DNA of 64,000 nucleotides from Dehalococcoidia bacterium. Its GTDB lineage: Bacteria > Chloroflexota > Dehalococcoidia > Lucifugimonadales > CATOSD01. Under the pieces are notes generated by a model. The model did not search any database and was not told the origin of the DNA. It saw only the letters and a program-made list of their open reading frames with translations. The position numbers and the translations under genes were made by a program. The stretch spans positions 615,170 through 679,169 of the forward strand of contig OZ242014.1 in NCBI GenBank assembly GCA_965204815.1, in the 5' to 3' direction. Numbering within the stretch: the first letter of the stretch is position 1; the number at the start of each line of letters is the position of its first letter. Below, in pieces: positions 1 through 64,000 of the stretch.

Positions 1-2
1 GG

Positions 3-3000
3 GATGATGCGCACGCCGACGGTCGAAAACGCGGCCCAGCCCAGGGCGCTGCTGCTCTCCACCCACGTCCAGGTGTTGGTGTTGCCCACCCGGTTCTGGA
101 TGCGGATCGGCAGCCGGATCGACTGGCCGTTGGCCGTCAGCTCCAGGGTCGTGCCGTTGAGGTCGACGGTTCCGCCGTGCTCCTCCACGGTCAGCGTGAC
201 GCGGCGAACGATCTCGGAGTGGCCGTACTGAGCGACGAACTCGACGCTGAGCTCCGTGATGTGGTAGCTGCGCAGTCCGTTGAACTTGGGCGCGTTGACC
301 GAGAAGCGGTTGCCGCCGAACACGACGGGGTCGCCGCAGTCGATGTCGCCGCCGCAGCCGGCCTTGCTGTCGCTGTTGTTGATGCCGCGCGCCCTCATCG
401 TCGGCTGCCACTCCGTCACGCTGGGACCGACCGGGGTCAGGTAGAGGCCCACGTCGACCACCTGGTCGTCCGCGTGCTCGTTCACGGCGATGCCGGTGTC
501 GGCCCACTCGACGGTGTCGAGGTTGTCAGTCCATACGCCGTCCCGGAGCGGGAACGAGCGCCCGTCGAAGACCAGCGTCAGGCTGTTGCGCAGGCTCTCC
601 GGGACAGCCTGCGTGAAACTCAGGACCAGGCTTCTCGGCACGTTTGCGCCCTGGAACGCGGTGTACAGAACGGAAATCCTGACGCCGCCGTACTGCCTGG
701 AGGCCCGCCAGTCGTTGTCCCCCCGGCTTTCCGTGTCGGTGGCGGACCAGCCGGGCGCGCCGGCGAAGTAGAACGTGTCCTGCGACAGCGTGGACGTGTC
801 GTTGCAGCGGTCGCCCGCAGCAAAGCTGAGGTTATAGCAGCCCATGAATGACCCGCCGCCGAGGTCCCGCATGACCAATATGGAGGTCCAGACGGTGTTC
901 CCGAGCTGCCCCGCCGCGCCGCCGCCGCCCGACGTGAGCACGAAAATGTAAGCTTCGGTTACCCCGGAGAGCGCCGTTACAGCCACATCGACCCTGGCCC
1001 CGCCGACCGGGATGGCGGCGCTGGGCGCGCCGCTGGCCGTCGCCACTGTGTTCACGGTGATCGTGGCGTCGGGGTGGTTCGCGGTGGGCGTGAACTTGAC
1101 ATGGGTCGCGCTGGGGGAGATCTCAATCGTGTAGCTGCGCGTGGCCGGGTCGAACTCCGGGGCCAGCTTCCCACTGCCGGGGAAGGTCGCGCCGCCGTCC
1201 GCGCTGAAGCTGAACGACAGTGCGCTCAGCGTCGTGTCGTTGGGGTTGACCCTCACCGCCACGGAGCCGATGGCGAGGTTGCTCGGGTACTTCGTGTCGC
1301 TGCTCGTGGCGGCGTGGGTGATCGTGGACGAGCCCCCGGACACGCCCGTCACCGTGAAGGTCTGCGGCATGTTCCAGTTGGTCGCCGTGAACGTGCGCGA
1401 GGCCGGCGCCACCGTCGCGTACGCCGGTGTGCCGCTCGTCGCCGCCACCGTGACGTTCGCGGTGGGCTGCGAGTCCAGCACCACCGTGTAGGTCGTCGTC
1501 GCTCCGTCCTGGACGTCGCGCGTGGTCTCGCTGACGGTCACCCCGGCGGTGTCGTCGTCGGTGATCGTGAGCGTCACGCCCGTGACGGTGAGGCCGCTCA
1601 CCGTGGTCGTGAGGATGACCGTCTCGTTGTCCTCGTCGATGGCGTCGTTGACTATCGTCACCGTGCCGGTGCCGGAGCTCTGGCCCACCGCAATCGTGAA
1701 GGCCGCCGGCAGCGAGTAGTCGTCCGTCCCCGCGGCCGTGCCGGTGGCCGTCAGCGTCACCGGGACCGCCGTCGTCGCCGGCCGGTTCAGCGTGGCCGTG
1801 ACCGTGACCGTCCCGCCGTTCTCGGCGATGGTGTTGCTCGCCGCATCCGTCGTCAGCGCCAGCGTCGAGGGAGGCTGCGGCGTGACCGTCACCACCACCG
1901 ACCCCACCGACAGGCTGCTCGGATAATTCGTGTCCGTGCTCGTCACCGAGTGCGAGATCGTGGACGAGCCCGCGGACACGCCCGTCACCGTGAAGGTCTG
2001 CGCCGTGTTCCAGTTCTGGGGCGTGAACGTCCGCGACGCCGGCGCCACCGTGGCGTTGGCCGTCGTGCCGCTGGTCGCCCCCACCACGACGTTCGCCGTG
2101 GGCTTCGAGTTCAACACCACCGTGTAGGTCGTCGTCATCGGCACCTCGACCGTGCGCGCGGTCTGGCTGACCGTCACCCCGGCGGTGTCGTCGTCGGTGA
2201 TCGTCAGCGTCACGGGCGTGACCGTGAGGCCGCTCACCGTGGTCGTGAGGATGACCGTCTCGTTGGCCTCGTCGATGTCGTCGTCGACGATGGTCACCGC
2301 GCCCGTGGCGAAGCTCTGGCCGGCGGCGATGGTGAAGGCCGAGGGCAGCGAGTAGTCCGCCGTGCCCGCCGTGCCGGTGGCCGTCAGCGTCACCGAGACG
2401 GCCGTCGTCGCCGGCCGGTTGAGGGTGGCCGTGACCGTCACTGTGCCGCCGCCCTCGGCGATGGTGTTGTCCCCCGCGGTCGTCGTCAGCGTCAGCGTCG
2501 TGGGCTCCGTGAGCGGCATGGACGCAAACATCGGCGAGACGGCCACGGAGGCCGTCACCGAGGCGATGGAGATGGCGTTGTAGGCCGTGTCGGTGCTCGT
2601 GGCGGCGTGCGTGATCGTGGACGAGCCCGCCGTCACGCCCGTGACCGTGACGGTCTGCGGCTGGTTCCAGTTGGTCGTCGTGAACGTCTTTGCCTGGTTG
2701 GTGACGGTGGCCACGCCCGTCGTGCCGCTGGTGGGCGTGACGACGACGTTCGCCGTGGGCGCCTTGTTGAGCTTGATCGTGTAGGTCGTCGTCGAGCCTG
2801 TGACCACGCTGGCGAACGTCTTGCTGACCGTCACCCCCGCGGCGGGCGTGGCGGTGGGCGTGCCCGACTCCGAGCCGGACCAGAGGCCCCAGCCGTTGCC
2901 GCTCCCCGTCTGGCCGTCCGTCGCCCGTACCACCACGCGGTAGGACGTCCCGTTCGTCAGCCCCGTGATCTCGGCCGTGCCGGTCGTGCCCGAGGGCGTG

Positions 3001-5429
3001 ATCGTGACCCAGCCCGTGGACGGGTCGCCCGCCGTGGTCGCGGTCTGGTTGGCCGCCGTCGCCGCCCTGTAGCGCAGCTCGTAGCCCGTCACCGGACCCA
3101 CCGGCTTCGACCACGACGCCGTCAGCTTCCCCGACCCCGCCGTCAGCGACAGGCCCGAGGGCGCCGCCGGCGGGTCGTTGTCCGTGATGGTGATTACGAT
3201 AGTGGCGGGCGTGCCGACCGTGTAGCCCGTGCCCGCGTCGAACGTGATCTTGAACGTCTCGTCTTCCTCGTTCACCGAGTCGTCGGCGGTCGGGATCTGT
3301 GGCATGTTCAAGTAGGTAGCGCCGGCGCTCGCCGAGAAGGTCGTGGGATAGCCCGTTTGCAGGTCCGCGCTCAGGCTGGCCGGGTTGGTGTCCCCGGCCG
3401 CATAGGTCAGCGTGCCGCTGATGGCGGCCTGGGTCCCGGTTTGGATTCGCTGACCAAAAGAGGACCCTTCCGAAACGACATTTGTCGCCAGATTCCAGTG
3501 GAGCGCGAGCACCGGCGTCCCGGTCCCGAACGCCCAGGCGCCGTTGACGCTGCCGTTCACGCCCCGCACGCGCCACCGGTAGGTGCGGCCGTTGTCCAGG
3601 CTTGAGAGCGTCTGCGACGCCGTGGGCGGCGACGTCTCCGAGCCGCGCGTGGCCGCGACCCAGGCCGTAGCCGGATTGCTGCCCGAGGCCGCCGCGTCGT
3701 TGGCCACCATCCCCGTGCCCGTCGACGGGGCATAGGTGTAGTGCACGTGGTAGCCGGTCAGTGTCCCGGCAGGCGCGGTCCAGCTCAACGCAAGCGAACG
3801 TTCACCCGCGTCGGCGGACAGCGCCGTGGGCGCGGCCGCCGAAACCGTCACCATCACGGAGCCGATGGAGAGGCTGCTCGGGTACTTCGTGTCCGTGCTC
3901 GTCACGGCGTGGGTGATCGTGGATGAGCCCGAGGCCACGCCCGTGACCGTGAAACTCTGCGCCGTGTCCCAGTTGGCCGGCGTGAACGTGCGCGAGGCCG
4001 GCGCCACCGTGGCGTTGGCCGTCGTGCCGCTGGTCGGCGTGATGGTGACGTTGGCCGTGGGCTTGGAGTCCAGCACCACCGTGTAGGTCGTCGTCGAGGC
4101 CGCCTGGACCGAGCGCGCGGTCTGGCTGACCGTCACCCCGGCAGTGTCGTCGTCGGTGATGGTGAGCGTCACGGGGGTGACCGTGAGGCCGCTCACCGTG
4201 GTCGAGAGGATGACCGTCTCGTTCTCCTCGTCGATGTCGTCGTCGACGATGCTCACCGTGCCCGTGGCGGAGGTGGAGCCGATGGGGATCGTGAAGGCCG
4301 AAGGCAGCGAGTAGTCCGCCGTGGCCGTGGCGGTGCCAGTCGCCGTCAGCGTCACCGAGACGGCCGTCGTGGCGGCGCGGTTGAGGGTGGCCGTCACCGT
4401 GACGTTGCCGCCGTCCTCGGCGATGGTGTTGCTCGCCGCGTTGGTGGTGAGCGTCAGCGTGGTGGGCGGCTGCGCCGTCATCTTCTGCCGCGCGCCGCCG
4501 TTGACCTGGATCTGCCGCACACGTGAGGAGCTGGTCCACGTGGACCCCGACGGCGACGCCGAGTTCTGCCAGCGGGCAGTGTCCGCGATGGTCCAGCCGT
4601 CCGCCTCCCCGGAATCCTGCGCAGTGGACGCCGTCCAGTCGATATTGAGCTGGCCGCTGTGGGTGTTGCTCGCGTCGTAGATTACGAAGTGGTAGGTGGT
4701 GCTTGCGGCAAGGTGGGTGCCCGCGGGCGCAGTGAAGGTGACGATGTTCCTGCCCGTCCCAATGGACGATGGGGTCGTCAAGTCTCTGAGCTTGGCGTTG
4801 GGCGAGCCGTTGTTGTCCGACCACAGCTCTCCGCTTACGGTCGAGAGACTGGGGTTGCCGGTGATTTGGACTAGGGCGACCCCGATGCTGGTCAGCGTGT
4901 ACCCGTCGCTGTTGGCTCCCGTCCTGAACGCCTGGGCGTGCGTAAACTGGAAGCCGCCCTTGGGACTGGCGATGGGCGTCTGCCCCGTGTTGCTCACCAG
5001 CGTGGACGGCGCGAGGACCTTAGCCGTGACGGAGGGCAGCGTGATGCCGCTGTAGTTGGTGTCGCTGCTGGCGGACGCGTGGGTGATGGTGGACGTTCCC
5101 GCCGTCACGCCGGTGATGGTGACCTCCTGCGCGTCGTTCCAGTTCGTCGTGGTGAAGGTGAGCGCGCCGGAGACCGTCGCCACGCCCGTCGTCCCGCTGG
5201 TGGGCGTGATGGTCACGCTCGCCGTGGGCTGCGTGTTGAGCTTGACCTCGTACACCTCCGTGGAGCCGGCAATGACGCCCACGCCGGTGCTGCTGAGGGT
5301 GATGCTGGCGGTGGGGGTCTGCGCCTGGGCGGCCGGCGCGTCGCGGACGGTGAAAACCGCCATCACAACGAGCGCGGCGGCCAGGAGGAGGAATGGAGAG
5401 CGCCGAGGGATGCCAATGGCCCGGGTCAT
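3..5429 (-). CDS. Giant secreted repeat (adhesin-like) protein, partial: C-terminus lies beyond the window start. Signal peptide, then alternating Calx-beta-like, Ig-like, FN3 and cadherin-like beta-sandwich domains, then two copies of an unassigned ~130-150 aa domain
   Basis: The minus frame (codon starts = 2 mod 3) is open from ATG 5429 to the window edge. It is absent from the ORF track because no stop lies in-window. RBS GGGAGG sits 6 nt upstream. Hand translation gives MTRAIGIPRRSPFLLLAAALVVMAVFTVRDAPAAQAQ as the signal peptide. Further segments: TTTYTVVLDSQPTANVTVAATSG..FTATNWNMPQTFTV (Ig-like); VTLTATGTAAGTDDYSLPAAFTIAVGQSSGTGTVTIVNDAIDEDNET (Calx-beta-like); ITDNDPPAAPSGLSLTAGSGKLTASWSKPVGPVTGYELRYR (FN3); LSALSFSFSADGGATFPGSGKLAPEFDPATRSYTIEISPSATHVKFTPTA (cadherin-like beta-sandwich). 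The same frame was confirmed at 5429, 3200-3030, 1760-1350, 1259-1081 and 899-3. Confidence 0.85.
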   Translation of the reverse strand, partial: MTRAIGIPRRSPFLLLAAALVVMAVFTVRDAPAAQAQTPTASITLSSTGVGVIAGSTEVYEVKLNTQPTASVTITPTSGTTGVATVSGALTFTTTNWNDAQEVTITGVTAGTSTITHASASSDTNYSGITLPSVTAKVLAPSTLVSNTGQTPIASPKGGFQFTHAQAFRTGANSDGYTLTSIGVALVQITGNPSLSTVSGELWSDNNGSPNAKLRDLTTPSSIGTGRNIVTFTAPAGTHLAASTTYHFVIYDASNTHSGQLNIDWTASTAQDSGEADGWTIADTARWQNSASPSGSTWTSSSRVRQIQVNGGARQKMTAQPPTTLTLTTNAASNTIAEDGGNVTVTATLNRAATTAVSVTLTATGTATATADYSLPSAFTIPIGSTSATGTVSIVDDDIDEENETVILSTTVSGLTVTPVTLTITDDDTAGVTVSQTARSVQAASTTTYTVVLDSKPTANVTITPTSGTTANATVAPASRTFTPANWDTAQSFTVTGVASGSSTITHAVTSTDTKYPSSLSIGSVMVTVSAAAPTALSADAGERSLALSWTAPAGTLTGYHVHYTYAPSTGTGMVANDAAASGSNPATAWVAATRGSETSPPTASQTLSSLDNGRTYRWRVRGVNGSVNGAWAFGTGTPVLALHWNLATNVVSEGSSFGQRIQTGTQAAISGTLTYAAGDTNPASLSADLQTGYPTTFSASAGATYLNMPQIPTADDSVNEEDETFKITFDAGTGYTVGTPATIVITITDNDPPAAPSGLSLTAGSGKLTASWSKPVGPVTGYELRYRAATAANQTATTAGDPSTGWVTITPSGTTGTAEITGLTNGTSYRVVVRATDGQTGSGNGWGLWSGSESGTPTATPAAGVTVSKTFASVVTGSTTTYTIKLNKAPTANVVVTPTSGTTGVATVTNQAKTFTTTNWNQPQTVTVTGVTAGSSTITHAATSTDTAYNAISIASVTASVAVSPMFASMPLTEPTTLTLTTTAGDNTIAEGGGTVTVTATLNRPATTAVSVTLTATGTAGTADYSLPSAFTIAAGQSFATGAVTIVDDDIDEANETVILTTTVSGLTVTPVTLTITDDDTAGVTVSQTARTVEVPMTTTYTVVLNSKPTANVVVGATSGTTANATVAPASRTFTPQNWNTAQTFTVTGVSAGSSTISHSVTSTDTNYPSSLSVGSVVVTVTPQPPSTLALTTDAASNTIAENGGTVTVTATLNRPATTAVPVTLTATGTAAGTDDYSLPAAFTIAVGQSSGTGTVTIVNDAIDEDNETVILTTTVSGLTVTGVTLTITDDDTAGVTVSETTRDVQDGATTTYTVVLDSQPTANVTVAATSGTPAYATVAPASRTFTATNWNMPQTFTVTGVSGGSSTITHAATSSDTKYPSNLAIGSVAVRVNPNDTTLSALSFSFSADGGATFPGSGKLAPEFDPATRSYTIEISPSATHVKFTPTANHPDATITVNTVATASGAPSAAIPVGGARVDVAVTALSGVTEAYIFVLTSGGGGAAGQLGNTVWTSILVMRDLGGGSFMGCYNLSFAAGDRCNDTSTLSQDTFYFAGAPGWSATDTESRGDNDWRASRQYGGVRISVLYTAFQGANVPRSLVLSFTQAVPESLRNSLTLVFDGRSFPLRDGVWTDNLDTVEWADTGIAVNEHADDQVVDVGLYLTPVGPSVTEWQPTMRARGINNSDSKAGCGGDIDCGDPVVFGGNRFSVNAPKFNGLRSYHITELSVEFVAQYGHSEIVRRVTLTVEEHGGTVDLNGTTLELTANGQSIRLPIRIQNRVGNTNTWTWVESSSALGWAAFSTVGVRII
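1141..2790 (-). repeat. Tandem ~640-660 bp coding super-repeats (Calx-beta plus Ig-like unit) inside the giant protein gene; further diverged copies near 3826-4680 and 5056-5270
   Basis: Near-identical shadow ORF peptides recur with ends at 1491, 2127, 2784, 4086 and ~5250, for example ..VIVDEPxxTPVTVKVCxxFQ..VNVRxAGATVA.. Confidence 0.8.
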
Positions 5430-5842
5430 GCCGGGCCTCCCGCGGGTTGCAGAGTATTGAAGCGGTGGAGGACTAGAACGCAGGTTCTGGGGGGGGGGTA
5501 ACGGGCATGACCGCCCTCAAAAGGCGGCGCACCCTGCTGCTGCTATCATTGAACATGGCTGTCATGCCTCCTCATTGCCGGCGTTCCGATTCATCGGTCG
5601 GGATGGACTCGCCGACCCCGGCGGAGCGGTTGGTTGCATCTCCCGTGCCTGGGTGCGGCGGCGGCCCGCGTCGCCCCTCGGAGCGGGGACACACAAACCC
5701 ATCTAAACTCTACCAAACTACCTGTAGCCTCAGCGTATCTTTCAAGGGTTCTTTTGTGTACTATGGTGTAACATGCTGGAGGATTCCTGATGTTGCCGGG
5801 GCCGTGACCAGGCACAACTGCGTACAGGTCGGGAAGGAGGGT
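5333..5842. repeat. Copy 1 of a ~0.5 kb duplicated segment: signal-peptide codons of the secreted protein plus a divergent regulatory region
   Basis: Aligns by eye with 8541-9052. 5689-5778 is identical to 8898-8987 and 5781-5840 is identical to 8990-9049. The distal half differs by substitutions and indels. In copy 1 homology ends at the RBS/GTG, which is followed by only a 12-codon ORF (GTG 5846). Confidence 0.85.
5489..5498. repeat. G10 homopolymer (C10 on the minus strand), 60 nt upstream of the giant-protein ATG
   Basis: Direct count in ..caggttctGGGGGGGGGGtaacgggcatg.. The paralogous position in copy 2 has G16. Confidence 0.9.
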
Positions 5843-5967
5843 TGGGTGACGCCGAGGACTGCCGCGAGCTGCTCAACAGGCTAGCGAGGGAGACGGGCTG
5901 GATCGCGGGCCGGACTAGGGACCGCCCATGTATGTCGCCCTTTTTGCGTTTCCGGCCCCGCGCCGCC

Positions 5968-6213
5968 TCATTCTGTGAAGATGCGGGCGAGGCCCAACCC
6001 CTGGGCCAACTCAAGCAGGGCCATCATGTGCTCCGTGTTGGGACGGCCCCGGCCCTCTTTCCAACGCCAAACGGTGTAGCGGTATGTGCCAATGCGCCGG
6101 GCGATCTCCGACCATGACAGGCCGGATTCCACCTGAAACCGTTTCAGGCGCTCCGGGAAGTCTTCGGGGAAATTGTAGGTTGGTATGTTGTAGTCAATTC
6201 GCTGTCTCGGCAT
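5968..6213 (-). CDS. Small helix-turn-helix DNA-binding protein (81 aa)
   Basis: ORF-track peptide contains ..ESGLSWSEIARRIGTYRYTVWRWKEGRGRPNTEHMMALLELA.., a typical HTH of the transposase/terminase-associated type. It occupies the place where copy 2 carries its regulator gene. Confidence 0.6.
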   Translation of the reverse strand: MPRQRIDYNIPTYNFPEDFPERLKRFQVESGLSWSEIARRIGTYRYTVWRWKEGRGRPNTEHMMALLELAQGLGLARIFTE

Positions 6214-6353
6214 CGAGCCGGTCCGTTACCAGGATTCATCAGTGGCTACCCCTGTACGGGAGAGGCTGCACCCCGGACCTCTCCATCTGTGCGGCCTCTT
6301 TTGCGTTTCGGAGCGGCGCGTACCGACCGACCTCTGGCTCGCTGCTATCGGCC

Positions 6354-7373
6354 CTACTCCCCGCGGCTCCAGCCGGAGCCGAACAGGTAGCCGTCGTACT
6401 CCGCCACGAAGACCCGCAGCGACTCCGACTCCACCCAGACGCCGGACTCGGTGGCCTCGAACGTCTCATCGCCGAACAGGTCTTGGACGTCCCCGCCGAT
6501 CTTCGTGATGTCGGAGTGGCCCACGATCTTGCCGTCCGGGCCGCCGATGAAGGCGAACCAGTGGCCGTCGATGGTCTCGGCGGCGTTGTAGTAGTCGACG
6601 GCGGCGTCCAGTCCCGCCAGGGCGCTTCCCGGACTGGCGAAGTAGGTCATGGTCCCCGTCAGCCCAACGTCGCGGTACTTGTCCACCGCGACGGACACCA
6701 GTTGCTTGGTGAAGGCGTCGGCGTCGATGTACCAGCCGGAGGCGAAGAGCAGCCCGTCGCGGCGCTCCACCCACACGTTCTTCAGCTCGAAGTCGCCGGA
6801 GCCGATGCCTCCGCTCTCCGGGTTGCGGTACACGTAGGACACCCACGCGCCGTCCTCCGTGGCGGCAAGCATCGCGGGCCCGAACTCGTAGCCGTTGGCG
6901 TCGGTGCCCACCCAGCCATTCAGGTCCAGGCCCAGGCGGCCCGGGTCCGGGTGGGCGATGAACTGGTCGTGCTCGTCGATGATGAACACGTACCACTGGC
7001 CGTCCACGCTATCCTCGCGGTTGTAGTGCGCCACCGTGGCGTCGAGGCCCTGGCTCTCGTAGCGGGCGATGGCGCTCTCGACGACGTACTGGGTGTACTC
7101 GGCGGGGGCGGACTTGGAAGGTATACCGGCGATGGCGGCCCGGACGATGGCCTCGACCTCGGCGCGGGTCAGGCCCTGCTGCGCGGGCATGGCCGCCGTG
7201 TCGTCGTTGCTGATGGACCCCGCTGACTGCGCTTCGTCGGGCAGGTCGGCCATCTCCGCCCGCACGATCTCCTCCACCTCTGCGCGGGTCAGTCCCGCGT
7301 CGCCGTCCCCACAGGCGGCGAGCAGCGTTGAGGCGAAGAGCAGGAAACCGGCTATGGCAATGGCGCGCTGCAT
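6354..7373 (-). CDS. Extracytoplasmic lipoprotein with two Cache-like (PDC fold) sensor domains and no output domain
   Basis: Lipobox FASTLLAAC. Two repeats of the pattern DGxWYVFIIDEHDQFIAHPD / DGHWFAFIGGPDGKIVGHSD, each followed by a ..Y(V/I)..GW tail, as is typical of Cache domains. Confidence 0.65.
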   Translation of the reverse strand: MQRAIAIAGFLLFASTLLAACGDGDAGLTRAEVEEIVRAEMADLPDEAQSAGSISNDDTAAMPAQQGLTRAEVEAIVRAAIAGIPSKSAPAEYTQYVVESAIARYESQGLDATVAHYNREDSVDGQWYVFIIDEHDQFIAHPDPGRLGLDLNGWVGTDANGYEFGPAMLAATEDGAWVSYVYRNPESGGIGSGDFELKNVWVERRDGLLFASGWYIDADAFTKQLVSVAVDKYRDVGLTGTMTYFASPGSALAGLDAAVDYYNAAETIDGHWFAFIGGPDGKIVGHSDITKIGGDVQDLFGDETFEATESGVWVESESLRVFVAEYDGYLFGSGWSRGE

Positions 7374-7384
7374 CTTTCCCCCCT

Positions 7385-8653
7385 CTAGCCGCCGCCGACG
7401 CAGGCGTTGCCCCCGTCATTGTCTTGTATGGCGAACGTGAACTTCTCGTGTACCGCCCGGTCCGTGCCCGGCCACATGGTCATGGCCAGGATTATGGTCT
7501 CGCAGCCCTCCTCCTCGCTATCGTCAATCGGCTTGACCGGCGTTGAGGCCGTCGTGGTGCCGGCGGCGAACGTGGGAAGACTGATGCGCTGGTAATCAGA
7601 AGAGTCGGCGGTGCCGCCCCGCCTCCATTGCAGCGAGGTCTCCTCCGTCACAGGCTTGCTCAGGGTCAGGGTGAGACAGCCGACGTTGGGCAGCCTCAGA
7701 TTGACCGTGTCGCCGGCCGACCAGTTCAAACCAAAGCCCGCGCCACTGATCTCGGTCAGGGTTAGCGTGCTGTCCGAGTCGGTGAGCGCCACGTCCACAC
7801 CGGCCCCGGCTATACCGTCATCCGCAAGGCGGATCCTGGCATTGCCGGCGTACAGCGTGAGGCACGATTGGAGGTTTTGCGGAATCGCCTTGTCCAGCTT
7901 CAGCGTGAGCCTTTCCGGGTACGTGGTGATGTAGGAGATGGCTTCGACCCAATACCTGACCCCGTCAAACGTGAAGTCTCTGCGCGTGAGCGCGCTCCTG
8001 CAACGGGCGCTGGAATTGCTGTTGCTGTCGTCGCAGCCAACTTTTGCCGGGGCAGTCGTGCTCAGGTCCTGCACCGTCAGGGTGGGCGACCAGAGATCAT
8101 GGGCGCTGTTCGTCTCCCAGTCCTCTTTGACCGGCTCATCAGGGGAAAAGGATGCGGTCAGCGTCTGGACTGGCTCGGTTAGCCTCACCTGCACCGTTTG
8201 GCCGGCCGTCAAGCTCAGACCGGGGTTATTCCAGGATATTTGGTTATTGGTGCCAGCAAGACTGTTGCGAGTGCCCTCAGCGAGGGCGAACTGTCTGTCG
8301 CCGACATACAGTGTCAGCGCCGACTTGAGGTTGTTCGGGATCGTTTTGTCGAGTGTGAATAAGAGTGGACTGCCACCGGGCTGCGTCATGATTGTCTTGA
8401 CCACATAACTCTGCCCCGAGTATGTGAAGGAAGTGTGCTGGAGTGATCCGATGGCACCGTCCCAGAAACCGCGAATACCAGCGACTGTTCCCCCCACCGT
8501 AATCGTGCTTGACCAGATTTCCCTGGTGCTGCCGTCGCTGGACTGAGCCTGGGCGCGCGGTGCCTGGTTGACAAAGAAGACCGCCAGCGCAACGAGCGCG
8601 GCGGCCAGGAGGAGGAGCGGGGAGAGGCGTGAGAGGCGGAGTACCCGAGTCAT
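7385..8653 (-). CDS. Secreted 422-aa protein: signal peptide, two copies of the unassigned ~130-aa domain, C-terminal Calx-beta-like domain
   Basis: The N-terminus MTRVLRLSRLSPLLLLAAALVALAVFFVNQAPRAQAQ is paralogous to the giant protein signal peptide. Internal repeats run WSSTITVGG..FTYSGQSYVVKTI..LFTLDKTIPNNLKSALTLYVGDRQFAL..ISWNNPGLSLTAGQTVQVRL and WSPTLTVQD..FTFDGVRYWVEAI..LTLKLDKAIPQNLQSCLTLYAGNARIRL..LNWSAGDTVNLRL. The C-terminus ..GTADSSDYQ..IDDSEEEGCETI..FAIQDND is Calx-beta-like. RBS GGGAGG sits 6 nt upstream. Confidence 0.8.
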   Translation of the reverse strand: MTRVLRLSRLSPLLLLAAALVALAVFFVNQAPRAQAQSSDGSTREIWSSTITVGGTVAGIRGFWDGAIGSLQHTSFTYSGQSYVVKTIMTQPGGSPLLFTLDKTIPNNLKSALTLYVGDRQFALAEGTRNSLAGTNNQISWNNPGLSLTAGQTVQVRLTEPVQTLTASFSPDEPVKEDWETNSAHDLWSPTLTVQDLSTTAPAKVGCDDSNSNSSARCRSALTRRDFTFDGVRYWVEAISYITTYPERLTLKLDKAIPQNLQSCLTLYAGNARIRLADDGIAGAGVDVALTDSDSTLTLTEISGAGFGLNWSAGDTVNLRLPNVGCLTLTLSKPVTEETSLQWRRGGTADSSDYQRISLPTFAAGTTTASTPVKPIDDSEEEGCETIILAMTMWPGTDRAVHEKFTFAIQDNDGGNACVGGG

Positions 8654-9052
8654 GCCGGGCCTCCCGCCATGTTCAGATGGTGAAAATCGGGGGGGGGGGG
8701 GGGGTAACGTGCATGGCCGCCCTCAAAAGGCGGCGCATCCTGCTGTTGCTTTCGTTGAACATGGCTGTCGTGCCTCCTTATCGGCCAGCGTTGCGCTTCA
8801 TTCGGTCGGGATGGACTCGCCGACCCCGGCGGAGCGGTTGGTTCCATCTCCCGTGCCCAGAGTGCGGCGGCGGCCTGTGTCGCCCCGCGGAGCGGAGACA
8901 CACAAACCCATCTAAACTCTACCAAACTACCTGTAGCCTCAGCGTATCTTTCAAGGGTTCTTTTGTGTACTATGGTGTAACATGCTGTCGGATTCCTGAT
9001 GTTGCCGGGGCCGTGACCAGGCACAACTGCGTACAGGTCGGGAAGGAGGATT
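8541..9052. repeat. Copy 2 of the ~0.5 kb duplicated signal-peptide plus divergent regulatory segment
   Basis: See copy 1. Frame-shifting indels between the copies show the conservation is non-coding: the 5507..5884 and 8629.. peptides agree only in patches. An AT-richer core identical in both copies (..ctaaactctaccaaactacctgtagcctcagcgtatctttcaagggttcttttgtgtactatggtgtaacatgctg..) probably holds the divergent promoters. Confidence 0.85.
8689..8704. repeat. G16 homopolymer (C16 on the minus strand), 36 nt upstream of the 422-aa secreted-protein ATG
   Basis: Direct count in ..gtgaaaatcGGGGGGGGGGGGGGGGtaacgtgcatg.. Confidence 0.9.
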
Positions 9053-9054
9053 CG

Positions 9055-11436
9055 GTGGGTTCAGACCAGCTCTACCGTGAGAACGAGGCGCTGCGGGAGC
9101 GCCTGTCGCGCCTCAGCGCAGCCAGCCAACACATCAACGAGAGCCTGGACGTGGACACGGCGCTGCGGGCAGTGATGGACAGCGCCCGCTCCCTGACGCG
9201 GGCACCCTTCGCCTCGATCATCACCCTGGACGATTCCGGGTGGGTGGAGGAGCACCTGGTTCTGGGATTCGAACCCGGCTACTTGGAGCGGCTCTGGCAG
9301 GCTCCCCAGGGGCAGACGTTCTTCGAGTACCTGAACGCCCTGCCGGGACCGCTGAGGGTCGGCCCACTGGAGGAGTTCACCAGGTCCATCGGTCTTGAGG
9401 AGTTCCGCTCGCCCGTGGCTCTCACCGCCTTCATGGCGGCCCCGATACTCCACCAGGGCGTGCGCTCGGGCCATATCTACGTGGGGAGCGACGAGCTGGG
9501 CCGGGAGTTCACCCAGGAAGACGAGGAGACGCTGGTGATGTTCGCCTCACAGGCGGCGCTGGTCATCGCCAACGCCCGCGCCTACCGGGAGGAGCGGCAG
9601 GCCAGGGCCGACCTGGAGACGCTGGTCAACACCTCGCCGGTGGGCGTGGTGGTCTTTGACGCTCGTACGGGAATGCCGGAGTCCGCCAACCGGGAGGCCA
9701 GACGGCTGGTGGAGGGCCTGCTCGACGAGGGCCAGCAGGCGGAGGACATCCTTGACGTGGTGACCTGCGTGCGCGGCGACGGCAGTGAGGTCTCCCTTCG
9801 GGAGTTACCCCTGGCGGAGGTGCTCGGCTCAGGGGACACGGTGCGGGCCGAGGAGATCGCGCTCAGGGTACCTGACGGGCGCAGCGTCAGCCTCCTGCTC
9901 AACGCCTCTCCCATCCACGCCGAGGACGGGCACGTGGCGTCCTTCGTCGTCACCATGCAGGATCTGACACCCCTCGATGAGCAGGAGCGGCTGCGGGCCG
10001 AGTTCCTGGCCATGGTCAGTCACGAGCTGCGGATGCCCCTGGCCACGGTCAAGGGCTCCACCACCTCCCTGCTCAGCGGCCCCGACATGGACCCCGCCGT
10101 GGCCGCCCAATTCCACCGCATCGTGGACCAGCAGGTCGACCACATGCAGTACCTCATAGGCGACCTGCTGGACGTGGCCCGCATCGAGACGGGGGCGCTG
10201 CCCGTGGACCCGGAGCCGTCGGAGCTACGCCTGCTGGTGGAGGAGGCCAGGAGCAGGTTTGTGACCGGCGGCGCAGGGAACCCCCTGGACGTGGAGATGG
10301 CGGCGGACCTGCCGATGGTCATGGCCGATAGGCGGCGCATCGTCCAGGTGCTGGGCAACCTGCTCTCCAACGCCGCAGGGTATTCCCCCGATGGGTCGCC
10401 CATCACGGTGAGGGCCGCGCGGGACGGCGTCCACGTCGCCGTCTCCGTCGTTGACCGTGGCAGAGGCATACCGGCGGAGCTTCTGCCGGAGCTGTTCCGC
10501 AAGTTCTCGCGGGCGTCCGGCGCGGCGGCGACGTTGGGCGTCGACGGGTCGGGCCTGGGTCTCGCCATCTGCAAGGGCATCGTCGAAGCCCACGGGGGCC
10601 GCATCTGGGCGGAGAGCGACGGGCCGGGCCTGGGGGCGCTCTTCACCTTCACGCTGCCGGCGGTTGAGCGGTCAGCGATTGAAGCTCCCGACCCTGCATC
10701 CACCGGCTCGACGCGCACGGCCCGGGTCCGCGTCCTGGCCGTGGACGACAACCCCCATGACCTGCGGTACGTCCGCGACGTCCTCACACGCGCGGGCTAC
10801 GCGCCCATCGCGACCGGAGACCCCGGCGACGTGCCACGCCTCATGGAGGAGGAAAAGCCTCACCTCGTCCTGCTGGACCTGGTGCTGCCTGGGAGCGACG
10901 GCATCGAGCTGATGAACGACATACGGAAGACGGCGGACGTGCCGGTGATCTTCCTGTCGGTCTTCGGCCAGGACGAGACCGTCGCCAGGGCTCTCGACAT
11001 GGGGGCGGCCGACTACCTGGCCAAACCCTTCTCGCCCACGGAGCTTGCGGCGCGGATCAGGGCGGCGCTCAGGAAGCGGCTGGAGCCGTTCCAGGGTGAG
11101 CCGTCGGGACCCTACGCGGTCGGAGGGCTGAGCATCGACTACGCCCTGCGCCGGGTGACGCTGAACGGGGAGCCGGTGGAACTGACGGCCACGGAATACG
11201 CGGTGCTCTACGAGCTTTCGGTCCACGCTCCCCGCACGCTGACCCAAACCGTGCTGCTACAGCGAATCTGGGGGCCGGAGAAAGTCGGCGAGTCCTGGCT
11301 GCTGCGGAACATGGTGAAGCGGCTCCGCCGCAAGCTGGGCGACGACGCAGCAGACCCCAGGTTCATCTTCACCGAACCCCGCGTCGGCTACCGGATGGCG
11401 AAGGGGGAGACGGGCGACATAGAGATTCAGGAGTGA
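9055..11436 (+). CDS. Soluble hybrid sensor histidine kinase fused to a complete OmpR-family response regulator (GAF-PAS-HisKA-HATPase_c-REC-winged helix)
   Basis: GTG 9055 lies in-frame after AGGAGGA. H-box FLAMVSHELRMPLATVKG, N-box LGNLLSNAAGYSP, G-boxes DRGRGIP and GSGLGLAICKGIVEAHGG. REC: VLAVDDNPHDL..LVLLDLVLPGSDG..DYLAKPF. wHTH: LTATEYAVLYEL..MVKRLRRKLGDD..TEPRVGYRM. No hydrophobic TM segment is seen. Confidence 0.85.
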   Translation: MGSDQLYRENEALRERLSRLSAASQHINESLDVDTALRAVMDSARSLTRAPFASIITLDDSGWVEEHLVLGFEPGYLERLWQAPQGQTFFEYLNALPGPLRVGPLEEFTRSIGLEEFRSPVALTAFMAAPILHQGVRSGHIYVGSDELGREFTQEDEETLVMFASQAALVIANARAYREERQARADLETLVNTSPVGVVVFDARTGMPESANREARRLVEGLLDEGQQAEDILDVVTCVRGDGSEVSLRELPLAEVLGSGDTVRAEEIALRVPDGRSVSLLLNASPIHAEDGHVASFVVTMQDLTPLDEQERLRAEFLAMVSHELRMPLATVKGSTTSLLSGPDMDPAVAAQFHRIVDQQVDHMQYLIGDLLDVARIETGALPVDPEPSELRLLVEEARSRFVTGGAGNPLDVEMAADLPMVMADRRRIVQVLGNLLSNAAGYSPDGSPITVRAARDGVHVAVSVVDRGRGIPAELLPELFRKFSRASGAAATLGVDGSGLGLAICKGIVEAHGGRIWAESDGPGLGALFTFTLPAVERSAIEAPDPASTGSTRTARVRVLAVDDNPHDLRYVRDVLTRAGYAPIATGDPGDVPRLMEEEKPHLVLLDLVLPGSDGIELMNDIRKTADVPVIFLSVFGQDETVARALDMGAADYLAKPFSPTELAARIRAALRKRLEPFQGEPSGPYAVGGLSIDYALRRVTLNGEPVELTATEYAVLYELSVHAPRTLTQTVLLQRIWGPEKVGESWLLRNMVKRLRRKLGDDAADPRFIFTEPRVGYRMAKGETGDIEIQE

Positions 11437-11438
11437 TC

Positions 11439-12248
11439 ATGAACGACCCCCACGTGAAGGCCATCCATTACCTCATCGAACATGACGATTCGGTCGACTA
11501 CGGGGACGCTGCACCCTTGGATTGTGAGGACGACCTCTTCCGCATCCAGGCCGACGAGGGCAAAGTGGTCCTAGAGCCCAAGAGTCATTACGCGACGGCG
11601 GCAGAGGCAAGGAACGCGGTTGACGGACTCGTGAAGCGGTGGGAGTTCAAGGCGGCCCTTCGCGCGCGGTCCAGCGAATTCAGGCTCTCATATGTGGGAG
11701 TCGACATCATCGACCGCAACCCGCCGCCCCCGACGCCCGGGGTGGTGACGGTGCGCCCCGTGACCGTCCGGGCCGGGGTGCCCAAGGCGCGGGGCAAGAT
11801 TACCAAGATGCCGTCGGCCTATCCCGCTCCTCACCAGGGCGCGGCCATTGATCCCGCTGACCCCGACGCATCCTTCATGCTATACCGACTCGACCTCTAT
11901 CGTCAGGGAAGAGAGCCGCTGGCGGGCGTCGCCAACGTCTGCCTCACGGTGCTGGAGTACTCCGCCCTGCAGGCGGCCGGAGGCGGCGGGAACAAGCGCA
12001 AGTCGGCGGCCACCCACTACCGGATTGAAGAGACGGTTCTGAAAAGAGTTGGGATGCTCTCGGCCAGTAGGGGCGGCCCCGTCGCTCGGAAAGCTGAGGG
12101 CCGCGGCGACCCATTCACGCAGGAGGAGACACGCTTTCTGGAAGCGGCAGTGGCCGCCTTCGTTCGAAGGGCTGCGGAGAAGGCGGCCGACCCCAATGGA
12201 AAGCCATCCGTCATCACGATGGCCGACCTACTCAAGCCGACCAAGTAG
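11439..12248 (+). CDS. Hypothetical protein (269 aa), no family recognised
   Basis: ATG 11439 sits 5 nt after CAGGAG and 3 nt after the kinase stop, so it is probably co-transcribed. It is high-GC like the core genome. No TM segments or motifs that I can assign. Confidence 0.55.
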   Translation: MNDPHVKAIHYLIEHDDSVDYGDAAPLDCEDDLFRIQADEGKVVLEPKSHYATAAEARNAVDGLVKRWEFKAALRARSSEFRLSYVGVDIIDRNPPPPTPGVVTVRPVTVRAGVPKARGKITKMPSAYPAPHQGAAIDPADPDASFMLYRLDLYRQGREPLAGVANVCLTVLEYSALQAAGGGGNKRKSAATHYRIEETVLKRVGMLSASRGGPVARKAEGRGDPFTQEETRFLEAAVAAFVRRAAEKAADPNGKPSVITMADLLKPTK

Positions 12249-12291
12249 GAACGATCCAGAAGACGAAGGACTAACCATAGCAGGAGAATAG

Positions 12292-13182
12292 ATGACAATA
12301 TCTGAACGCACTCTCTCGCGGTGGAGTCACCACCAGGCTTCCACGGCCTTTACGCAGGCGCACCTGCCCATCCGGGAGGCCCTGAATGCCCACAATCGAC
12401 TGTCGCAGTTCAAGTACGAGGTCTTTCTTCAAGGCTCGTACAAGAACGACACTAACCTGGGCGGGGACAGTGACGTCGATGTGGTCGTGCGGCTGTCATC
12501 GAAGCTAAAGCCCGCGGTGGCCGACCTCACCGGAGAACGGCTTCAGGAGAATGGTTCTCACAAGTTCGTCCACCGGCAATGGAAGTCCTTCCGGGACGAG
12601 GCGCTGAAGGCGCTGCGGGCCAGGTTCGGGACGGCCGCGAAGAGCGGCCGCAAGACCTTGAAGGTGCCGAAGGGCAAGATCCCGGCGGATGCCGACCTCG
12701 TGGTCACGGTGAGCCATAGACAGGGAATCGGCTTATATCTCCCTGACGAGAGGCGTTGGGTCGTCAGCTTTCCGCAGCAGCACCATGAGCGGGGGTTGAA
12801 GAAGGAAAAGGCCACAAACATGCGGTTCAAGAGAACCATCCGCATGTTCAAGGCAGCCCGGAACCGGCTGGTCGAGAAGAAGGTGCTCAGGAAGGAGGAC
12901 GCTCCCTCCTATTTCATCGAGTGCCTGCTCTATAACGTTCCCGACAGTCTGTTCGCAACGAAGCTAGCGCCGACCTATACGGGCGTCCTCGGCTGGCTCA
13001 AGACCGCGAAGCTCAAGGACTTCAAGTGCCAGAACGGACATGTGCCGCTATTTGGACGAGGGCGAGAACAGTGGACCCAAGAGAAGTCGCGGGTCTTCGT
13101 CAAGGCGTTGCAGGCGCTGTGGGATGCTGGGGGATGCCTACGGGGAGGATGCGGGAAGTCGCAACTCCTGTCTGATGACTAG
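12292..13182 (+). CDS. SMODS / cGAS-DncV-like (CD-NTase-like) nucleotidyltransferase
   Basis: Pol-beta NTase catalytic signature LQGSYKNDTNLGGDSDVDVVV (G-S..D-x-D) plus a third acidic strand ADADLVVTV. The C-terminal helical part SYFIECLLYNVPD is typical of this family. GC is lower than in flanking genes. Confidence 0.65.
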   Translation: MTISERTLSRWSHHQASTAFTQAHLPIREALNAHNRLSQFKYEVFLQGSYKNDTNLGGDSDVDVVVRLSSKLKPAVADLTGERLQENGSHKFVHRQWKSFRDEALKALRARFGTAAKSGRKTLKVPKGKIPADADLVVTVSHRQGIGLYLPDERRWVVSFPQQHHERGLKKEKATNMRFKRTIRMFKAARNRLVEKKVLRKEDAPSYFIECLLYNVPDSLFATKLAPTYTGVLGWLKTAKLKDFKCQNGHVPLFGRGREQWTQEKSRVFVKALQALWDAGGCLRGGCGKSQLLSDD

Positions 13183-13409
13183 ACAACACCGGAGCCTCAT
13201 GGACTCCCAGTTGAATCGGGTGAACCTGTAAAGCTCATCCGAATCTCAAAGACGGTTCTATCAATCGTCACGTTCGGTTGGTTCTCATAGGTACGGTCAC
13301 ACATGTGCGCCTAAATGGATCCGGTCGGATGCTACCAGCGTCGCCTAGACGTCAACAGAGCCGGCCGCAATACCCTCGGCTGGGGCGCCGATAGTCAGTG
13401 CCCAGTGAT

Positions 13410-13446
13410 AACCCGTTTTGGGATATTCCAAAACGGGTTTTATCAT
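13410..13446 (+). promoter_or_regulatory. Perfect 12-bp inverted repeat (candidate C-box-like operator) overlapping a putative promoter of the HTH-nuclease operon
   Basis: AACCCGTTTTGG (13410-13421), gatatt, CCAAAACGGGTT (13428-13439). Putative -35 TTGGGA (13418-13423), 17 nt spacer, -10 TATCAT (13441-13446). It sits 42-71 nt upstream of the likely TTG start at 13481. Confidence 0.6.
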
Positions 13447-13480
13447 ATTGCCGCAAGTCCCTGATTGGTCGAGGCGGTAT

Positions 13481-13744
13481 TTGAAGTCGATATTCACGGA
13501 CGAATACAAGGCGTTCCTACAGCGGCTCGCCTCGGCTCGCAGAGAAGCTGGGTTGACACAACACGATCTGGCAAGCCGTATCAATAGGCCCCAGTCGTTC
13601 GTTTCCAAATATGAGCGGGGGGAGCGGCGACTAGACGTCCTCGAGTTCGTGATGGTGTGTGGCGTATTGAGTGTGGACCCTTGCAGCATCGTCCGCGAAG
13701 TTGAGAGCCGCTTGTTAGGACAGGAGCACAATGAGAGTTTGTGA
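13481..13744 (+). CDS. XRE-family HTH protein, controller (C-protein)-like, 87 aa
   Basis: ..ARREAGLTQHDLASRINRPQSFVSKYERGERRLDVLEFVMVCGVL.. is a canonical XRE HTH. TTG 13481 is preceded by GAGG; the ORF-track start 13418 would overlap the operator. The gene lies directly upstream of the nuclease gene. Confidence 0.7.
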   Translation: MKSIFTDEYKAFLQRLASARREAGLTQHDLASRINRPQSFVSKYERGERRLDVLEFVMVCGVLSVDPCSIVREVESRLLGQEHNESL

Positions 13745-13810
13745 CGCTCTTGATTCTATAGATGTGCCTCAGGATTCGAGGCCTCCCTGTAAACGGTGGG
13801 TGAGAAGCCG

Positions 13811-15052
13811 ATGACGTTCCTTCTTGGCCCTAGCCGTTCGGCATACAGTTCCCTTCTGGAAGTGCCGACTCGGTTCGAAATCCGCAACGGAGTTATAGTC
13901 GTTGCCTGGGCTCGCCGATCTGGTGTCGGTATTCTCCACGCTGCTTTAGGCGAGAGCCTGCGCAACGTTGATGTCGTTGTCGGGATGGCGAACCGGGGTA
14001 CTTCTGCCGAGGCCCTGGCGCTCCTCCGATCCTTATCGCGGAGAGTGTTCGTCTACCACAAGCACCATCTCCAGACCTTTCATCCGAAGGTCTACCTCTT
14101 CGATGATGGTCAAAGTCCGCCTTCTGATGCGCTTCTGCTGGTGGGTTCGTCGAACCTGACCGGCGGCGGTCTCTACCAGAACATTGAAGGGAATCTAGAG
14201 TTGGCACTACGGCCGACTGATCACGAGAAGGATAGGGCAACTTACGATTCGGTCGTCCAAGAGGTCGGCGGTTTGATGGCGTCGCCTTTCTGTGAACAAC
14301 TTGTCGATGACGACCGCATCAGGCAGCTTCTTGAAGACCGTTATGTATCCAATGAGGCAACGCTGGCACGAAAGCGTCGCAGAGATAACGGCGAAGTTGC
14401 CCGGCGAGGTGAACGTCGTAAGAGACCTGAGGCTCCCCCTCCTCCCCTTCCGCTGTTCTCACTACCTCCACTACCAGTGTCCTTCGGAGGTCTTGAGACG
14501 GAAGAGGCCGAAGTCGAACCCGCACACCCCGAGGACCAGGCACTCGGTGGCATTGATCTAACCGAACACTTCTACGTTCGCACTCTGACTATAAACGACG
14601 TGAACAAGCTACACGGTGTGACCCCGGGCACAGCTGAGTGGGATATAGGCGTGACTGCCCGAAATGCGCGACCGGCCTTCTGGGGTTGGCCAGACCGGTA
14701 CGCCAATGTTGTCCGAACGCTTCCAAGGCTCGAGTGGCGTATAACGGGCTCCCTCCGGTCCTCATTGACTGGAGATGAGGGAGTTGATGTTGAAATATCT
14801 ATCTGGTTTCGTGAGGAGCGCCCTGGGCACGCCGCGGAGCACCGTTTGAGAATTGGCCCCAGGGCGACCCTTGTCAATGCAACGCCCAACAACTTTGATA
14901 CAACCTCGTTGGTGGTGTTGGAACGATTGCCAGTGGGCAGGACCCATACCTTCTTCGTGCAGTTACTCACTGAACAGGACGCGGGGTACGACGACTACTT
15001 CCGGTACTTGACTCAGGATAGACCGCGCCATCGCTACGGCTACGGGCCATGA
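13811..15052 (+). CDS. PLD-family (single HKD) nuclease with a Pro/Arg-rich linker and a C-terminal B3/EcoRII-N-like putative DNA-binding domain (BfiI-like architecture)
   Basis: HKD motif FHPKVYLFDD..LLLVGSSNLTGGGL (HxK(x)4D..GSxN). The C-terminal half ..HFYVRTLTINDVNKLHG..VDVEISIWFRE..TSLVVLERL.. resembles a pseudobarrel DNA-binding domain. ATG 13811 is preferred over GTG 13796 because its upstream sequence is purine-rich. Confidence 0.7.
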   Translation: MTFLLGPSRSAYSSLLEVPTRFEIRNGVIVVAWARRSGVGILHAALGESLRNVDVVVGMANRGTSAEALALLRSLSRRVFVYHKHHLQTFHPKVYLFDDGQSPPSDALLLVGSSNLTGGGLYQNIEGNLELALRPTDHEKDRATYDSVVQEVGGLMASPFCEQLVDDDRIRQLLEDRYVSNEATLARKRRRDNGEVARRGERRKRPEAPPPPLPLFSLPPLPVSFGGLETEEAEVEPAHPEDQALGGIDLTEHFYVRTLTINDVNKLHGVTPGTAEWDIGVTARNARPAFWGWPDRYANVVRTLPRLEWRITGSLRSSLTGDEGVDVEISIWFREERPGHAAEHRLRIGPRATLVNATPNNFDTTSLVVLERLPVGRTHTFFVQLLTEQDAGYDDYFRYLTQDRPRHRYGYGP

Positions 15053-15137
15053 TTCCTAGTTCGTTCGGCTAAACCCGCTTCGCCACGAGTTGCCCCAGAG
15101 TAGCGGTAACAACGGGGGAGTTCAACGTGGCGCCATC

Positions 15138-16961
15138 TCAGAGGGCATCGAGATTTGACTGCCCCTGCGGTCCGAGATTCTCTAGGAGCTCCAGCACGAA
15201 TCGGGAGGGACCGTTTTCAAACTGTCTGCCGCTCGGTATCTCGTACCAACCTGAGTACATCAAGTATACGACCAGTCTGGCCCGCGTTATTCCAACATAC
15301 AGCACTCGACGTGCTTCAGCGACTCCATCAGGGACTGTGGCGTTATACCGAGGCAGACGTCCCTCCTCAAGGCCAGGGACAATAATAGCGTCGTATTCTC
15401 GGCCCTTGCTGCTATGGAGCGTGGTCAGCGTGACTACGTGGGGGTGCCCTCTACCGATAGCAAAGTTACCAAGTGTGAGCTTCTCCAGTGACTTTCCATG
15501 CTCACATTGACTCCGAATCAGCTTCCAATTGGCTAGAGCCTCTGGTTGCCTAGGATGGTCCGCAAGGAATGTAGTTACGTCTATGCCATCATTGAGTCGG
15601 TCCAGCCACTCTGACAGAGGCATTTCGGCATTGGAGAGCGATTGTAGGAACGCGTGAAACTGGCTACGGTCAGCCAAATCCGCCCAGGCTACAGATATGT
15701 TTGCATCAGTCCTGAGCTGCACCCAATCCTGATATACATCTTCGAAGGCTGGGTCTAGCGTAGACTCTGGGTAGCTAGTGCACCAGGCAGCCACATCTTC
15801 CAGCCATCGTGTGAACGGCGTCCTGGGATACCGCCTATCGCGTTCTCCAGCGAACTCTATCCCTGCATCGGTGAGGGCTCTGCTCAGGGCGGGAACATCC
15901 ATGTAGTCTACGTACAAGATCGCGATTTGGTCATTCGGGATACCTCGCTCATTCAGAGCAGGGACGATTCCACTGGCTATCGTGGTGGCTTGCGATGCCA
16001 GCCCACCTTCATCCTCAACAAAGAGGAGATCACCCTCAGTATCGTCCCTCGCAGATCTGTACCCTCTAGGTTCAGGAGGCGCAAGGGCAATCTCGGAACC
16101 GTCGATGATGCGCTGAGCACACCTGTAGTTCATGTCGAGACGCACGGCGGAAACTTCGGGGTCGCTGGCCAACTCCCCAAGATACTTGGGGTCAGCTCCG
16201 GCGAATCCATAAATGGACTGGTCCTCGTCACCCACTGCAAACACCGTGATGCTAGTGTTTGCCATGATTTCTCGAACGATCCGATGCAAGGGATACCCGA
16301 GGTCTTGGTATTCATCCACTACGAGGTACGGGAAACGAGCCTCCAACGCCTCTCGAACGAATGGCTGGGTCCTTATGAGATCGAGGCCGATCAAGACCAT
16401 GTCATCGAAGTCAATTAGGCCCCGGTGATGGAGGGCAGTTTCATAGGCGTCAGCAACCCGCTCAATCTGCTGATCCTGGTATCCCCCGGTCAGGCGGGTC
16501 CTTCTGTGCAGATTGATGGGCTCGCGCCAATCCGACGCGTTGCTTCGAATCCTAAGGCTGGCCAGGGCTTCCGTAATCGCCCCTGTCACATCCTGACCGG
16601 TCGCAATGTTCGGGTTGGCTGGCAGATCCTCCCTAAACAAACGTCCGAACGGGCCGACGATGCACGACATGCAAAAGCTATGCACCGTGCCCAGAAACAA
16701 CTGTTCCCCGGGTCGGAGCCCTCTGTTGACGAAGCGCTTCCGCAGTTCTCGCACGCACTCATTGTTGTAGGTAACACAGGCGACCCCTCGCGGACCGGCT
16801 ACTCGGTGGCGAAGTAGATAGGCCACTTTGCTGACAAGCACTCTGGTCTTGCCGCTGCCGGGACCTGCGAGTACTGCGCAGTGCCCCTCAGCTAATAGTG
16901 CCTTCTGCTGGAGATCATTCAGGCCGTCGAGGCCGTCACCATGGCTTTCAATCTGAGTCAT
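15138..16961 (-). CDS. gajB: Gabija GajB-like UvrD/PcrA/Rep-family SF1 helicase
   Basis: Walker A AGPGSGKT, Walker B VVDEYQD, late helicase motifs TLHSSKGREYD and LYVGITRAR. Overlaps the upstream OLD-family gene by 14 nt. Confidence 0.8.
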   Translation of the reverse strand: MTQIESHGDGLDGLNDLQQKALLAEGHCAVLAGPGSGKTRVLVSKVAYLLRHRVAGPRGVACVTYNNECVRELRKRFVNRGLRPGEQLFLGTVHSFCMSCIVGPFGRLFREDLPANPNIATGQDVTGAITEALASLRIRSNASDWREPINLHRRTRLTGGYQDQQIERVADAYETALHHRGLIDFDDMVLIGLDLIRTQPFVREALEARFPYLVVDEYQDLGYPLHRIVREIMANTSITVFAVGDEDQSIYGFAGADPKYLGELASDPEVSAVRLDMNYRCAQRIIDGSEIALAPPEPRGYRSARDDTEGDLLFVEDEGGLASQATTIASGIVPALNERGIPNDQIAILYVDYMDVPALSRALTDAGIEFAGERDRRYPRTPFTRWLEDVAAWCTSYPESTLDPAFEDVYQDWVQLRTDANISVAWADLADRSQFHAFLQSLSNAEMPLSEWLDRLNDGIDVTTFLADHPRQPEALANWKLIRSQCEHGKSLEKLTLGNFAIGRGHPHVVTLTTLHSSKGREYDAIIVPGLEEGRLPRYNATVPDGVAEARRVLYVGITRARLVVYLMYSGWYEIPSGRQFENGPSRFVLELLENLGPQGQSNLDAL

Positions 16962-18753
16962 GGCCTAGCTGACCTATGACGTGTTGAATCGCCCCCTTGA
17001 TGTAGGCTGGGCAACTCTCCATAGTGACTTTCTCGGCGAGCCTTTGAGCAAATCTTCCCTTGCCGATACTCTCAATCCGCCTCAAGATAGTCTGAGCATC
17101 GTCTTCACTCACATCAGGACCTGCGTCCACCAAATCCTTGAACTGCTCTAGCCGTCTTTCCGAGGTACCGAGTTCTTTGAAGGACTCACACATCTGGTGG
17201 CCTAGACCGCATTTCAACAGGTCGATCTCCAGAGTGTGCTGACCTACGAACACCCCCGCCGCTCCCAGCCGTTCATAGAGTCCGTTCCAGTCACGCTCTT
17301 CAAACGCCTGATGTAACGCCTCCACCTCTCCGAGATTTGCCCCATCCGCCACACGTATTCCCCGAGCCAATCCTCTGCTCAGGATCTCTCCCTGCCTCTC
17401 CGTCCAGTCTCCATCCGTGGCAATGACAAATGGAATAGAAAGACCCTTGCTACCCGCAAGCTTGGCGTAGGGAGCGAAGTCAGTACCATGAACGCTACAA
17501 ACAGTGATCCCGTACTCATCGAGGGGGTAGCCTAAGACTTCCGCGTACGCTGGGATGAGGAACAACTCCGCTGCGCCTTCAACAAAGATGATGCCTTTAG
17601 CAAACAGCAGTTCAGCACGTGTGGCGTCCAAGTAGCGTTCCAAGTCTGCGATCTCTTGGGCATCTAGTCCTGCTGTCACAACTGACTTGCCGCCACTACC
17701 GTTCGACTCACCGCCATCTCGTAGGAGGAGAATGCTCGACAACGGGGCGACACTCGCTACATGGGGCGAATGCGTAGTAAGAATTACGGGAGCTTCTCTC
17801 CTCAGGAAGTCCCGAAAAAGCAGTCTTTGGAGATGGGGATGGAGGTGGGCTTCCGGCTCCTCTATACCTAATATGGTCGCGGCCCGCTCTGATGACTTCT
17901 GTTTTTCCTCCAGTTCTATAGCCAGAAGAAGTAGATACAGGACGTTGCTGACTCCCAGGCTTAGATCACCTACCGGCCGTTTGAACTGCCCGTCTCCGTA
18001 CAGCCTCAGTCCCCTGAGCAGACGGGCTGGCTGGCTGGACGCGAAGCCTAGTGACGGATCAATCGCAATCACGCCGCCGATCATCTTCTGGAGTCTTTGT
18101 TGAATGCCTGTCTCCAGAGCTTGCACATCTTGCTCGGAAAGCAACTGCCCGGTGGCAGAGTCCAATGCTGTGGCAACTGCTTGCAGGGTATTGTCAGCAA
18201 CCGATAGACGGTCGACGAGAGGTCGCAAGGGAGACCTTCGCCATGAAGACAGATCGCCCTCAGCGTCTCTAAGGGCAGGAAGGACTTCCAAGGCCAACCA
18301 GCGCCGCTCTCGGTAGCCAACCTGGTTCGCCTCGTTCTCTCCCCCGAAAATCACGAATTCGTAGTCACCGATAGTGGGAGGGCGATCCTTTGGCAAGGGA
18401 CTCTTCGGTCGAAACTGATAGGTAAGGCGCGCCGTGTCCGGAGGACCGCCTTTTACCAGGTACTGCTGCAGGATCGAGAAGAGATCCTGATTCTTCTTGA
18501 AGTCTGTCAGCTCAATGTAGACCTCAATGACTTCGTGTGCCTTGACCGGGTCAGCTAATCCGTCCCAGAAGTCGTCCTGTCGAAGATGCCGAGCGGAGTC
18601 TGGCAGAGTAGGGTCGAGGAGGAGTCGGAGTGCAAACAGCAAGTTGGACTTGCCGACATTGTTTTCTCCTACAATTACCAGCTTGGGCCCCAGATCAACG
18701 TCAAGATAGCGGAAGTTCCTTAGATTGGTGACCCGAATGTGGCAAATGTGCAT
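16948..18753 (-). CDS. gajA: Gabija GajA-like OLD-family ATPase plus TOPRIM endonuclease
   Basis: N-terminal ABC-type ATPase with Walker A GENNVGKSN. C-terminal TOPRIM with IIFVEGAAELFLIP (Glu) and VIATDGDW (DxD). Pairing of a class 2 OLD nuclease with a UvrD-like helicase defines Gabija. Confidence 0.8.
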   Translation of the reverse strand: MHICHIRVTNLRNFRYLDVDLGPKLVIVGENNVGKSNLLFALRLLLDPTLPDSARHLRQDDFWDGLADPVKAHEVIEVYIELTDFKKNQDLFSILQQYLVKGGPPDTARLTYQFRPKSPLPKDRPPTIGDYEFVIFGGENEANQVGYRERRWLALEVLPALRDAEGDLSSWRRSPLRPLVDRLSVADNTLQAVATALDSATGQLLSEQDVQALETGIQQRLQKMIGGVIAIDPSLGFASSQPARLLRGLRLYGDGQFKRPVGDLSLGVSNVLYLLLLAIELEEKQKSSERAATILGIEEPEAHLHPHLQRLLFRDFLRREAPVILTTHSPHVASVAPLSSILLLRDGGESNGSGGKSVVTAGLDAQEIADLERYLDATRAELLFAKGIIFVEGAAELFLIPAYAEVLGYPLDEYGITVCSVHGTDFAPYAKLAGSKGLSIPFVIATDGDWTERQGEILSRGLARGIRVADGANLGEVEALHQAFEERDWNGLYERLGAAGVFVGQHTLEIDLLKCGLGHQMCESFKELGTSERRLEQFKDLVDAGPDVSEDDAQTILRRIESIGKGRFAQRLAEKVTMESCPAYIKGAIQHVIGQLGHDSD

Positions 18754-18950
18754 GGTAGTGCTACTGTCCTAGGCGCTTGGGGCCTGAGGTGTCGGCTTTG
18801 CATTTGCTGGCATTGCGCTGGGATGTCGTCCGCACTCGTTGAATTTGCATTTGGGGTCTTGGCAGAGAGTCCGCAATTGGCAATTACGCCCGCCTCCCTC
18901 ACCGAACCCTTTAAGCTGGCAGGCCAACTCCGATGGCAGCGGGAGGAGGT

Positions 18951-20537
18951 CTACGGTCGCTGCATGAATAGAAGCCGTTCCTCGCGGATGGAGTTCCTGC
19001 TGTGAACATCGAAGCGGCTGTAAGCGTTCAGTTCATGCATATTGCGGAGTTGTAGCCCCACGTGTCTCCCGGTCGCGGCTAGCAAGGCTGGAGTGTCGAT
19101 CAGGAACTCGACTCCACCAAGTGTCGTACGGTTTGGACCGACAATGAAGGCTAGCCAACCTCCTTTTCTTAGGTATTTCTCTGTCATCGCCATCACTCGT
19201 GTCATGTCGGCAAAGTAACGGTAAACGACTGCCGGGGTGTTTTGTCGCCGGAAGCCGTCCCGCGACGGGTCGTAGGCCTCTTGCAAGGCCTTGCACACCG
19301 CCCATACCTCTTCAGCTACGTTATCCCGATTCACCCTAATGGATTGTTCGAGAGTGAGGCGCTCTCCTGTGGACACTTCCCGGCTTCCAACTAGAGATCC
19401 ATCGAGCTGACGAATCTCTTTAACTGTGGCCAAACCGAAGAGCGCGATGCTCAGCCGTTGAGTGTCGATGTAAGGTAGTGCTGTGGCATAGGGCGGACTG
19501 CTGAGGACGCAATGCACACCCTCTTCCAGGAATCTTCGAGCGCTTTCATCTACTGAGCGGATTTCCCCACTGTCTCCTAGGAAGGCCGCTTGCCATCCCT
19601 GGTTATGTGAGATGTGGCCCTGCGCAGACAGAACGGCATCGACGCGAGATTGTAGTGCGGTGACATACGCTTCAATGGCGGGATAATTCGGAGCGGGATT
19701 CCTTCGCCGCCTGACGCGCAGATCGCCGGGGTCCTGCCAAGACACCTGCCGGAGAATATCGCTAAGGATAACCTTGAACACTTGACGAAGGTAGGGTGGG
19801 GCTACTTCGTCAATAGTGTCGAGTATGGTCTGCAACTGTGCCAGTACGGGAATGGGAAACCAACGTACAAGATAGTCTGGACACGGAAGGCGCTCTAGCC
19901 AATTCCTGCCGAGGCTCTGTGAGATCGTCTCATCATTGGGAACGCCTTCCGACATCCACTTCGCCCGCATTTGAACTTGCTCAGCTACCAAGTCGGCCGT
20001 ATGTTGAAGGGAACCCGGACTAGTCCCTATAGCTGACAGCTTTGCGTTTGCGATAGCGACCGCCAGCGGATTGAGATCTACGCCAACGGCGTTGTAGCCC
20101 TGATGCCGGGCTTCCAATAGGACCGTTCCGCTGCCGCAAAATGGATCCCAAATCCGGTCTCCGACATTCAAGCCCAAGATGTTCGTAACCGTTCGAACCA
20201 TTTGCGGATTGAACTTGCCTCGATACTCGTGAAGACCATGAGCAGAGTACCGCGTGTGCTGACGACGAAGCTGGTTCGGGTTGCCGTGGTTGCTGGCACT
20301 GGCCTCAAGTCGAGCCTGCTGCGGTATAACCGCTGGCTTGCCATGGACGATTGCATTTCGAAAGTACGTCAGCCTGTCCAAGACCTCGGGGGCGACACCG
20401 TTTACCGTTTCAAGATGTAATGAACCATTGATTCGCTGAGGCGTAGCTCCCAGGATTTGCTCAGCTTCCAACTCTGCAAGGCGAAACTCATAAGGCAGGT
20501 ATCGGTAATCGTGAAACTCCAACTCGATTCGGTTCAT
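18951..20537 (-). CDS. DNA methyltransferase (N4-cytosine or N6-adenine), motif I before motif IV
   Basis: Motif I DPFCGSGTVLLEA and motif IV LSSPPYA. The start is set at ATG 20537 (MNRIELEFHDY..), 2 nt after the upstream MTase stop. The longer ORF-track start 20735 would overlap that gene. Confidence 0.8.
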   Translation of the reverse strand: MNRIELEFHDYRYLPYEFRLAELEAEQILGATPQRINGSLHLETVNGVAPEVLDRLTYFRNAIVHGKPAVIPQQARLEASASNHGNPNQLRRQHTRYSAHGLHEYRGKFNPQMVRTVTNILGLNVGDRIWDPFCGSGTVLLEARHQGYNAVGVDLNPLAVAIANAKLSAIGTSPGSLQHTADLVAEQVQMRAKWMSEGVPNDETISQSLGRNWLERLPCPDYLVRWFPIPVLAQLQTILDTIDEVAPPYLRQVFKVILSDILRQVSWQDPGDLRVRRRRNPAPNYPAIEAYVTALQSRVDAVLSAQGHISHNQGWQAAFLGDSGEIRSVDESARRFLEEGVHCVLSSPPYATALPYIDTQRLSIALFGLATVKEIRQLDGSLVGSREVSTGERLTLEQSIRVNRDNVAEEVWAVCKALQEAYDPSRDGFRRQNTPAVVYRYFADMTRVMAMTEKYLRKGGWLAFIVGPNRTTLGGVEFLIDTPALLAATGRHVGLQLRNMHELNAYSRFDVHSRNSIREERLLFMQRP

Positions 20538-20539
20538 GA

Positions 20540-21697
20540 TTACTGCCGCCGAAAGACCAAGAGAGTTTCCGCGTCTATAGCGCCGTGCGCAGGATTGAAT
20601 GCCTTCTTGGTCGTAGGGATTCGACGGGCGGCCGATGCAAGGTGCTGGAAGCCGCGCTCGTCCGCGGCCGTGCGTAGGAGTTCGGCGTTGTCGATGGTCT
20701 TGCCCCTTATAATCGATCGCCCTATGATCATGCAAACCAGCGCATCGGGCACCGTGACTTGTCTAAAGAGCCCAAAGCAGTGGCTCATCTGCCTGCGGAA
20801 GTCGTCGGGGGTTTCTGGGTTACGCCTGAAGTAGTGTGGCCGTGCTCCAATCTCGGCGGTGCGAACAGGTATCGGGTCCTCACCCAGCCAGTACATGCGG
20901 TATTTGTGGTATAGCCAGTACTCGTAAGCGTTCGGATACGGCGGAGACGTAATGATGAGTCCGAACTGATGAGGCAGCTCATGGGGCTCAACAGTAAGGA
21001 TATCCCTAGCAATGACCTGGCTCGGGGCCCATTGACGGAACATATCAGAGTGCTCCATCTTGAAGATGTCGTCGAGAGCCCTTGCTGACTCCACGAAGAG
21101 GCTGTATACATCGCCCTCGTCAACAGAACGGTCAACTGCGGCATAGCGGGTGTCGCTGTCCTGGCGAGAGACCCGAACTATTATTCGCGATAATGCAACC
21201 CGCAAGGCATCGTGAACCCTTGGTTCGGTGATTTCGCTTAACACCCTTGTTAGCTTCGCCAGAGCTAGAATAGCGCCGGGGCTGAACCAGTGAGCCAAGC
21301 GAGGAATGGTTGGCGCCGTCCCGTCTGTGGCAGCTTCTGCCGCAGATGCAAGCCGAACAGCAATGGAACTTATATCTTGGCGGGGAGGGTTCGTCTTGAC
21401 AGTTGATATGAGGGCGGCGATTGGATTGACATCGATTCCGAACGACGGGATGCCCCGCGCCTGAGACTCAACTAGGGTTGTCCCGGACCCGCAGAAGGGG
21501 TCAAGCACCGGTCCATTTACGACAGGCTGGAACAGTCGGATGAGGTTTCGGGGTATCTGTGGGACGAATCTAGCGGGGTATGGGTGAATACTGTGCAGCC
21601 CAACATTCGTCTTGTCCTGCGCAAACGTCCAGTCCACGCTATGAAACTGATCTAGCGCCGCATGTAGCTCATTTGAGAGAGAGGTGACTACTGTCAT
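20540..21697 (-). CDS. DNA methyltransferase (N4-cytosine or N6-adenine), motif I before motif IV
   Basis: Motif I DPFCGSGTTLVES and motif IV ITSPPYPNAYEYW. ATG overlaps the RHH gene stop (ATGA). Confidence 0.8.
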   Translation of the reverse strand: MTVVTSLSNELHAALDQFHSVDWTFAQDKTNVGLHSIHPYPARFVPQIPRNLIRLFQPVVNGPVLDPFCGSGTTLVESQARGIPSFGIDVNPIAALISTVKTNPPRQDISSIAVRLASAAEAATDGTAPTIPRLAHWFSPGAILALAKLTRVLSEITEPRVHDALRVALSRIIVRVSRQDSDTRYAAVDRSVDEGDVYSLFVESARALDDIFKMEHSDMFRQWAPSQVIARDILTVEPHELPHQFGLIITSPPYPNAYEYWLYHKYRMYWLGEDPIPVRTAEIGARPHYFRRNPETPDDFRRQMSHCFGLFRQVTVPDALVCMIIGRSIIRGKTIDNAELLRTAADERGFQHLASAARRIPTTKKAFNPAHGAIDAETLLVFRRQ

Positions 21698-21882
21698 GAG
21701 ATCCTGTCTTGGTTCGCTGGCGACTTGGGTTGACCATCGAACACACTCGCGTCAAGATGGTCTCGGATTAGCCGAGCTATCAGTGTGCTCTTCTTGAAGC
21801 CTCTCTCTTGGCAATACGCGTCGAATCGGGCGAACTCCTTAGAGTCCAAGAGAACGCTGATCTTGACACGCTTGCGGCTCAT
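21694..21882 (-). CDS. Ribbon-helix-helix (CopG-like) protein, first gene of the methyltransferase operon
   Basis: MSRKRVKISVLLDSKEFARFDAYCQERGFKKSTLIARLIRDHL shows a beta-strand followed by two helices, as expected for RHH. The start is moved to ATG 21882. Confidence 0.6.
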   Translation of the reverse strand: MSRKRVKISVLLDSKEFARFDAYCQERGFKKSTLIARLIRDHLDASVFDGQPKSPANQDRIS

Positions 21883-22140
21883 GAAGGCACCCAACGCCGG
21901 TAGATATAACGCAATTATCCTCAAAAGTCAATACATGTGCTCAGTATTGCGCACTCGAAGGGGCGCCCTTCATTGGGAGGGAACGTCGGTGTCCATGACG
22001 AACACAGGCCGGTGGCCTTGATCGGCTTCTCAGGCCTAGCAATGGTCCGGGGTGGTCCTGTGTACCGCCGAAATAGCTCTACAGAGTGCCTAGCCACATC
22101 TCGAAGACGGTGCCATCTACCGTCCCCTCCGGCCCCCCAC

Positions 22141-23667
22141 CTACTCCTCCACGATAGGCTGTGCGATGATCCACAGGCTCGTCGCCGTGTAGAGCACCAT
22201 CAGCAGCAGCATCGGAAGCTGCCCGCGCAGCGCCCGGCCCCGGTGAGCCACTCTGCGCATCGATACCAGGTGCGCCAGGTACACCGAGACGACGTGACCC
22301 GCCACTATCGCCGCGACGGACACGTACCACGCCACCCGCGCGTTGATTATCGCTATGTTCGTACTGTAGTCGGCGGTGCCCAGCAAGTCCCAGCCGTTGC
22401 CGAACGGATCCGACAGCAGTGGTATCACCGTCTGGCCGCTTATCAGCAGCAACGACAGGTAGTGCGCCAGATTGTAGGCCAGCGCGATTGGCACCAGCGT
22501 GAGCACGTACCCCTTGGCCACACCGCCGGTTCCCCCCGGATCGCCGGACAGCCGCGCCACCGCCCACGAGAACGCGGCGTACACAATCACGAAAAGCGCA
22601 GGCACCACCAGAAGCCCCAGCGTGTCGATGGTGCTCACCACATTGGGCCCGAGCACCGACACCTCGTCGTACACCGCGGTCTGGACGCTCACCCACGCCG
22701 GCGTCTCCTGCAGGCCGTCGAACGACACTATCGCCAGCGCCAGCAGCACGAACGCGGCCATCCCCAAGCTGGCGCGGTGCGGGTTGGCCAGACCCACGGC
22801 CCACGGGCGCAGGTTGAACTCCCGCCGCGGCCGGTCCACCCGCTCGAAGCACTCGTAGCAGTCCACGCAGTCTACGTCGCAAGCGGATGAGCACCGCGAG
22901 CAGGCGCGGCGGTCGGCGGCCCTCACCTCCGTCGGCGAGAAGCGGGCGAACAGACTGAACAGCACGCTAAACACCTCGCCTCGGCTCAGCCAGGTGTGCT
23001 TGCCGAAGGCCGCCATGCCCATCCACGTCACCAGCGAGTAGGCGATGATGAGCTGTCCCAGGCTTCCCGGCAGCGTCGCGCTGGTGTACACGTTCTCCAG
23101 CCAGGCGAACGCCAGCAGCAGCGCCACCGCCGGCCATACGTCGAGCCGCTCCGGGTAGACGAACAGCCCGCGTCCATCGCTGCCGAGCAGGCGCTCGCCC
23201 CACTCGTAGATTATCTTCCACGGGTTTACCAGCATCCATACGTTGCCGAGCAGCGCCGAGACGTAGCCCATGCCCACCCACCACACCACCCAGACGAAGG
23301 TGGGCGCGAACACTTCCAAAGGGCGACCGTTGCCGAAGAAACATGTGGCGAGCACAAGGCCGAACACGGCCACGGACAGCAGCCGCACCGCGAAGAGCGT
23401 GACAGGGCTCCCGAGCACGGCCCCCAGCCCGCGGACCGAGAGCAGGTCCAGCCGCGGATATCCGCGCTCGCCCTCCCCGCGCCGCACGAACAGCCCGATG
23501 ACCGCGAACGAGAGCGCGACGGTGGCGGCGCCGCCCACCAGGAAGTAGCTGAGCGGTATGGGAAGATCGTAGCGCTCGCCGAAGGCGTGCGCGCGGGCCG
23601 ATGCCGCGAAGCCGAGAAGTCCCAGCGCGGCGACGAATGCCGCCGCGGCGATGTTGCGAAAGTGCAT
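22141..23667 (-). CDS. Polytopic membrane protein (~11-12 TM) with a Cys-rich loop and a predicted mature N-terminal His
   Basis: Signal-like FAASARA|HAFGERYDLPIPL. Loop CSRCSSACDVDCVDCYEC. Many hydrophobic segments. No family recognised. Confidence 0.7.
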   Translation of the reverse strand: MHFRNIAAAAFVAALGLLGFAASARAHAFGERYDLPIPLSYFLVGGAATVALSFAVIGLFVRRGEGERGYPRLDLLSVRGLGAVLGSPVTLFAVRLLSVAVFGLVLATCFFGNGRPLEVFAPTFVWVVWWVGMGYVSALLGNVWMLVNPWKIIYEWGERLLGSDGRGLFVYPERLDVWPAVALLLAFAWLENVYTSATLPGSLGQLIIAYSLVTWMGMAAFGKHTWLSRGEVFSVLFSLFARFSPTEVRAADRRACSRCSSACDVDCVDCYECFERVDRPRREFNLRPWAVGLANPHRASLGMAAFVLLALAIVSFDGLQETPAWVSVQTAVYDEVSVLGPNVVSTIDTLGLLVVPALFVIVYAAFSWAVARLSGDPGGTGGVAKGYVLTLVPIALAYNLAHYLSLLLISGQTVIPLLSDPFGNGWDLLGTADYSTNIAIINARVAWYVSVAAIVAGHVVSVYLAHLVSMRRVAHRGRALRGQLPMLLLMVLYTATSLWIIAQPIVEE

Positions 23668-23737
23668 TGGGTGTTTCCTGTGTCCTTCCGATACGCCGCG
23701 GGCGATTCCCGGACCGCCCGCGGCTACCCGCGTCCGC

Positions 23738-24445
23738 CTACCGGGGGCGCACCTCCAGCACGCCGAGCGAAACCTCTTCGCCCTCGTCGTCTGGTACGTC
23801 CGCCACGGCCGGCGGGTCGCCGCTCGCCACGCGCTGGCGTTGCTCGGCGGTGTTCGTCCACATGATCATCGTGCCGGGCCGCACGTTCAGCATCGGGGGC
23901 GAAAACGAGCCGTCCTCCAGGATAGTGACCTCGGCCCGCTCCGACGTCTCGGCGTCCGCGCTCACCATAATCGACGCGGTCATCTTGTGGTTCATGTGGT
24001 TGTGGTACGGGATCATCTGGCCGTTCATGTCATCCATTACGTGGTACACGAAGCTGTCGCCCTGCTGGAGCGTGTCGGACTCGAACATCACGCCGTGCTC
24101 GGTGGCGTGCGAGTGGCCGCCAGCGCCCGGGTGAAACGTGATGCCGAAGCGGCCGGTGGCGTTCGCCGTGAAGCTCAGCGTTGCCGTCTCTCCAACCGTC
24201 AGCTCCCGCTCCAGGTCGTATCCGTGCAGGTGGAACGCGCCGGCTTCGTCAGTCTCGAGCTCCAACGTGATCTCGTCGCCTTGCTTCACAACCAACTCGC
24301 CCTCGTTGATGGTGAGTTGCCGTTCCTGAACAGCGAGGTCGAACCGTAGCGACTCGGGGTCGCCTCCGCCGCACGCGGCGAACGCGAGCGCGGCGACGAG
24401 CGCCAGCAGCGGCCACAGGGCCAGCCTGAATTTCCTGTAGATCAA
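23738..24445 (-). CDS. Lipoprotein with cupredoxin-like domains, His/Met-rich
   Basis: TTG 24445 lies 7 nt after AAAGGAG and gives MIYRKFRLALWPLLALVAALAFAAC (lipobox). ELVVKQGDEITLELETDEAGAFHLHGYDLE is EfeO-type cupredoxin-like. PYHNHMNHKMTASIMV resembles a blue-copper C-terminal loop but has His in place of Cys. A third domain reads FSPPMLNVRPGTMIMWTN. Confidence 0.7.
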   Translation of the reverse strand: MIYRKFRLALWPLLALVAALAFAACGGGDPESLRFDLAVQERQLTINEGELVVKQGDEITLELETDEAGAFHLHGYDLERELTVGETATLSFTANATGRFGITFHPGAGGHSHATEHGVMFESDTLQQGDSFVYHVMDDMNGQMIPYHNHMNHKMTASIMVSADAETSERAEVTILEDGSFSPPMLNVRPGTMIMWTNTAEQRQRVASGDPPAVADVPDDEGEEVSLGVLEVRPR

Positions 24446-24524
24446 GTCTATTCTCCTTTTCGAGGCGGACGGCTCTCGCCGGCCTGCATCGGGCACGGGG
24501 CCGATGCCCCGCGGACGTTTCGGG

Positions 24525-25076
24525 TTACGATCGTCTTTTGCCCCTGCTCCTCTCGCGGAGAAATGCGCGCAGCGAGTACCCCAGCGCGGCCAGGAAGGCC
24601 ACCAGCGCCGTTATGGTGACGATTCCGATGAGCGGACTCTGCGATTTCACCTCGATGGGGAATCGCGCCGTACCCTCTCCTTGCGGTCCGTTCACCGACA
24701 CAGTGAACATCCACTCCCCCTGCCTGTCCACGAAGGTGTTGATGTCGTAGAAAGAGGGGTCGTCGGCGTTGTGCTCCGCCCGCAGCGGCCCAATCTCGAC
24801 CGTCTCGGACTCCGGGCCCGCTCCGGACACGCTGACTTCGGCATCCAGGACAAGCTCGTCGCCGGGCTGGGCCGTAATCGTCATCGTGACGTGCAGGTTC
24901 CCTACGACCGGATTCTCCGGGATGGTGCCGACGGACAGCATGTAAGGGTCGGCCGTGTGGCTCTCGAACCGGATCACCCGCCCGTTGGCGTGCGCAGTAG
25001 CGAGCGGTACGGCGAGCATCGCCGCGGCAGCTATCAGCCACACCGCCAGGAGCCTGCGTTTTGGGTCAGACCACAT
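24525..25076 (-). CDS. Secreted beta-rich protein with a C-terminal TM anchor and a predicted mature N-terminal His
   Basis: Signal AVPLATA|HANGRV. C-terminal SPLIGIVTITALVAFLAALGYSL followed by a basic tail. Confidence 0.6.
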   Translation of the reverse strand: MWSDPKRRLLAVWLIAAAAMLAVPLATAHANGRVIRFESHTADPYMLSVGTIPENPVVGNLHVTMTITAQPGDELVLDAEVSVSGAGPESETVEIGPLRAEHNADDPSFYDINTFVDRQGEWMFTVSVNGPQGEGTARFPIEVKSQSPLIGIVTITALVAFLAALGYSLRAFLRERSRGKRRS

Positions 25077-25231
25077 GGGAACTCGTCACTATCTCTCACT
25101 TGAGCCGGACTGCGTGGATTCGCCGTCGCCCGCCGCTCCAACTGCGGCTTTCGCGGGTCGCTGGAAAGCGAAGTGTTCGGGGAATCTACCCTCTCGACTC
25201 GGTCCGTGCGCGCATCGCCGGGATGCAGGGG

Positions 25232-25624
25232 CTAGGCGAGCACGCGCGGCGGCTTGTCGGGCGGGGGCGTCTCCTCAGAGCGCAGCCGCGCCATGGGCGG
25301 AACCGGCAGGTTGAACAGGGAGGATGGCTCGAAGTACATGAACGTCGTCGCGCCATCGCGGTCCGTCACCACGTTCGTAACGCCAGCGAATCCCGCGTCG
25401 CGCTCCAGCAGGACCACCACGCCGCGCGGGGCGTCCGGCTGTGAGCGCACGTGGTCGTGTGTGTTCGGGGCGTTGTAGTCGTGCACGTGGGGTCGGACCG
25501 CGCCCAGGTGCGAGTGCGTGGGGTCGCGCTCCACATAGTGGTGGTCGATCAACGGCCCGACCGCGGACAGCACCAGCAGCGCCGAGAGCGACACCGCCAG
25601 AAAGTACTCGTGAAATCTCCTCAT
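25232..25624 (-). CDS. Small membrane-anchored His-rich protein, probably translated from a leaderless mRNA
   Basis: N-terminal TM FLAVSLSALLVLSAV, then DHHYVERDPTHSHLGAVRPHVHDYNAPNTHDH. An extended -10 lies 7 nt upstream of the ATG. Confidence 0.6.
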   Translation of the reverse strand: MRRFHEYFLAVSLSALLVLSAVGPLIDHHYVERDPTHSHLGAVRPHVHDYNAPNTHDHVRSQPDAPRGVVVLLERDAGFAGVTNVVTDRDGATTFMYFEPSSLFNLPVPPMARLRSEETPPPDKPPRVLA

Positions 25625-25631
25625 CGGGCCA

Positions 25632-25640
25632 ATTATACCA
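25632..25640 (-). promoter_or_regulatory. Extended -10 element TGgTATAAT, 7 nt upstream of ATG 25624 (leaderless start)
   Basis: The minus strand reads cagTGGTATAATtggcccgATG. Confidence 0.6.
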
Positions 25641-25670
25641 CTGGGCGCTCACATGAGGCCCGCCGGCGCC

Positions 25671-25690
25671 GCTCAGCGCCGACGCTGAGC
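25671..25690. other. Perfect 8-bp-stem palindrome GCTCAGCG-ccga-CGCTGAGC in the divergent intergenic region
   Basis: Read directly. It abuts the -35 of the DUF1800 promoter. Confidence 0.6.
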
Positions 25691-25719
25691 TTGAGCATAT
25701 GCCCATGCCGCAATATAAT
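25691..25719 (+). promoter_or_regulatory. Sigma70-type promoter TTGAGC-17-TATAAT for the DUF1800 gene
   Basis: TTGAGC 25691-25696, 17 nt spacer, TATAAT 25714-25719. Confidence 0.65.
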
Positions 25720-25774
25720 GAACTCACGCCACCCCGTTTCGCGCACGTTTATCTCATCGAGGAGGGTTCCCGCC

Positions 25775-27187
25775 ATGCAGAACCAGGACATCGCGTTGCT
25801 GTCACACCTTATGCGCCGCGCCGGATTCGGCGCGACACCCGATGAGCTGGAACGGTACGCCGAAATGGGCTACGAAGCGGCCGTCGAGGAGCTGCTGCAC
25901 CCAGAGAACATGCCGCCCGCGCTCGAGGACGAGGACCTGATCAGGCGCTACCACGTCGACGAGAACGGCCTGCTCATAGTCGATAGCTGCCAGACATATC
26001 TCGTTTACCGGATGATCAACACGCGCCGACCGCTGGAGGAGAAGCTGGCGCTGTTCTGGCACGGCATATTCGCCACCGGCTACACCAAGCTCAACCAGCC
26101 CAAGGCGATCCTCAATCAGATAGAGATGTTCCGACGGTACGGATTCGGAACGTTCCGGGACCTGCTCGTCGAGCTGTCCAGAGACCCCGCCATGATCTTC
26201 TGGCTGGACAACAAGGACAACCACAAGGACGCCGTGAACGAGAACTACGGCAGGGAGATCCTGGAACTGTTCTCCATGGGCGTCGGTAACTACACCGAGG
26301 ACGACGTGAGGCAGTGCTCCAGGGCCTTCACCGGATGGACCATCCGCAACGCCGCGCACCACACCGTGCGCACCGCGCAGGACTCGGTCTGGCCGTACGG
26401 ACGCCTGGACTGGCAGTACGAATACCTACCTGACGACCACGACGACGGCGAAAAGACATTCCTGGGCCGGCAGGGCGCCTTCGACGGCGAGGACGTCATC
26501 GACATCATCTGCGAGGAGCCCGCGACCGCCCGGTTCATCTCTCGCCACCTCTACAACTACTTCGTAGCCGACGAGCCACAGGTTCCCGCCTGGGAGACCG
26601 TGCCGCCGCGCGACCCCGCCGCGATAGACACGCTGGTCGATTCCTATTTCGAGAGCGGCGGCGATATCCGCGCCATGCTTCGCACGCTCTTCAACTCCGA
26701 CTTCTTCAAGAGCGCCCGTTTCGCCAAGATCAAGAGCCCTTCGGAGATGGTCGCCGGGGTCGCGCGACAGTCCGGCGGTTTCGCCTTCCCCGAGGTGGAG
26801 GACATCCAGCTCGCGTTGGAGACCGGCAACATGGGCCAACTTCTGGTCGATCCGCCAAGCGTGGAGGGCTGGCACACCGGCCCGGAGTGGGTCACCACCG
26901 CCAGCCTCGTCAACCGCGTCAACTTCGCCGTGAAGCAGTTCGCCGACGAGACGAAGCCGGGCGTAAGGTCCATCATCGAGCGCATCCAGGCGCGCGGGCC
27001 GGGCCAGACGCCTGAGCAACTGGTGGACGGCTGCCTGGATCTGATGGGGCCGATGGACGTCTCCCCTAGCACTCGTGACGAGCTCGTGGCCCACGCCGCG
27101 GATGCCAACGGCGACGGCGAATCGGCGGAGCGCGTGAAGGGGCTGCTTCAACTCATCGTCTCCACCCGCGAATACCAGATGGCCTGA
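25775..27187 (+). CDS. DUF1800 family protein
   Basis: ATG 25775 follows GAGGAGGG. ..LLSHLMRRAGFGATPDELE.. and the overall pattern are typical of DUF1800. The usual DUF1501 partner is absent. Confidence 0.7.
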   Translation: MQNQDIALLSHLMRRAGFGATPDELERYAEMGYEAAVEELLHPENMPPALEDEDLIRRYHVDENGLLIVDSCQTYLVYRMINTRRPLEEKLALFWHGIFATGYTKLNQPKAILNQIEMFRRYGFGTFRDLLVELSRDPAMIFWLDNKDNHKDAVNENYGREILELFSMGVGNYTEDDVRQCSRAFTGWTIRNAAHHTVRTAQDSVWPYGRLDWQYEYLPDDHDDGEKTFLGRQGAFDGEDVIDIICEEPATARFISRHLYNYFVADEPQVPAWETVPPRDPAAIDTLVDSYFESGGDIRAMLRTLFNSDFFKSARFAKIKSPSEMVAGVARQSGGFAFPEVEDIQLALETGNMGQLLVDPPSVEGWHTGPEWVTTASLVNRVNFAVKQFADETKPGVRSIIERIQARGPGQTPEQLVDGCLDLMGPMDVSPSTRDELVAHAADANGDGESAERVKGLLQLIVSTREYQMA

Positions 27188-27202
27188 TAGAGTGTTTCCA
27201 AA

Positions 27203-27240
27203 TCCCTTCCCCCTCCGATGGGGGAAGGTTGGGATGGGGG
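27203..27240 (-). repeat. Dispersed hairpin repeat family A, inverted copy
   Basis: The reverse complement, cccccatcccaaccttcccccatcggagggggaaggga, matches the 37-nt element at 40969 and 49197. Stem CCTTCCCCC/GGGGGAAGG. It lies just after the DUF1800 stop. Confidence 0.85.
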
Positions 27241-27253
27241 AGAGAGGCGCGCC

Positions 27254-28276
27254 ATGGTCACCACTGATCTGCTATACAACTATAGTCACACCATAGGTAT
27301 GTACGCGCTGCAGGGACGGGGGTTCAACAACCCCGTCGATCTGGCATTCGGAAAAGACGGTCTGCTCTACGTGCTCAATCGCGCGGGGCCGGAGGTTTCC
27401 GCCAGGCTGCCCTACAAGCGGGTGACCATGTGCACCGTGGACGAGGACTACCTGGGCGAGTTCAGCAGCGGCGGCGTGGAGGACGGCCAGATGATGTGGC
27501 CATCCTCCATAGCCATCGATGACGACGGCAACGTCTACGTGTCCGACGAGGCGCTGCAGCGAATCTCCATATTCGATTCGCGCGGACGCTACCTGGACAA
27601 GTGGGGAACCAGGGGCCGGGCCGACGGCGAGTTCAATCGGCCGTCGGGAATCGTTTTCGACGCCGACGGCAACCTGCTGGTCACTGACAGCCTCAACTGC
27701 CGCGTCCAGCGCTACACCAGCGACGGCCGCTTCCTGGAGTCCTGGGGCCGCCCGGGACGCGCCGACGGCGAGTTCAACCTGCCCTGGGGCATACACGTGG
27801 ACGCCGATGGCGGCGTGCTGGTGGCCGACTGGCGCAACGACCGCGTGCAGCGGTTCGAAGCCGGCGGAAGCCACGTCGCCACCTACGGTGAGCCGGGGGA
27901 CGCGGACGGACGGTTCAACCGGCCCGCGGGCGTCGAAACCGACTCCGACGGCAACCTGTACGTAGCCGACTGGGGCAACGAACGCGTGCAGGTGCTTGAT
28001 CCCGACGGCGGCTTTCTCTTCAAGCTGCGCGGCGAGTCCGGCATATCCAAGTGGGGCTACGAGTACTTCGAGGCCAACACGGAGGAGTTGCGCGAGCGCC
28101 AGAACTCGAACATGGAGCCGGAGGTCGGCCCTCTGGCGCGGGGCAGCTCGCGCGAGGAGTCGGCCAACATCGAGAAGCTCTTCTGGGGTCCCACCGCGGT
28201 CAAGGTAGACGAGGAGGGCAGACTCTTCGTCGTCGAAAGCTGCCGCTTCCGCATCCAGATCTACCAGCGCGCCTAG
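27254..28276 (+). CDS. NHL-repeat beta-propeller protein
   Basis: Repeated units ..GxxDGxFNRPxGxxxDxDGNLxVxDxxNxRVQ.. occur about 5-6 times. The start is moved to ATG 27254 because 27218-27253 is repeat-derived. Confidence 0.8.
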   Translation: MVTTDLLYNYSHTIGMYALQGRGFNNPVDLAFGKDGLLYVLNRAGPEVSARLPYKRVTMCTVDEDYLGEFSSGGVEDGQMMWPSSIAIDDDGNVYVSDEALQRISIFDSRGRYLDKWGTRGRADGEFNRPSGIVFDADGNLLVTDSLNCRVQRYTSDGRFLESWGRPGRADGEFNLPWGIHVDADGGVLVADWRNDRVQRFEAGGSHVATYGEPGDADGRFNRPAGVETDSDGNLYVADWGNERVQVLDPDGGFLFKLRGESGISKWGYEYFEANTEELRERQNSNMEPEVGPLARGSSREESANIEKLFWGPTAVKVDEEGRLFVVESCRFRIQIYQRA

Positions 28277-28289
28277 CGGTTCCTCCGCG

Positions 28290-29204
28290 CTACACCAGTT
28301 GTGTCTTCAGCGCCTTGAGGCGCTCGGTGCGGTACGCTTCCTGCGCGGAACCCTCGTAGACGTGGGCCAATAGCGCCGCCGTCTCCAGCCGGTACAGCGT
28401 GTAGGCTTCCGAGCCCCGTTCCACTTTCCCGTGGACCGACTCGTAGCCGGCCCAAAAACCCGCGTCCAGGCCAACCCCCTCGTCTACCCGCGCGAGATCG
28501 AACGCCGGGTCCCCGGCAAGCGAGTTTGCCGCGTCGACGATGCCGGTTATGCTGAGCGCGCCGCCCTCCAGCGTCGCCAGCATGTTTGCTGACCTAAAGT
28601 CCATGTGCAGCAGGCGGGGCTGGGAGAGTTCGACCCCGGCCGCTCTTCCCGCTAGCGCGTCCACCTCCGCGTGCGTCATCAGGCCGCCCTTCGCGTGCGG
28701 CTCGAGGCGTCGGCGTAAACGGCGGCTGAAGTAGCCGCCCCAGGAATCGGACGAAAGCCGTGATAGCCGCCCGACTCTCTCGAGACGCACGCCGTGTATC
28801 GTGGCCAGCAGCCCGCCCATCTCCCGCGCCGCACTCCGGCGTTGGACTGCGGACGCGACGGGGAGCAGCTCGTCCAGCGGCGTGCCGCGCAGATGCGTGA
28901 AGAAAGCGTATGGGAACCCCAGCGCGGCCTCGTCCGGCTCGAAGTGGATTGGCCTCGGCACCGGCAGGTTGGGGAGCAGGCGGTAGAACTCTATCTCGTC
29001 GGCGAGTATCAGGTCCCAGTCTATCCGGCCGAGGTAATCCGAAACCTGGTTTCTCTGGCCACGGAAGACAACGGACTCCCCGTCGCGAAAGTCGATCCGC
29101 CGCACGTCGAAGTCGAACCCGGCCTTGAGCGGTTGGATGTCGCGCACGGCTCGCCCGGGAAAGGCCAATGCGACCGCCGCCTCGACCTCACGGCGCTCCA
29201 GCAA
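28290..29204 (-). CDS. Aminoglycoside phosphotransferase (APH)/choline-kinase family kinase
   Basis: ..LLHMDFRSANML..IVDAANSLAGDPAFDLAR.. is the Brenner/APH catalytic motif. Confidence 0.75.
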   Translation of the reverse strand: MLERREVEAAVALAFPGRAVRDIQPLKAGFDFDVRRIDFRDGESVVFRGQRNQVSDYLGRIDWDLILADEIEFYRLLPNLPVPRPIHFEPDEAALGFPYAFFTHLRGTPLDELLPVASAVQRRSAAREMGGLLATIHGVRLERVGRLSRLSSDSWGGYFSRRLRRRLEPHAKGGLMTHAEVDALAGRAAGVELSQPRLLHMDFRSANMLATLEGGALSITGIVDAANSLAGDPAFDLARVDEGVGLDAGFWAGYESVHGKVERGSEAYTLYRLETAALLAHVYEGSAQEAYRTERLKALKTQLV

Positions 29205-29219
29205 CGCGGTTCCGCCGCG

Positions 29220-29729
29220 CTACGCCAGGCGCCCGAACTCGCTCCTGTAGTACGTCAGCGGACCGCCGCTATCGTTCAGCCTGATCTCGTCAACCTCGCC
29301 AATGAAGATGGTGTGGTCTCCGGCGACGTGATCGGCCACCACGCGACAGTCCAGGCTGGCCAGGCTATCCTCGATGACGGCGGCGCCCGTCTCGGTGAAG
29401 CTGAGTGGGACGTCAAAGGATGCGTCGCGACGCTCCGGGGGCATTGCGAAGTGCTCGGCTATCCCCCGCTGTTCGACGTTGAGGATGTTGATGCAGAAGC
29501 GGCGGCTTTCGGAGATGTGCTCGTGGCTGTGCCGATTGTGGCCCACGCATACCAGCGCGAGCATGGGGTCCATGGAAACCGAGCAGATGCCTTGGGCCGT
29601 CATGCCGTGTACGTCGCCGCCGCGCTCTATCGACGTTACCACCGACACACCGGTTGCGAACCTGGCCCAGGCTTGTCGAAATTGCTCGGAGTCGACCAAC
29701 GCGGCACCTCTCGCGAGTTGATTGTTCAA
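29220..29729 (-). CDS. Flavin reductase (NAD(P)H:FMN oxidoreductase) domain protein
   Basis: ..FRQAWARFATGVSVVTS..GMTAQGICSVSMDPMLALVCV.. is typical of Flavin_Reduct. Confidence 0.8.
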   Translation of the reverse strand: MNNQLARGAALVDSEQFRQAWARFATGVSVVTSIERGGDVHGMTAQGICSVSMDPMLALVCVGHNRHSHEHISESRRFCINILNVEQRGIAEHFAMPPERRDASFDVPLSFTETGAAVIEDSLASLDCRVVADHVAGDHTIFIGEVDEIRLNDSGGPLTYYRSEFGRLA

Positions 29730-29824
29730 AAGGGGAAGGGGTACGGCCGCCTGTTGGGTCGCGGCGGCCTCAACTTACCACAAAGGGGTGATTCAGCGCG
29801 AACGCCTGGCCGGGCGGGGACGGT

Positions 29825-30085
29825 CTAATCGTCCTCCACGCCCTGCTCTTTGAGAAAGTCGAGCGCTTCCCGGACATTGGTTATCTGCTCGGCCTGCTCA
29901 TCGGAGATCTCGAGCTGGTTGCCGTCGGTGCTGAACTCCTCTTCAAACGCCATAATCAACTCCACAAGGTCCAGGGAGTCGGCGTTGAGGTCCTCTGTGA
30001 ACGAAGAGTCGAGTTCCACTTCCTCGAGCTCTACGGCGAGTTTATCGGCGACCAACGCCTGAACGCGCTCGAGAACTGTTGCCAT
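29825..30085 (-). CDS. acpP: Acyl carrier protein
   Basis: [19 protein letters not shown] contains the DSL phosphopantetheine attachment motif. 86 aa. Confidence 0.9.
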
Positions 30086-30183
30086 TTTGCCACCTCCAAG
30101 GCATGTAACCAGCCAAAGTCCGAATTGAGTTGTGCGCCCGCGCCGTCTGTGAGCGCCGGCGGGCTATGGGTCGACTGAGGCTG

Positions 30184-30624
30184 TCAGACTCCCACCTTTT
30201 CCAGCAACGAACCGAGCACGCCGTTCACGAATTTGGGCGAGTTTTCGGAGCCAAAGGCTTTCGCCAGCTCCACCGCTTCGTTGATGGCCACTCGGGGGGG
30301 CGTCTCACCGCCAAACATTATCTCATAAATCGCCACGCTAAGTATATTTCTGTCCACGAGCGCCATCTGGTGAATAGGCCAACTCGGGGCCAGCTCCGCG
30401 ATAGGCGCGTCAATCTGCTCCTTGTGGCACAGCACGCCCTGCACCAGCCCTCGGGCGAACTCCTCGGCCTGCTTGGTAAGGCCAAGCTCGGCGGATATGT
30501 TCGCAAAGGCCTCGTAGGGGTCGTGGGCCACGGCGCTGGCCTCGTACAGCGCCTGTAGCGCTGCCAGGCGCGCCATGCGTCTGACGCCGGGTCGCTCGGA
30601 CGTCCCGCGTGCGTCAGTGGACAT
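30184..30624 (-). CDS. nusB: Transcription antitermination factor NusB
   Basis: ..ARLAALQALYE..DRNILSVAIYEIMF..TPPRVAINEAVELAK.. is typical of NusB. Confidence 0.85.
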   Translation of the reverse strand: MSTDARGTSERPGVRRMARLAALQALYEASAVAHDPYEAFANISAELGLTKQAEEFARGLVQGVLCHKEQIDAPIAELAPSWPIHQMALVDRNILSVAIYEIMFGGETPPRVAINEAVELAKAFGSENSPKFVNGVLGSLLEKVGV

Positions 30625-30691
30625 AGGATGCCGATCGTTCAGACAACGCTTCCCTCAGTCCGCTCCGCGCAACTCGCCCGAGCAAGGTCGC

Positions 30692-31651
30692 CTAGTTAGC
30701 GTGCAGCTTGAGAATGGAGTCGATGTCGCCGACGCTCGACACCTTGGCGCGCTTGTCGATGCGCTTGATCATGCCGCCGAGCGCCCTTCCCGGGCCGATT
30801 TCGAGGAAATCGACGATGCCCGAGCCAATCATGTGGTCGACGGAGCGCTTCCACTGCACGCAACCGCAGATCTGGGCCGCAAGCTCCTGCTTCACGCTCT
30901 CGGCGGTAGTGAGAGGCTGGCCCGTGTAGTTGGCCACTATCGGCACCTGTGGATCTTTGAAGTCGAGCTTGTCTATAGCCTCGATCAGTCCCGCGCGGGC
31001 CGGCTCCATGAGGCCGGAGTGGAACGCGCCGCCCACGCTCAGGGGCACTACCCTCTTCGCGCCGCGCGCGGTAGCCAGGTCGAGCGCCACGGCAACCGCC
31101 ATCCGTTCGCCGCTGATCACGATCTGCTCGGCGGTGTTGATGTTGGAGATGTAGGTCCCGGTCTCCCTGGCTATCTCCTCGATGGTCATCTCGTCGAGGC
31201 CCAGTATGGCCGCCATGGTCCCGGGGTTACTCTCGCACGCTTCCTGCATCAGCAGGCCGCGCGTCCTGACGAGCTGTGCGGTCTCGGCCACGTTCAGCAC
31301 TCCCGCGACGGCCAGGGCGGTGTACTCGCCCAGGCTGTGGCCCGCCATCAGCAGCGGCTGGGGCATGCGATCGTTGCCGAGATGTTCTTCCATGGCCTTC
31401 ATACAGGCCAGGCTTACGGCCATGATGGCCGGCTGGGCGTTGACCGTCTGGCGCAGATCGTCCTCGGGGCCGTTGAACATAAGGTCTGCGAGCGGCCGCT
31501 CCAACGCGTCGTCCACCTGCCGGAAAACCTCGCGCGCCGCGGGCGAGCGGTCGAACAGTTCGCGGCCCATTCCGACGGCCTGCGCGCCCTGGCCCGGGAA
31601 CAAGAACCCGACCTTGGCCGCGTTGGGCTCTGTCTTGAGTCTCAGTGTCAT
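30692..31651 (-). CDS. fabD: Malonyl-CoA:ACP transacylase
   Basis: FLFPGQGAQAVGMG and GHSLGEYTALAVAG. The start is set to ATG 31651, 5 nt after AGGAGG. Confidence 0.9.
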   Translation of the reverse strand: MTLRLKTEPNAAKVGFLFPGQGAQAVGMGRELFDRSPAAREVFRQVDDALERPLADLMFNGPEDDLRQTVNAQPAIMAVSLACMKAMEEHLGNDRMPQPLLMAGHSLGEYTALAVAGVLNVAETAQLVRTRGLLMQEACESNPGTMAAILGLDEMTIEEIARETGTYISNINTAEQIVISGERMAVAVALDLATARGAKRVVPLSVGGAFHSGLMEPARAGLIEAIDKLDFKDPQVPIVANYTGQPLTTAESVKQELAAQICGCVQWKRSVDHMIGSGIVDFLEIGPGRALGGMIKRIDKRAKVSSVGDIDSILKLHAN

Positions 31652-31713
31652 GTCCGCCTCCTGCATCGCTCAGATGTGACTGGGCACTGTCGCGGCCCAT
31701 TGGGGCCGAGCGA

Positions 31714-31893
31714 TCAGCCGACGACGGCCACCTGCCGGCCGTTGTAGTAGTTACAGCTTGGACAGGCCCGGTGGGGCAGCTTGGGCAAGCGGCACTGAGG
31801 GCAATCCGAAAGCGTGACGGCCCTCAAGCCGAAATGCGCCGTGCGGCCTCCCTTGCGCTTTTTGGAGTGCTTCTTCTTTGGCAGTGGTGGCAT
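31714..31893 (-). CDS. rpmF: 50S ribosomal protein L32
   Basis: Found by hand; at 59 aa it is below the ORF-track cutoff. MPPLPKKKHSKKRKGGRTAHFGLRAVTLSDCPQCRLPKLPHRACPSCNYYNGRQVAVVG has the CxxC..CxxC zinc ribbon. It sits downstream of yceD as usual. Confidence 0.9.
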   Translation of the reverse strand: MPPLPKKKHSKKRKGGRTAHFGLRAVTLSDCPQCRLPKLPHRACPSCNYYNGRQVAVVG

Positions 31894-31948
31894 TGGAATC
31901 TCCAGGTTCGATCAGGCGTAGAATCGCCTGTTTCCGGAACGATCCGAA

Positions 31949-32473
31949 TTAGTCGTCGCCTCCGGTCGAGGCCAACTTAAGCAGCGCGTCCCACCGCGGG
32001 TCGGTCCGGGGCGGCCCGCACGTGCACTCTGCCTCGTTCAGGTTCGCGCCGCAGCCGGTGCACAAGCCCGCGCAGTCGTCGCCGCACGTCGGTTTCATGG
32101 GAATATCAAGGTAAGAATACTGCCTCACGGCCTCCGTGATGTCAAGGATTTGGTCGGAGCCGATGAAGAACTCTTCCTCCTCGCCCTCCAACCAGGGTTC
32201 GAACACCAAGCCGTCCAACGGCGCGGCAAACTCGTCGTCGATCGTAATGCGCACCGGCTGATGGTACTCGCGAAGGCACCTGCTGCACTGGCAGACCGCC
32301 GCCGTGTCCAACCGGCCGCTCACCCATATTCCTTTGTCGGTGCGCATAAGCCTTACGTTGCCCAGCACGCGGCCGGTGGGCACACCACCTCCCGACTCCG
32401 CCTGCTCATCGACCTGGTAGTGCCGGGTAGAGCCGATGCCCTCCTTCATAAGTTGGGCAACGTTAAAATGCAT
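31949..32473 (-). CDS. yceD: YceD/DUF177 family protein
   Basis: ..QCSRCLREY..CGDDCAGLCTGCGANLNEAECTC.. and the conserved position upstream of rpmF. The start is set at ATG 32473. Confidence 0.8.
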   Translation of the reverse strand: MHFNVAQLMKEGIGSTRHYQVDEQAESGGGVPTGRVLGNVRLMRTDKGIWVSGRLDTAAVCQCSRCLREYHQPVRITIDDEFAAPLDGLVFEPWLEGEEEEFFIGSDQILDITEAVRQYSYLDIPMKPTCGDDCAGLCTGCGANLNEAECTCGPPRTDPRWDALLKLASTGGDD

Positions 32474-32596
32474 CGTAACCGCCTCCACCCGCGCTGTCCC
32501 GCTCCAAAGTTTGAAAGGACATTCTAGGGCCGACGCCACTTTGTGTCAAGACGCCGACTCCGCCCCTGCCGTGCCGCGAAGCCTTCCCTCCGGGCC

Positions 32597-33295
32597 TCAC
32601 AGCCAAATCAGCGCGAGCGTAACGATCCCTCCAAGCAGCAGCGCCACCGCCCAGAACAGGTCCACGTTGATCCAGCCGCGCCTCAGGAACGCCAGGCCCA
32701 CCTTCTCGTAGACCACCATGGCGATGACGAACATCACCAGCAGCATTGCCAGCGTGTGTATGCCGAGGCCGATGCCCCACGCCACCGACGTGTCGGCCAG
32801 GTCCAGGAAGTCGGCGTGGTGCGCCAGTTCGCCCAGATCGTGCTGGCGCTCCTCCAGGTTCAGGATTATCGGCGCCAGCATCAGCCCCGCGCCGTGCGAC
32901 GTTGCCATCAGAAACGACCAGAAGATGAGGTCTCTCGAGCTGACCTGCATCCCCACCCACCTGGGATGGCGGTAGTATCGGAACACCTTGTATGCGCCGA
33001 AGAGCAGCAGAGTGACGCCGGCGAGTATCCTCACCCAGTCGAGCGGAACGAACGCCCCCACGAGCAATAGGAAGGCGGCCACGACCACCAGCGAGGCGGC
33101 GTGGCCGATGGTGATAAACGCGAGCGCCCGGGATACGGCCCAGGCGCTCTGTTGTTGCAGTCCCAGCGCCACGGCGAACAGCCAGCCCATGGCCGGGTTC
33201 AGGCCGTGAAAAGCTCCCAGCGCGGCCAAGCCGGCCAGCGCCCCCAGGGACGCCAGCGCGGCGGGCTCAACGTGGGCGAGCGGCGACAGGAGCAT
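32597..33295 (-). CDS. Integral membrane protein (~6 TM) with conserved His motifs, function unknown
   Basis: Hydrophobic throughout. Motifs GAFHGLNPAMGW and TSHGAGLM. Adjacent to the SBP56 gene. Confidence 0.6.
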   Translation of the reverse strand: MLLSPLAHVEPAALASLGALAGLAALGAFHGLNPAMGWLFAVALGLQQQSAWAVSRALAFITIGHAASLVVVAAFLLLVGAFVPLDWVRILAGVTLLLFGAYKVFRYYRHPRWVGMQVSSRDLIFWSFLMATSHGAGLMLAPIILNLEERQHDLGELAHHADFLDLADTSVAWGIGLGIHTLAMLLVMFVIAMVVYEKVGLAFLRRGWINVDLFWAVALLLGGIVTLALIWL

Positions 33296-33307
33296 CCAGG
33301 GGACGCT

Positions 33308-34720
33308 CTACGGGTAGCAGAACGAGTCGGACGAGGCGTCCCCTCCCTCGAGCCGTAGCTGGTGCGCCCTGGTGCTTCCGAAGTCGACGAAGAAGTTCGG
33401 GTCCAGCTCCATGCCGCCCTCTGGGTTGGTGTCCATCTTGATCATCCAGCCCGTCATGTCGTCGTAGAACACGTCGTCCCAGGAACTGTACAGCGAGTTG
33501 GTGGCGTACACCCGCCGCCCGTCCCGGCTTATCTCCACCATCTGCGGCGCGCCCACCAGCGGCCCGGCGGAGGGATGCTCGGCCTTCCTCACGACGCCGC
33601 CCGCCTGCACCGTGCCCGTAAGCTCGGGGTTGAACGGGTCGGACACGTCGTACTGGCGAAGCTCGCCCGTGCCCCAGCAGGAGACGTACAGGAACTTGTC
33701 GTCCACCGACAGGTCCAGGTCGGTGATCAGCGGCGGCACCGCGCCTAACGGCTTCAGGGCGTCGGGCAGCACGTCCGCATCGGCCGGCTCAGCCGGAATC
33801 TCGATCACCTTCTTCGCGGCCCACTTGCCGTTCTCCCGGTACCATGTGAATACGGAACCCGACAGGTTGCTGGCGTTTACCACCACGCCGACGAAGCCGT
33901 AAGCCTCGGTGGGCGCGTGGGCGGGCCGCAACTCCAGCGCCATCTGGTGCTCGGAGCCGAGGTCTACCTCCTGCACGTGCCTGCGGCGGCGCAGGTCCCA
34001 GAAGTGGATCTTGTGGCCGTAGTTGTGGTTCACGATGTGTTCCAGCACCGGGCCGTTTTCAAACATGTCCGGCGTGCCCCACTCGCTGGTGATGGCGACG
34101 TCCAGGCCCATGTGCCACCAGAAGTCGTAGGACATCTGCTGCGTGCCCCGGTCCAGCTCCCAGCGGCCCAGCGGCTCGAAGGTGTTGTGGTCTATGCGCA
34201 TGATCCCGCCGGGCGCGCCGCCATCCGCGGAGCCGATGCCGTTCAGGTAGATGGCGTCGGGGCCGCAGTGGACGGTGTGGAGCCGGCTGTAGCCAGTGCG
34301 CTCGAATATGAGGTCGGACTCTATCGTCTTGACCAGCTTGGGGTTGTACGGGTCCGGCTTGGTGTCCAATATGTAGATGCGGGACGTCCGCAGCGTGGGG
34401 ACGACCAGGTAGCGGCGCTCCAGGTGGGGATGAGGTGCGTATGGACAGAGCGCGGAGCTACAGGCGTTCCAACCGAAGTGGTGCAGCTCGTCGCCGACGT
34501 TGGGCATCTCGACGGTGCTGACTATCTTGCTGTAGTTGGAGGACTCGGGGTCGAGGTCCACCACAGACATGCTGTCGGGTCGTCCATCTACGTTGAGGCC
34601 GGCCACGTATCCCAGCCGTTCGGGCGGGGCTTTCGTAGCCATCTCGGGCGACGGGTAAAAGGTAGGGTCCGGTTGGATTAGAGCCAAAACTGCACCTCGC
34701 TGAATTTGGGATGACCGCAT
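33308..34720 (-). CDS. Selenium-binding protein 56 family / methanethiol oxidase-like
   Basis: ..DPTFYPSPEMATKAPPERLGYVA..ELHHFGWNACSS..RIYILDTKPDP.. are hallmark SBP56 segments. The start is uncertain: ATG 34720, or an in-frame TTG a few codons downstream after GAGGT. Confidence 0.85.
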   Translation of the reverse strand: MRSSQIQRGAVLALIQPDPTFYPSPEMATKAPPERLGYVAGLNVDGRPDSMSVVDLDPESSNYSKIVSTVEMPNVGDELHHFGWNACSSALCPYAPHPHLERRYLVVPTLRTSRIYILDTKPDPYNPKLVKTIESDLIFERTGYSRLHTVHCGPDAIYLNGIGSADGGAPGGIMRIDHNTFEPLGRWELDRGTQQMSYDFWWHMGLDVAITSEWGTPDMFENGPVLEHIVNHNYGHKIHFWDLRRRRHVQEVDLGSEHQMALELRPAHAPTEAYGFVGVVVNASNLSGSVFTWYRENGKWAAKKVIEIPAEPADADVLPDALKPLGAVPPLITDLDLSVDDKFLYVSCWGTGELRQYDVSDPFNPELTGTVQAGGVVRKAEHPSAGPLVGAPQMVEISRDGRRVYATNSLYSSWDDVFYDDMTGWMIKMDTNPEGGMELDPNFFVDFGSTRAHQLRLEGGDASSDSFCYP

Positions 34721-34934
34721 TCTAGGCGATGCGGCGCGGGGGTTCAAGTTGAACACAGCCGCGCCGTCCCCGCGATGCCGCGCCGGACATAAGAGCACAT
34801 CGCCGTTTCGCCAGCGGATAGGCCTTGAGGACGGCCGCCGGGTTGCATCGCTCCTCTAGCTGGATTAACCTTCCCGGCACTGGGCGGGGGCCATTCGCTC
34901 TGCCCGCGGGACACTGCCAGCAGGAGGCGCGGCT

Positions 34935-35732
34935 ATGACTGCTATCAAGGTTGTGGTACAGGGGGCTTACGGCAAGATGGGGCTGGAGACCGTTGGCGCC
35001 GTGTGCGGGGCCGACGGCATGGAGCTGGTGGGCGCGGTGTCGAGGCGCGGCAGCCTGGGCGATGTGTACGCGCTGCCGGATGGCTCCGGCGAGGTGCCGA
35101 TGTCGAACTCGGTCGCGGACGTGCTGGCAAGCGCAGACGTGGTGGTGGATTTCACCAACGCCGACGGTGCGATGTCCGCGATACGCGCGGCGACCGCGGG
35201 CGGCGCGAACGTGGTCACCGGCTCGACCGGACTGACCGAGGCGCAGCTCGAGGAGGCCGGACGCCTGGCGGACGACAGCGGGCGCTGCGTGATAGTCGCG
35301 CCCAACTTCGCGCTCGGCGCGGTTCTGCTCATACACCTTGCAGGGGTCGCCGCGCCGTTTTTCGACTACGCCGACCTGACCGAGGTCCACCACGAGGCCA
35401 AGCTGGACGCGCCATCGGGTACGGCGCTCGCCATCGCCAGGGCCGCCGCTGCCGCCAGGGGAGAGCCGTTCGCTGCCCCAGCCGCAGAGACTGAAACGCT
35501 GGCCGGCACGCGCGGCGGCACACTGGACGGGGTGGTCATCCACAGCGGGCGCATGACCGGGCGGGTAGCCCACCACGAGCTGGTGTTCGGCGCGCTCGGC
35601 CAGACGCTGACGCTGCGCCACGACTCCATCAACCGCGAGAGCTTCATGCCGGGCGTGCTGCTGGCCATCCGCCGCTCCACCGAGATGACCGGGCTGACTG
35701 TCGGCCTCGAAAACCTACTCGGCCTGGGCTAG
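34935..35732 (+). CDS. dapB: 4-hydroxy-tetrahydrodipicolinate reductase
   Basis: IKVVVQGAYGKMG..VVDFT..VTGSTG..APNFALGAVL..EVHHEAKLDAPSGTA.. Confidence 0.9.
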   Translation: MTAIKVVVQGAYGKMGLETVGAVCGADGMELVGAVSRRGSLGDVYALPDGSGEVPMSNSVADVLASADVVVDFTNADGAMSAIRAATAGGANVVTGSTGLTEAQLEEAGRLADDSGRCVIVAPNFALGAVLLIHLAGVAAPFFDYADLTEVHHEAKLDAPSGTALAIARAAAAARGEPFAAPAAETETLAGTRGGTLDGVVIHSGRMTGRVAHHELVFGALGQTLTLRHDSINRESFMPGVLLAIRRSTEMTGLTVGLENLLGLG

Positions 35733-35844
35733 GTTGTCCTTATAGCCAAGCTTGCCACGCCGCACGCGTCGGGTATATGCTAGGCGCGGCGCTCAAGGCC
35801 ACCCCACAAGAACAAGCACACTTATCAAGGAGGTCCAGTCCAGC

Positions 35845-36990
35845 ATGGCTGATCTATCCAGAACAACCGCCATAGTCGGCGTCGACGAGTCCGACGTAAT
35901 CGGCAGAGTCGAGGGCAAGTCCAACCTTCAGCACCACGCTGAGGCGGGCTACAACGCGCTCGCCGACGCCGGGCTGTCGATCAAGGACGTCGACGGTCTT
36001 TTCTGCGCAGGTTCTTCCACCCTCAGCACCGCCGAGTTCATGGGGATACAGCCCCGCTACACCGACAGCACGTCGGTCGGCGGCTCGTCGTTCGTCATCC
36101 ACGTGGGCCACGCGGTGGCGGCGATCAACGCCGGCTACTGCGAGGTGGCGCTGATTACCCACGGCGAGGCGGGTCGCAGCGCGCGCAGCCGTCCCGGCGG
36201 CAACGCCGCCGAGCCGGGATCCCAGTACGAGACGCCCTACGGCTTCATCGGCGCGCCCATCAACTACGCGATGGCCGCCCGCAGGTACATGCACCAGTAC
36301 GGCGAGGACCGCACCCGCCAGGCGATGGCGGAGATAGCGGTGGCCACCCGCAAGTGGGCGCAGATGAACCCGAAGGCGTACATGAAAGACGTGCCGATGT
36401 CCTTCGACGACTACCACGAGTCGCGCTGGATCGCCTGGCCCTTCCACCTGTTCGACTGCTGCCTGGTCACCGACGCCGGCGGCGCGGCGGTGGTCACGAC
36501 GGCAGAGCGGGCGCGCGATCTGGCCAAGAAGCCCGTCTACATCCTGGGCGCGGCCGAGGGCCATTCGCACAACATCATCAGCCAGATGCCGGACCTGACG
36601 CAGACGTGGGGAGTGAACTCCGGCCCCGCGGCCATGGGCAGGGCGGGCATCACGCACGACGACATCGACCTGGCGATGATCTACGACTCGTTCACCTACA
36701 CCGTGCTCATCACGCTGGAGAGCCTGGGCTTCTGCGGTCCTGGCGAGGGTCCCGAATTCGTGGCCAACCAGCGCACCGCGCCGGGCGGCGACTTCGCGAT
36801 GAACACCTCCGGCGGCGGCCTGTCGTACACCCACTCGGGCATGTATGGCATGTTCCTCATTCTGGAGGCCGTCAGGCAGCTCCGGGGCGAGGCCGGCGAG
36901 CGTCAGATAGACGACCCCAAGATCGGCCTCATGCACGGCACCGGCGGCTCGCTTTCGTCTACCGGCACCGTGGTGCTGGCGGTAGACTAG
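35845..36990 (+). CDS. Thiolase-like (SCP-x / lipid-transfer type) protein
   Basis: ATG 35845 follows AAGGAGG. Thiolase-fold pattern ..AIVGVDESD..AGYCEVALITHGE..GGGLSYTHSGMYG.. It is paired with a DUF35 OB-fold gene. Confidence 0.8.
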   Translation: MADLSRTTAIVGVDESDVIGRVEGKSNLQHHAEAGYNALADAGLSIKDVDGLFCAGSSTLSTAEFMGIQPRYTDSTSVGGSSFVIHVGHAVAAINAGYCEVALITHGEAGRSARSRPGGNAAEPGSQYETPYGFIGAPINYAMAARRYMHQYGEDRTRQAMAEIAVATRKWAQMNPKAYMKDVPMSFDDYHESRWIAWPFHLFDCCLVTDAGGAAVVTTAERARDLAKKPVYILGAAEGHSHNIISQMPDLTQTWGVNSGPAAMGRAGITHDDIDLAMIYDSFTYTVLITLESLGFCGPGEGPEFVANQRTAPGGDFAMNTSGGGLSYTHSGMYGMFLILEAVRQLRGEAGERQIDDPKIGLMHGTGGSLSSTGTVVLAVD

Positions 36991-37041
36991 CCCGCGCCGA
37001 GAGGTCCGACCGAGCACGAACGACTACAACAGGAGATTTCG

Positions 37042-37458
37042 ATGACCCAGCAGTACAACAAGCCGATCCCGGTGCCGCAAGGCGAGTCCGATGTGTACTG
37101 GAACAAGGCCAAGGAGCACGAGCTCTGGCTGCGGCGCTGCAACGAGAGCGGCAAGGCCTACTTCTACCCGCGCGACATCTCGCCGTACACCTTCTCCAGG
37201 GACACAGAGTGGATAAAGGCCAGCGGCAACGCGACGCTCTACACCTACGCCATAGTCCACAGGGCGCCGCATCCCGGCTTCGTCGGCGACGTTCCCTTCG
37301 TGACCGCCATCGTCGAGTTGGAGGAAGGCCCGCGAATGCCGACGAACATCGTGATGGACGATCCGACGCCTGAGAAGCTGCAGATCGGCATGCCCCTCAA
37401 GGTGGTCTTCGAGGACATCACCGACACCATCGCGCTGCCCAAGTTCGCCCCCGCCTAG
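37042..37458 (+). CDS. DUF35 Zn-ribbon/OB-fold protein (thiolase partner)
   Basis: ..LWLRRCNESGKAYFYPRDISPYT..LYTYAIVHR..VTAIVELEEG.. is typical of DUF35. Confidence 0.8.
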   Translation: MTQQYNKPIPVPQGESDVYWNKAKEHELWLRRCNESGKAYFYPRDISPYTFSRDTEWIKASGNATLYTYAIVHRAPHPGFVGDVPFVTAIVELEEGPRMPTNIVMDDPTPEKLQIGMPLKVVFEDITDTIALPKFAPA

Positions 37459-37485
37459 CGCGGCATCTACGAACCAGCCGGCGGG

Positions 37486-38157
37486 TCAGGGTATCCTGGC
37501 AATGAGATCCGGCCCCTCGTTAGCAACGGAGTTGACGAGGGGGGACACCGCATGAACCTCCATAGCATCGTCGGAGTAAGGAGTAAGGACGCTACTGAGC
37601 ACGGCGGGATTGTCGACGTTCTCGTCCAGCCATAGGTCCTCAGTGTCTCTGGGCAGAATGACCGGCATACGGTCGTGTATCGGCCTGAGCAGGTTATTGG
37701 CCGAGGTCGTGATGATGGTGCACGACGGTATGCGGTTGCCAACCGGGTCACGCCAGGTCTCCCACAGCCCCGCAAATGCAAAGGTCTCTCCCGTCCTCAA
37801 TACGATCCGCATGGGGCGCTTGGTCCTGCTCCCGGGCACACGTTGCCAATCGTAGTATCCGTCAGCGAGCACCAGGCACCGCCGCCGCCGCAGCGCATTG
37901 CGGAAGGCGGGCTTCTCGGCCACGGTCTCGGCCCTCGCGTTTATCATCCGGCGCCCAATCTTCGTGTCCTTGGCCCAGTGGGGAATCAGTCCCCACCGCA
38001 TGAATCCCGCGCGGCGTGTTTCGCCGCCTACAACGGTCAGGACCTCCTGTGTGGGAGCGATGTTGTACCTCTTGTCGAAAGCGTCTATGTCGCCGTCGAA
38101 TTCGTACTGCCGCGCGAGCTCTCCCAGGTCCGCTATCAGGCTGTATCTTCCGCACAT
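37486..38157 (-). CDS. SOS response-associated peptidase (SRAP/YedK family) abasic-site processing protein
   Basis: MCGRYSL N-terminus with catalytic Cys2, plus ..YNIAPTQ..MRWGLIPHWAKD..INARAET.. Confidence 0.85.
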   Translation of the reverse strand: MCGRYSLIADLGELARQYEFDGDIDAFDKRYNIAPTQEVLTVVGGETRRAGFMRWGLIPHWAKDTKIGRRMINARAETVAEKPAFRNALRRRRCLVLADGYYDWQRVPGSRTKRPMRIVLRTGETFAFAGLWETWRDPVGNRIPSCTIITTSANNLLRPIHDRMPVILPRDTEDLWLDENVDNPAVLSSVLTPYSDDAMEVHAVSPLVNSVANEGPDLIARIP

Positions 38158-38343
38158 ATCCCCCTTATGATGAACTACTCGAGGTCGTTCGTGCAATGCC
38201 CGTCTCGCGGCACCTGGACTTCCGCGTGAGGGCGTCGCCGGGCTTTCGCTTGTGCGGTGATTCTGCAATAATGCCGCCGTAGCCCCCCTCTTCCGCGGTC
38301 GCGGCGGTTAACCCTGGGGACGCTACTACGAAAGAGGTGACTT

Positions 38344-38976
38344 ATGGGCGCCGACCACGACGACCACCCCGGTATGTTGCGGGACTCGGCCTTGAGCGAC
38401 CGGGCCAAGCGCGCTCTCGCAATCAGGGAACTGCTGCTGGAAAAGGGAATCATCGACGCCGACGACGTCCGAAGACGCGCCGACGAGCTTCACCGCCGAT
38501 CTCCCGCAGACGGTGCGAGAGTCGTCGCCCGGGCCTGGGTGGACGCCGATTTCAAAGCGCGGTTGCTGGACGACGCAAAGGCGGCGGTGGCCGAGCTCGG
38601 CTACGAACTGCCCCACGACGCCGAGTTGGCGGTGGTTGAGAACACCGATGAGCTACACAACCTGGTCGTGTGCACGCTGTGCTCCTGCTACCCCACCACG
38701 CTGCTGGGGCCTCCCCCGGATTGGTACAAGAGCCTGGCGTACCGGTCCAGGGCCGTCAGGGAGCCGCGCGCGGTGATGGCCGAATTCGGCTTCACGCCCG
38801 CCGACGGCGTGGAGGTGCGCGTGCTGGACAGCACCGCGGATCTGCGCTACCTCGTGCTGCCGGCGCGTCCAGCCGGCAGTGAGGGCATGAGCGAGGAGGA
38901 ACTGGCGGGCCTCGTGACGCGCGACAGCATGGTGGGCGTGACGGCGGCAGAGTCGCCGCAGGCGGCGGCGGTGTAG
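38344..38976 (+). CDS. Nitrile hydratase alpha subunit family protein (cobalt-type VCTLCSC claw), with no adjacent beta subunit
   Basis: ..HNLVVCTLCSCYPTTLLGPPPDWYKSLAYRSR.. contains the metal-binding CTLCSC motif. About 210 aa, a full-length alpha subunit. Confidence 0.8.
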   Translation: MGADHDDHPGMLRDSALSDRAKRALAIRELLLEKGIIDADDVRRRADELHRRSPADGARVVARAWVDADFKARLLDDAKAAVAELGYELPHDAELAVVENTDELHNLVVCTLCSCYPTTLLGPPPDWYKSLAYRSRAVREPRAVMAEFGFTPADGVEVRVLDSTADLRYLVLPARPAGSEGMSEEELAGLVTRDSMVGVTAAESPQAAAV

Positions 38977-39037
38977 GCCCTGCCGACAGACGCGAAACGG
39001 GGGCAGCCCCGGATGGGACCGCCCCCGCCGATGGACA

Positions 39038-39103
39038 TTCACCCTAACCCGTTCGGCTCCGCTCAGGGCAGGCTCCCAACCCTCTCCCATTAAGGGAGAG
39101 GGG
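39038..39103. repeat. Dispersed hairpin repeat family B copy between convergent genes (candidate bidirectional terminator)
   Basis: ttcaccctaacccgttcggctccGCTCAGGGCAGGCTCCcaaCCCTCTCCCattaaGGGAGAGGGggc. Stem 39080-39088 / 39094-39102. Confidence 0.8.
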
Positions 39104-39104
39104 G

Positions 39105-39542
39105 CTAGCCGACCGTGAGCGAGAGTTTCTTGGCCTTCTTGGACTCCAGCTTGGGGAAGTTGATCGTCACGACGCCGTTGTCGTAGTTGGTCTCCGCATT
39201 GTCCACGTCGACCGTGTCGGGCAGCCGGAGCGCACGGTGGAGGCTGCCGCTCCTGCGCTCTCGCATCAGGAAGTCGCCCTCCGCCGTCTCCTTCTCGGAC
39301 TCCGTCTGGCCGTTGATAGTCAGGACGTCGTTCTCGACGGTGATCTGGATGTCGCCGGGGGCGACGCCCGGCACGGACGCCCGCACCTCGATGTCGTCGC
39401 CCTTCCTCACCACGTCCAGAGGGACGGCCCAGGCCTCGAATCCGCCGCTCTCGGCGGGGCCGTGGTAGCCCCTCCACATCCGGTTCATCGTGTCCTGCAT
39501 CTGCCTCAGCTCGCCGAACGGGTTCCAACGCTGCATTGTCAT
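39105..39542 (-). CDS. Hsp20/alpha-crystallin small heat-shock protein
   Basis: ATG 39542 follows GGAGGT. ..WAVPLDVVRKGDDIEVRASVPGVAPGDIQITVENDVLTINGQ..RALRLPDTVDVDNAETNYDNGVVTINFPK.. Confidence 0.9.
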   Translation of the reverse strand: MTMQRWNPFGELRQMQDTMNRMWRGYHGPAESGGFEAWAVPLDVVRKGDDIEVRASVPGVAPGDIQITVENDVLTINGQTESEKETAEGDFLMRERRSGSLHRALRLPDTVDVDNAETNYDNGVVTINFPKLESKKAKKLSLTVG

Positions 39543-39601
39543 ACTCGTTACCTCCAAGTGATTGATGTTCTTGATTTCCAGCGAAGCATAGTTGCTGCTG
39601 A

Positions 39602-39638
39602 CATACACTATTATATGTATGCACTTTAACAATGTCAA
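39602..39638 (-). promoter_or_regulatory. Perfect consensus sigma70 promoter TTGACA-17-TATAAT for hsp20, with a 6-bp inverted repeat bracketing the -10
   Basis: The minus strand reads TTGACA (39638-39633), ttgttaaagtgcataca, TATAAT (39615-39610). The inverted repeat CATACA-tataatag-TGTATG spans 39602-39621. Confidence 0.75.
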
Positions 39639-39679
39639 TAGACTTATACTATCTACTGCAAGATATGTTGTGCCCGCGT

Positions 39680-39707
39680 TTGACCTATGCTAGACTTGGG
39701 GTGTAAT
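39680..39707 (+). promoter_or_regulatory. Putative promoter TTGACC-16-TGTAAT for the dnaJ-like/hspR-like operon
   Basis: TTGACC 39680-39685 and TGTAAT 39702-39707, 22 nt before ATG 39730. Confidence 0.5.
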
Positions 39708-39729
39708 CCCCTTCCGTGCTGAGGCAGCG

Positions 39730-40626
39730 ATGGCGACCTATTATGAGACGCTGGGCGTTTCGAAAGATGCAAGCGAGAAGGACATACGGCAGGCGTACCG
39801 ACGCCTGGCGCGCCAGCATCACCCCGACCTCAACCCGAACGACGACGAGGCCGAGCGCCAGTTCAAGAAGATCAACGAGGCCTACGAGGTGCTGTCCGAC
39901 GCGGACAGTCGCAAGAAGTACGACCGCTACGGCGACATGTGGCGCCAGGCCGACAACATCGAGGCGCAGCGGTCCCACGGCGGGCCGCGCACCTACACCT
40001 GGACTACCGGCGGCCAGTCCCCCGGCGGCGTGGACGCGGACTTCGACCTTGGCGATATTCTGGGTGGGTTTGGCGGCGACCTGGGCGATCTTTTCGGCGG
40101 TGGCGGGCGGGCGCGGTCGCGCGGCAGGCAGCGGGCCAACGCCGCTGTGACGGTGTCGCTGGAGGAGGCGTTCGCGGGTACCAAGCGGCGGGTGTTCGCG
40201 CCGGACGGCGGCGGGTCTAGGCGGATCGAGGTGAGCATACCGCCGGGGGTGGACAACGGCTCGGTGGTGCGCATCTCGCTCGAGTCCGGTGCGGAGCTCT
40301 ACCTCAACGTCACGGTGTCGCCGCACTCGCAGTTCAGGCGCAAGGGCAGCGACCTGGAGGTGGACGCGCCGGTGCCGCTTGCGGACACGGTGCTGGGCGG
40401 CGAGATCGACCTGCGTACGCTGGGCGGCCGGCTGCGGCTGAAGATTCCTCCGGAGTCGCAGAACGGGCAGCGCATCCGGCTGGCGGGCCAGGGGATGCCC
40501 AGGCTCGGCGAGCCGGGGAAGCGCGGCGACCTGTACGCGATAGTCCGGCCGGAGATGCCCTCGAACGTGACCGACGACGAGCGGGAGCTGTTCGAGAGGC
40601 TCCGGGAGATTCAGGCTAAGGGTTAG
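39730..40626 (+). CDS. DnaJ-class co-chaperone lacking the Cys-rich zinc-finger region (CbpA-like)
   Basis: J domain [33 protein letters not shown], a G-rich linker, then C-terminal substrate-binding domains. No CxxCxGxG repeats. Confidence 0.85.
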
Positions 40627-40630
40627 TGCG

Positions 40631-40960
40631 ATGGCGGATATGTTCAGTCGGGACGAGCCGGTATTCATAATCAGCGTGGCGGCGCAGATGCTCGAGGTGC
40701 AGGCCCAGACGCTGCGCTACTACGAACGGCTGGGCCTGGTAAAACCGCAGCGCACCAGGGGTAACCAGCGGGTGTACTCCCACAACGACCTTGACAGGGT
40801 GCGCCGGATACGGCGGCTGATGGACGACCTGGGGGTGAACCTGGCGGGCGTGGAGGTGCTGCTCAATCTGCTGGACCGGCTGCAGGAGGCGGAGTCGACG
40901 ATCGCGCGGCTGGAGGCTGAGAACGAGGGGTTGCGGAACCTGCTGAACGCGATGAGTTGA
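40631..40960 (+). CDS. MerR-family heat-shock regulator (HspR-like)
   Basis: ..FIISVAAQMLEVQAQTLRYYERLGLVKPQRTRGNQRVYSHNDLDRVRRIRRL.. Located immediately after the DnaJ-like gene, as in hspR operons. Confidence 0.8.
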   Translation: MADMFSRDEPVFIISVAAQMLEVQAQTLRYYERLGLVKPQRTRGNQRVYSHNDLDRVRRIRRLMDDLGVNLAGVEVLLNLLDRLQEAESTIARLEAENEGLRNLLNAMS

Positions 40961-40968
40961 TGGGGGCA

Positions 40969-41005
40969 CCCCCATCCTAACCTTCCCCCTGCGAGGGGGA
41001 AGGGA
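40969..41005 (+). repeat. Dispersed hairpin repeat family A copy
   Basis: cccccatcctaaCCTTCCCCCtgcgaGGGGGAAGGga is identical over 37 nt to 49197-49233. It lies 9 nt after the hspR-like stop. Confidence 0.9.
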
Positions 41006-41025
41006 TTTGGCGGAGTGCGGGGCCT

Positions 41026-41068
41026 TTCACCCTCACCCGCCCCTGGATTCCGGCTCGGGGGCCGGAAT
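41026..41068. repeat. Dispersed hairpin repeat family B copy
   Basis: ttcaccctcacccgcccctggATTCCGGCtcggggGCCGGAAT. Stem 41047-41054 / 41061-41068. Confidence 0.75.
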
Positions 41069-41105
41069 GACGGTGGAGGGCGAGGGGGAAGGGACCTGGT
41101 GGTGG

Positions 41106-43394
<2,289 letters not shown>

Positions 43395-43464
43395 GAGAGT
43401 ACGGTACCTCCTAGCGGTGGTGGGGAACCCGGCAGATAGAAAGAAAGCTCCGATTGATTCGGAG

Positions 43465-43728
43465 CTATCTTCTCAGCCCAAGCCTGGCAATGAGAGCCCG
43501 GTAGCGGCTTACGTCTTCCCTGTTGAGATAGCGGAGTAACCTACGGCGACGCCCCACCATCTTTAGCAGTCCTCGGCGGGTTGACTCGTCGTGGTTGTGT
43601 ATCCTGAGGTGCTGAGTCAACTCGGTAATACGTTTCGTCAGCAGCGCTACCTGAAGTTCAGCGGAACCGGTGTCGTTTTCGTGAGTACGGTACTCTTCGA
43701 TTACGGCCTGTTTCTCAGCCTTGTCCAA
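43465..43728 (-). CDS. rpsO: 30S ribosomal protein S15
   Basis: TTG 43728 follows AGGAGAAGGG and gives [68 protein letters not shown].. (87 aa). Conserved rpsO-pnp synteny. Confidence 0.9.
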
Positions 43729-43850
43729 ACCCTTCTCCTGGGTCCCTCGATATGGGTGATTTGGTTGCGGTTTTGGTGTCGCCCGGGCGTTCGTTCGCGC
43801 TCCTGGGCGGGGTTGTTTGTTGGCGTAGGGGTGGTTGATAACTCCGATGG

Positions 43851-43879
43851 ATTGTACCACTTGGGCGCTGATAAGGCAA
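43851..43879 (-). promoter_or_regulatory. rpsO promoter TTGCCT-17-TACAAT
   Basis: The minus strand reads TTGCCT (43879-43874), tatcagcgcccaagtgg, TACAAT (43856-43851). This implies a leader of ~115 nt. Confidence 0.65.
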
Positions 43880-43891
43880 TTGCAGGGCGCT

Positions 43892-43938
43892 CTCAACCCT
43901 CACCCTAACCCTCCCCCAGTCCTGGGAGAGGGGACTGG
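43892..43938. repeat. Dispersed hairpin repeat family B copy
   Basis: ctcaaccctcaccctaaccctccccCAGTCCtgggagaggGGACTGg. Confidence 0.75.
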
Positions 43939-44184
43939 CGCACCTCCGGGCGATGGCTACCGGAGCGCGTTACAAAGTAAGCCTTCGCCGGAAGTGTTCC
44001 ATTTCGTGCCTTTCGTAGCTGGGGACTGTAACGAAGTAGCGGGCCTTTGCGACCGAACTGTCACGAATTCGGGCTTTCCCGCCACGAATTCCGTGGGTTC
44101 GGGGGCGAAACGGGACTGGGCGTCTCGCGGGATCAGCCGGGCGTGCGACGGGGTCGCTTCGGTTGTTAAGGTTGGCATGTGGGG

Positions 44185-44213
44185 ATAGTAGCACGCATGT
44201 GCGGAGGTGTCAA
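44185..44213 (-). promoter_or_regulatory. Near-consensus sigma70 promoter TTGACA-17-TACTAT with no annotated target
   Basis: The minus strand reads TTGACA (44213-44208), cctccgcacatgcgtgc, TACTAT (44190-44185), ccccac, then ATG at 44178. Confidence 0.6.
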
Positions 44214-44360
44214 TGGCCCGCAGGACATCAAAATTATGGTTGCCGAGGTGGGCTAGAGCCAGCGTGCGCGGGTGAGCATCTCGCGGGCTACGTCGGTGAC
44301 GTGGCGGCCGGGGCCGTTGTCGACGGTGAAGTTCTCGATGGCCGCTGGCTTCATATCTTC

Positions 44361-44996
44361 TCAGAGAGCGCGAAGAACGCTCTGAAATTTCTTCATCATG
44401 ACGCAACTGGCGTCCTGCATTGCGTTGTCCAGGCGCCACGGTGGTGTCATTCCATCGACAACGATAGGCTTGTATGAGGGGTCCTTTGTGGTTGACCTGA
44501 ATGTGCAGACCCCGTTTTGGGTATCCACGATCATGATCTTCCGCCACTGCCTGTCGGGTACCTCGAATATGACAAACGTAGGAGCCGACCCCCAGTCGGG
44601 ATCCCGCTTCGCGTTAAGGATGGAGGCCAACTCTCGTCGACGTTCTCGTTGTCCCAGGTTTCGCGAGTCGATGACTGTGTTGTTGGTGCCCCGGTGACGT
44701 TCCTGGAGATCATCATATCTGTTGTCGAGCATACCGTCTGATTCGGCGCGGTTCAGTAGTTCGAGTGCAACCGAGACTGGTATCGTCCAGATTCCCGTCC
44801 CGTGCCTTACGTCGTTGTAGAAGCGCCGGTTTGCGCTCCCGGAGGGGAGCACAGTCCGCCAAGACAGGCAGTAGAAGTCGACTGGTTCGACGCCATGTCT
44901 TACGTGAAGGATGAGATGCACCGGCAGACCTGCATGCCTCAGACTGACCCGGCAGATTTCGGTGTAGGTACTCAAAGTCGGCCTCCCATAGAGCAT
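44361..44996 (-). CDS. Hypothetical protein (211 aa) in a lower-GC patch
   Basis: It is the only long ORF in the 43.95-45.17 kb lower-GC patch. No motifs recognised. Confidence 0.4.
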   Translation of the reverse strand: MLYGRPTLSTYTEICRVSLRHAGLPVHLILHVRHGVEPVDFYCLSWRTVLPSGSANRRFYNDVRHGTGIWTIPVSVALELLNRAESDGMLDNRYDDLQERHRGTNNTVIDSRNLGQRERRRELASILNAKRDPDWGSAPTFVIFEVPDRQWRKIMIVDTQNGVCTFRSTTKDPSYKPIVVDGMTPPWRLDNAMQDASCVMMKKFQSVLRAL

Positions 44997-45166
44997 TCTC
45001 CCAATCCACTAATCCACGCGATACTGAATCGAATTTCAAAAAATCATCAAGGTGCGCGTTATCCAAACCTGCGAAAGTGCGGTTCTAACGCACACCAGAC
45101 TTGCGTCAGGCACGACTGGTCAGGCTACGATTCATCCACAATGCCAATGTGATTGAAGGCTCAACC

Positions 45167-47104
45167 TCACCGCAGCGGCGGGTGCGATTGGCCCGACTGG
45201 TTATTCCCCCAACACACGATGACTCCGTCCTGCCGCAGGCCGCAAGTATGATTTCCGCCGCTGCTGATGGAGATAAATCGCTCGTTATCGGGCGGTGAGA
45301 CTGCAGGATGCCCCTCAAGTCCCCAGCATACAGCTGTGCCATCGGCGCGTAATCCGCACGTGTGCTCATCACCGCTGCTGACGGACATAAACCGCTCATC
45401 ATCGGGTGGGGCGGTTTCGCCCTCGTAATCTTGCCCCCAGCAGACGGCAAGGCCGTCCATGCGCAATGCGCATACGTGGTGTGTACCACTGCTTATGAAT
45501 GTGAACCCCCCATGTTGCGGTGGCGAAGCCCTCCCACCATCATCATATCCCCAGCAGACGATGAAGCCGTCGTCGCGGAGGCCACAGGTGAACCATCCGC
45601 CAGAGCTTACAGACGTGAAACGTTCATGTTCTGGCGGCATAGTCTCACCTCTTGCATCATGCCCCCAACATACGGCAACGCCGTCGGAGCGCAATCCGCA
45701 GGCGTGGTAGGCACCACTGCTAATGGACGTGAATCGCTCTTGTTCTGGCGTCGAGGCTAGATCACCCCAGCAGACGGCAATGCCGTCCCCTCGCAATCCA
45801 CACATGTGCCGCATACCTCCGCTTATGGCGATGAAACGATCATACATGGGCGGCGATGTAACGTTGTACTGATCGCTGCCTCGGCAAACGACGGTGCCAT
45901 CCTCACGCAATCCGCATGTGTATCCGCCATTTGCATAATAGTACTCGTAGGGACTAGGACCATAAACACCCCATGTGTTACCACCAGCAACTACCGCCGC
46001 GAAAGGCGGTATCGGTGTCGGCGATGGAGTCGGCGTAAACGTCGGTGTGACCGTCGGCGTTGGCACGGGTGTTGGTGTTGGCACGGGTGTTGGTGTTGGC
46101 ACGGGTGTTGGTGTTGGCACGGGTGTTGGTGTAGGTTCGGGCGTCGGCGTAATCGTCGGCGTGGGAGTCGGTTCGGGCGTTGGGGTAGGCTCAGGCGTCC
46201 ACGTCGGGACGGGAGTCCATGTCGGCGGTGGCGTCGGTACTGGGGCCGCCGCCCATGTGGGCACGGGCGTCCAAGTGGGAGCTGCGGTCCAGGTGGGAAC
46301 CGGCGTCCACGTCGGAGCCGCCGTGGGACCTGACGGCGTGGGGACAGCGGCCTGCCCGCCCAGCAGACCGGCGAACTCTGCCGACGATACGGCGAGGCCG
46401 ACGCCGGCCACGGGCCGACCGCTCTCCGTCTCCGACACCCTCAAAGTGTTGACGCCAATCGCTTCCCCAGCCATGTTGACCAACGGGCCGCCGCTGTTAC
46501 CCGGGTTGAGCGCCGCATCGGTCTGGAGCAGGTCGACGCCATCGACGCTCCTCACCGCCGATATGATGCCCCGCGTCACCGTCAGGGATATGCCAAGCCC
46601 CTCGGCGACCGCAGGGTAGCCAAGCGCCAGCACTTCGTCGCCCAGGCGCATCTGTCCCGCATCCCCCACGGCCAACGCTGTGAACGGCCCTCCGCTCTGT
46701 ATCCGCACAGTGGCGAGGTCGGTCATGTCCTGCCTTGCCACGACCTCGCCGGTGTAGCGGCGCCCGTCGGCCAGAATGACCTCCACGCTGTCGAAGCCGT
46801 CGACGACGTGGCTGTTCGTAACCAAGAGGCCATTGGGGTTGACGATGAATCCAGATCCGCCGCCCGAACCAGCGACCACCTGAACCACCGCCGGATGAAT
46901 CCTCTCGACCAGCTCGGCGAGCGCGCTCCGCGTATCCTCAGTCAGGGCCTCGCCCCCAACGAAGTTGATCTGCACGGAATCCGGGGCGGCTGGCACAGCC
47001 TCTCCCGATGCTCCTAGATCCGGCGGCGTCGAGGTATCAGTGGAGCACGCGGCCAAAGTGATCAGAACGAGCGCCAGGAGGTACAAGCGCAAGACAGCCT
47101 CCAC
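45167..47104 (-). CDS. Lipoprotein: S1C (HtrA/DegP-like) serine protease domain, Pro/Thr-rich linker, seven RCC1-like repeats
   Basis: Lipobox LITLAAC. Catalytic triad context TNSHVV, DLATV and GNSGGPL. Linker (TWTPVP)n and (PTPTPV)n. Seven repeats of F.SISSG..H.CGLR.DG...CWG. No PDZ domain. Confidence 0.85.
46062..46133 (-). repeat. Four tandem 18-bp repeats (GGCACGGGTGTTGGTGTT) encoding (PTPTPV)n in the protease linker
   Basis: Units at 46062, 46080, 46098 and 46116. The last unit has one substitution. Confidence 0.9.
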
Positions 47105-47341
47105 AAGTGTCGTTCAGGTACATTCATCGTGATTGCCACTAGCATCTGCGCGGAAGCGGCGCGTGAGCGACTTCATGGCCAAGTGAGAGATGGATTGAGT
47201 GGAAGTCTAATTCGTGCGCAACGATAAGGCAACATTGGTTGGACTTCGACAGGGAGGGGTTCCGCCGAGACTGCTTCAGACTACTATGTGGCTTCACGGA
47301 CGAGTGCCCAGCTCCCTGAGGTTCACGCTGAAGGCTTGGGC

Positions 47342-48070
47342 TTACGTGATGGGACTCTGAAGGACGATGCCCTCGGTTTCCCAGACTGCGTCAAGTGTGT
47401 GGTCTGGGGGAGGAAGCGTACTGTCCCACGATCTGCCCAGGCAAATCCAGGCGGTCCGCATGTTCATTCGAGACGCACCAATGATGTCTTCTTCAGCATT
47501 ATCGCCGATGAACAACGTGGAGTCCGCCTGAGCGCCGATCAGCTCGAGAGCGTGGCGGAAGATTGCCGGGTCGGGTTTGCGAGCGCCGAAATCCTCGGAG
47601 ACCACACAGGCGGTAACCAGCGTCGCGATGCCGGTGTTTCTCAGCTTGCCCCATTGCGTCTCCGAGCCTCCGTTGGTGACGACACCGACGGGTATCCCCT
47701 GGGACTTGAAGCGCGTGAGCATTGCTTCGGTTCTGGGGTGAAGGCTCACCACCTTTGGCATCATGTCGAAGTGGGCCTTGGTTGCCGCGGCCAGGCTCGG
47801 AAAACTCCCCGGCCACTCGTACAGCATGTCCTGGTAGATGTCTGGTATCGGCTCGTTGCCGTAACCGCGCCGCGCCATCCGCGAGACGAACTCCGCCTTG
47901 TCTTGCGGCCGGTTCTTTGCGGGCAAGGCGTGGTACCAGTGCTCGAAAAGTCGGCCAAAGGCCGTCGCTCGATCTATCAGGGTGTTGTCCAGATCGAACA
48001 GGACGGACTCTATCGGCTGGTGTGTCAACTTCACGTTGGCGATAGTATCACCGGGTTTTGGTGGGAACAA
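47342..48070 (-). CDS. HAD-superfamily hydrolase (subfamily IA-like)
   Basis: Motif I VLFDLDNTL, then ..VVTNG.. and ..FIGDNAEEDIIGA.. Confidence 0.8.
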   Translation of the reverse strand: MFPPKPGDTIANVKLTHQPIESVLFDLDNTLIDRATAFGRLFEHWYHALPAKNRPQDKAEFVSRMARRGYGNEPIPDIYQDMLYEWPGSFPSLAAATKAHFDMMPKVVSLHPRTEAMLTRFKSQGIPVGVVTNGGSETQWGKLRNTGIATLVTACVVSEDFGARKPDPAIFRHALELIGAQADSTLFIGDNAEEDIIGASRMNMRTAWICLGRSWDSTLPPPDHTLDAVWETEGIVLQSPIT

Positions 48071-48097
48071 CGGGCCTGGATCGGTAAAGCAGGCGCT

Positions 48098-48215
48098 TTA
48101 GATTCCTCGGCTAGGCTCGGAATGACAGGAGGAGGGCGCTCGGAATGGTTGGGGGTGGCGGTTGGAATGGTAGTAGGGGGGTGCTCGGAGTGTTTAGTTC
48201 GGAGTGGTAGTAGAG
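48098..48215. repeat. Family C dispersed repeat (TTAGATTCCTCGGCTnnGCTCGGAA) followed by degenerate tandem GCTCGGAATGG-like units
   Basis: ttagattcctcggctaggctcggaatgacagg..gctcggaatggttgg..gcggttggaatggtag..gctcggagtgtttag..ttcggagtggtag. The first part recurs at 57024-57054. Confidence 0.7.
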
Positions 48216-48339
48216 GTGCTCGCGGCGGCTAGGGAGGAGGGCCTGTGGTACAATTGCGGCGATTTTCTGCGGGTTGCGCGGTGGGTGCCGGTGGGGTGCA
48301 TGTGCCGCAGTTGGGCGGTTAGTACGGAGGGTGTTTTCC

Positions 48340-49191
48340 ATGGGTTATGACTTCATCGAGTACGAAGCGTCCGACGGCGTTGGGCGCATCAGGCTGGACA
48401 GGCCGGAGAAGCTGAACGCGCTGAGCCAGCAGCTTCAGGACGAGCTGGTCGAGTGCGCGCTGCGGGCCGACGACGATCCCGACGCGCGGGTGCTGACGCT
48501 GCGGGCGAACGGGAGGGCGTTCAGCGCCGGGTACGACATCACGCCGTCTGCGCCCAGCTCGCCGGAAGAGGCGGAGCGGGCGCGCGAGCGGCGCGAGAAC
48601 ATCCGGTGGGACATGCACAGGATGAAGCAGACGCCGGCGCGCTGGTCTACGCTGCTGAACCTGAGCAAGCCGATCATCGCCGGGGTGCACGGGTATTGCA
48701 TCGCGGGTGGCACGGACCTGGCGATGCACTGCGACATCGTGATCGCGGCGGACGACGCGCAGATAGGGTTCCCGCCGGTTCGCTCAATGGGCACGCCACC
48801 GACGCACATGTGGACGTACATGGTGGGGCCGCAGTGGGCCAAGTGGTTCCTGCTCACCGGGGAGTCGGTGTCCGGGGCCAAGGCCGCGGAGCTGGGCTTC
48901 GCGCTCAAGTCGGTGCCGCGCGAGGAGTTGGACGACGAGGTGGAGGCGCTGGCGGAGACGATGGCCAAGATCCCGTGGGAGCTGCTGGCGGCGAACAAGA
49001 GCATCGTGAACAAGGCGATGGAGCTTATGGGCCGCAACACGCTGCAGGTGCTCGCGGCGGAGACGGACGCGGTGGCACACCAGGCGCCTATCGTCAAGGA
49101 GTTTACGCGGCGCTCGCACACGGAGGGGCTGAAGTCGGCGCTGGACTGGCGCGACCGGCCGTTCCGCGACTACCGGGGCCGCGAGGGGTAA
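48340..49191 (+). CDS. Enoyl-CoA hydratase/isomerase (crotonase) family protein
   Basis: ATG 48340 follows GGAGGG. ..GRIRLDRPEKLNAL..RAFSAGYDI..IAGVHGYCIAGG.. Confidence 0.85.
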   Translation: MGYDFIEYEASDGVGRIRLDRPEKLNALSQQLQDELVECALRADDDPDARVLTLRANGRAFSAGYDITPSAPSSPEEAERARERRENIRWDMHRMKQTPARWSTLLNLSKPIIAGVHGYCIAGGTDLAMHCDIVIAADDAQIGFPPVRSMGTPPTHMWTYMVGPQWAKWFLLTGESVSGAKAAELGFALKSVPREELDDEVEALAETMAKIPWELLAANKSIVNKAMELMGRNTLQVLAAETDAVAHQAPIVKEFTRRSHTEGLKSALDWRDRPFRDYRGREG

Positions 49192-49196
49192 GCGAA

Positions 49197-49233
49197 CCCC
49201 CATCCTAACCTTCCCCCTGCGAGGGGGAAGGGA
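49197..49233 (+). repeat. Dispersed hairpin repeat family A copy
   Basis: Identical 37-mer to 40969-41005, 6 nt after the crotonase stop. Confidence 0.9.
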
Positions 49234-49248
49234 CACAAGGAGAGTACC

Positions 49249-49998
49249 CTGCCAACCCTACGGCAAGCTCAGGGCAGGATCCTGTCGCTGCAGGTCAGCC
49301 GAACGCCGTCCGCGCCAGAGGGGAGCCGCTGGCAGCCCTTCGACGTGCCGTTCGCGGGCGAGAGCATGAGCCTGCTCGACGGCCTCATCTGGATTCAGCG
49401 CAACGTTGACCCGACGCTGGCGTTCCGGTGCGCCTGCCGCGTGGGGATGTGCGGCACGTGCGGGGTGGTGGTGAACGGCAGGGAGGGTCTGGCGTGCCGG
49501 ACGATGGCGCGGGACCTGCTGGACGGCGGCGCGCGCGTGGAGCCGATGCGTCACATGCCGGTGGTACGCGACCTGGTTACCGACCCTTCCGCGTTCCATG
49601 CCAAGGTGGGACAGGTCTCGCCCGGAGTGCCCTACCCGTCCGGCGGTGCGGGCATCGCGGTCGTCGACCCGGGGACGCGGGAGCGCGCGGCGGTCGACCT
49701 GCAGCGGGAGTGCATCTACTGCGGGCTGTGCTACTCAGCGTGCACGGTGGCGGGTCTGGACGAGGAGTTTCTGGGGCCGGCGGCGCTCAACCGGGCGTTT
49801 CTCACGATCCTGGACGAACGCAGCGCGTCGGCCGACGAGACGCTCGACGCGGTGGCGAACGATCGTGGGCTGTGGCGGTGTCACACGATGTTCGAGTGCG
49901 CGGCGGTGTGTCCAAAGGGCATATCTCCGACGCTGGCGATCCAGCAGCTCAAGCGGCGGGCCATCGGGCGGAAACTGAGGCGGTTGTTTGGAAGGTGA
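49249..49998 (+). CDS. Succinate dehydrogenase/fumarate reductase iron-sulfur subunit family protein; start codon unresolved
   Basis: 2Fe-2S and 4Fe-4S motifs CRVGMCGTCG, CIYCGLCYSAC and CHTMFECAAVCPKG. The conserved N-terminal strand (LSLQVSR..RWQPFDVPF..) lies upstream of the first ATG/GTG/TTG (49345). The only SD-spaced candidate is CTG 49249, 6 nt after AAGGAG. Confidence 0.7.
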   Translation: MPTLRQAQGRILSLQVSRTPSAPEGSRWQPFDVPFAGESMSLLDGLIWIQRNVDPTLAFRCACRVGMCGTCGVVVNGREGLACRTMARDLLDGGARVEPMRHMPVVRDLVTDPSAFHAKVGQVSPGVPYPSGGAGIAVVDPGTRERAAVDLQRECIYCGLCYSACTVAGLDEEFLGPAALNRAFLTILDERSASADETLDAVANDRGLWRCHTMFECAAVCPKGISPTLAIQQLKRRAIGRKLRRLFGR

Positions 49999-50001
49999 GC
50001 T

Positions 50002-50181
50002 ATGGCTGAAGCGTATACGCGGTGGGATGTTACGGAGTACCTTCACAACGTGGATGAAATCCGCCTATTCCTCCAGGAGTGCGCGAAAGAAGACCCCGGC
50101 GATGGCAGTTTGATTGGTGCTGCACTCGACAACCTCGCCGAGGGTAGAAACCTACACCGCATGATACGCCAGATTACCTAG
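50002..50181 (+). pseudogene. Truncated addiction-module antidote (HigA-type, N-terminal half only), 59 codons
   Basis: Found by hand; it is below the ORF-track cutoff. MAEAYTRWDVTEYLHNVDEIRLFLQECAKEDPGDGSLIGAALDNLAEGRNLHRMIRQIT resembles the N-terminal ~55 aa of the 'putative addiction module antidote' family, but it stops before the HTH. Locally lower GC. No toxin gene nearby. Confidence 0.45.
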
Positions 50182-50189
50182 ATCGGAAA

Positions 50190-51902
50190 ATGACTGTAGC
50201 TGGGGCGATGTACGACGAGCTGGAACTGGACGTGCTGATTATCGGCGGCGGCGGCGCTGGCCTGATGGCGGCGCTGCACGTGCTGGCGCGCGAGCCGCGG
50301 CTGAGGGTGGGCGTGGCGGCCAAGGGGCTGTTCGGTCAGAGCGGCTGCACGCGCATGGTGCAGGGCGGCTACAACGCCGTTATGAGCGAGAACGACTCCA
50401 TCGAGATGCACTTCGCGGACACGATTCGCGGCGGGGCGTTTCTGAACGACCAGGAGCTGGCATGGACGCTGGTGAATCGCGCGCCTGGGACCATCGCGGA
50501 GCTGGAGAGCTACGGCTGCCTGTTCGACCGGGGGCCGGACGGCCGCATCTATCAGAAGGCGTTCGCGGGGCAGTCGTTCGACCGCACGGTGCACAAGGGC
50601 GACCTGACGGGTATAGAGATCATGTCGCGGCTCAAGGACGCGGTGCTGTCCACGTCCGCGCTGACGCTGGATGAGCACCGCGCGGTGGCCCTGCTGGGCG
50701 ACGCGGGGTCCAGGGTGTCCGGCGCGCTGCTGCTGGACGTGAGGACGGGCGGGTTCGTGGCGGTTTCGGCCAAGGCCACGCTGATGGCGGCCGGAGGCGG
50801 CGCGCGGATGTACCGCATCGCGGCGCCGTCGCTGGAGAAGGCGGGCGATGGCATGGCGCTGAGCTACTGGGCCGGTTGCGTGATGCAGGACATGGAGATG
50901 TACCAGTTCCACCCGACGGGCCTGGTGGCGGGAAGCTCGGTGCTTACGGGCGCGGTGCTGGAGGAGGGGCTGCGCGGCGCCGGAGGCCACATGCGCAACT
51001 CGCACGGCGAGCGGTTCATGGAGCGCTACGACCCCGAGCGGATGGAGCGGTCGACGCGAGACCTGGTGTCCAGGGCCGGCTACATGGAGATTCAGGCCGG
51101 GCGCGGCACCTCGGACGGCGCCGTGCTGCTAGACGTGTCGCACCTGGGCGCGGAGTTCGTGGAGGCGACGTTCCCAGGAATGGCGGACCGCTGCCGGGAA
51201 GTGGGCTACGACCTGGCTAGGGGGCCTGTTCGTGTGTCGCCGACGGCGCACTTCCACATGGGCGGCGCTCGCATAGACTCCGATTGCCTGACCAACCTGG
51301 AGGGGCTGTTCGTCAGCGGCGAGGACGCGGGCGGCGTTCACGGCGCGAACAGGCTGGGCGGCAACGGCGTGGCGGAGTCCACGGTGTTCGGTGGAATCGC
51401 GGGCGACGCGATGGCGGGCTACGTGGTCGGGCGTGAGCAGCCAACGTTGTCGCGGGAGCAGATCGAGCAGGCCATAGCCGAACTGCTCGCGCCGATGAGC
51501 ACCGAGTGCGGGGAGAACGTGTTCGCGATACGGTCGGAGATCGAGGACCTGATGTGGGAGAAGGCGGGGCTGGTACGCGACGAGCGGGGGCTGACCGAGG
51601 CGCTGGCGGGCCTGGACGCGCTGGAGGAACGGCACGCGCGCGCGCCTGTGCCGCCGGTGCGGGAGTTCAATCCGGCGTGGCAGGAGTGGCTGAACGTGCG
51701 CAGCATACTGACGGTGGCGCGGCTGACGTGCGTGAGCGCGCTGGCCCGAACTGAGTCGCGCGGCTCGCACTACCGGAGCGACCACCCGCAGGCGAACGAC
51801 GAGGAGTGGGTGCGCAACCTGCTGGTGCAGGCCGAGCCGGACGGGAGCGAGCGGGTGTGGGACGAAGAAGTGGCGTTCACGCGGATGCGGCCGGGGGAGT
51901 GA
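50190..51902 (+). CDS. Succinate dehydrogenase/fumarate reductase flavoprotein family FAD oxidoreductase
   Basis: DVLIIGGGGAGLMAAL, ..HFHMGGARID.. and ..SRGSHYRSDHP.. Confidence 0.85.
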   Translation: MTVAGAMYDELELDVLIIGGGGAGLMAALHVLAREPRLRVGVAAKGLFGQSGCTRMVQGGYNAVMSENDSIEMHFADTIRGGAFLNDQELAWTLVNRAPGTIAELESYGCLFDRGPDGRIYQKAFAGQSFDRTVHKGDLTGIEIMSRLKDAVLSTSALTLDEHRAVALLGDAGSRVSGALLLDVRTGGFVAVSAKATLMAAGGGARMYRIAAPSLEKAGDGMALSYWAGCVMQDMEMYQFHPTGLVAGSSVLTGAVLEEGLRGAGGHMRNSHGERFMERYDPERMERSTRDLVSRAGYMEIQAGRGTSDGAVLLDVSHLGAEFVEATFPGMADRCREVGYDLARGPVRVSPTAHFHMGGARIDSDCLTNLEGLFVSGEDAGGVHGANRLGGNGVAESTVFGGIAGDAMAGYVVGREQPTLSREQIEQAIAELLAPMSTECGENVFAIRSEIEDLMWEKAGLVRDERGLTEALAGLDALEERHARAPVPPVREFNPAWQEWLNVRSILTVARLTCVSALARTESRGSHYRSDHPQANDEEWVRNLLVQAEPDGSERVWDEEVAFTRMRPGE

Positions 51903-51929
51903 GGGAGCCTGCACTGTCCGCGTTTTGCA

Positions 51930-51958
51930 TTGACGCCTAGTTGCTTTCGCTCTACAAT
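51930..51958 (+). promoter_or_regulatory. Promoter TTGACG-17-TACAAT upstream of the organosulfur gene set
   Basis: TTGACG 51930-51935, 17 nt spacer, TACAAT 51953-51958, ~80 nt before GTG 52041. Confidence 0.65.
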
Positions 51959-52040
51959 CAGGCTCATATCTCATACTGGTAAAAACGCTTGCTCGCGAAC
52001 TGACGTCAGACAACCAAGCTGGTAATGAAGGAGGTCTTCC

Positions 52041-52628
52041 GTGACGCTTACCAAGTACAGACTCGAAGATTTCATTCACGACATGACGGAGCTGGTCGAG
52101 AGCCAGCCCGAGCAGGACAAGCTGTTCGACAAGGGCTCGTCTTACCTGGAGCGGCTGATCAACAACCCTGACGGCATTCCCGAAGAGTACCGAACGCCGA
52201 GGGGAGTCGGGCCGAGGCCCAACCACGGGTCCTATCTGCTCCACCACAACCCCGAGAACGGTCTGCTCATCACCACCGTCGTCTGGGGTCCGGGCGACCA
52301 CACCGGCCCGCACGACCACAAGACGTGGGGCATGATCGGCGTGATGGGGAACACGCTGACCGAGACGCGCTTCCAGCGCAAGGACGACCGCTCTCGCGAC
52401 GACTTCGCCATCCTGGAGAGGGACCGCGTGACCAACGTCCGGCCGGGCGAGGTATCGCTGCTCATTCCCGACGTGGATGAGATTCACCAGATGGACAACC
52501 TGACGGACCGCCCGACGCCGGAGATACACGTGTACGGCGACGACCTTCGGGGGCTCGAGCGCTGCCGCTTCAACCTCGATACGGGCGAGATCAAGTCATT
52601 CATGACGACGCGGTACGACAACTGCTGA
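52041..52628 (+). CDS. Cysteine dioxygenase type I-like cupin (thiol dioxygenase family)
   Basis: ..VVWGPGDHTGPHDHKTWGMIGV..DEIHQM.. is a cupin metal-site pattern typical of the bacterial CDO / 3-mercaptopropionate dioxygenase family. Followed by a rhodanese gene. Confidence 0.7.
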   Translation: MTLTKYRLEDFIHDMTELVESQPEQDKLFDKGSSYLERLINNPDGIPEEYRTPRGVGPRPNHGSYLLHHNPENGLLITTVVWGPGDHTGPHDHKTWGMIGVMGNTLTETRFQRKDDRSRDDFAILERDRVTNVRPGEVSLLIPDVDEIHQMDNLTDRPTPEIHVYGDDLRGLERCRFNLDTGEIKSFMTTRYDNC

Positions 52629-52881
52629 GGGAGTTCGTCGAACTGAGGGTTCTCGGACTTAGACTCTCTCTTGGGGGACAAATTGGCGCGTTACGATGAC
52701 GACTCTTGTGGCGTCAGATGCTCTTGCGACGCTCGTTTCGACCGAATTGATGACCGTTTCGAGCATCTGGAAACTCGCATATCCTCCTTGGAGCAGAGGC
52801 TGGCGTGGCTAGAAGGCTTTCGCCTCGGATTAACCATTGCGGGGCGCGGTAGCAGCCGCACCGGTGGGAGGTGAGGAGACA

Positions 52882-54462
52882 ATGCCAGGCGAAGTTTCAC
52901 CCGGCGTGCTGCGGGACATGCTGTCCGGCAGCTCGCAGTTTGCGCTCATCGACGTCCGGGAGGCGGGCGAATACAACAGCTCGCACATCCCCGGCGCGAG
53001 CCTGATACCGCGCCGGCTGCTGGAGTCGCAGGTCGGCGACGCGGTGCCGCACGCAGCGACGCCGGTCGTGGTGTGCGACGACGACGGCCGCCGCGCGAGA
53101 CTAGCGGCGGGCACACTGGAGCGTCTGGGATACGGCGACGTGTCCCACCTGGCCGGGGGCATCAACCGCTGGGTTACCGAGCATCTCCCCACCGAGTGGG
53201 GCGTCAACGTGCCTAGTAAAGACTTCGGCGAGCGCGTGGAGGTCGAAAACGGCGTCCCTGAAATCACCGCCGTGGAACTGCAAGAGCGCATCGACCGGGG
53301 CGACAAGCTGGTGGTGCTGGATACGCGCACGCCGGAGGAGTACAACCGCTTCTGCATCCCCGGCGGGCGCAGCGTGCCGGGCGCGGAATTGCCGCTCAGG
53401 ATCACCGACATCGTGCGGGAGAGCGGCGACGACACCACGGTCATCGTCAACTGCGCCGGCCGCACCCGCAGCATCATCGGCACCCGCACTTTGCAACGCA
53501 TGGGCATGGGCAACGTGTTCGGGCTGCAGAACGGTACGTCCGGGTGGGTGCTGGCCGGCTACGAGTTGGAGACGGGCGCGGACCGCTTCGCGCTGCCGGC
53601 TCCCTCCGATGAGGGGCGGGCCGAGGCCGAAGAGTACGCGCGGCGGGTGGCGAGCGAGGACGGCGTGCGATTCGTCGACGTGGATGGGCTGCGAGGGCTG
53701 ATGGCCCGGCGTGGCGGCGAGACGGTGTACCTGCTCGACGTTCGCACGCAGGAGGAGCACGAGTCAGGCCACATACCGGGCTTTCGCTGGTTCCCCGGCG
53801 GGCAGGCGGTGCAGCGGTCCGATGAGGCCGCGACCGTGCACAATGCGCCGGTGGTGTTCGCGTGCGACGGCATTGCGCGCGCGGCGGTGACGGCGTCGTG
53901 GTTCCGGCAGATGGGGTTTGGCGAGGTGTACGTGGTGGAGGGCGGCACGTCCGCGTGGACGGCGGCTGGTCACTCGCTGGAGACGGGACTGGCGCCGTCT
54001 CGGACGCTGGGGCTGGACGAGGCGCGCGCTCAGGTGCGTTCGGTGTCTGCTGCCGAACTGGACGCCGCCGGTCCTCACACGGTGCTGTTCGTAGACACGA
54101 GCCAGGACTTCGCGCAGGGACACGTGTCCGGCTCACGCTGGGCGCCACGCGGGTGGCTGGAGTTGTGGGCGGGCGACCTGGCGCCGTCGCTCGATGAGCC
54201 GGTGACGGTGACCTGCCTGGACGGGGTGCACTCGACACTGGCGGCGGCGACGCTGCTGGAGCTAGGCTACACGGACGTCGCGGTGCTGGCTGGCGGGTTG
54301 GGCGCGTGGCGCGAGGCGGGGCTGGCCGTGGAGTTGGGGCTGTCGGGCGTCATGTCTTCGCCCAACGACGTGGTGCTGTCCGGGCCGGACCGGAACTACG
54401 CCGATATGATGAACTACCTCCGCTGGGAGGAGGCGCTCGGCGAGAAGTACGAGCGCTTGTAG
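52882..54462 (+). CDS. Four-domain rhodanese (sulfurtransferase) protein
   Basis: ATG 52882 follows GAGGAG. Four repeats of the rhodanese pattern: ..LIDVREAGEYNSSHIPGA.., ..VLDTRTPEEYNRFCIPGG..NCAGRTRS.., ..LLDVRTQEEHESGHIPG.. and ..FVDTSQDFAQGHVSGS.. Confidence 0.85.
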   Translation: MPGEVSPGVLRDMLSGSSQFALIDVREAGEYNSSHIPGASLIPRRLLESQVGDAVPHAATPVVVCDDDGRRARLAAGTLERLGYGDVSHLAGGINRWVTEHLPTEWGVNVPSKDFGERVEVENGVPEITAVELQERIDRGDKLVVLDTRTPEEYNRFCIPGGRSVPGAELPLRITDIVRESGDDTTVIVNCAGRTRSIIGTRTLQRMGMGNVFGLQNGTSGWVLAGYELETGADRFALPAPSDEGRAEAEEYARRVASEDGVRFVDVDGLRGLMARRGGETVYLLDVRTQEEHESGHIPGFRWFPGGQAVQRSDEAATVHNAPVVFACDGIARAAVTASWFRQMGFGEVYVVEGGTSAWTAAGHSLETGLAPSRTLGLDEARAQVRSVSAAELDAAGPHTVLFVDTSQDFAQGHVSGSRWAPRGWLELWAGDLAPSLDEPVTVTCLDGVHSTLAAATLLELGYTDVAVLAGGLGAWREAGLAVELGLSGVMSSPNDVVLSGPDRNYADMMNYLRWEEALGEKYERL

Positions 54463-54483
54463 CCCGACTGGAGGGACGCCGCC

Positions 54484-54837
54484 ATGCCAATCATAAGTCA
54501 CGGTGAAACGCCGATGCCGCAGCCGGTGGACCGCGTAAGCGAACGCGCGCTGGCGTCGAGCAGGCACGGACTCAGCGACCTGCGAGTGCGCCAGGTCGTG
54601 GTCCATCCGGGCCACCCCGGCAAGCTGCACACGCATCCGACAGACCAGGTGATCATGGTGACGGCGGGCGCGGTGCAGTTCATAGTGGGCGACGAATTCC
54701 AGACGGTGCGCTCCGGCAATTCGCTGGCGGCGCCCGCGGGCGTACCGCACAAGGTCGTCAACAACCTGTGGGTGGCGGCCACGATGCTGGTGATAGACGC
54801 CACAAACGATCTCAGCACGCAATACCTCGAAGACTAG
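54484..54837 (+). CDS. Cupin_2 domain protein
   Basis: ..GHPGKLHTHPTDQVIMVTAGAV..APAGVPHKVVN.. Confidence 0.7.
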   Translation: MPIISHGETPMPQPVDRVSERALASSRHGLSDLRVRQVVVHPGHPGKLHTHPTDQVIMVTAGAVQFIVGDEFQTVRSGNSLAAPAGVPHKVVNNLWVAATMLVIDATNDLSTQYLED

Positions 54838-54851
54838 GAGGCGCAGCGAAA

Positions 54852-55958
54852 ATGGCAACCGCACAGACCATAGTTACCGCGAAGCCGCAGCTCATTCCGA
54901 CCAACGTTGGGGAGCGTACCTTCGCCACGCCTCCGGAGGCGATGCAGGGGAATATCGTACCCAACGACCTGTTCTACATCCGCAACCACTGGAAGGGCGC
55001 GCCCGACATAGACGTGGACGCGTACCGGCTGGCCGTCGACGGCGAGGTAAAGCATCCGCTAAGCCTGTCGCTAGACGCCATCCGCGAGCTGCCGCTGCAG
55101 CGGTTCGAGGTCACGTTCGAGTGCTGCGGCAACAGCATGGTGCCGGAGTACTGGGCGAAGAAGACGCGGGCGGCGATGGAGCAGCTCAAGGGGCACGGCA
55201 TCATGGGGAACGCGGAGTGGGCCGGGGTGTCCCTTCGGGACGTGCTCGAGCAGGCCGGGCTGAAGGACTCGGCGGTGGAGGTGCTGTTCGAGGGCGCCGA
55301 CCACGGCCCCGACGAGGTGAACGGGGACCCGCCGGAGGTGACCTACGAGCGCAGCCTGCCGGTGGAGAAGGCGATGCACCCGGACACGCTGCTGGCGTTC
55401 GAGATGAATGGCGAGCCGCTGCCCCCGATGCACGGCTACCCGCTGCGTCTGCTGGTGCCGGGCTGGTACGGCATGACGTCGGTGAAGTGGCTGGTGGGCA
55501 TACACGTGATCGACCACGAGTTCCAGGGGTTGTACCAGAAGGAGCGGTACATGGTTATCGCTGGCCCCGAGTCGGACGATTTCTACAAGTACCACACCGA
55601 GATGATGGTGAAGTCCATCATCACCGCGCCGATGCCGGGCGAGACGGTGCGCGCGGGCGAGGAGTACACCGTGAGCGGCGCGGCCTGGTCCGGCGAGGTG
55701 GAGATTGCGCGGGTGAAGGTGAGCGCCGACGGCGGACGGACGTGGGAAGACGCCGAGGTGCAGCCTCGCAGCGGCTACTCGTGGCACCGCTGGTCCTACA
55801 ACTGGCGCGCGCCCGCCGCGGGCGGCCACACGCTCATGTCGAGGGCGACCAACGCCAAGGGCGAGACGCAGCCGATGGAGTTTCCCAACCAGTGGGACGG
55901 CCACAACTACGGCAACAACATGGTGTTCCCATTCGAGGTGCAGGTAACCGAAAGCTAG
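54852..55958 (+). CDS. Sulfite oxidase-like molybdopterin oxidoreductase (Oxidored_molyb plus Mo-co dimerisation domains)
   Basis: ATG 54852 follows AGGAGG. ..FYIRNHW..FECCGNS..GYPLRLLVPGWYGMTSVKWL.. Confidence 0.85.
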   Translation: MATAQTIVTAKPQLIPTNVGERTFATPPEAMQGNIVPNDLFYIRNHWKGAPDIDVDAYRLAVDGEVKHPLSLSLDAIRELPLQRFEVTFECCGNSMVPEYWAKKTRAAMEQLKGHGIMGNAEWAGVSLRDVLEQAGLKDSAVEVLFEGADHGPDEVNGDPPEVTYERSLPVEKAMHPDTLLAFEMNGEPLPPMHGYPLRLLVPGWYGMTSVKWLVGIHVIDHEFQGLYQKERYMVIAGPESDDFYKYHTEMMVKSIITAPMPGETVRAGEEYTVSGAAWSGEVEIARVKVSADGGRTWEDAEVQPRSGYSWHRWSYNWRAPAAGGHTLMSRATNAKGETQPMEFPNQWDGHNYGNNMVFPFEVQVTES

Positions 55959-56151
55959 CGTAAGCGGCGCGCTCGCGCGCGCGAGGCTGGTCACAAAAGG
56001 GGGTGGGCGCCAAGCGTCCGCCCCTTTCGTCGTTCGGGGGGCGCCAGACGGGAACCCTTTTGGCCGTCACTGCGTATAATCTAATAGAGGGACTGTTCGA
56101 GCCGGCGGCTGGAGTCTCCGGTCCGGCTATCAAACTCAGGAGGAATGTGAA

Positions 56152-57003
56152 TTGAATCAAGTAAAGTGGTTTGTCGCCGTCGGGGTGCTGGCAATCGCGC
56201 TCGCGCTGGCCGTGGCCTGTGGTGACAACGGCGACGATGACGATGAGGGCCATACACCCGCACCGGCGCCCGCCGCCATGCAGCAGACAGCGCCCGCGGC
56301 CGCGGGCGAGGCGCGGACTACGCAAGTGACGCAGCAGGTGTCCGGCCAGCAGACGGGCATCTGGGTGTCGGGCGTGGGCAAGCTGTCGGTGGAGCCTGAC
56401 TTGGTGGACTTCAGGGTCGGCGTGGACGTCCTGGGCGAGACGGTCGCTAAGGCCAACGGCGCCGCGTCCGACGCGATGGCCGCCATCGTCGCCGTGCTCG
56501 AGCAGAACGGCATAGAGGACAAGGATATCCAGACGAGCCGCTTCAACATCCGTCCGGAGTACGACTACCGGGAGACGACCGTGGACGGTGTCCGCACGAG
56601 CTCCCAGGTGCTGACGGGCTACAACGTGAGGAACACTGTGACGGTGAAGGTGAGGGACCTGGAGGGCCTGCCGGAGCTGGTGGACGCCGTGGTCACGGCG
56701 GGCGGCGACAGCATCAGGGTGGACTCGGTGGAGTTCACGGTCGAGGACCCCGACGCGCGGCTTGGCGAACTGCGGGAGCTGGCGGTGGCCGACGCCGCGG
56801 CCAAGGCGGCGCACATGGCCGAGCTGGCGGGCGTGACGCTGGGCGACCTTACCTATCTGAGCGAGGGAGGCGCGCCGTCGGTTCCCTCGCCGTTCGCGGC
56901 GCCCGCGGCCTTTACGATGGAGGCGTCCAGGGCAGCGCCCAGCTTCAGCGCGGGCGAGTTGGAGCTATCGCTGGCGGTGCAGGCGTCGTTCGCCATCGAG
57001 TAG
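56152..57003 (+). CDS. SIMPL/DUF541 family lipoprotein
   Basis: Lipobox ALAVAC, with ..GYNVRNTVTVKVRDLEGLPELVDAVV..GELELSLAVQASFAI.. Confidence 0.8.
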   Translation: MNQVKWFVAVGVLAIALALAVACGDNGDDDDEGHTPAPAPAAMQQTAPAAAGEARTTQVTQQVSGQQTGIWVSGVGKLSVEPDLVDFRVGVDVLGETVAKANGAASDAMAAIVAVLEQNGIEDKDIQTSRFNIRPEYDYRETTVDGVRTSSQVLTGYNVRNTVTVKVRDLEGLPELVDAVVTAGGDSIRVDSVEFTVEDPDARLGELRELAVADAAAKAAHMAELAGVTLGDLTYLSEGGAPSVPSPFAAPAAFTMEASRAAPSFSAGELELSLAVQASFAIE

Positions 57004-57023
57004 GAGGCGCGACGGCGAGCGCC

Positions 57024-57054
57024 TTAGATTCCTCGGCTCTGCTCGGAGCGGAAC
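57024..57054. repeat. Family C dispersed repeat copy
   Basis: ttagattcctcggctctgctcggagcggaac, compared with 48098-48126. Confidence 0.7.
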
Positions 57055-57087
57055 AGGCGCGCGTTCCGCTCAAGACCAGTGAAGGGT

Positions 57088-57116
57088 TCACGCCTGCCAA
57101 GGAGCGGCAGGCGTGA
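57088..57116. terminator. Perfect 11-bp-stem hairpin downstream of the SIMPL gene; no U-tract
   Basis: TCACGCCTGCC-aaggagc-GGCAGGCGTGA. Confidence 0.4.
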
Positions 57117-57369
57117 ACCTAGAGACGGTTTGACGAAGACAACCGCAGGTCAGGATCAACAGTTGGTATGGTTCGAGCCCGTGCTACGCCGAGAAGAGGC
57201 TCTACATACTCAAGAAAATATTGAAAGCTCTCGTTCGTAAGAATCGCCGCGCGGTGCGGCAGATGGTTGCAGACTTTCAAGCACTGGTCCGTGAACTCAG
57301 TGAACTTTGAAATGATGGCTCGCCTCAAGAAGCGCCAGGTTCACATAACCACCCCAAGCCCCCTCTCCC

Positions 57370-58803
57370 CTACTCTGCGTATCTGCTACTCCCCCAGAAT
57401 CCGTCCGGCAGCTCCAGCAGATCTCTCACGCCTGCCCTGTCCAGCATCCTCTCTGTTGCCCTTTGAGCCACCTCCAGCGCCTCCGACTCGCTCACGCTCT
57501 TCACCGCTCGGCCTTCCATCAGCACCTTCCCGTCCACCATCACCGTATCCACGTCGTGCCCGCTGGCAAAGTTGGTGATGCGGAACACTGGCATATTGGA
57601 CGGGTAGAGATGCGGCTTCTCCATGTCGACCAATATCAGGTCTGCCTTCTTGCCCGCCTCCAGCGACCCCAGATCGTTCTCCACACCCAGCGCCCTCGCC
57701 GAATCAATGGTCACCATCTCCAGCACCTTGCCCTGCGGCATGTATGACGGATCGTGAAAGTGCGTCCTCTGGTAGTGCATGCACTGGAACATGTGCCTGA
57801 ACATGTCGAAGCCCCTGTCCGGGGCGTTCCCGTCCGAGCCGAGTATCACCGTCACCCCCGCGTCTATCAGCTCAGGTACCGGGCACCGAGCCATTATCGC
57901 CGCCACCGCGCTGGGGTTGTGCACAATCTTGGTGTCCGTCTCCCGGCAGATCTCTATCTCCTCGTCTGTCAGCCCCGTGGAGTGCGATAGCAAAGCGTCC
58001 GGCCCCAGTACCCCCAGCTGCTCATGCGCGAACTTCACCGAGCCCCTGGAGTGCCCGTCCTGCGCGAACATCACCCCGTGCTTCCTGGTCAACGACCTGA
58101 CAGCGTCTGCCTGTGCCTTTAGCTCCCCCGAATCGACGCGACCGCCTTCCGGTTTGTGCACCGGAAGCATCACCATCAGCCGCATCCGTCCATCCGCCCC
58201 TCCATGCCACCCCTGTATCAGCGATTCGCTGCTGGCAAGGTAATCCTCGAAACCCACCATCCTCTCACTGCGCTTCTCCCCGTCCCATTCCACGTACCTT
58301 CTCGGATACGGGGCGTTGCTCGGCCCCACTGCCAGGAACTCCCGCGTTCCCATGCGCTCCACCGCCTCGCAGTGCCGTTCTCCGTATACCTGACTATCCG
58401 AGCGGACCACCATCGTCCCGCCGCCCAGGAAGGTGACGCCCGAGGTCACTCCGAACTTCAGCCGCTCCAACGATGTGAGCAGCGCGTCCGCGTACCAGTA
58501 CTCCTCGTCGGTGGCTTCGGCGTATATGCGATCCGCCGTCTCCGCCCACACCCCAGGGCGGCCCACCCCCAAGGTCTTCACCAGGCTGTGGCCCGCGTGG
58601 CCGTGGCCGTCAATCAGCCCCGGCATCACCACCTTGCCGCTTGCCTCTATCACCCTGCCTGCCTGGTGCCTGGCCTCCACCTCCCCCCTGGACCCCACCT
58701 CAAGTATGCGGTCGCCCCCTATCGCCACCGCGCCGTTCTGAATGACCCTCCGACCTGGGTCCATGGTTATCACGCATCCACCGGCAACCAGTATGTCAGC
58801 CAC
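57370..58803 (-). CDS. Amidohydrolase-family (chlorohydrolase/deaminase-like) protein
   Basis: ..VMPGLIDGHGHAGHS.. (HxH) and ..ILGSDG.. motifs. 477 aa. Confidence 0.8.
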   Translation of the reverse strand: MADILVAGGCVITMDPGRRVIQNGAVAIGGDRILEVGSRGEVEARHQAGRVIEASGKVVMPGLIDGHGHAGHSLVKTLGVGRPGVWAETADRIYAEATDEEYWYADALLTSLERLKFGVTSGVTFLGGGTMVVRSDSQVYGERHCEAVERMGTREFLAVGPSNAPYPRRYVEWDGEKRSERMVGFEDYLASSESLIQGWHGGADGRMRLMVMLPVHKPEGGRVDSGELKAQADAVRSLTRKHGVMFAQDGHSRGSVKFAHEQLGVLGPDALLSHSTGLTDEEIEICRETDTKIVHNPSAVAAIMARCPVPELIDAGVTVILGSDGNAPDRGFDMFRHMFQCMHYQRTHFHDPSYMPQGKVLEMVTIDSARALGVENDLGSLEAGKKADLILVDMEKPHLYPSNMPVFRITNFASGHDVDTVMVDGKVLMEGRAVKSVSESEALEVAQRATERMLDRAGVRDLLELPDGFWGSSRYAE

Positions 58804-58866
58804 GCTTAGCCCCCAACTATAGGCACGTACAGCACCTGGAGTCTGTTTTTCAGGAATGACACTAAG

Positions 58867-59637
58867 CTACTGGGCCGTTACCCCGCCGTCGATTACCAGC
58901 TCGGAGCCGGTGACGAACGAGGACTCGTCTGAGGCTAGGTAGAGGATTCCGTAGGCTATCTCGTCCGCGTTGCCGATTCTGTTCATCGGTATGCGGGCGA
59001 GCAGTTCCGCCTCCCGTTCTGGTTCGTCGAACCGGCGCCTGGTGAGCGGTGTGCGCATGAAGCCGGGGTGGACCGAGTTCACGCGTATGCCGTCGGGGGC
59101 GTACTGGATGGCGGCGGCCTTGGTGAAGATGCGTATGGCGCCCTTGGCGGCGTGGTAGGCGGTCGAGCCGACGCTTCCCACCAAGCCGTAGATGGACGAG
59201 GTGTTGATGATGGAGCCGCCGCCGACCTTGCGCATTTCGGGGATGGCGTATTTGGTGCCCAGAAAGACGCCCTTGGCGTGGACGTCCATCTGGCCGTCCC
59301 AGACTTCAATCGTGGTGTCCTCGACGGTCGCGGGCCCGCTGGTGCCTGCGTTGTTCACCATCACGTCGAGCCGGCCGTAGGCGTCGAGCGTGGCCTGGAT
59401 GGCGTTCCGCCAGTCCTCGTCACTGGTGACGTCGAGCTTGACGAAGATGGCGTCGCCGCCCAACTCGCGGATTTCGGCGGCGGCCCTCTCGCCCTGCTCC
59501 ACCAGGATGTCGGTGAGGACGACCTTGGCGCCCTCGCGGGCGAACATCCGCGCCGCCGCGCCGCCAAAGCCCATCAGCTCCCCCTCGACTCCGGCGGCGG
59601 CGCCGGTTATCAGAGCGACCTTGCCTTCCAAGCGCAT
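58867..59637 (-). CDS. Short-chain dehydrogenase/reductase (SDR)
   Basis: GKVALITGAAAG.., NNAG, YHAAKGA (YxxxK). Confidence 0.85.
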   Translation of the reverse strand: MRLEGKVALITGAAAGVEGELMGFGGAAARMFAREGAKVVLTDILVEQGERAAAEIRELGGDAIFVKLDVTSDEDWRNAIQATLDAYGRLDVMVNNAGTSGPATVEDTTIEVWDGQMDVHAKGVFLGTKYAIPEMRKVGGGSIINTSSIYGLVGSVGSTAYHAAKGAIRIFTKAAAIQYAPDGIRVNSVHPGFMRTPLTRRRFDEPEREAELLARIPMNRIGNADEIAYGILYLASDESSFVTGSELVIDGGVTAQ

Positions 59638-59677
59638 TTTTCACACTCCTTTGCTGCCGTCCGCCGGCCCTGGCCTC

Positions 59678-59718
59678 TTCACCCTCACCTCAATCCTCTC
59701 CCATCAAGGGAGAAGAGG
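59678..59718. repeat. Dispersed hairpin repeat family B copy
   Basis: ttcaccctcacctcaatCCTCTCCCatcaaGGGAGAAGagg. Confidence 0.75.
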
Positions 59719-59744
59719 TTATAGGTTGGGTTGGATGATAGCCG

Positions 59745-60695
59745 ATGCCCTTTGGCGCGGCAAGCTCTGCTAGAATTGGCGCCATGCCGCTACTACTGGC
59801 AGCCGAACGCCGCGCCCGTCTGGGCCGGCGAGTGCGGCGGATTTCCCTGTGGGCGGCCCTGGCGTTGGGCTGCGCGGCGGTCGCCGTGTTGGCGGCGCGT
59901 GAGGCGAACTTGCTCGACAGACTGCTTGTGTACTTTCCGGTGCGGACGCTGGACGCCACGCCCGCGGATATGGGTCTCGATTACGAGGACGTGTACTTCG
60001 AGACGTCCGACGGCGTGAAGCTGCACGGCTGGTACGTGCCGGGCGCGGACGACCCTTCGGCGGGCTCAGGGCAGGCTCCGTGCGTGGTGTGGTTCCACGG
60101 CAACGCGGGCAACATCGGACACCGTGTGTACAACCTGGCGCTGATGCACTCCCGCGTGGGCGCGAGCGTGTTCCTGTTCGACTACCGCGGTTACGGTCGC
60201 AGCGAGGGCAGCCCGTCTGAGCCGGGGCTGTACCTGGACGCCGAGGCGGCGGTGGAGCAGGCCAAGCTGAGGTGCGGGGTGGGCGACGAGGGCATCGTGC
60301 TGTTCGGACGCTCGCTGGGCGGCGCGGTCGCGGTGGAGATGGCGACGCGGTGGCCGTTTCGGGCGGTGGTGGTGGAGTCGGCGTTCACCTCGGTAAAGGC
60401 GATGGCGCGCTTCTCCAACAGTGTCATCTCCCGCTTCCTGCCGCCGTTCGTGATAGTCAAAGCGAGGTACGACAACCTGGCCAAGATTCCGAGCGCGCAG
60501 TCGCCGGTGCTGATCGTGCACGGCGACGCGGACAGTACGGTGCCCCATCGTATGGGTATGGCGCTGTACGAGGCCGCGCCGGAGCCCAAAACCTTCCACG
60601 TGGTGGAGGGTGCGGGGCACGACGACGTTCACGTGCTGGGCGGGGAAGCGTACTTCGACGCGCTGCGGAGGTTTGTGTGGGAGCCGGGGCGGTGA
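59745..60695 (+). CDS. Membrane-anchored alpha/beta hydrolase (serine aminopeptidase S33-like)
   Basis: ..WFHGNAGNIGHR..FDYRGYGRSEG..LFGRSLGGAVA..VHGDADSTVP..GAGHDD.. The start may instead be the internal ATG at 59784. Confidence 0.8.
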   Translation: MPFGAASSARIGAMPLLLAAERRARLGRRVRRISLWAALALGCAAVAVLAAREANLLDRLLVYFPVRTLDATPADMGLDYEDVYFETSDGVKLHGWYVPGADDPSAGSGQAPCVVWFHGNAGNIGHRVYNLALMHSRVGASVFLFDYRGYGRSEGSPSEPGLYLDAEAAVEQAKLRCGVGDEGIVLFGRSLGGAVAVEMATRWPFRAVVVESAFTSVKAMARFSNSVISRFLPPFVIVKARYDNLAKIPSAQSPVLIVHGDADSTVPHRMGMALYEAAPEPKTFHVVEGAGHDDVHVLGGEAYFDALRRFVWEPGR

Positions 60696-60855
60696 GCCGC
60701 GCGCGCGTTGACGCGCCGGCATAAGGAAGTTGACACATGGACCGGTGAATGAATCTCTGGACGTCGCCCGAAATCGGTGGTGCTTGGCCGCGCACGGACC
60801 GGCTTTACATATGCTAGACTTGCTTAGTTATCCAACTTATGGAGGCTGAAGTTAG

Positions 60856-63800
60856 ATGGCGCTCGACTACAAGAAGATTATCGACGAACGAGATTTACTC
60901 TCGACGGTTGAAAATGCCGTTCGCCTGTTCGTCGATATGTACGCTGACCATGCTCACTTTATTCTTGAATTGCTTCAAAATGCGGAGGACGCGCTTGGGA
61001 AGCGGGGTCCAGAGTGGCAAGGGCCGAGGGCGGTATTGTTCCACCTAACGAAGGACGAGCTTCGCTTCGAGCACTCCGGTCGACCATTCGATGAGGCAGA
61101 CGTTCGCAGCATTTGTGAAATAGGCGAGTCCGACAAGGCCGAAGACTTCACGGCAATCGGGCGCTTCGGTATCGGCTTCAAGTCCGTATACGCCATTACG
61201 GATCGACCCGAGGTCCACTCCGGCCCTGCAGACTTCGTCATAGAGAACTACATCGAGCCTGTCGGGGTTCCAGCTATCGAAAGAGATGCGGACGACACCG
61301 TATTCCTGTTTCCTTTGAAGGCGGATGCAGAGTCTGCCTACGAAGATGTTGCTGCTGGGCTCAGAGGGCTTGGGGTATCGACTCTGCTATTCCTGCGCCA
61401 GATCGAGGAGATCGAGTGGAGCGTCGAAGATGGTCGCAGGGGCCAATACCTGAGGGAAACCGAGACAGTAGCAGATGATATTCGGAAAGTAACTCTCATT
61501 GGCCAGGAGTTTGGTGAACCAGACGTTTCGGAAGAGTGGCTCGTATTCTCGCGGCCTGTTGATAGCGATGGGGGCAAACCTGCCGGCCACGTCGAAATCG
61601 CGTTCGCGCTCGACACAGTAACTCAGAAGATTCGGCCGGTCAGTGATTCGAAATTGGTGGCTTTCTTCCCCACCTCGCTGACGACGCATCTCGGTTTTCT
61701 GATTCAGGGACCTTATCAAACGACTCCAAGTCGAGACAACGTGCCACCGCATCTGCCTTGGAACAAGCGCCTTGTAGAAGAGACTTCGGATTTGCTCGTT
61801 CGCGCGCTGCGTTGGCTTCGTGATAGAGGCGATCTGACCACAGGGGTATTCCACTGTCTTCCGCTACATTGGGGCCAATATTACAGACTAGATAGTGGTG
61901 TGGAGTTCGGACCTTTTACTTTGCTCGGTCCCTTGTTCTATGCCACCAAGCAGGCTCTAGCAACTGAGCCACTGTTGCCACGCCTGAACTCGGGGTACGT
62001 TTCTGCCGACCGCGCGTTGCTGGGCCGTACTGAAGGTATACGTCAACTCTTTTCCTCAGACCAGCTTGCGACGCTTTACGGCGACGACGGAGAAGTGTCC
62101 TGGTTGAGCGGAGACATCACGCAGGCCCGCGGGCAACGGATCCGCGATTACCTTATGGACGAGTTGGACGTCGAGGAAGTAGTCCCGGAGTCCATCACAA
62201 GAAAGCTCAGCCGTGCGTTTTTGGAAGCGCAGTCTGACAAGTGGATACTGGAACTCTATGAATTCCTCAATGGGCAGGGTGCAATCATTCAAATGCTGAC
62301 CGGACAACACCGGTACGACAGATTGACTACACCCGTCGTCAGATTGAAGGATGGGCGGCACGTAAACCCTATGCAGATGCAAGTGTTCTTGCCCGGGGAA
62401 GGTGAGACCGACTTCCCTACGGTTCGCCGCTCCGTATGCTCGTCAACTGAGTCGCTCCGTTTCCTGAGCGACCTTGGGCTTAGAAAGCCTGACTTGGTGG
62501 ACGACGTCATTCGCAATTTACTTCCAAAGTATCAGGATCAAGAGCGCAAGGTGGACGATGCCAAGTACGAGGCGGATATAGGGCGAATACTGCGAGCGTA
62601 CGCTACTGATTCCAACACACAGCGCGAGAAGCTGTTGGGCGAGCTTCGGAAATCTAGGTTCGTCAGGTCGGTAGATGCTGGAACCTCCAAGTCTCGTCTC
62701 TCAAGACCGGATGAAGTGTACTTGCCCACAGAACGGTTGAAGGGGCTGTTCGCAGGTGTTGCCGGGGTCTGGTTCGTGGATAATGGCTATGGTTGCTTGC
62801 GCGGCGCGGAAGCGCAGGCGCTGCTTGAGGCGTGTGGCGCAATGCGTTACTTGAAGCCAGTCCGTTTTGATCCGAAACTCACGTGGGGACAACTCCGTGA
62901 TTTGCGAGGAGGGGACGGTTCAACGCGAGGTCATAAGGTAAGCGACTGGAAATTGAGGGGCCTTGACAATCTGTTGGAACAGCTAGAATCGCTGGACTCA
63001 GATCTGCGACGTGACAAGGCTGAAATGCTTTGGGAAGCCCTCGTTGACTGTGTGGAACATGAAGGCACACGTCACTTTAGAGGGACCTATGAGTATTTCT
63101 ACTATTCCAGGCGATATAGAAATTTTACCGCCACCTTCGTCAAGAAACTCAACGAGACTCCGTGGGTTCCAGATGAAGGCGGCACTCTGCGACGTCCTAA
63201 CGTTGTGGACTTCGGTTCTCTCGGATGGAAAGACCACCCCGACCTTCAGTCTCACATCTCATTCAAGCCGCCCATACCGCCTATTGTCGATGCTCTAGCC
63301 AAACAGGTCGGAATAGACCCGGAAGCAATCGACCTGATGAAAGAGTACGAGGTTACTCCTGACAAACTTCGAGCCATGTTGGGCCTTGCAAGGAATCCGA
63401 CGGAACCTATCCCTGTAGGCGAGGCTACAGGGACGGTGACTAGGCCGCCTTCTTCGTCGCCCGCCAATGGCGGGGCGGAGGAGCCTGCGGACCCATTCGC
63501 CAGACGCTTTCATAATGCCCAGACCACTTCGCCATCGTCCGGCCCTGACAACCCAATCACGCTGCCGCCCGGAGGCCCCATGACTAGGGAATCGGCCAGG
63601 CGATATACGGCCACATCAATTCATGTGGGGCGTACGGAAAGCCATCAAGTGAGGTTGGTGAGAAACACGGAACCTGGGCCGCAGGGCAAGGCACTCGCTG
63701 AAGAGTTCCACGACATGGTCACCGGGGACTACGGCAAACGCTGTCAGATTTGCAGCAGAACCTTCGTCAGAACCGGCGGCGGTTGGCAGGTAAACGTCGT

Positions 63801-64000
63801 CCACGTCGTGCCGCCAGGAGAAGACCACCGAACCAACAACTTCGGCGACCTTCTCGGACTGTGCGGCTGGCATTTCAACCTGCTGCAACACGGCGAGTGG
63901 GCCCTGTTAGATCCTGACACGGGCTCGCCTTTCGAGGACGCGAACGGGGCACCCGGTTGGGAACGGATGAAGTCCGCTATACTGAATCTTGCCCCGGAAG
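60856..64000 (+). CDS. Large sacsin-like GHKL ATPase protein with a C-terminal HNH-like motif, partial (continues beyond the window end)
   Basis: The plus frame 1 is open from ATG 60856 (GGAGG 10 nt upstream) to the window end; it is absent from the ORF track. Hand translation: MALDYKKIIDE..HFILELLQNAEDALGK.. (Bergerat N-box) and ..IGRFGIGFKSVYAITD.. (G-box). Near the end: ..KRCQICSRTFVRTGGGWQVNVVHVVPPGEDHRTNNFGDLLGLCGWHFNLLQHGEW.. (CxxC..H..N..C..H). Lower GC than the core genome. Confidence 0.8.
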   Translation, partial: MALDYKKIIDERDLLSTVENAVRLFVDMYADHAHFILELLQNAEDALGKRGPEWQGPRAVLFHLTKDELRFEHSGRPFDEADVRSICEIGESDKAEDFTAIGRFGIGFKSVYAITDRPEVHSGPADFVIENYIEPVGVPAIERDADDTVFLFPLKADAESAYEDVAAGLRGLGVSTLLFLRQIEEIEWSVEDGRRGQYLRETETVADDIRKVTLIGQEFGEPDVSEEWLVFSRPVDSDGGKPAGHVEIAFALDTVTQKIRPVSDSKLVAFFPTSLTTHLGFLIQGPYQTTPSRDNVPPHLPWNKRLVEETSDLLVRALRWLRDRGDLTTGVFHCLPLHWGQYYRLDSGVEFGPFTLLGPLFYATKQALATEPLLPRLNSGYVSADRALLGRTEGIRQLFSSDQLATLYGDDGEVSWLSGDITQARGQRIRDYLMDELDVEEVVPESITRKLSRAFLEAQSDKWILELYEFLNGQGAIIQMLTGQHRYDRLTTPVVRLKDGRHVNPMQMQVFLPGEGETDFPTVRRSVCSSTESLRFLSDLGLRKPDLVDDVIRNLLPKYQDQERKVDDAKYEADIGRILRAYATDSNTQREKLLGELRKSRFVRSVDAGTSKSRLSRPDEVYLPTERLKGLFAGVAGVWFVDNGYGCLRGAEAQALLEACGAMRYLKPVRFDPKLTWGQLRDLRGGDGSTRGHKVSDWKLRGLDNLLEQLESLDSDLRRDKAEMLWEALVDCVEHEGTRHFRGTYEYFYYSRRYRNFTATFVKKLNETPWVPDEGGTLRRPNVVDFGSLGWKDHPDLQSHISFKPPIPPIVDALAKQVGIDPEAIDLMKEYEVTPDKLRAMLGLARNPTEPIPVGEATGTVTRPPSSSPANGGAEEPADPFARRFHNAQTTSPSSGPDNPITLPPGGPMTRESARRYTATSIHVGRTESHQVRLVRNTEPGPQGKALAEEFHDMVTGDYGKRCQICSRTFVRTGGGWQVNVVHVVPPGEDHRTNNFGDLLGLCGWHFNLLQHGEWALLDPDTGSPFEDANGAPGWERMKSAILNLAPE

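What the first reader, a model, noticed from the sequence alone, without database searches (positions are those of the whole stretch)
11439..13182. Effector-less SMODS/CD-NTase-like nucleotidyltransferase next to an unknown protein
The 296-aa NTase has the G-S..D-x-D plus third-Asp signature of cGAS/DncV-like enzymes. None of the canonical CBASS partners is adjacent: no SAVED/STING sensor, patatin, 2TM, Cap2/Cap3 or NucC. Its neighbours are a 269-aa protein of no recognisable family (upstream, high-GC, 3 nt after the kinase stop) and, after a 230-bp gap, the HTH-PLD nuclease pair. There are two non-exclusive readings. Either the NTase is an orphan or minimal system, or the PLD nuclease's C-terminal domain is a nucleotide sensor. 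The second reading would make NTase-HTH-PLD a CBASS-like system with an effector class I do not recall among canonical CBASS effectors.
Basis: inference. Interest (0 to 1): 0.55.

Follow-up and report, generated by a model that had tools for sequence, protein, structure and literature searches.

The report
Orphan cGAS-like cyclase that lost Cap15

Summary
Window 12292-13182 encodes an intact clade-E CD-NTase (CdnE). It matches crystallised RmCdnE at E 4.7e-64 and a PADLOC cyclase model at 1e-78, and the GS/DxD/D residues are invariant. It belongs to a shallow, monophyletic, mostly Chloroflexota clade (at least 53% identity, dN/dS about 0.22).

No member of this clade has a Cap15 gene nearby: 0 of 31 loci, and none in the 64-kb window. 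All 11 testable relatives at 44% identity or less, including RmCdnE itself, have Cap15 starting within a few bases of the cyclase stop.

The clade also carries Ser instead of Asn at lid-1 (RmCdnE N166, where N166S switches the product from cUA to c-di-AMP). DNA conservation starts at the ATG and ends at the ancestral stop codon, and the neighbours on both sides are a changing set of defence and mobile genes.

The HTH-PLD pair is not a CBASS effector. PLD homologs elsewhere always sit beside homologs of the two methyltransferases at 18951-21697, so this is a restriction-modification module, split here by a Gabija insertion.

The upstream 269/271-aa protein is a real family with no known fold. 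It accompanies the cyclase in only 3 of 31 loci, and elsewhere it pairs with a trypsin-like protease.

Verdict: an orphan CdnE, a new variant of a known kind. Its receptor and product remain unknown.

The parts
12292..13182 (+). Clade-E CD-NTase (CdnE), 296 aa. The conserved core is codons 1-281 (12292-13134). The ancestral stop is changed (TGA to TGC), giving a 15-codon read-through tail to TAG at 13180-13182. Catalytic residues are G48 S49, D61, D63 and D135. Lid-1 is Ser159.
   Evidence: DNA conservation across 22 loci runs at 0.65-0.9 inside the ORF and 0.2-0.35 outside it. Median dN/dS is 0.22.
11439..12248 (+). unk271 family protein (269 aa from ATG 11439, 271 aa from GTG 11433). It has two domains: an N-terminal beta-sheet plus helix (1-95), a Pro-rich linker, and a C-terminal helical bundle (140-265). 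No known family or fold. It is an occasional upstream companion of the NTase.
   Evidence: no family; 198 homologs; AF2 pLDDT 86; no PDB fold match, best E 0.089. It is adjacent to the NTase in W, L036 and L059 only.
12249..12291 (+). 43-nt spacer between unk271 and the NTase, with a GGAG Shine-Dalgarno-like site. It is conserved only among the three loci that have the unk271-NTase pair.
8629..11436 (+). Hybrid histidine kinase / response regulator (GAF-PAS-HisKA-HATPase-REC-Trans_reg_C). It is a core-like gene whose 3' end borders the variable region. Its stop overlaps the GTG start of unk271 by 4 nt.
   Evidence: It lies upstream of the NTase in 12 of 31 loci.
13410..13439 (.). 30-nt palindrome (AACCCGTTTTGGGAT/ATTCCAAAACGGGTT) overlapping a promoter-like site. 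It sits at the left edge of the restriction-modification module and is the likely operator of the HTH controller. It is not part of the NTase unit.
   Evidence: (I12)
13418..13744 (+). XRE-family HTH, a controller (C-protein-like) of the PLD restriction enzyme. The true start is probably about 20 codons downstream of 13418.
   Evidence: 86% identical HTH in front of the PLD in L035
13796..15052 (+). PLD/HKD-family restriction endonuclease. The motif residues H91xK93...G112S113xN115 are invariant. It has a beta-rich C-terminal domain (about 250-413).
   Evidence: always beside two MTases
15138..18753 (-). Gabija system: GajB 15138-16961 and GajA 16948-18753. It is inserted between the PLD gene and its methyltransferases.
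   Evidence: GajB 4e-188, GajA 2e-211; insertion mapped against L035
18951..21924 (-). Two N6/N4 DNA methyltransferases (MT1 18951-20735, with the real start probably further in, and MT2 20540-21697) plus a small RHH-like ORF at 21694-21924. These are the modification half of the PLD restriction-modification module.

Best explanation
SHOWN. The gene at 12292-13182 is a catalytically intact clade-E CD-NTase. It belongs to a monophyletic lineage, mostly Dehalococcoidia and Caldilineaceae, that descends from CdnE-Cap15 type I CBASS operons. This lineage has lost the Cap15 membrane effector and carries Ser instead of Asn at the lid-1 specificity position. The ORF alone is conserved and under purifying selection. 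Its flanks are interchangeable defence and mobile cassettes. Here those are unk271 upstream and, downstream, a PLD-type restriction-modification module carrying a Gabija insertion. That module is a separate and more recent acquisition.

INFERRED. Like other CdnE enzymes, it probably switches on during phage infection; CdnE03 is activated by a structured phage RNA. Because of the Asn-to-Ser change with an open, RmCdnE-like donor pocket, it probably makes a purine-containing cyclic dinucleotide (c-di-AMP- or cGAMP-like) rather than cUMP-AMP. With no linked effector, that signal would have to act on a receptor encoded elsewhere in the genome, or on one not recognisable as a receptor.

I put about 0.9 on the descriptive part (orphan CdnE, not partnered with the PLD) and about 0.35 on the unlinked-receptor mechanism.
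For: Identity as a CdnE:
- PADLOC cyclase 1.2e-78.
- RmCdnE 6E0K 4.7e-64 over the full length.
- PF26305 CD_NTase_C.
- The catalytic residues are invariant in all 115 family members, apart from single exceptions at S49; D59 and D133 also have one exception each.

Effector loss:
- A Cap15 HMM searched against the six-frame translation of the window and 59 loci hits only beside the distant relatives.
- 11 of 11 relatives at 44% identity or less with enough downstream sequence have Cap15 (PF18153) directly after the cyclase.
- One of those 11 is RmCdnE itself; L038 matches 6E0K at 287 of 287 residues.
- 0 of 31 members at 53% identity or more have Cap15.
- No adjacent transmembrane protein recurs.
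- No Pfam or PADLOC family occurs in more than 4 of 24 neighbourhoods.

Specificity switch:
- Lid-1 is Ser in every solo member and Asn in every Cap15-linked relative.
- RmCdnE N166S makes mainly cAA instead of cUA (PMC10442399).
- The donor-pocket residues C246/E259 equal RmCdnE C252/E265.

Monophyly: the solo clade is monophyletic and nested inside Asn-lid sequences.

Selection: median dN/dS is 0.22 over 171 pairs.

ORF-only conservation.

Separation from the PLD module.
Against: - No receptor has been identified, and whole genomes could not be searched.
- A CdnE03 cyclase without Cap15 gives no phage protection in S. aureus, where it served as the 'incomplete operon' control (PMC10686824). 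A solo cyclase therefore needs something else in order to defend.
- 5 of 24 genome copies carry internal stops or frameshifts. These may be real decay or long-read assembly errors.
- The lid-1 rule is a predictor, not proof. Ser-lid CdnEs also occur scattered outside this clade (23 of 150 representatives), and CdnE03-Cap15 systems already use cGAMP.
- The Ser switch and the Cap15 loss map to one branch, so they amount to a single evolutionary event and not a replicated correlation.
Confidence: 0.55

Rival explanations
1. unk271 and the NTase form a two-gene system. unk271 would be a novel effector, sensor or inhibitor that works with the cyclase, and in other genomes with a trypsin-like protease instead.
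For: - The pair recurs with a conserved 43-44-nt spacer in three different contexts: W, L036 and L059.
- In L059 the pair lies between an integrase and a serine recombinase.
- Both genes have the same intermediate GC3, 0.77-0.78.
- unk271 is always followed at 16-47 nt by a small enzyme gene: the NTase, Trypsin_2 or an Asp-protease.
Against: - 28 of 31 solo-clade loci lack unk271, including all 24 species-representative genomes.
- In some loci the NTase directly follows the kinase (L002, L040) or has opposite-strand neighbours.
- unk271 occurs without the NTase in at least 6 contexts.
- It has no transmembrane segment, no nuclease or known nucleotide-binding motif, and no PDB fold match.
- Its start is translationally coupled to the upstream kinase, not to the NTase.
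Confidence: 0.15
2. The solo NTase is a decaying relic of a CdnE-Cap15 operon with no current function. It persists only because it sits between recombination-prone cassettes.
For: - 5 of 24 copies are disrupted.
- A cyclase alone is non-protective in the one tested CdnE system.
- No partner was found.
Against: - dN/dS is 0.22 with dS about 0.8.
- Catalytic and lid residues are invariant in 115 of 115 sequences.
- The clade spans identities from 53% to 100% and two Chloroflexota classes while keeping a full-length ORF.
- DNA conservation is confined exactly to the ORF, which is the signature of selection on the protein.
Confidence: 0.12
3. The NTase acts as a shared alarm for whatever defence cassette lies next to it. 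A weaker version of the same idea is that it merely serves as the conserved recombination anchor of a defence-island hotspot.
For: - Variable DNA begins at the stop codon and at the ATG in every locus.
- The neighbours are overwhelmingly defence or mobile genes: C5 MTases, AIPR, DruA, KAP NTPase, Gabija, PRTase-CE/ORC-CDC6-like genes and recombinases.
- Orientation relative to the kinase is fixed.
Against: - None of those neighbour systems is known to respond to cyclic nucleotides.
- They are complete, autonomous systems elsewhere; for example, the PLD restriction-modification module occurs without any NTase.
- The anchor role explains the location but not the purifying selection on the active site.
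Confidence: 0.08
4. One reading: NTase-HTH-PLD is a CBASS-like system in which the PLD protein's C-terminal domain senses the nucleotide signal.
For: Only the physical proximity in this one window.
Against: - PLD homologs (43%, 53% and 83% identity) never sit beside an NTase. They always sit beside homologs of MT1, MT2 and the RHH ORF.
- The module's homology boundary is at 13408.
- GC3 steps from 0.77 to about 0.6.
- 0 of 30 other NTase loci carry the PLD.
- The structural matches are PLD restriction enzymes.
Confidence: 0.02

Closest known systems
RmCdnE-Cap15 type I CBASS (Rhodothermus marinus plasmid pRHOM17201; RmCdnE = PDB 6E0K/6E0L, a cUMP-AMP synthase)
   Same: - Same enzyme family and fold, about 43-45% identity over the full length.
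- Identical catalytic GS/DxD/D residues.
- Same open donor pocket (Cys/Glu).
- Same size, a minimal cyclase of about 281-288 aa.
   Different: - RmCdnE is followed 3 nt later by a 194-aa Cap15 (PF18153 plus PF23471). The window enzyme and its whole clade have none.
- Lid-1 is Asn166 in RmCdnE and Ser159 here.
Staphylococcus CdnE03-Cap15 CBASS (cabRNA-activated, cGAMP-producing; PMC10686824)
   Same: A clade-E cyclase at about 30-32% identity. It provides the best-supported activation model, in which a structured phage RNA binds a basic surface.
   Different: It has Cap15, and the cyclase alone does not protect. Activation of the window enzyme by RNA is untested.
EmCdnE (PDB 6E0M) and the RmCdnE N166S mutant: di-purine-producing CdnEs
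   Same: The prediction of a purine-containing cyclic dinucleotide rests on these enzymes (PMC10442399). EmCdnE matches the window enzyme at E 2.9e-24. The Ser at lid-1 here corresponds to the N166S substitution in RmCdnE.
   Different: The relationship to EmCdnE is more distant than to RmCdnE. The operon context of EmCdnE was not examined here.
DS-2 (patatin + cGAS-like + diadenylate cyclase; DefensePredictor, PMC13092281; NCBIfam NF053871)
   Same: The DS2_2 nucleotidyltransferase model matches over its full length (216.7 bits).
   Different: - The score is below the equivalog cut-off of 350 bits.
- DS-2 has a phospholipase effector and a DAC partner, and neither is present here.
BfiI / NgoAVII-type PLD-family restriction-modification systems (for the HTH-PLD neighbours)
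   Same: - HKD/PLD nuclease domain followed by a beta-rich C-terminal domain.
- Two methyltransferases and a controller HTH.
- Best structural hits are SauUSI and the NgoAVII R-protein.
   Different: - Sequence similarity to BfiI is not significant (E 1.1).
- The fold of the C-terminal domain could not be assigned separately.
- A Gabija pair is inserted inside the module.

Membership tests
CD-NTase (cGAS/DncV-like nucleotidyltransferase), clade E | Pol-beta-type NTase core with the GS ... [DE]x[DE] ... [DE] catalytic residues | tested here: met
   G48 S49, D61, D63 and D135 align to RmCdnE G47 S48, D60, D62 and D129. They are invariant in all 115 family members, apart from one sequence at S49.
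CD-NTase (cGAS/DncV-like nucleotidyltransferase), clade E | Full-length homology to structurally characterised CdnE enzymes, including the C-terminal helical domain | tested here: met
   6E0K RmCdnE at 4.7e-64 over residues 2-281, and weaker hits to LpCdnE, EmCdnE, EfCdnE and ClCdnE. PF26305 CD_NTase_C is precomputed for P0001 and its homologs. PADLOC Cyclase PDLC00788 matches at 1.2e-78.
CD-NTase (cGAS/DncV-like nucleotidyltransferase), clade E | Synthesis of a cyclic di- or oligonucleotide | not testable with these tools
   This needs an enzyme assay. Only a prediction from lid-1 Ser159 and the donor pocket is available.
CBASS system (any type) | A linked effector (Cap) gene that senses the cyclic nucleotide | tested here: not met
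   - No effector family matched the adjacent genes.
- The Cap15 HMM found nothing in the window or in 31 clade loci.
- No family occurs in more than 4 of 24 neighbourhoods.
- No recurrent adjacent transmembrane protein.
CBASS system (any type) | Protection against phage | not testable with these tools
   An experiment is required.
Type I CBASS, CdnE-Cap15 subtype | Cap15 (2 TM helices plus a beta-barrel CDN receptor) immediately downstream of the cyclase | tested here: not met
   Present in 11 of 11 relatives at 44% identity or less and absent in 31 of 31 at 53% or more.
NCBIfam NF053871 (DS2_2 anti-phage nucleotidyltransferase, equivalog) | Score at or above the curated cut-off (350 bits) | tested here: not met
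   216.7 bits.
PLD-family type II restriction-modification module (applies to HTH-PLD, not to the NTase) | HKD catalytic motif in a PLD fold | tested here: met
   H91, K93, G112, S113 and N115 are invariant in 43 homologs. PLDc_2 scores 27.4 bits against a cut-off of 27. Foldseek gives SauUSI at 5e-8, NgoAVII R at 2e-6 and Nuc at 1.5e-3.
PLD-family type II restriction-modification module (applies to HTH-PLD, not to the NTase) | Conserved linkage to cognate DNA methyltransferase(s) | tested here: met
   Homologs of MT1 and MT2 sit convergent to the PLD gene in L033, L034 and L035. Nucleotide collinearity with L035 is interrupted only by Gabija.
PLD-family type II restriction-modification module (applies to HTH-PLD, not to the NTase) | C-terminal DNA-recognition domain (B3-like in BfiI and NgoAVII) | tested here: inconclusive
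   The model shows a confident beta-rich domain at 250-413. The whole-chain alignment to 4RCT has rmsd 17.6 Å. No domain-only search was possible.
Gabija (applies to 15138-18753) | GajA (ATPase plus TOPRIM) next to GajB (UvrD-like helicase) | tested here: met
   GajA at 1.9e-211 and GajB at 4.2e-188 over their full lengths, with overlapping genes.

The most novel reading that the evidence does not exclude
The Ser-lid, Cap15-less CdnE clade is a cGAS-like enzyme that has been cut loose from a dedicated effector. On sensing infection it would make c-di-AMP or cGAMP that acts on unlinked receptors, possibly the cell's own c-di-AMP network. That would give growth arrest without a suicide effector, or raise a genome-wide alarm shared by the surrounding defence island. 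It would be the first CBASS-derived cyclase shown to signal in trans.
Probability: 0.2. Interest if true: 0.8.

Novelty: new variant of a known kind. Interest (0 to 1): 0.5.

Why it matters
CBASS is defined by a cyclase plus a linked effector, and annotation tools discard cyclases that stand alone. This is a coherent lineage under purifying selection, with hundreds of metagenomic members. In it the effector was lost, and the residue known experimentally to set pyrimidine versus purine specificity changed on the same branch.

If the enzyme is active, there must be a receptor encoded elsewhere or a different mode of action. That makes a direct question testable with one protein and one point mutant (S159N): can bacterial cGAS-like signalling work in trans, or plug into housekeeping second-messenger pathways?

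The check also corrects the tempting but wrong idea of a PLD nuclease as a new CBASS effector.

Tried and rejected
- **PLD as CBASS effector:** rejected on neighbourhoods, homology boundary and composition.
- **Island att sites or tRNA:** no convincing direct repeats flank 12-22 kb and there is no tRNA in the window.
- **Rfam:** no riboswitch or other RNA family in the window.
- **Cryptic small membrane effector beside the NTase:** only sporadic, non-recurrent transmembrane ORFs.
- **Upstream 'no-family' proteins as diverged unk271:** hhalign of the unk271 profile against the L001 254-aa protein gave probability 0.5%. The other upstream genes are unrelated DUFs: DUF2971, DUF6615, DUF6602, DUF5677, an epimerase and a pentapeptide-repeat protein.
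- **Viral contigs:** scans with single sequences found nothing. The alignment-based scan found only two distant, Cap15-linked relatives.
- **Literature:** searches for orphan, standalone or effector-less CD-NTases gave no relevant description. Whiteley et al. 2019 could not be retrieved, so the N166S result is cited from PMC10442399.
- **Promoter and terminator scan around the NTase:** no more sites than chance.
Full report
**1. What is in the sequence**

- A hybrid histidine kinase / response regulator ends at 11436.
- A 269/271-aa ORF lies at 11433/11439-12248.
- After a 43-nt spacer comes a 296-aa ORF at 12292-13182.
- After about 235 nt comes an XRE-type HTH (13418-13744), then a PLD-domain protein (13796-15052).
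- Further right lie GajB and GajA (15138-18753, minus strand), two N6/N4 methyltransferases (18951-21697, minus strand) and a small ORF (21694-21924, minus strand).

Bulk GC falls from about 0.67 to about 0.55 between roughly 12 and 22 kb. Codon third-position GC gives a sharper picture:

| Genes | GC3 |
|---|---|
| Core genes | 0.84-0.93 |
| unk271 and the NTase | 0.77-0.78 |
| HTH, PLD, Gabija and both MTases | 0.58-0.64 |

**2. The NTase is a genuine clade-E CD-NTase**

- It matches a PADLOC CBASS cyclase model over its full length (1.2e-78).
- It matches the crystallised Rhodothermus marinus CdnE (6E0K, 4.7e-64, residues 2-281) and more weakly four other CdnE structures.
- It and its homologs carry the precomputed PF26305 CD_NTase_C domain.
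- NCBIfam's DS2_2 model matches at 216.7 bits, below its 350-bit cut-off. DS-2 is a patatin + cGAS + diadenylate-cyclase system (PMC13092281).
- G48-S49, D61, D63 and D135 are invariant in 115 close homologs, apart from one sequence at S49.

**3. The family and its neighbourhoods**

The big protein database holds 2,816 hits. The best 120 are all 75-88% identical and 281 aa long. Twenty-four species-representative genomes carry the gene, 22 Dehalococcoidia MAGs and two Caldilineaceae MAGs.

Across these loci, nucleotide conservation starts at the ATG and stops at codon 281. It runs at 0.65-0.9 inside the ORF and 0.2-0.35 outside. Homologs end ...GGGGG(A/T)TGA. The window has GGGGGATGC, so the stop is lost and 15 extra codons are read. 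Median dN/dS over 171 pairs is 0.22 with dS about 0.8, and five of 24 copies have internal stops or frameshifts.

The neighbours are not conserved.
- The kinase lies upstream in 12 of 31 loci.
- The PLD, HTH, Gabija genes and MTases appear in none but the window.
- The upstream slot holds unrelated genes: DUF2971, DUF6615, DUF6602, DUF5677, an epimerase or a pentapeptide-repeat protein. In some loci it holds nothing, or the neighbours are on the opposite strand.
- A Pfam and PADLOC tally of 141 neighbouring ORFs found no family in more than four of 24 loci. The families present are defence or mobile genes: C5 methylases, AIPR, DruA, KAP NTPase, resolvases and integrases.
- The small HTH genes that often follow the NTase belong to the downstream cassettes, as the window case shows (see section 5).

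**4. The lost partner**

The decisive comparison came from more distant relatives.

On plasmid NC_015970 the NTase is identical to crystallised RmCdnE at 287 of 287 residues. It is followed 3 nt later by a 194-aa protein with Cap15_TM and Cap15_CD_rec domains (4.9e-35). The same arrangement holds for two NTases on a Natronomonas plasmid, a Halobacteriales MAG, five metagenome contigs and two viral contigs. That is 11 of 11 relatives at 44% identity or less with enough downstream sequence.

I built an HMM from ten of these Cap15 proteins and searched it against the six-frame translation of the 64-kb window and all 59 fetched loci. It hits only those loci and none of the 31 loci whose NTase is at least 53% identical to the query. 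No recurrent transmembrane ORF replaces Cap15.

In a neighbour-joining tree the Cap15-less sequences form one clade nested among RmCdnE-like sequences. In the 50%-identity representative library this clade collapses to a handful of clusters.

**5. A specificity switch on the same branch**

The residue aligned with RmCdnE Asn166 (lid 1) is Ser159 in the window protein. It is Ser in 115 of 115 family members and in every Cap15-less sequence examined, and Asn in every Cap15-linked relative.

Asn166 hydrogen-bonds the uracil of the acceptor UTP, and the N166S mutant makes mainly c-di-AMP instead of cUMP-AMP (PMC10442399). The donor-pocket pair C246/E259 matches RmCdnE C252/E265, the open, purine-accepting state.

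The inference is a purine-containing cyclic dinucleotide. There are caveats.
- Ser-lid CdnEs also occur outside this clade (23 of 150 representatives).
- The co-occurrence of the switch with Cap15 loss is one evolutionary event.
- CdnE03-Cap15 systems already use cGAMP.

**6. The HTH-PLD pair is a restriction-modification module**

The PLD family has 190 members with both domains conserved. In a Bosea genome (43% identity) and two other genomes (53% and 83%), the PLD gene is followed convergently by homologs of window MT1 and MT2 and the small RHH-like ORF. In the closest one it is preceded by the same HTH. No NTase is present in any of them.

At the nucleotide level L035 aligns to window 13408-15055 and 18952-21934 at 79-80% identity. 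The 3.9 kb in between is Gabija. The module's left edge is the 30-nt palindrome and promoter-like site at 13410-13446, which lies 226 nt beyond the NTase stop.

The HKD residues are invariant. The AlphaFold model (pLDDT 89.5) best matches the PLD domains of the restriction enzymes SauUSI and NgoAVII. The C-terminal beta-rich domain could not be assigned on its own.

**7. The upstream unknown protein**

It is a real family of 198 proteins, 44-91% identical among the 120 listed. It has no match in Pfam, PADLOC, NCBIfam or PHROGs. The two-domain model is confident (pLDDT 86), and no solved fold resembles it.

It precedes the NTase, with a conserved spacer, in the window, L036 and L059. In L059 the pair lies between an integrase and a serine recombinase. 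In L027, L037, L056 and L057/58 it is instead followed by a well conserved Trypsin_2 protease, and in L029-32 by a small aspartic-protease-like gene.

Its start overlaps the kinase stop by 4 nt in three genomes. In L057/58 a duplicated kinase 3' fragment sits just before it, which suggests that the kinase 3' end is an insertion site.

A functional unk271-NTase pairing in this sublineage cannot be excluded. It is not a property of the NTase clade as a whole.

**8. Mechanism**

Shown:
- The gene is an intact CdnE under purifying selection.
- It descends from CdnE-Cap15 operons.
- It has no linked effector.
- It carries a changed specificity residue.
- It sits among exchangeable defence cassettes.

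Inferred:
- Activation on infection, by analogy with CdnE03 and cabRNA (PMC10686824).
- Synthesis of a di-purine cyclic dinucleotide.
- Action on an unlinked or unrecognised receptor.

Against an autonomous role, CdnE03 without Cap15 does not protect S. aureus. The rival explanations are a two-gene unit with unk271, a relic, an island alarm or recombination anchor, and the PLD-effector idea. Each is scored in the report sections.

**9. Novelty and verdict**

The enzyme class is known, and the HTH-PLD-MTase and Gabija systems are ordinary. Three things appear to be undescribed in the literature I could search:
- a coherent, conserved clade of Cap15-derived CdnEs that stand alone;
- a lid-1 Asn-to-Ser change on the same branch as the effector loss;
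- conservation that stops exactly at the ORF ends.

I rate it a new variant of a known kind, with interest 0.5. It is worth one enzyme assay and a full neighbourhood census.

Noticed in passing
window 15056-18951: A complete Gabija pair (GajB 15138-16961, GajA 16948-18753, both minus strand) is inserted inside a restriction-modification module, between the PLD endonuclease and its first methyltransferase. The uninterrupted module in L035 has only about 40 nt at this position.
   Followed up: partly
window 21694-21924 (-): A small ORF upstream of MT2 has a ribbon-helix-helix-like sequence (KISVLLD...STLIARLIRDHL). It is co-conserved with the PLD and MTase genes in L033-L035 and is probably a second regulator of the module.
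   Followed up: partly
window 13410-13446: A near-perfect 30-nt palindrome overlaps the only sigma-70-like promoter match in 11.2-14 kb. It lies exactly at the left homology boundary of the restriction-modification module and is the likely C-box operator. The annotated TTG start of the HTH ORF lies inside it, so the real start is probably downstream.
   Followed up: partly
window 11433-11436; L027 5001-5004; L056 4001-4004; L057/L058 3812-4001: The unk271 start overlaps the stop of the hybrid kinase by 4 nt in several genomes. In L057/58 a duplicated C-terminal kinase fragment sits directly upstream of unk273, after an inserted 169-aa gene. This suggests the kinase 3' end is an integration site and that unk271 is the first gene of an inserted element.
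   Followed up: partly
L027 5001-6510; L037 1357-2866; L056 4001-5510; L057/L058 4001-5516: unk271 homologs are followed at 16-58 nt by a 211-225-aa Trypsin_2 protease that is 82-85% conserved between loci. This is a recurrent two-gene unit of unknown function in defence-island contexts.
   Followed up: partly
L038 (NC_015970.1 15684-22819): The crystallised RmCdnE and its Cap15 sit between a 900-aa DNA methyltransferase and a 989-aa DEAD/DEAH helicase, with overlapping or near-abutting gene ends. This is a CBASS pair nested in what looks like a restriction-modification or helicase operon.
   Followed up: no
L009, L016, L019, L020, L023 (NTase at about 6001-6846): Five of 24 genome copies of the solo NTase carry internal stop codons or frameshifts. 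I could not tell whether these are real pseudogenes or long-read assembly errors.
   Followed up: no
window 13132-13182: The ancestral TGA stop of the NTase is TGC in this genome, giving a unique 15-residue C-terminal tail (CLRGGCGKSQLLSDD). The variable downstream DNA begins at this very position.
   Followed up: yes
window 60800-64000: A low-GC stretch (0.55-0.57) has no ORF longer than 155 aa and no Rfam match. It may be a degraded or non-coding island, or a gene running off the window end.
   Followed up: no
window 43900-48300: Another low-GC patch holds a 645-aa Trypsin_2 plus RCC1-repeat protein (45167-47104, minus strand) and several ORFs with no Pfam match.
   Followed up: no
L025 4918-6768; P0364: A Halobacteriales MAG carries two CdnE paralogs in tandem before one Cap15. 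A 614-aa representative protein (P0364) matches the NTase in two stretches, so it may be a fused double cyclase.
   Followed up: no
L036 3066-8926: Downstream of another unk271-NTase pair lies a MerR HTH, a 636-aa protein, a PRTase-CE protein and an ORC-CDC6-like protein, which looks like another defence cassette in the same slot.
   Followed up: no
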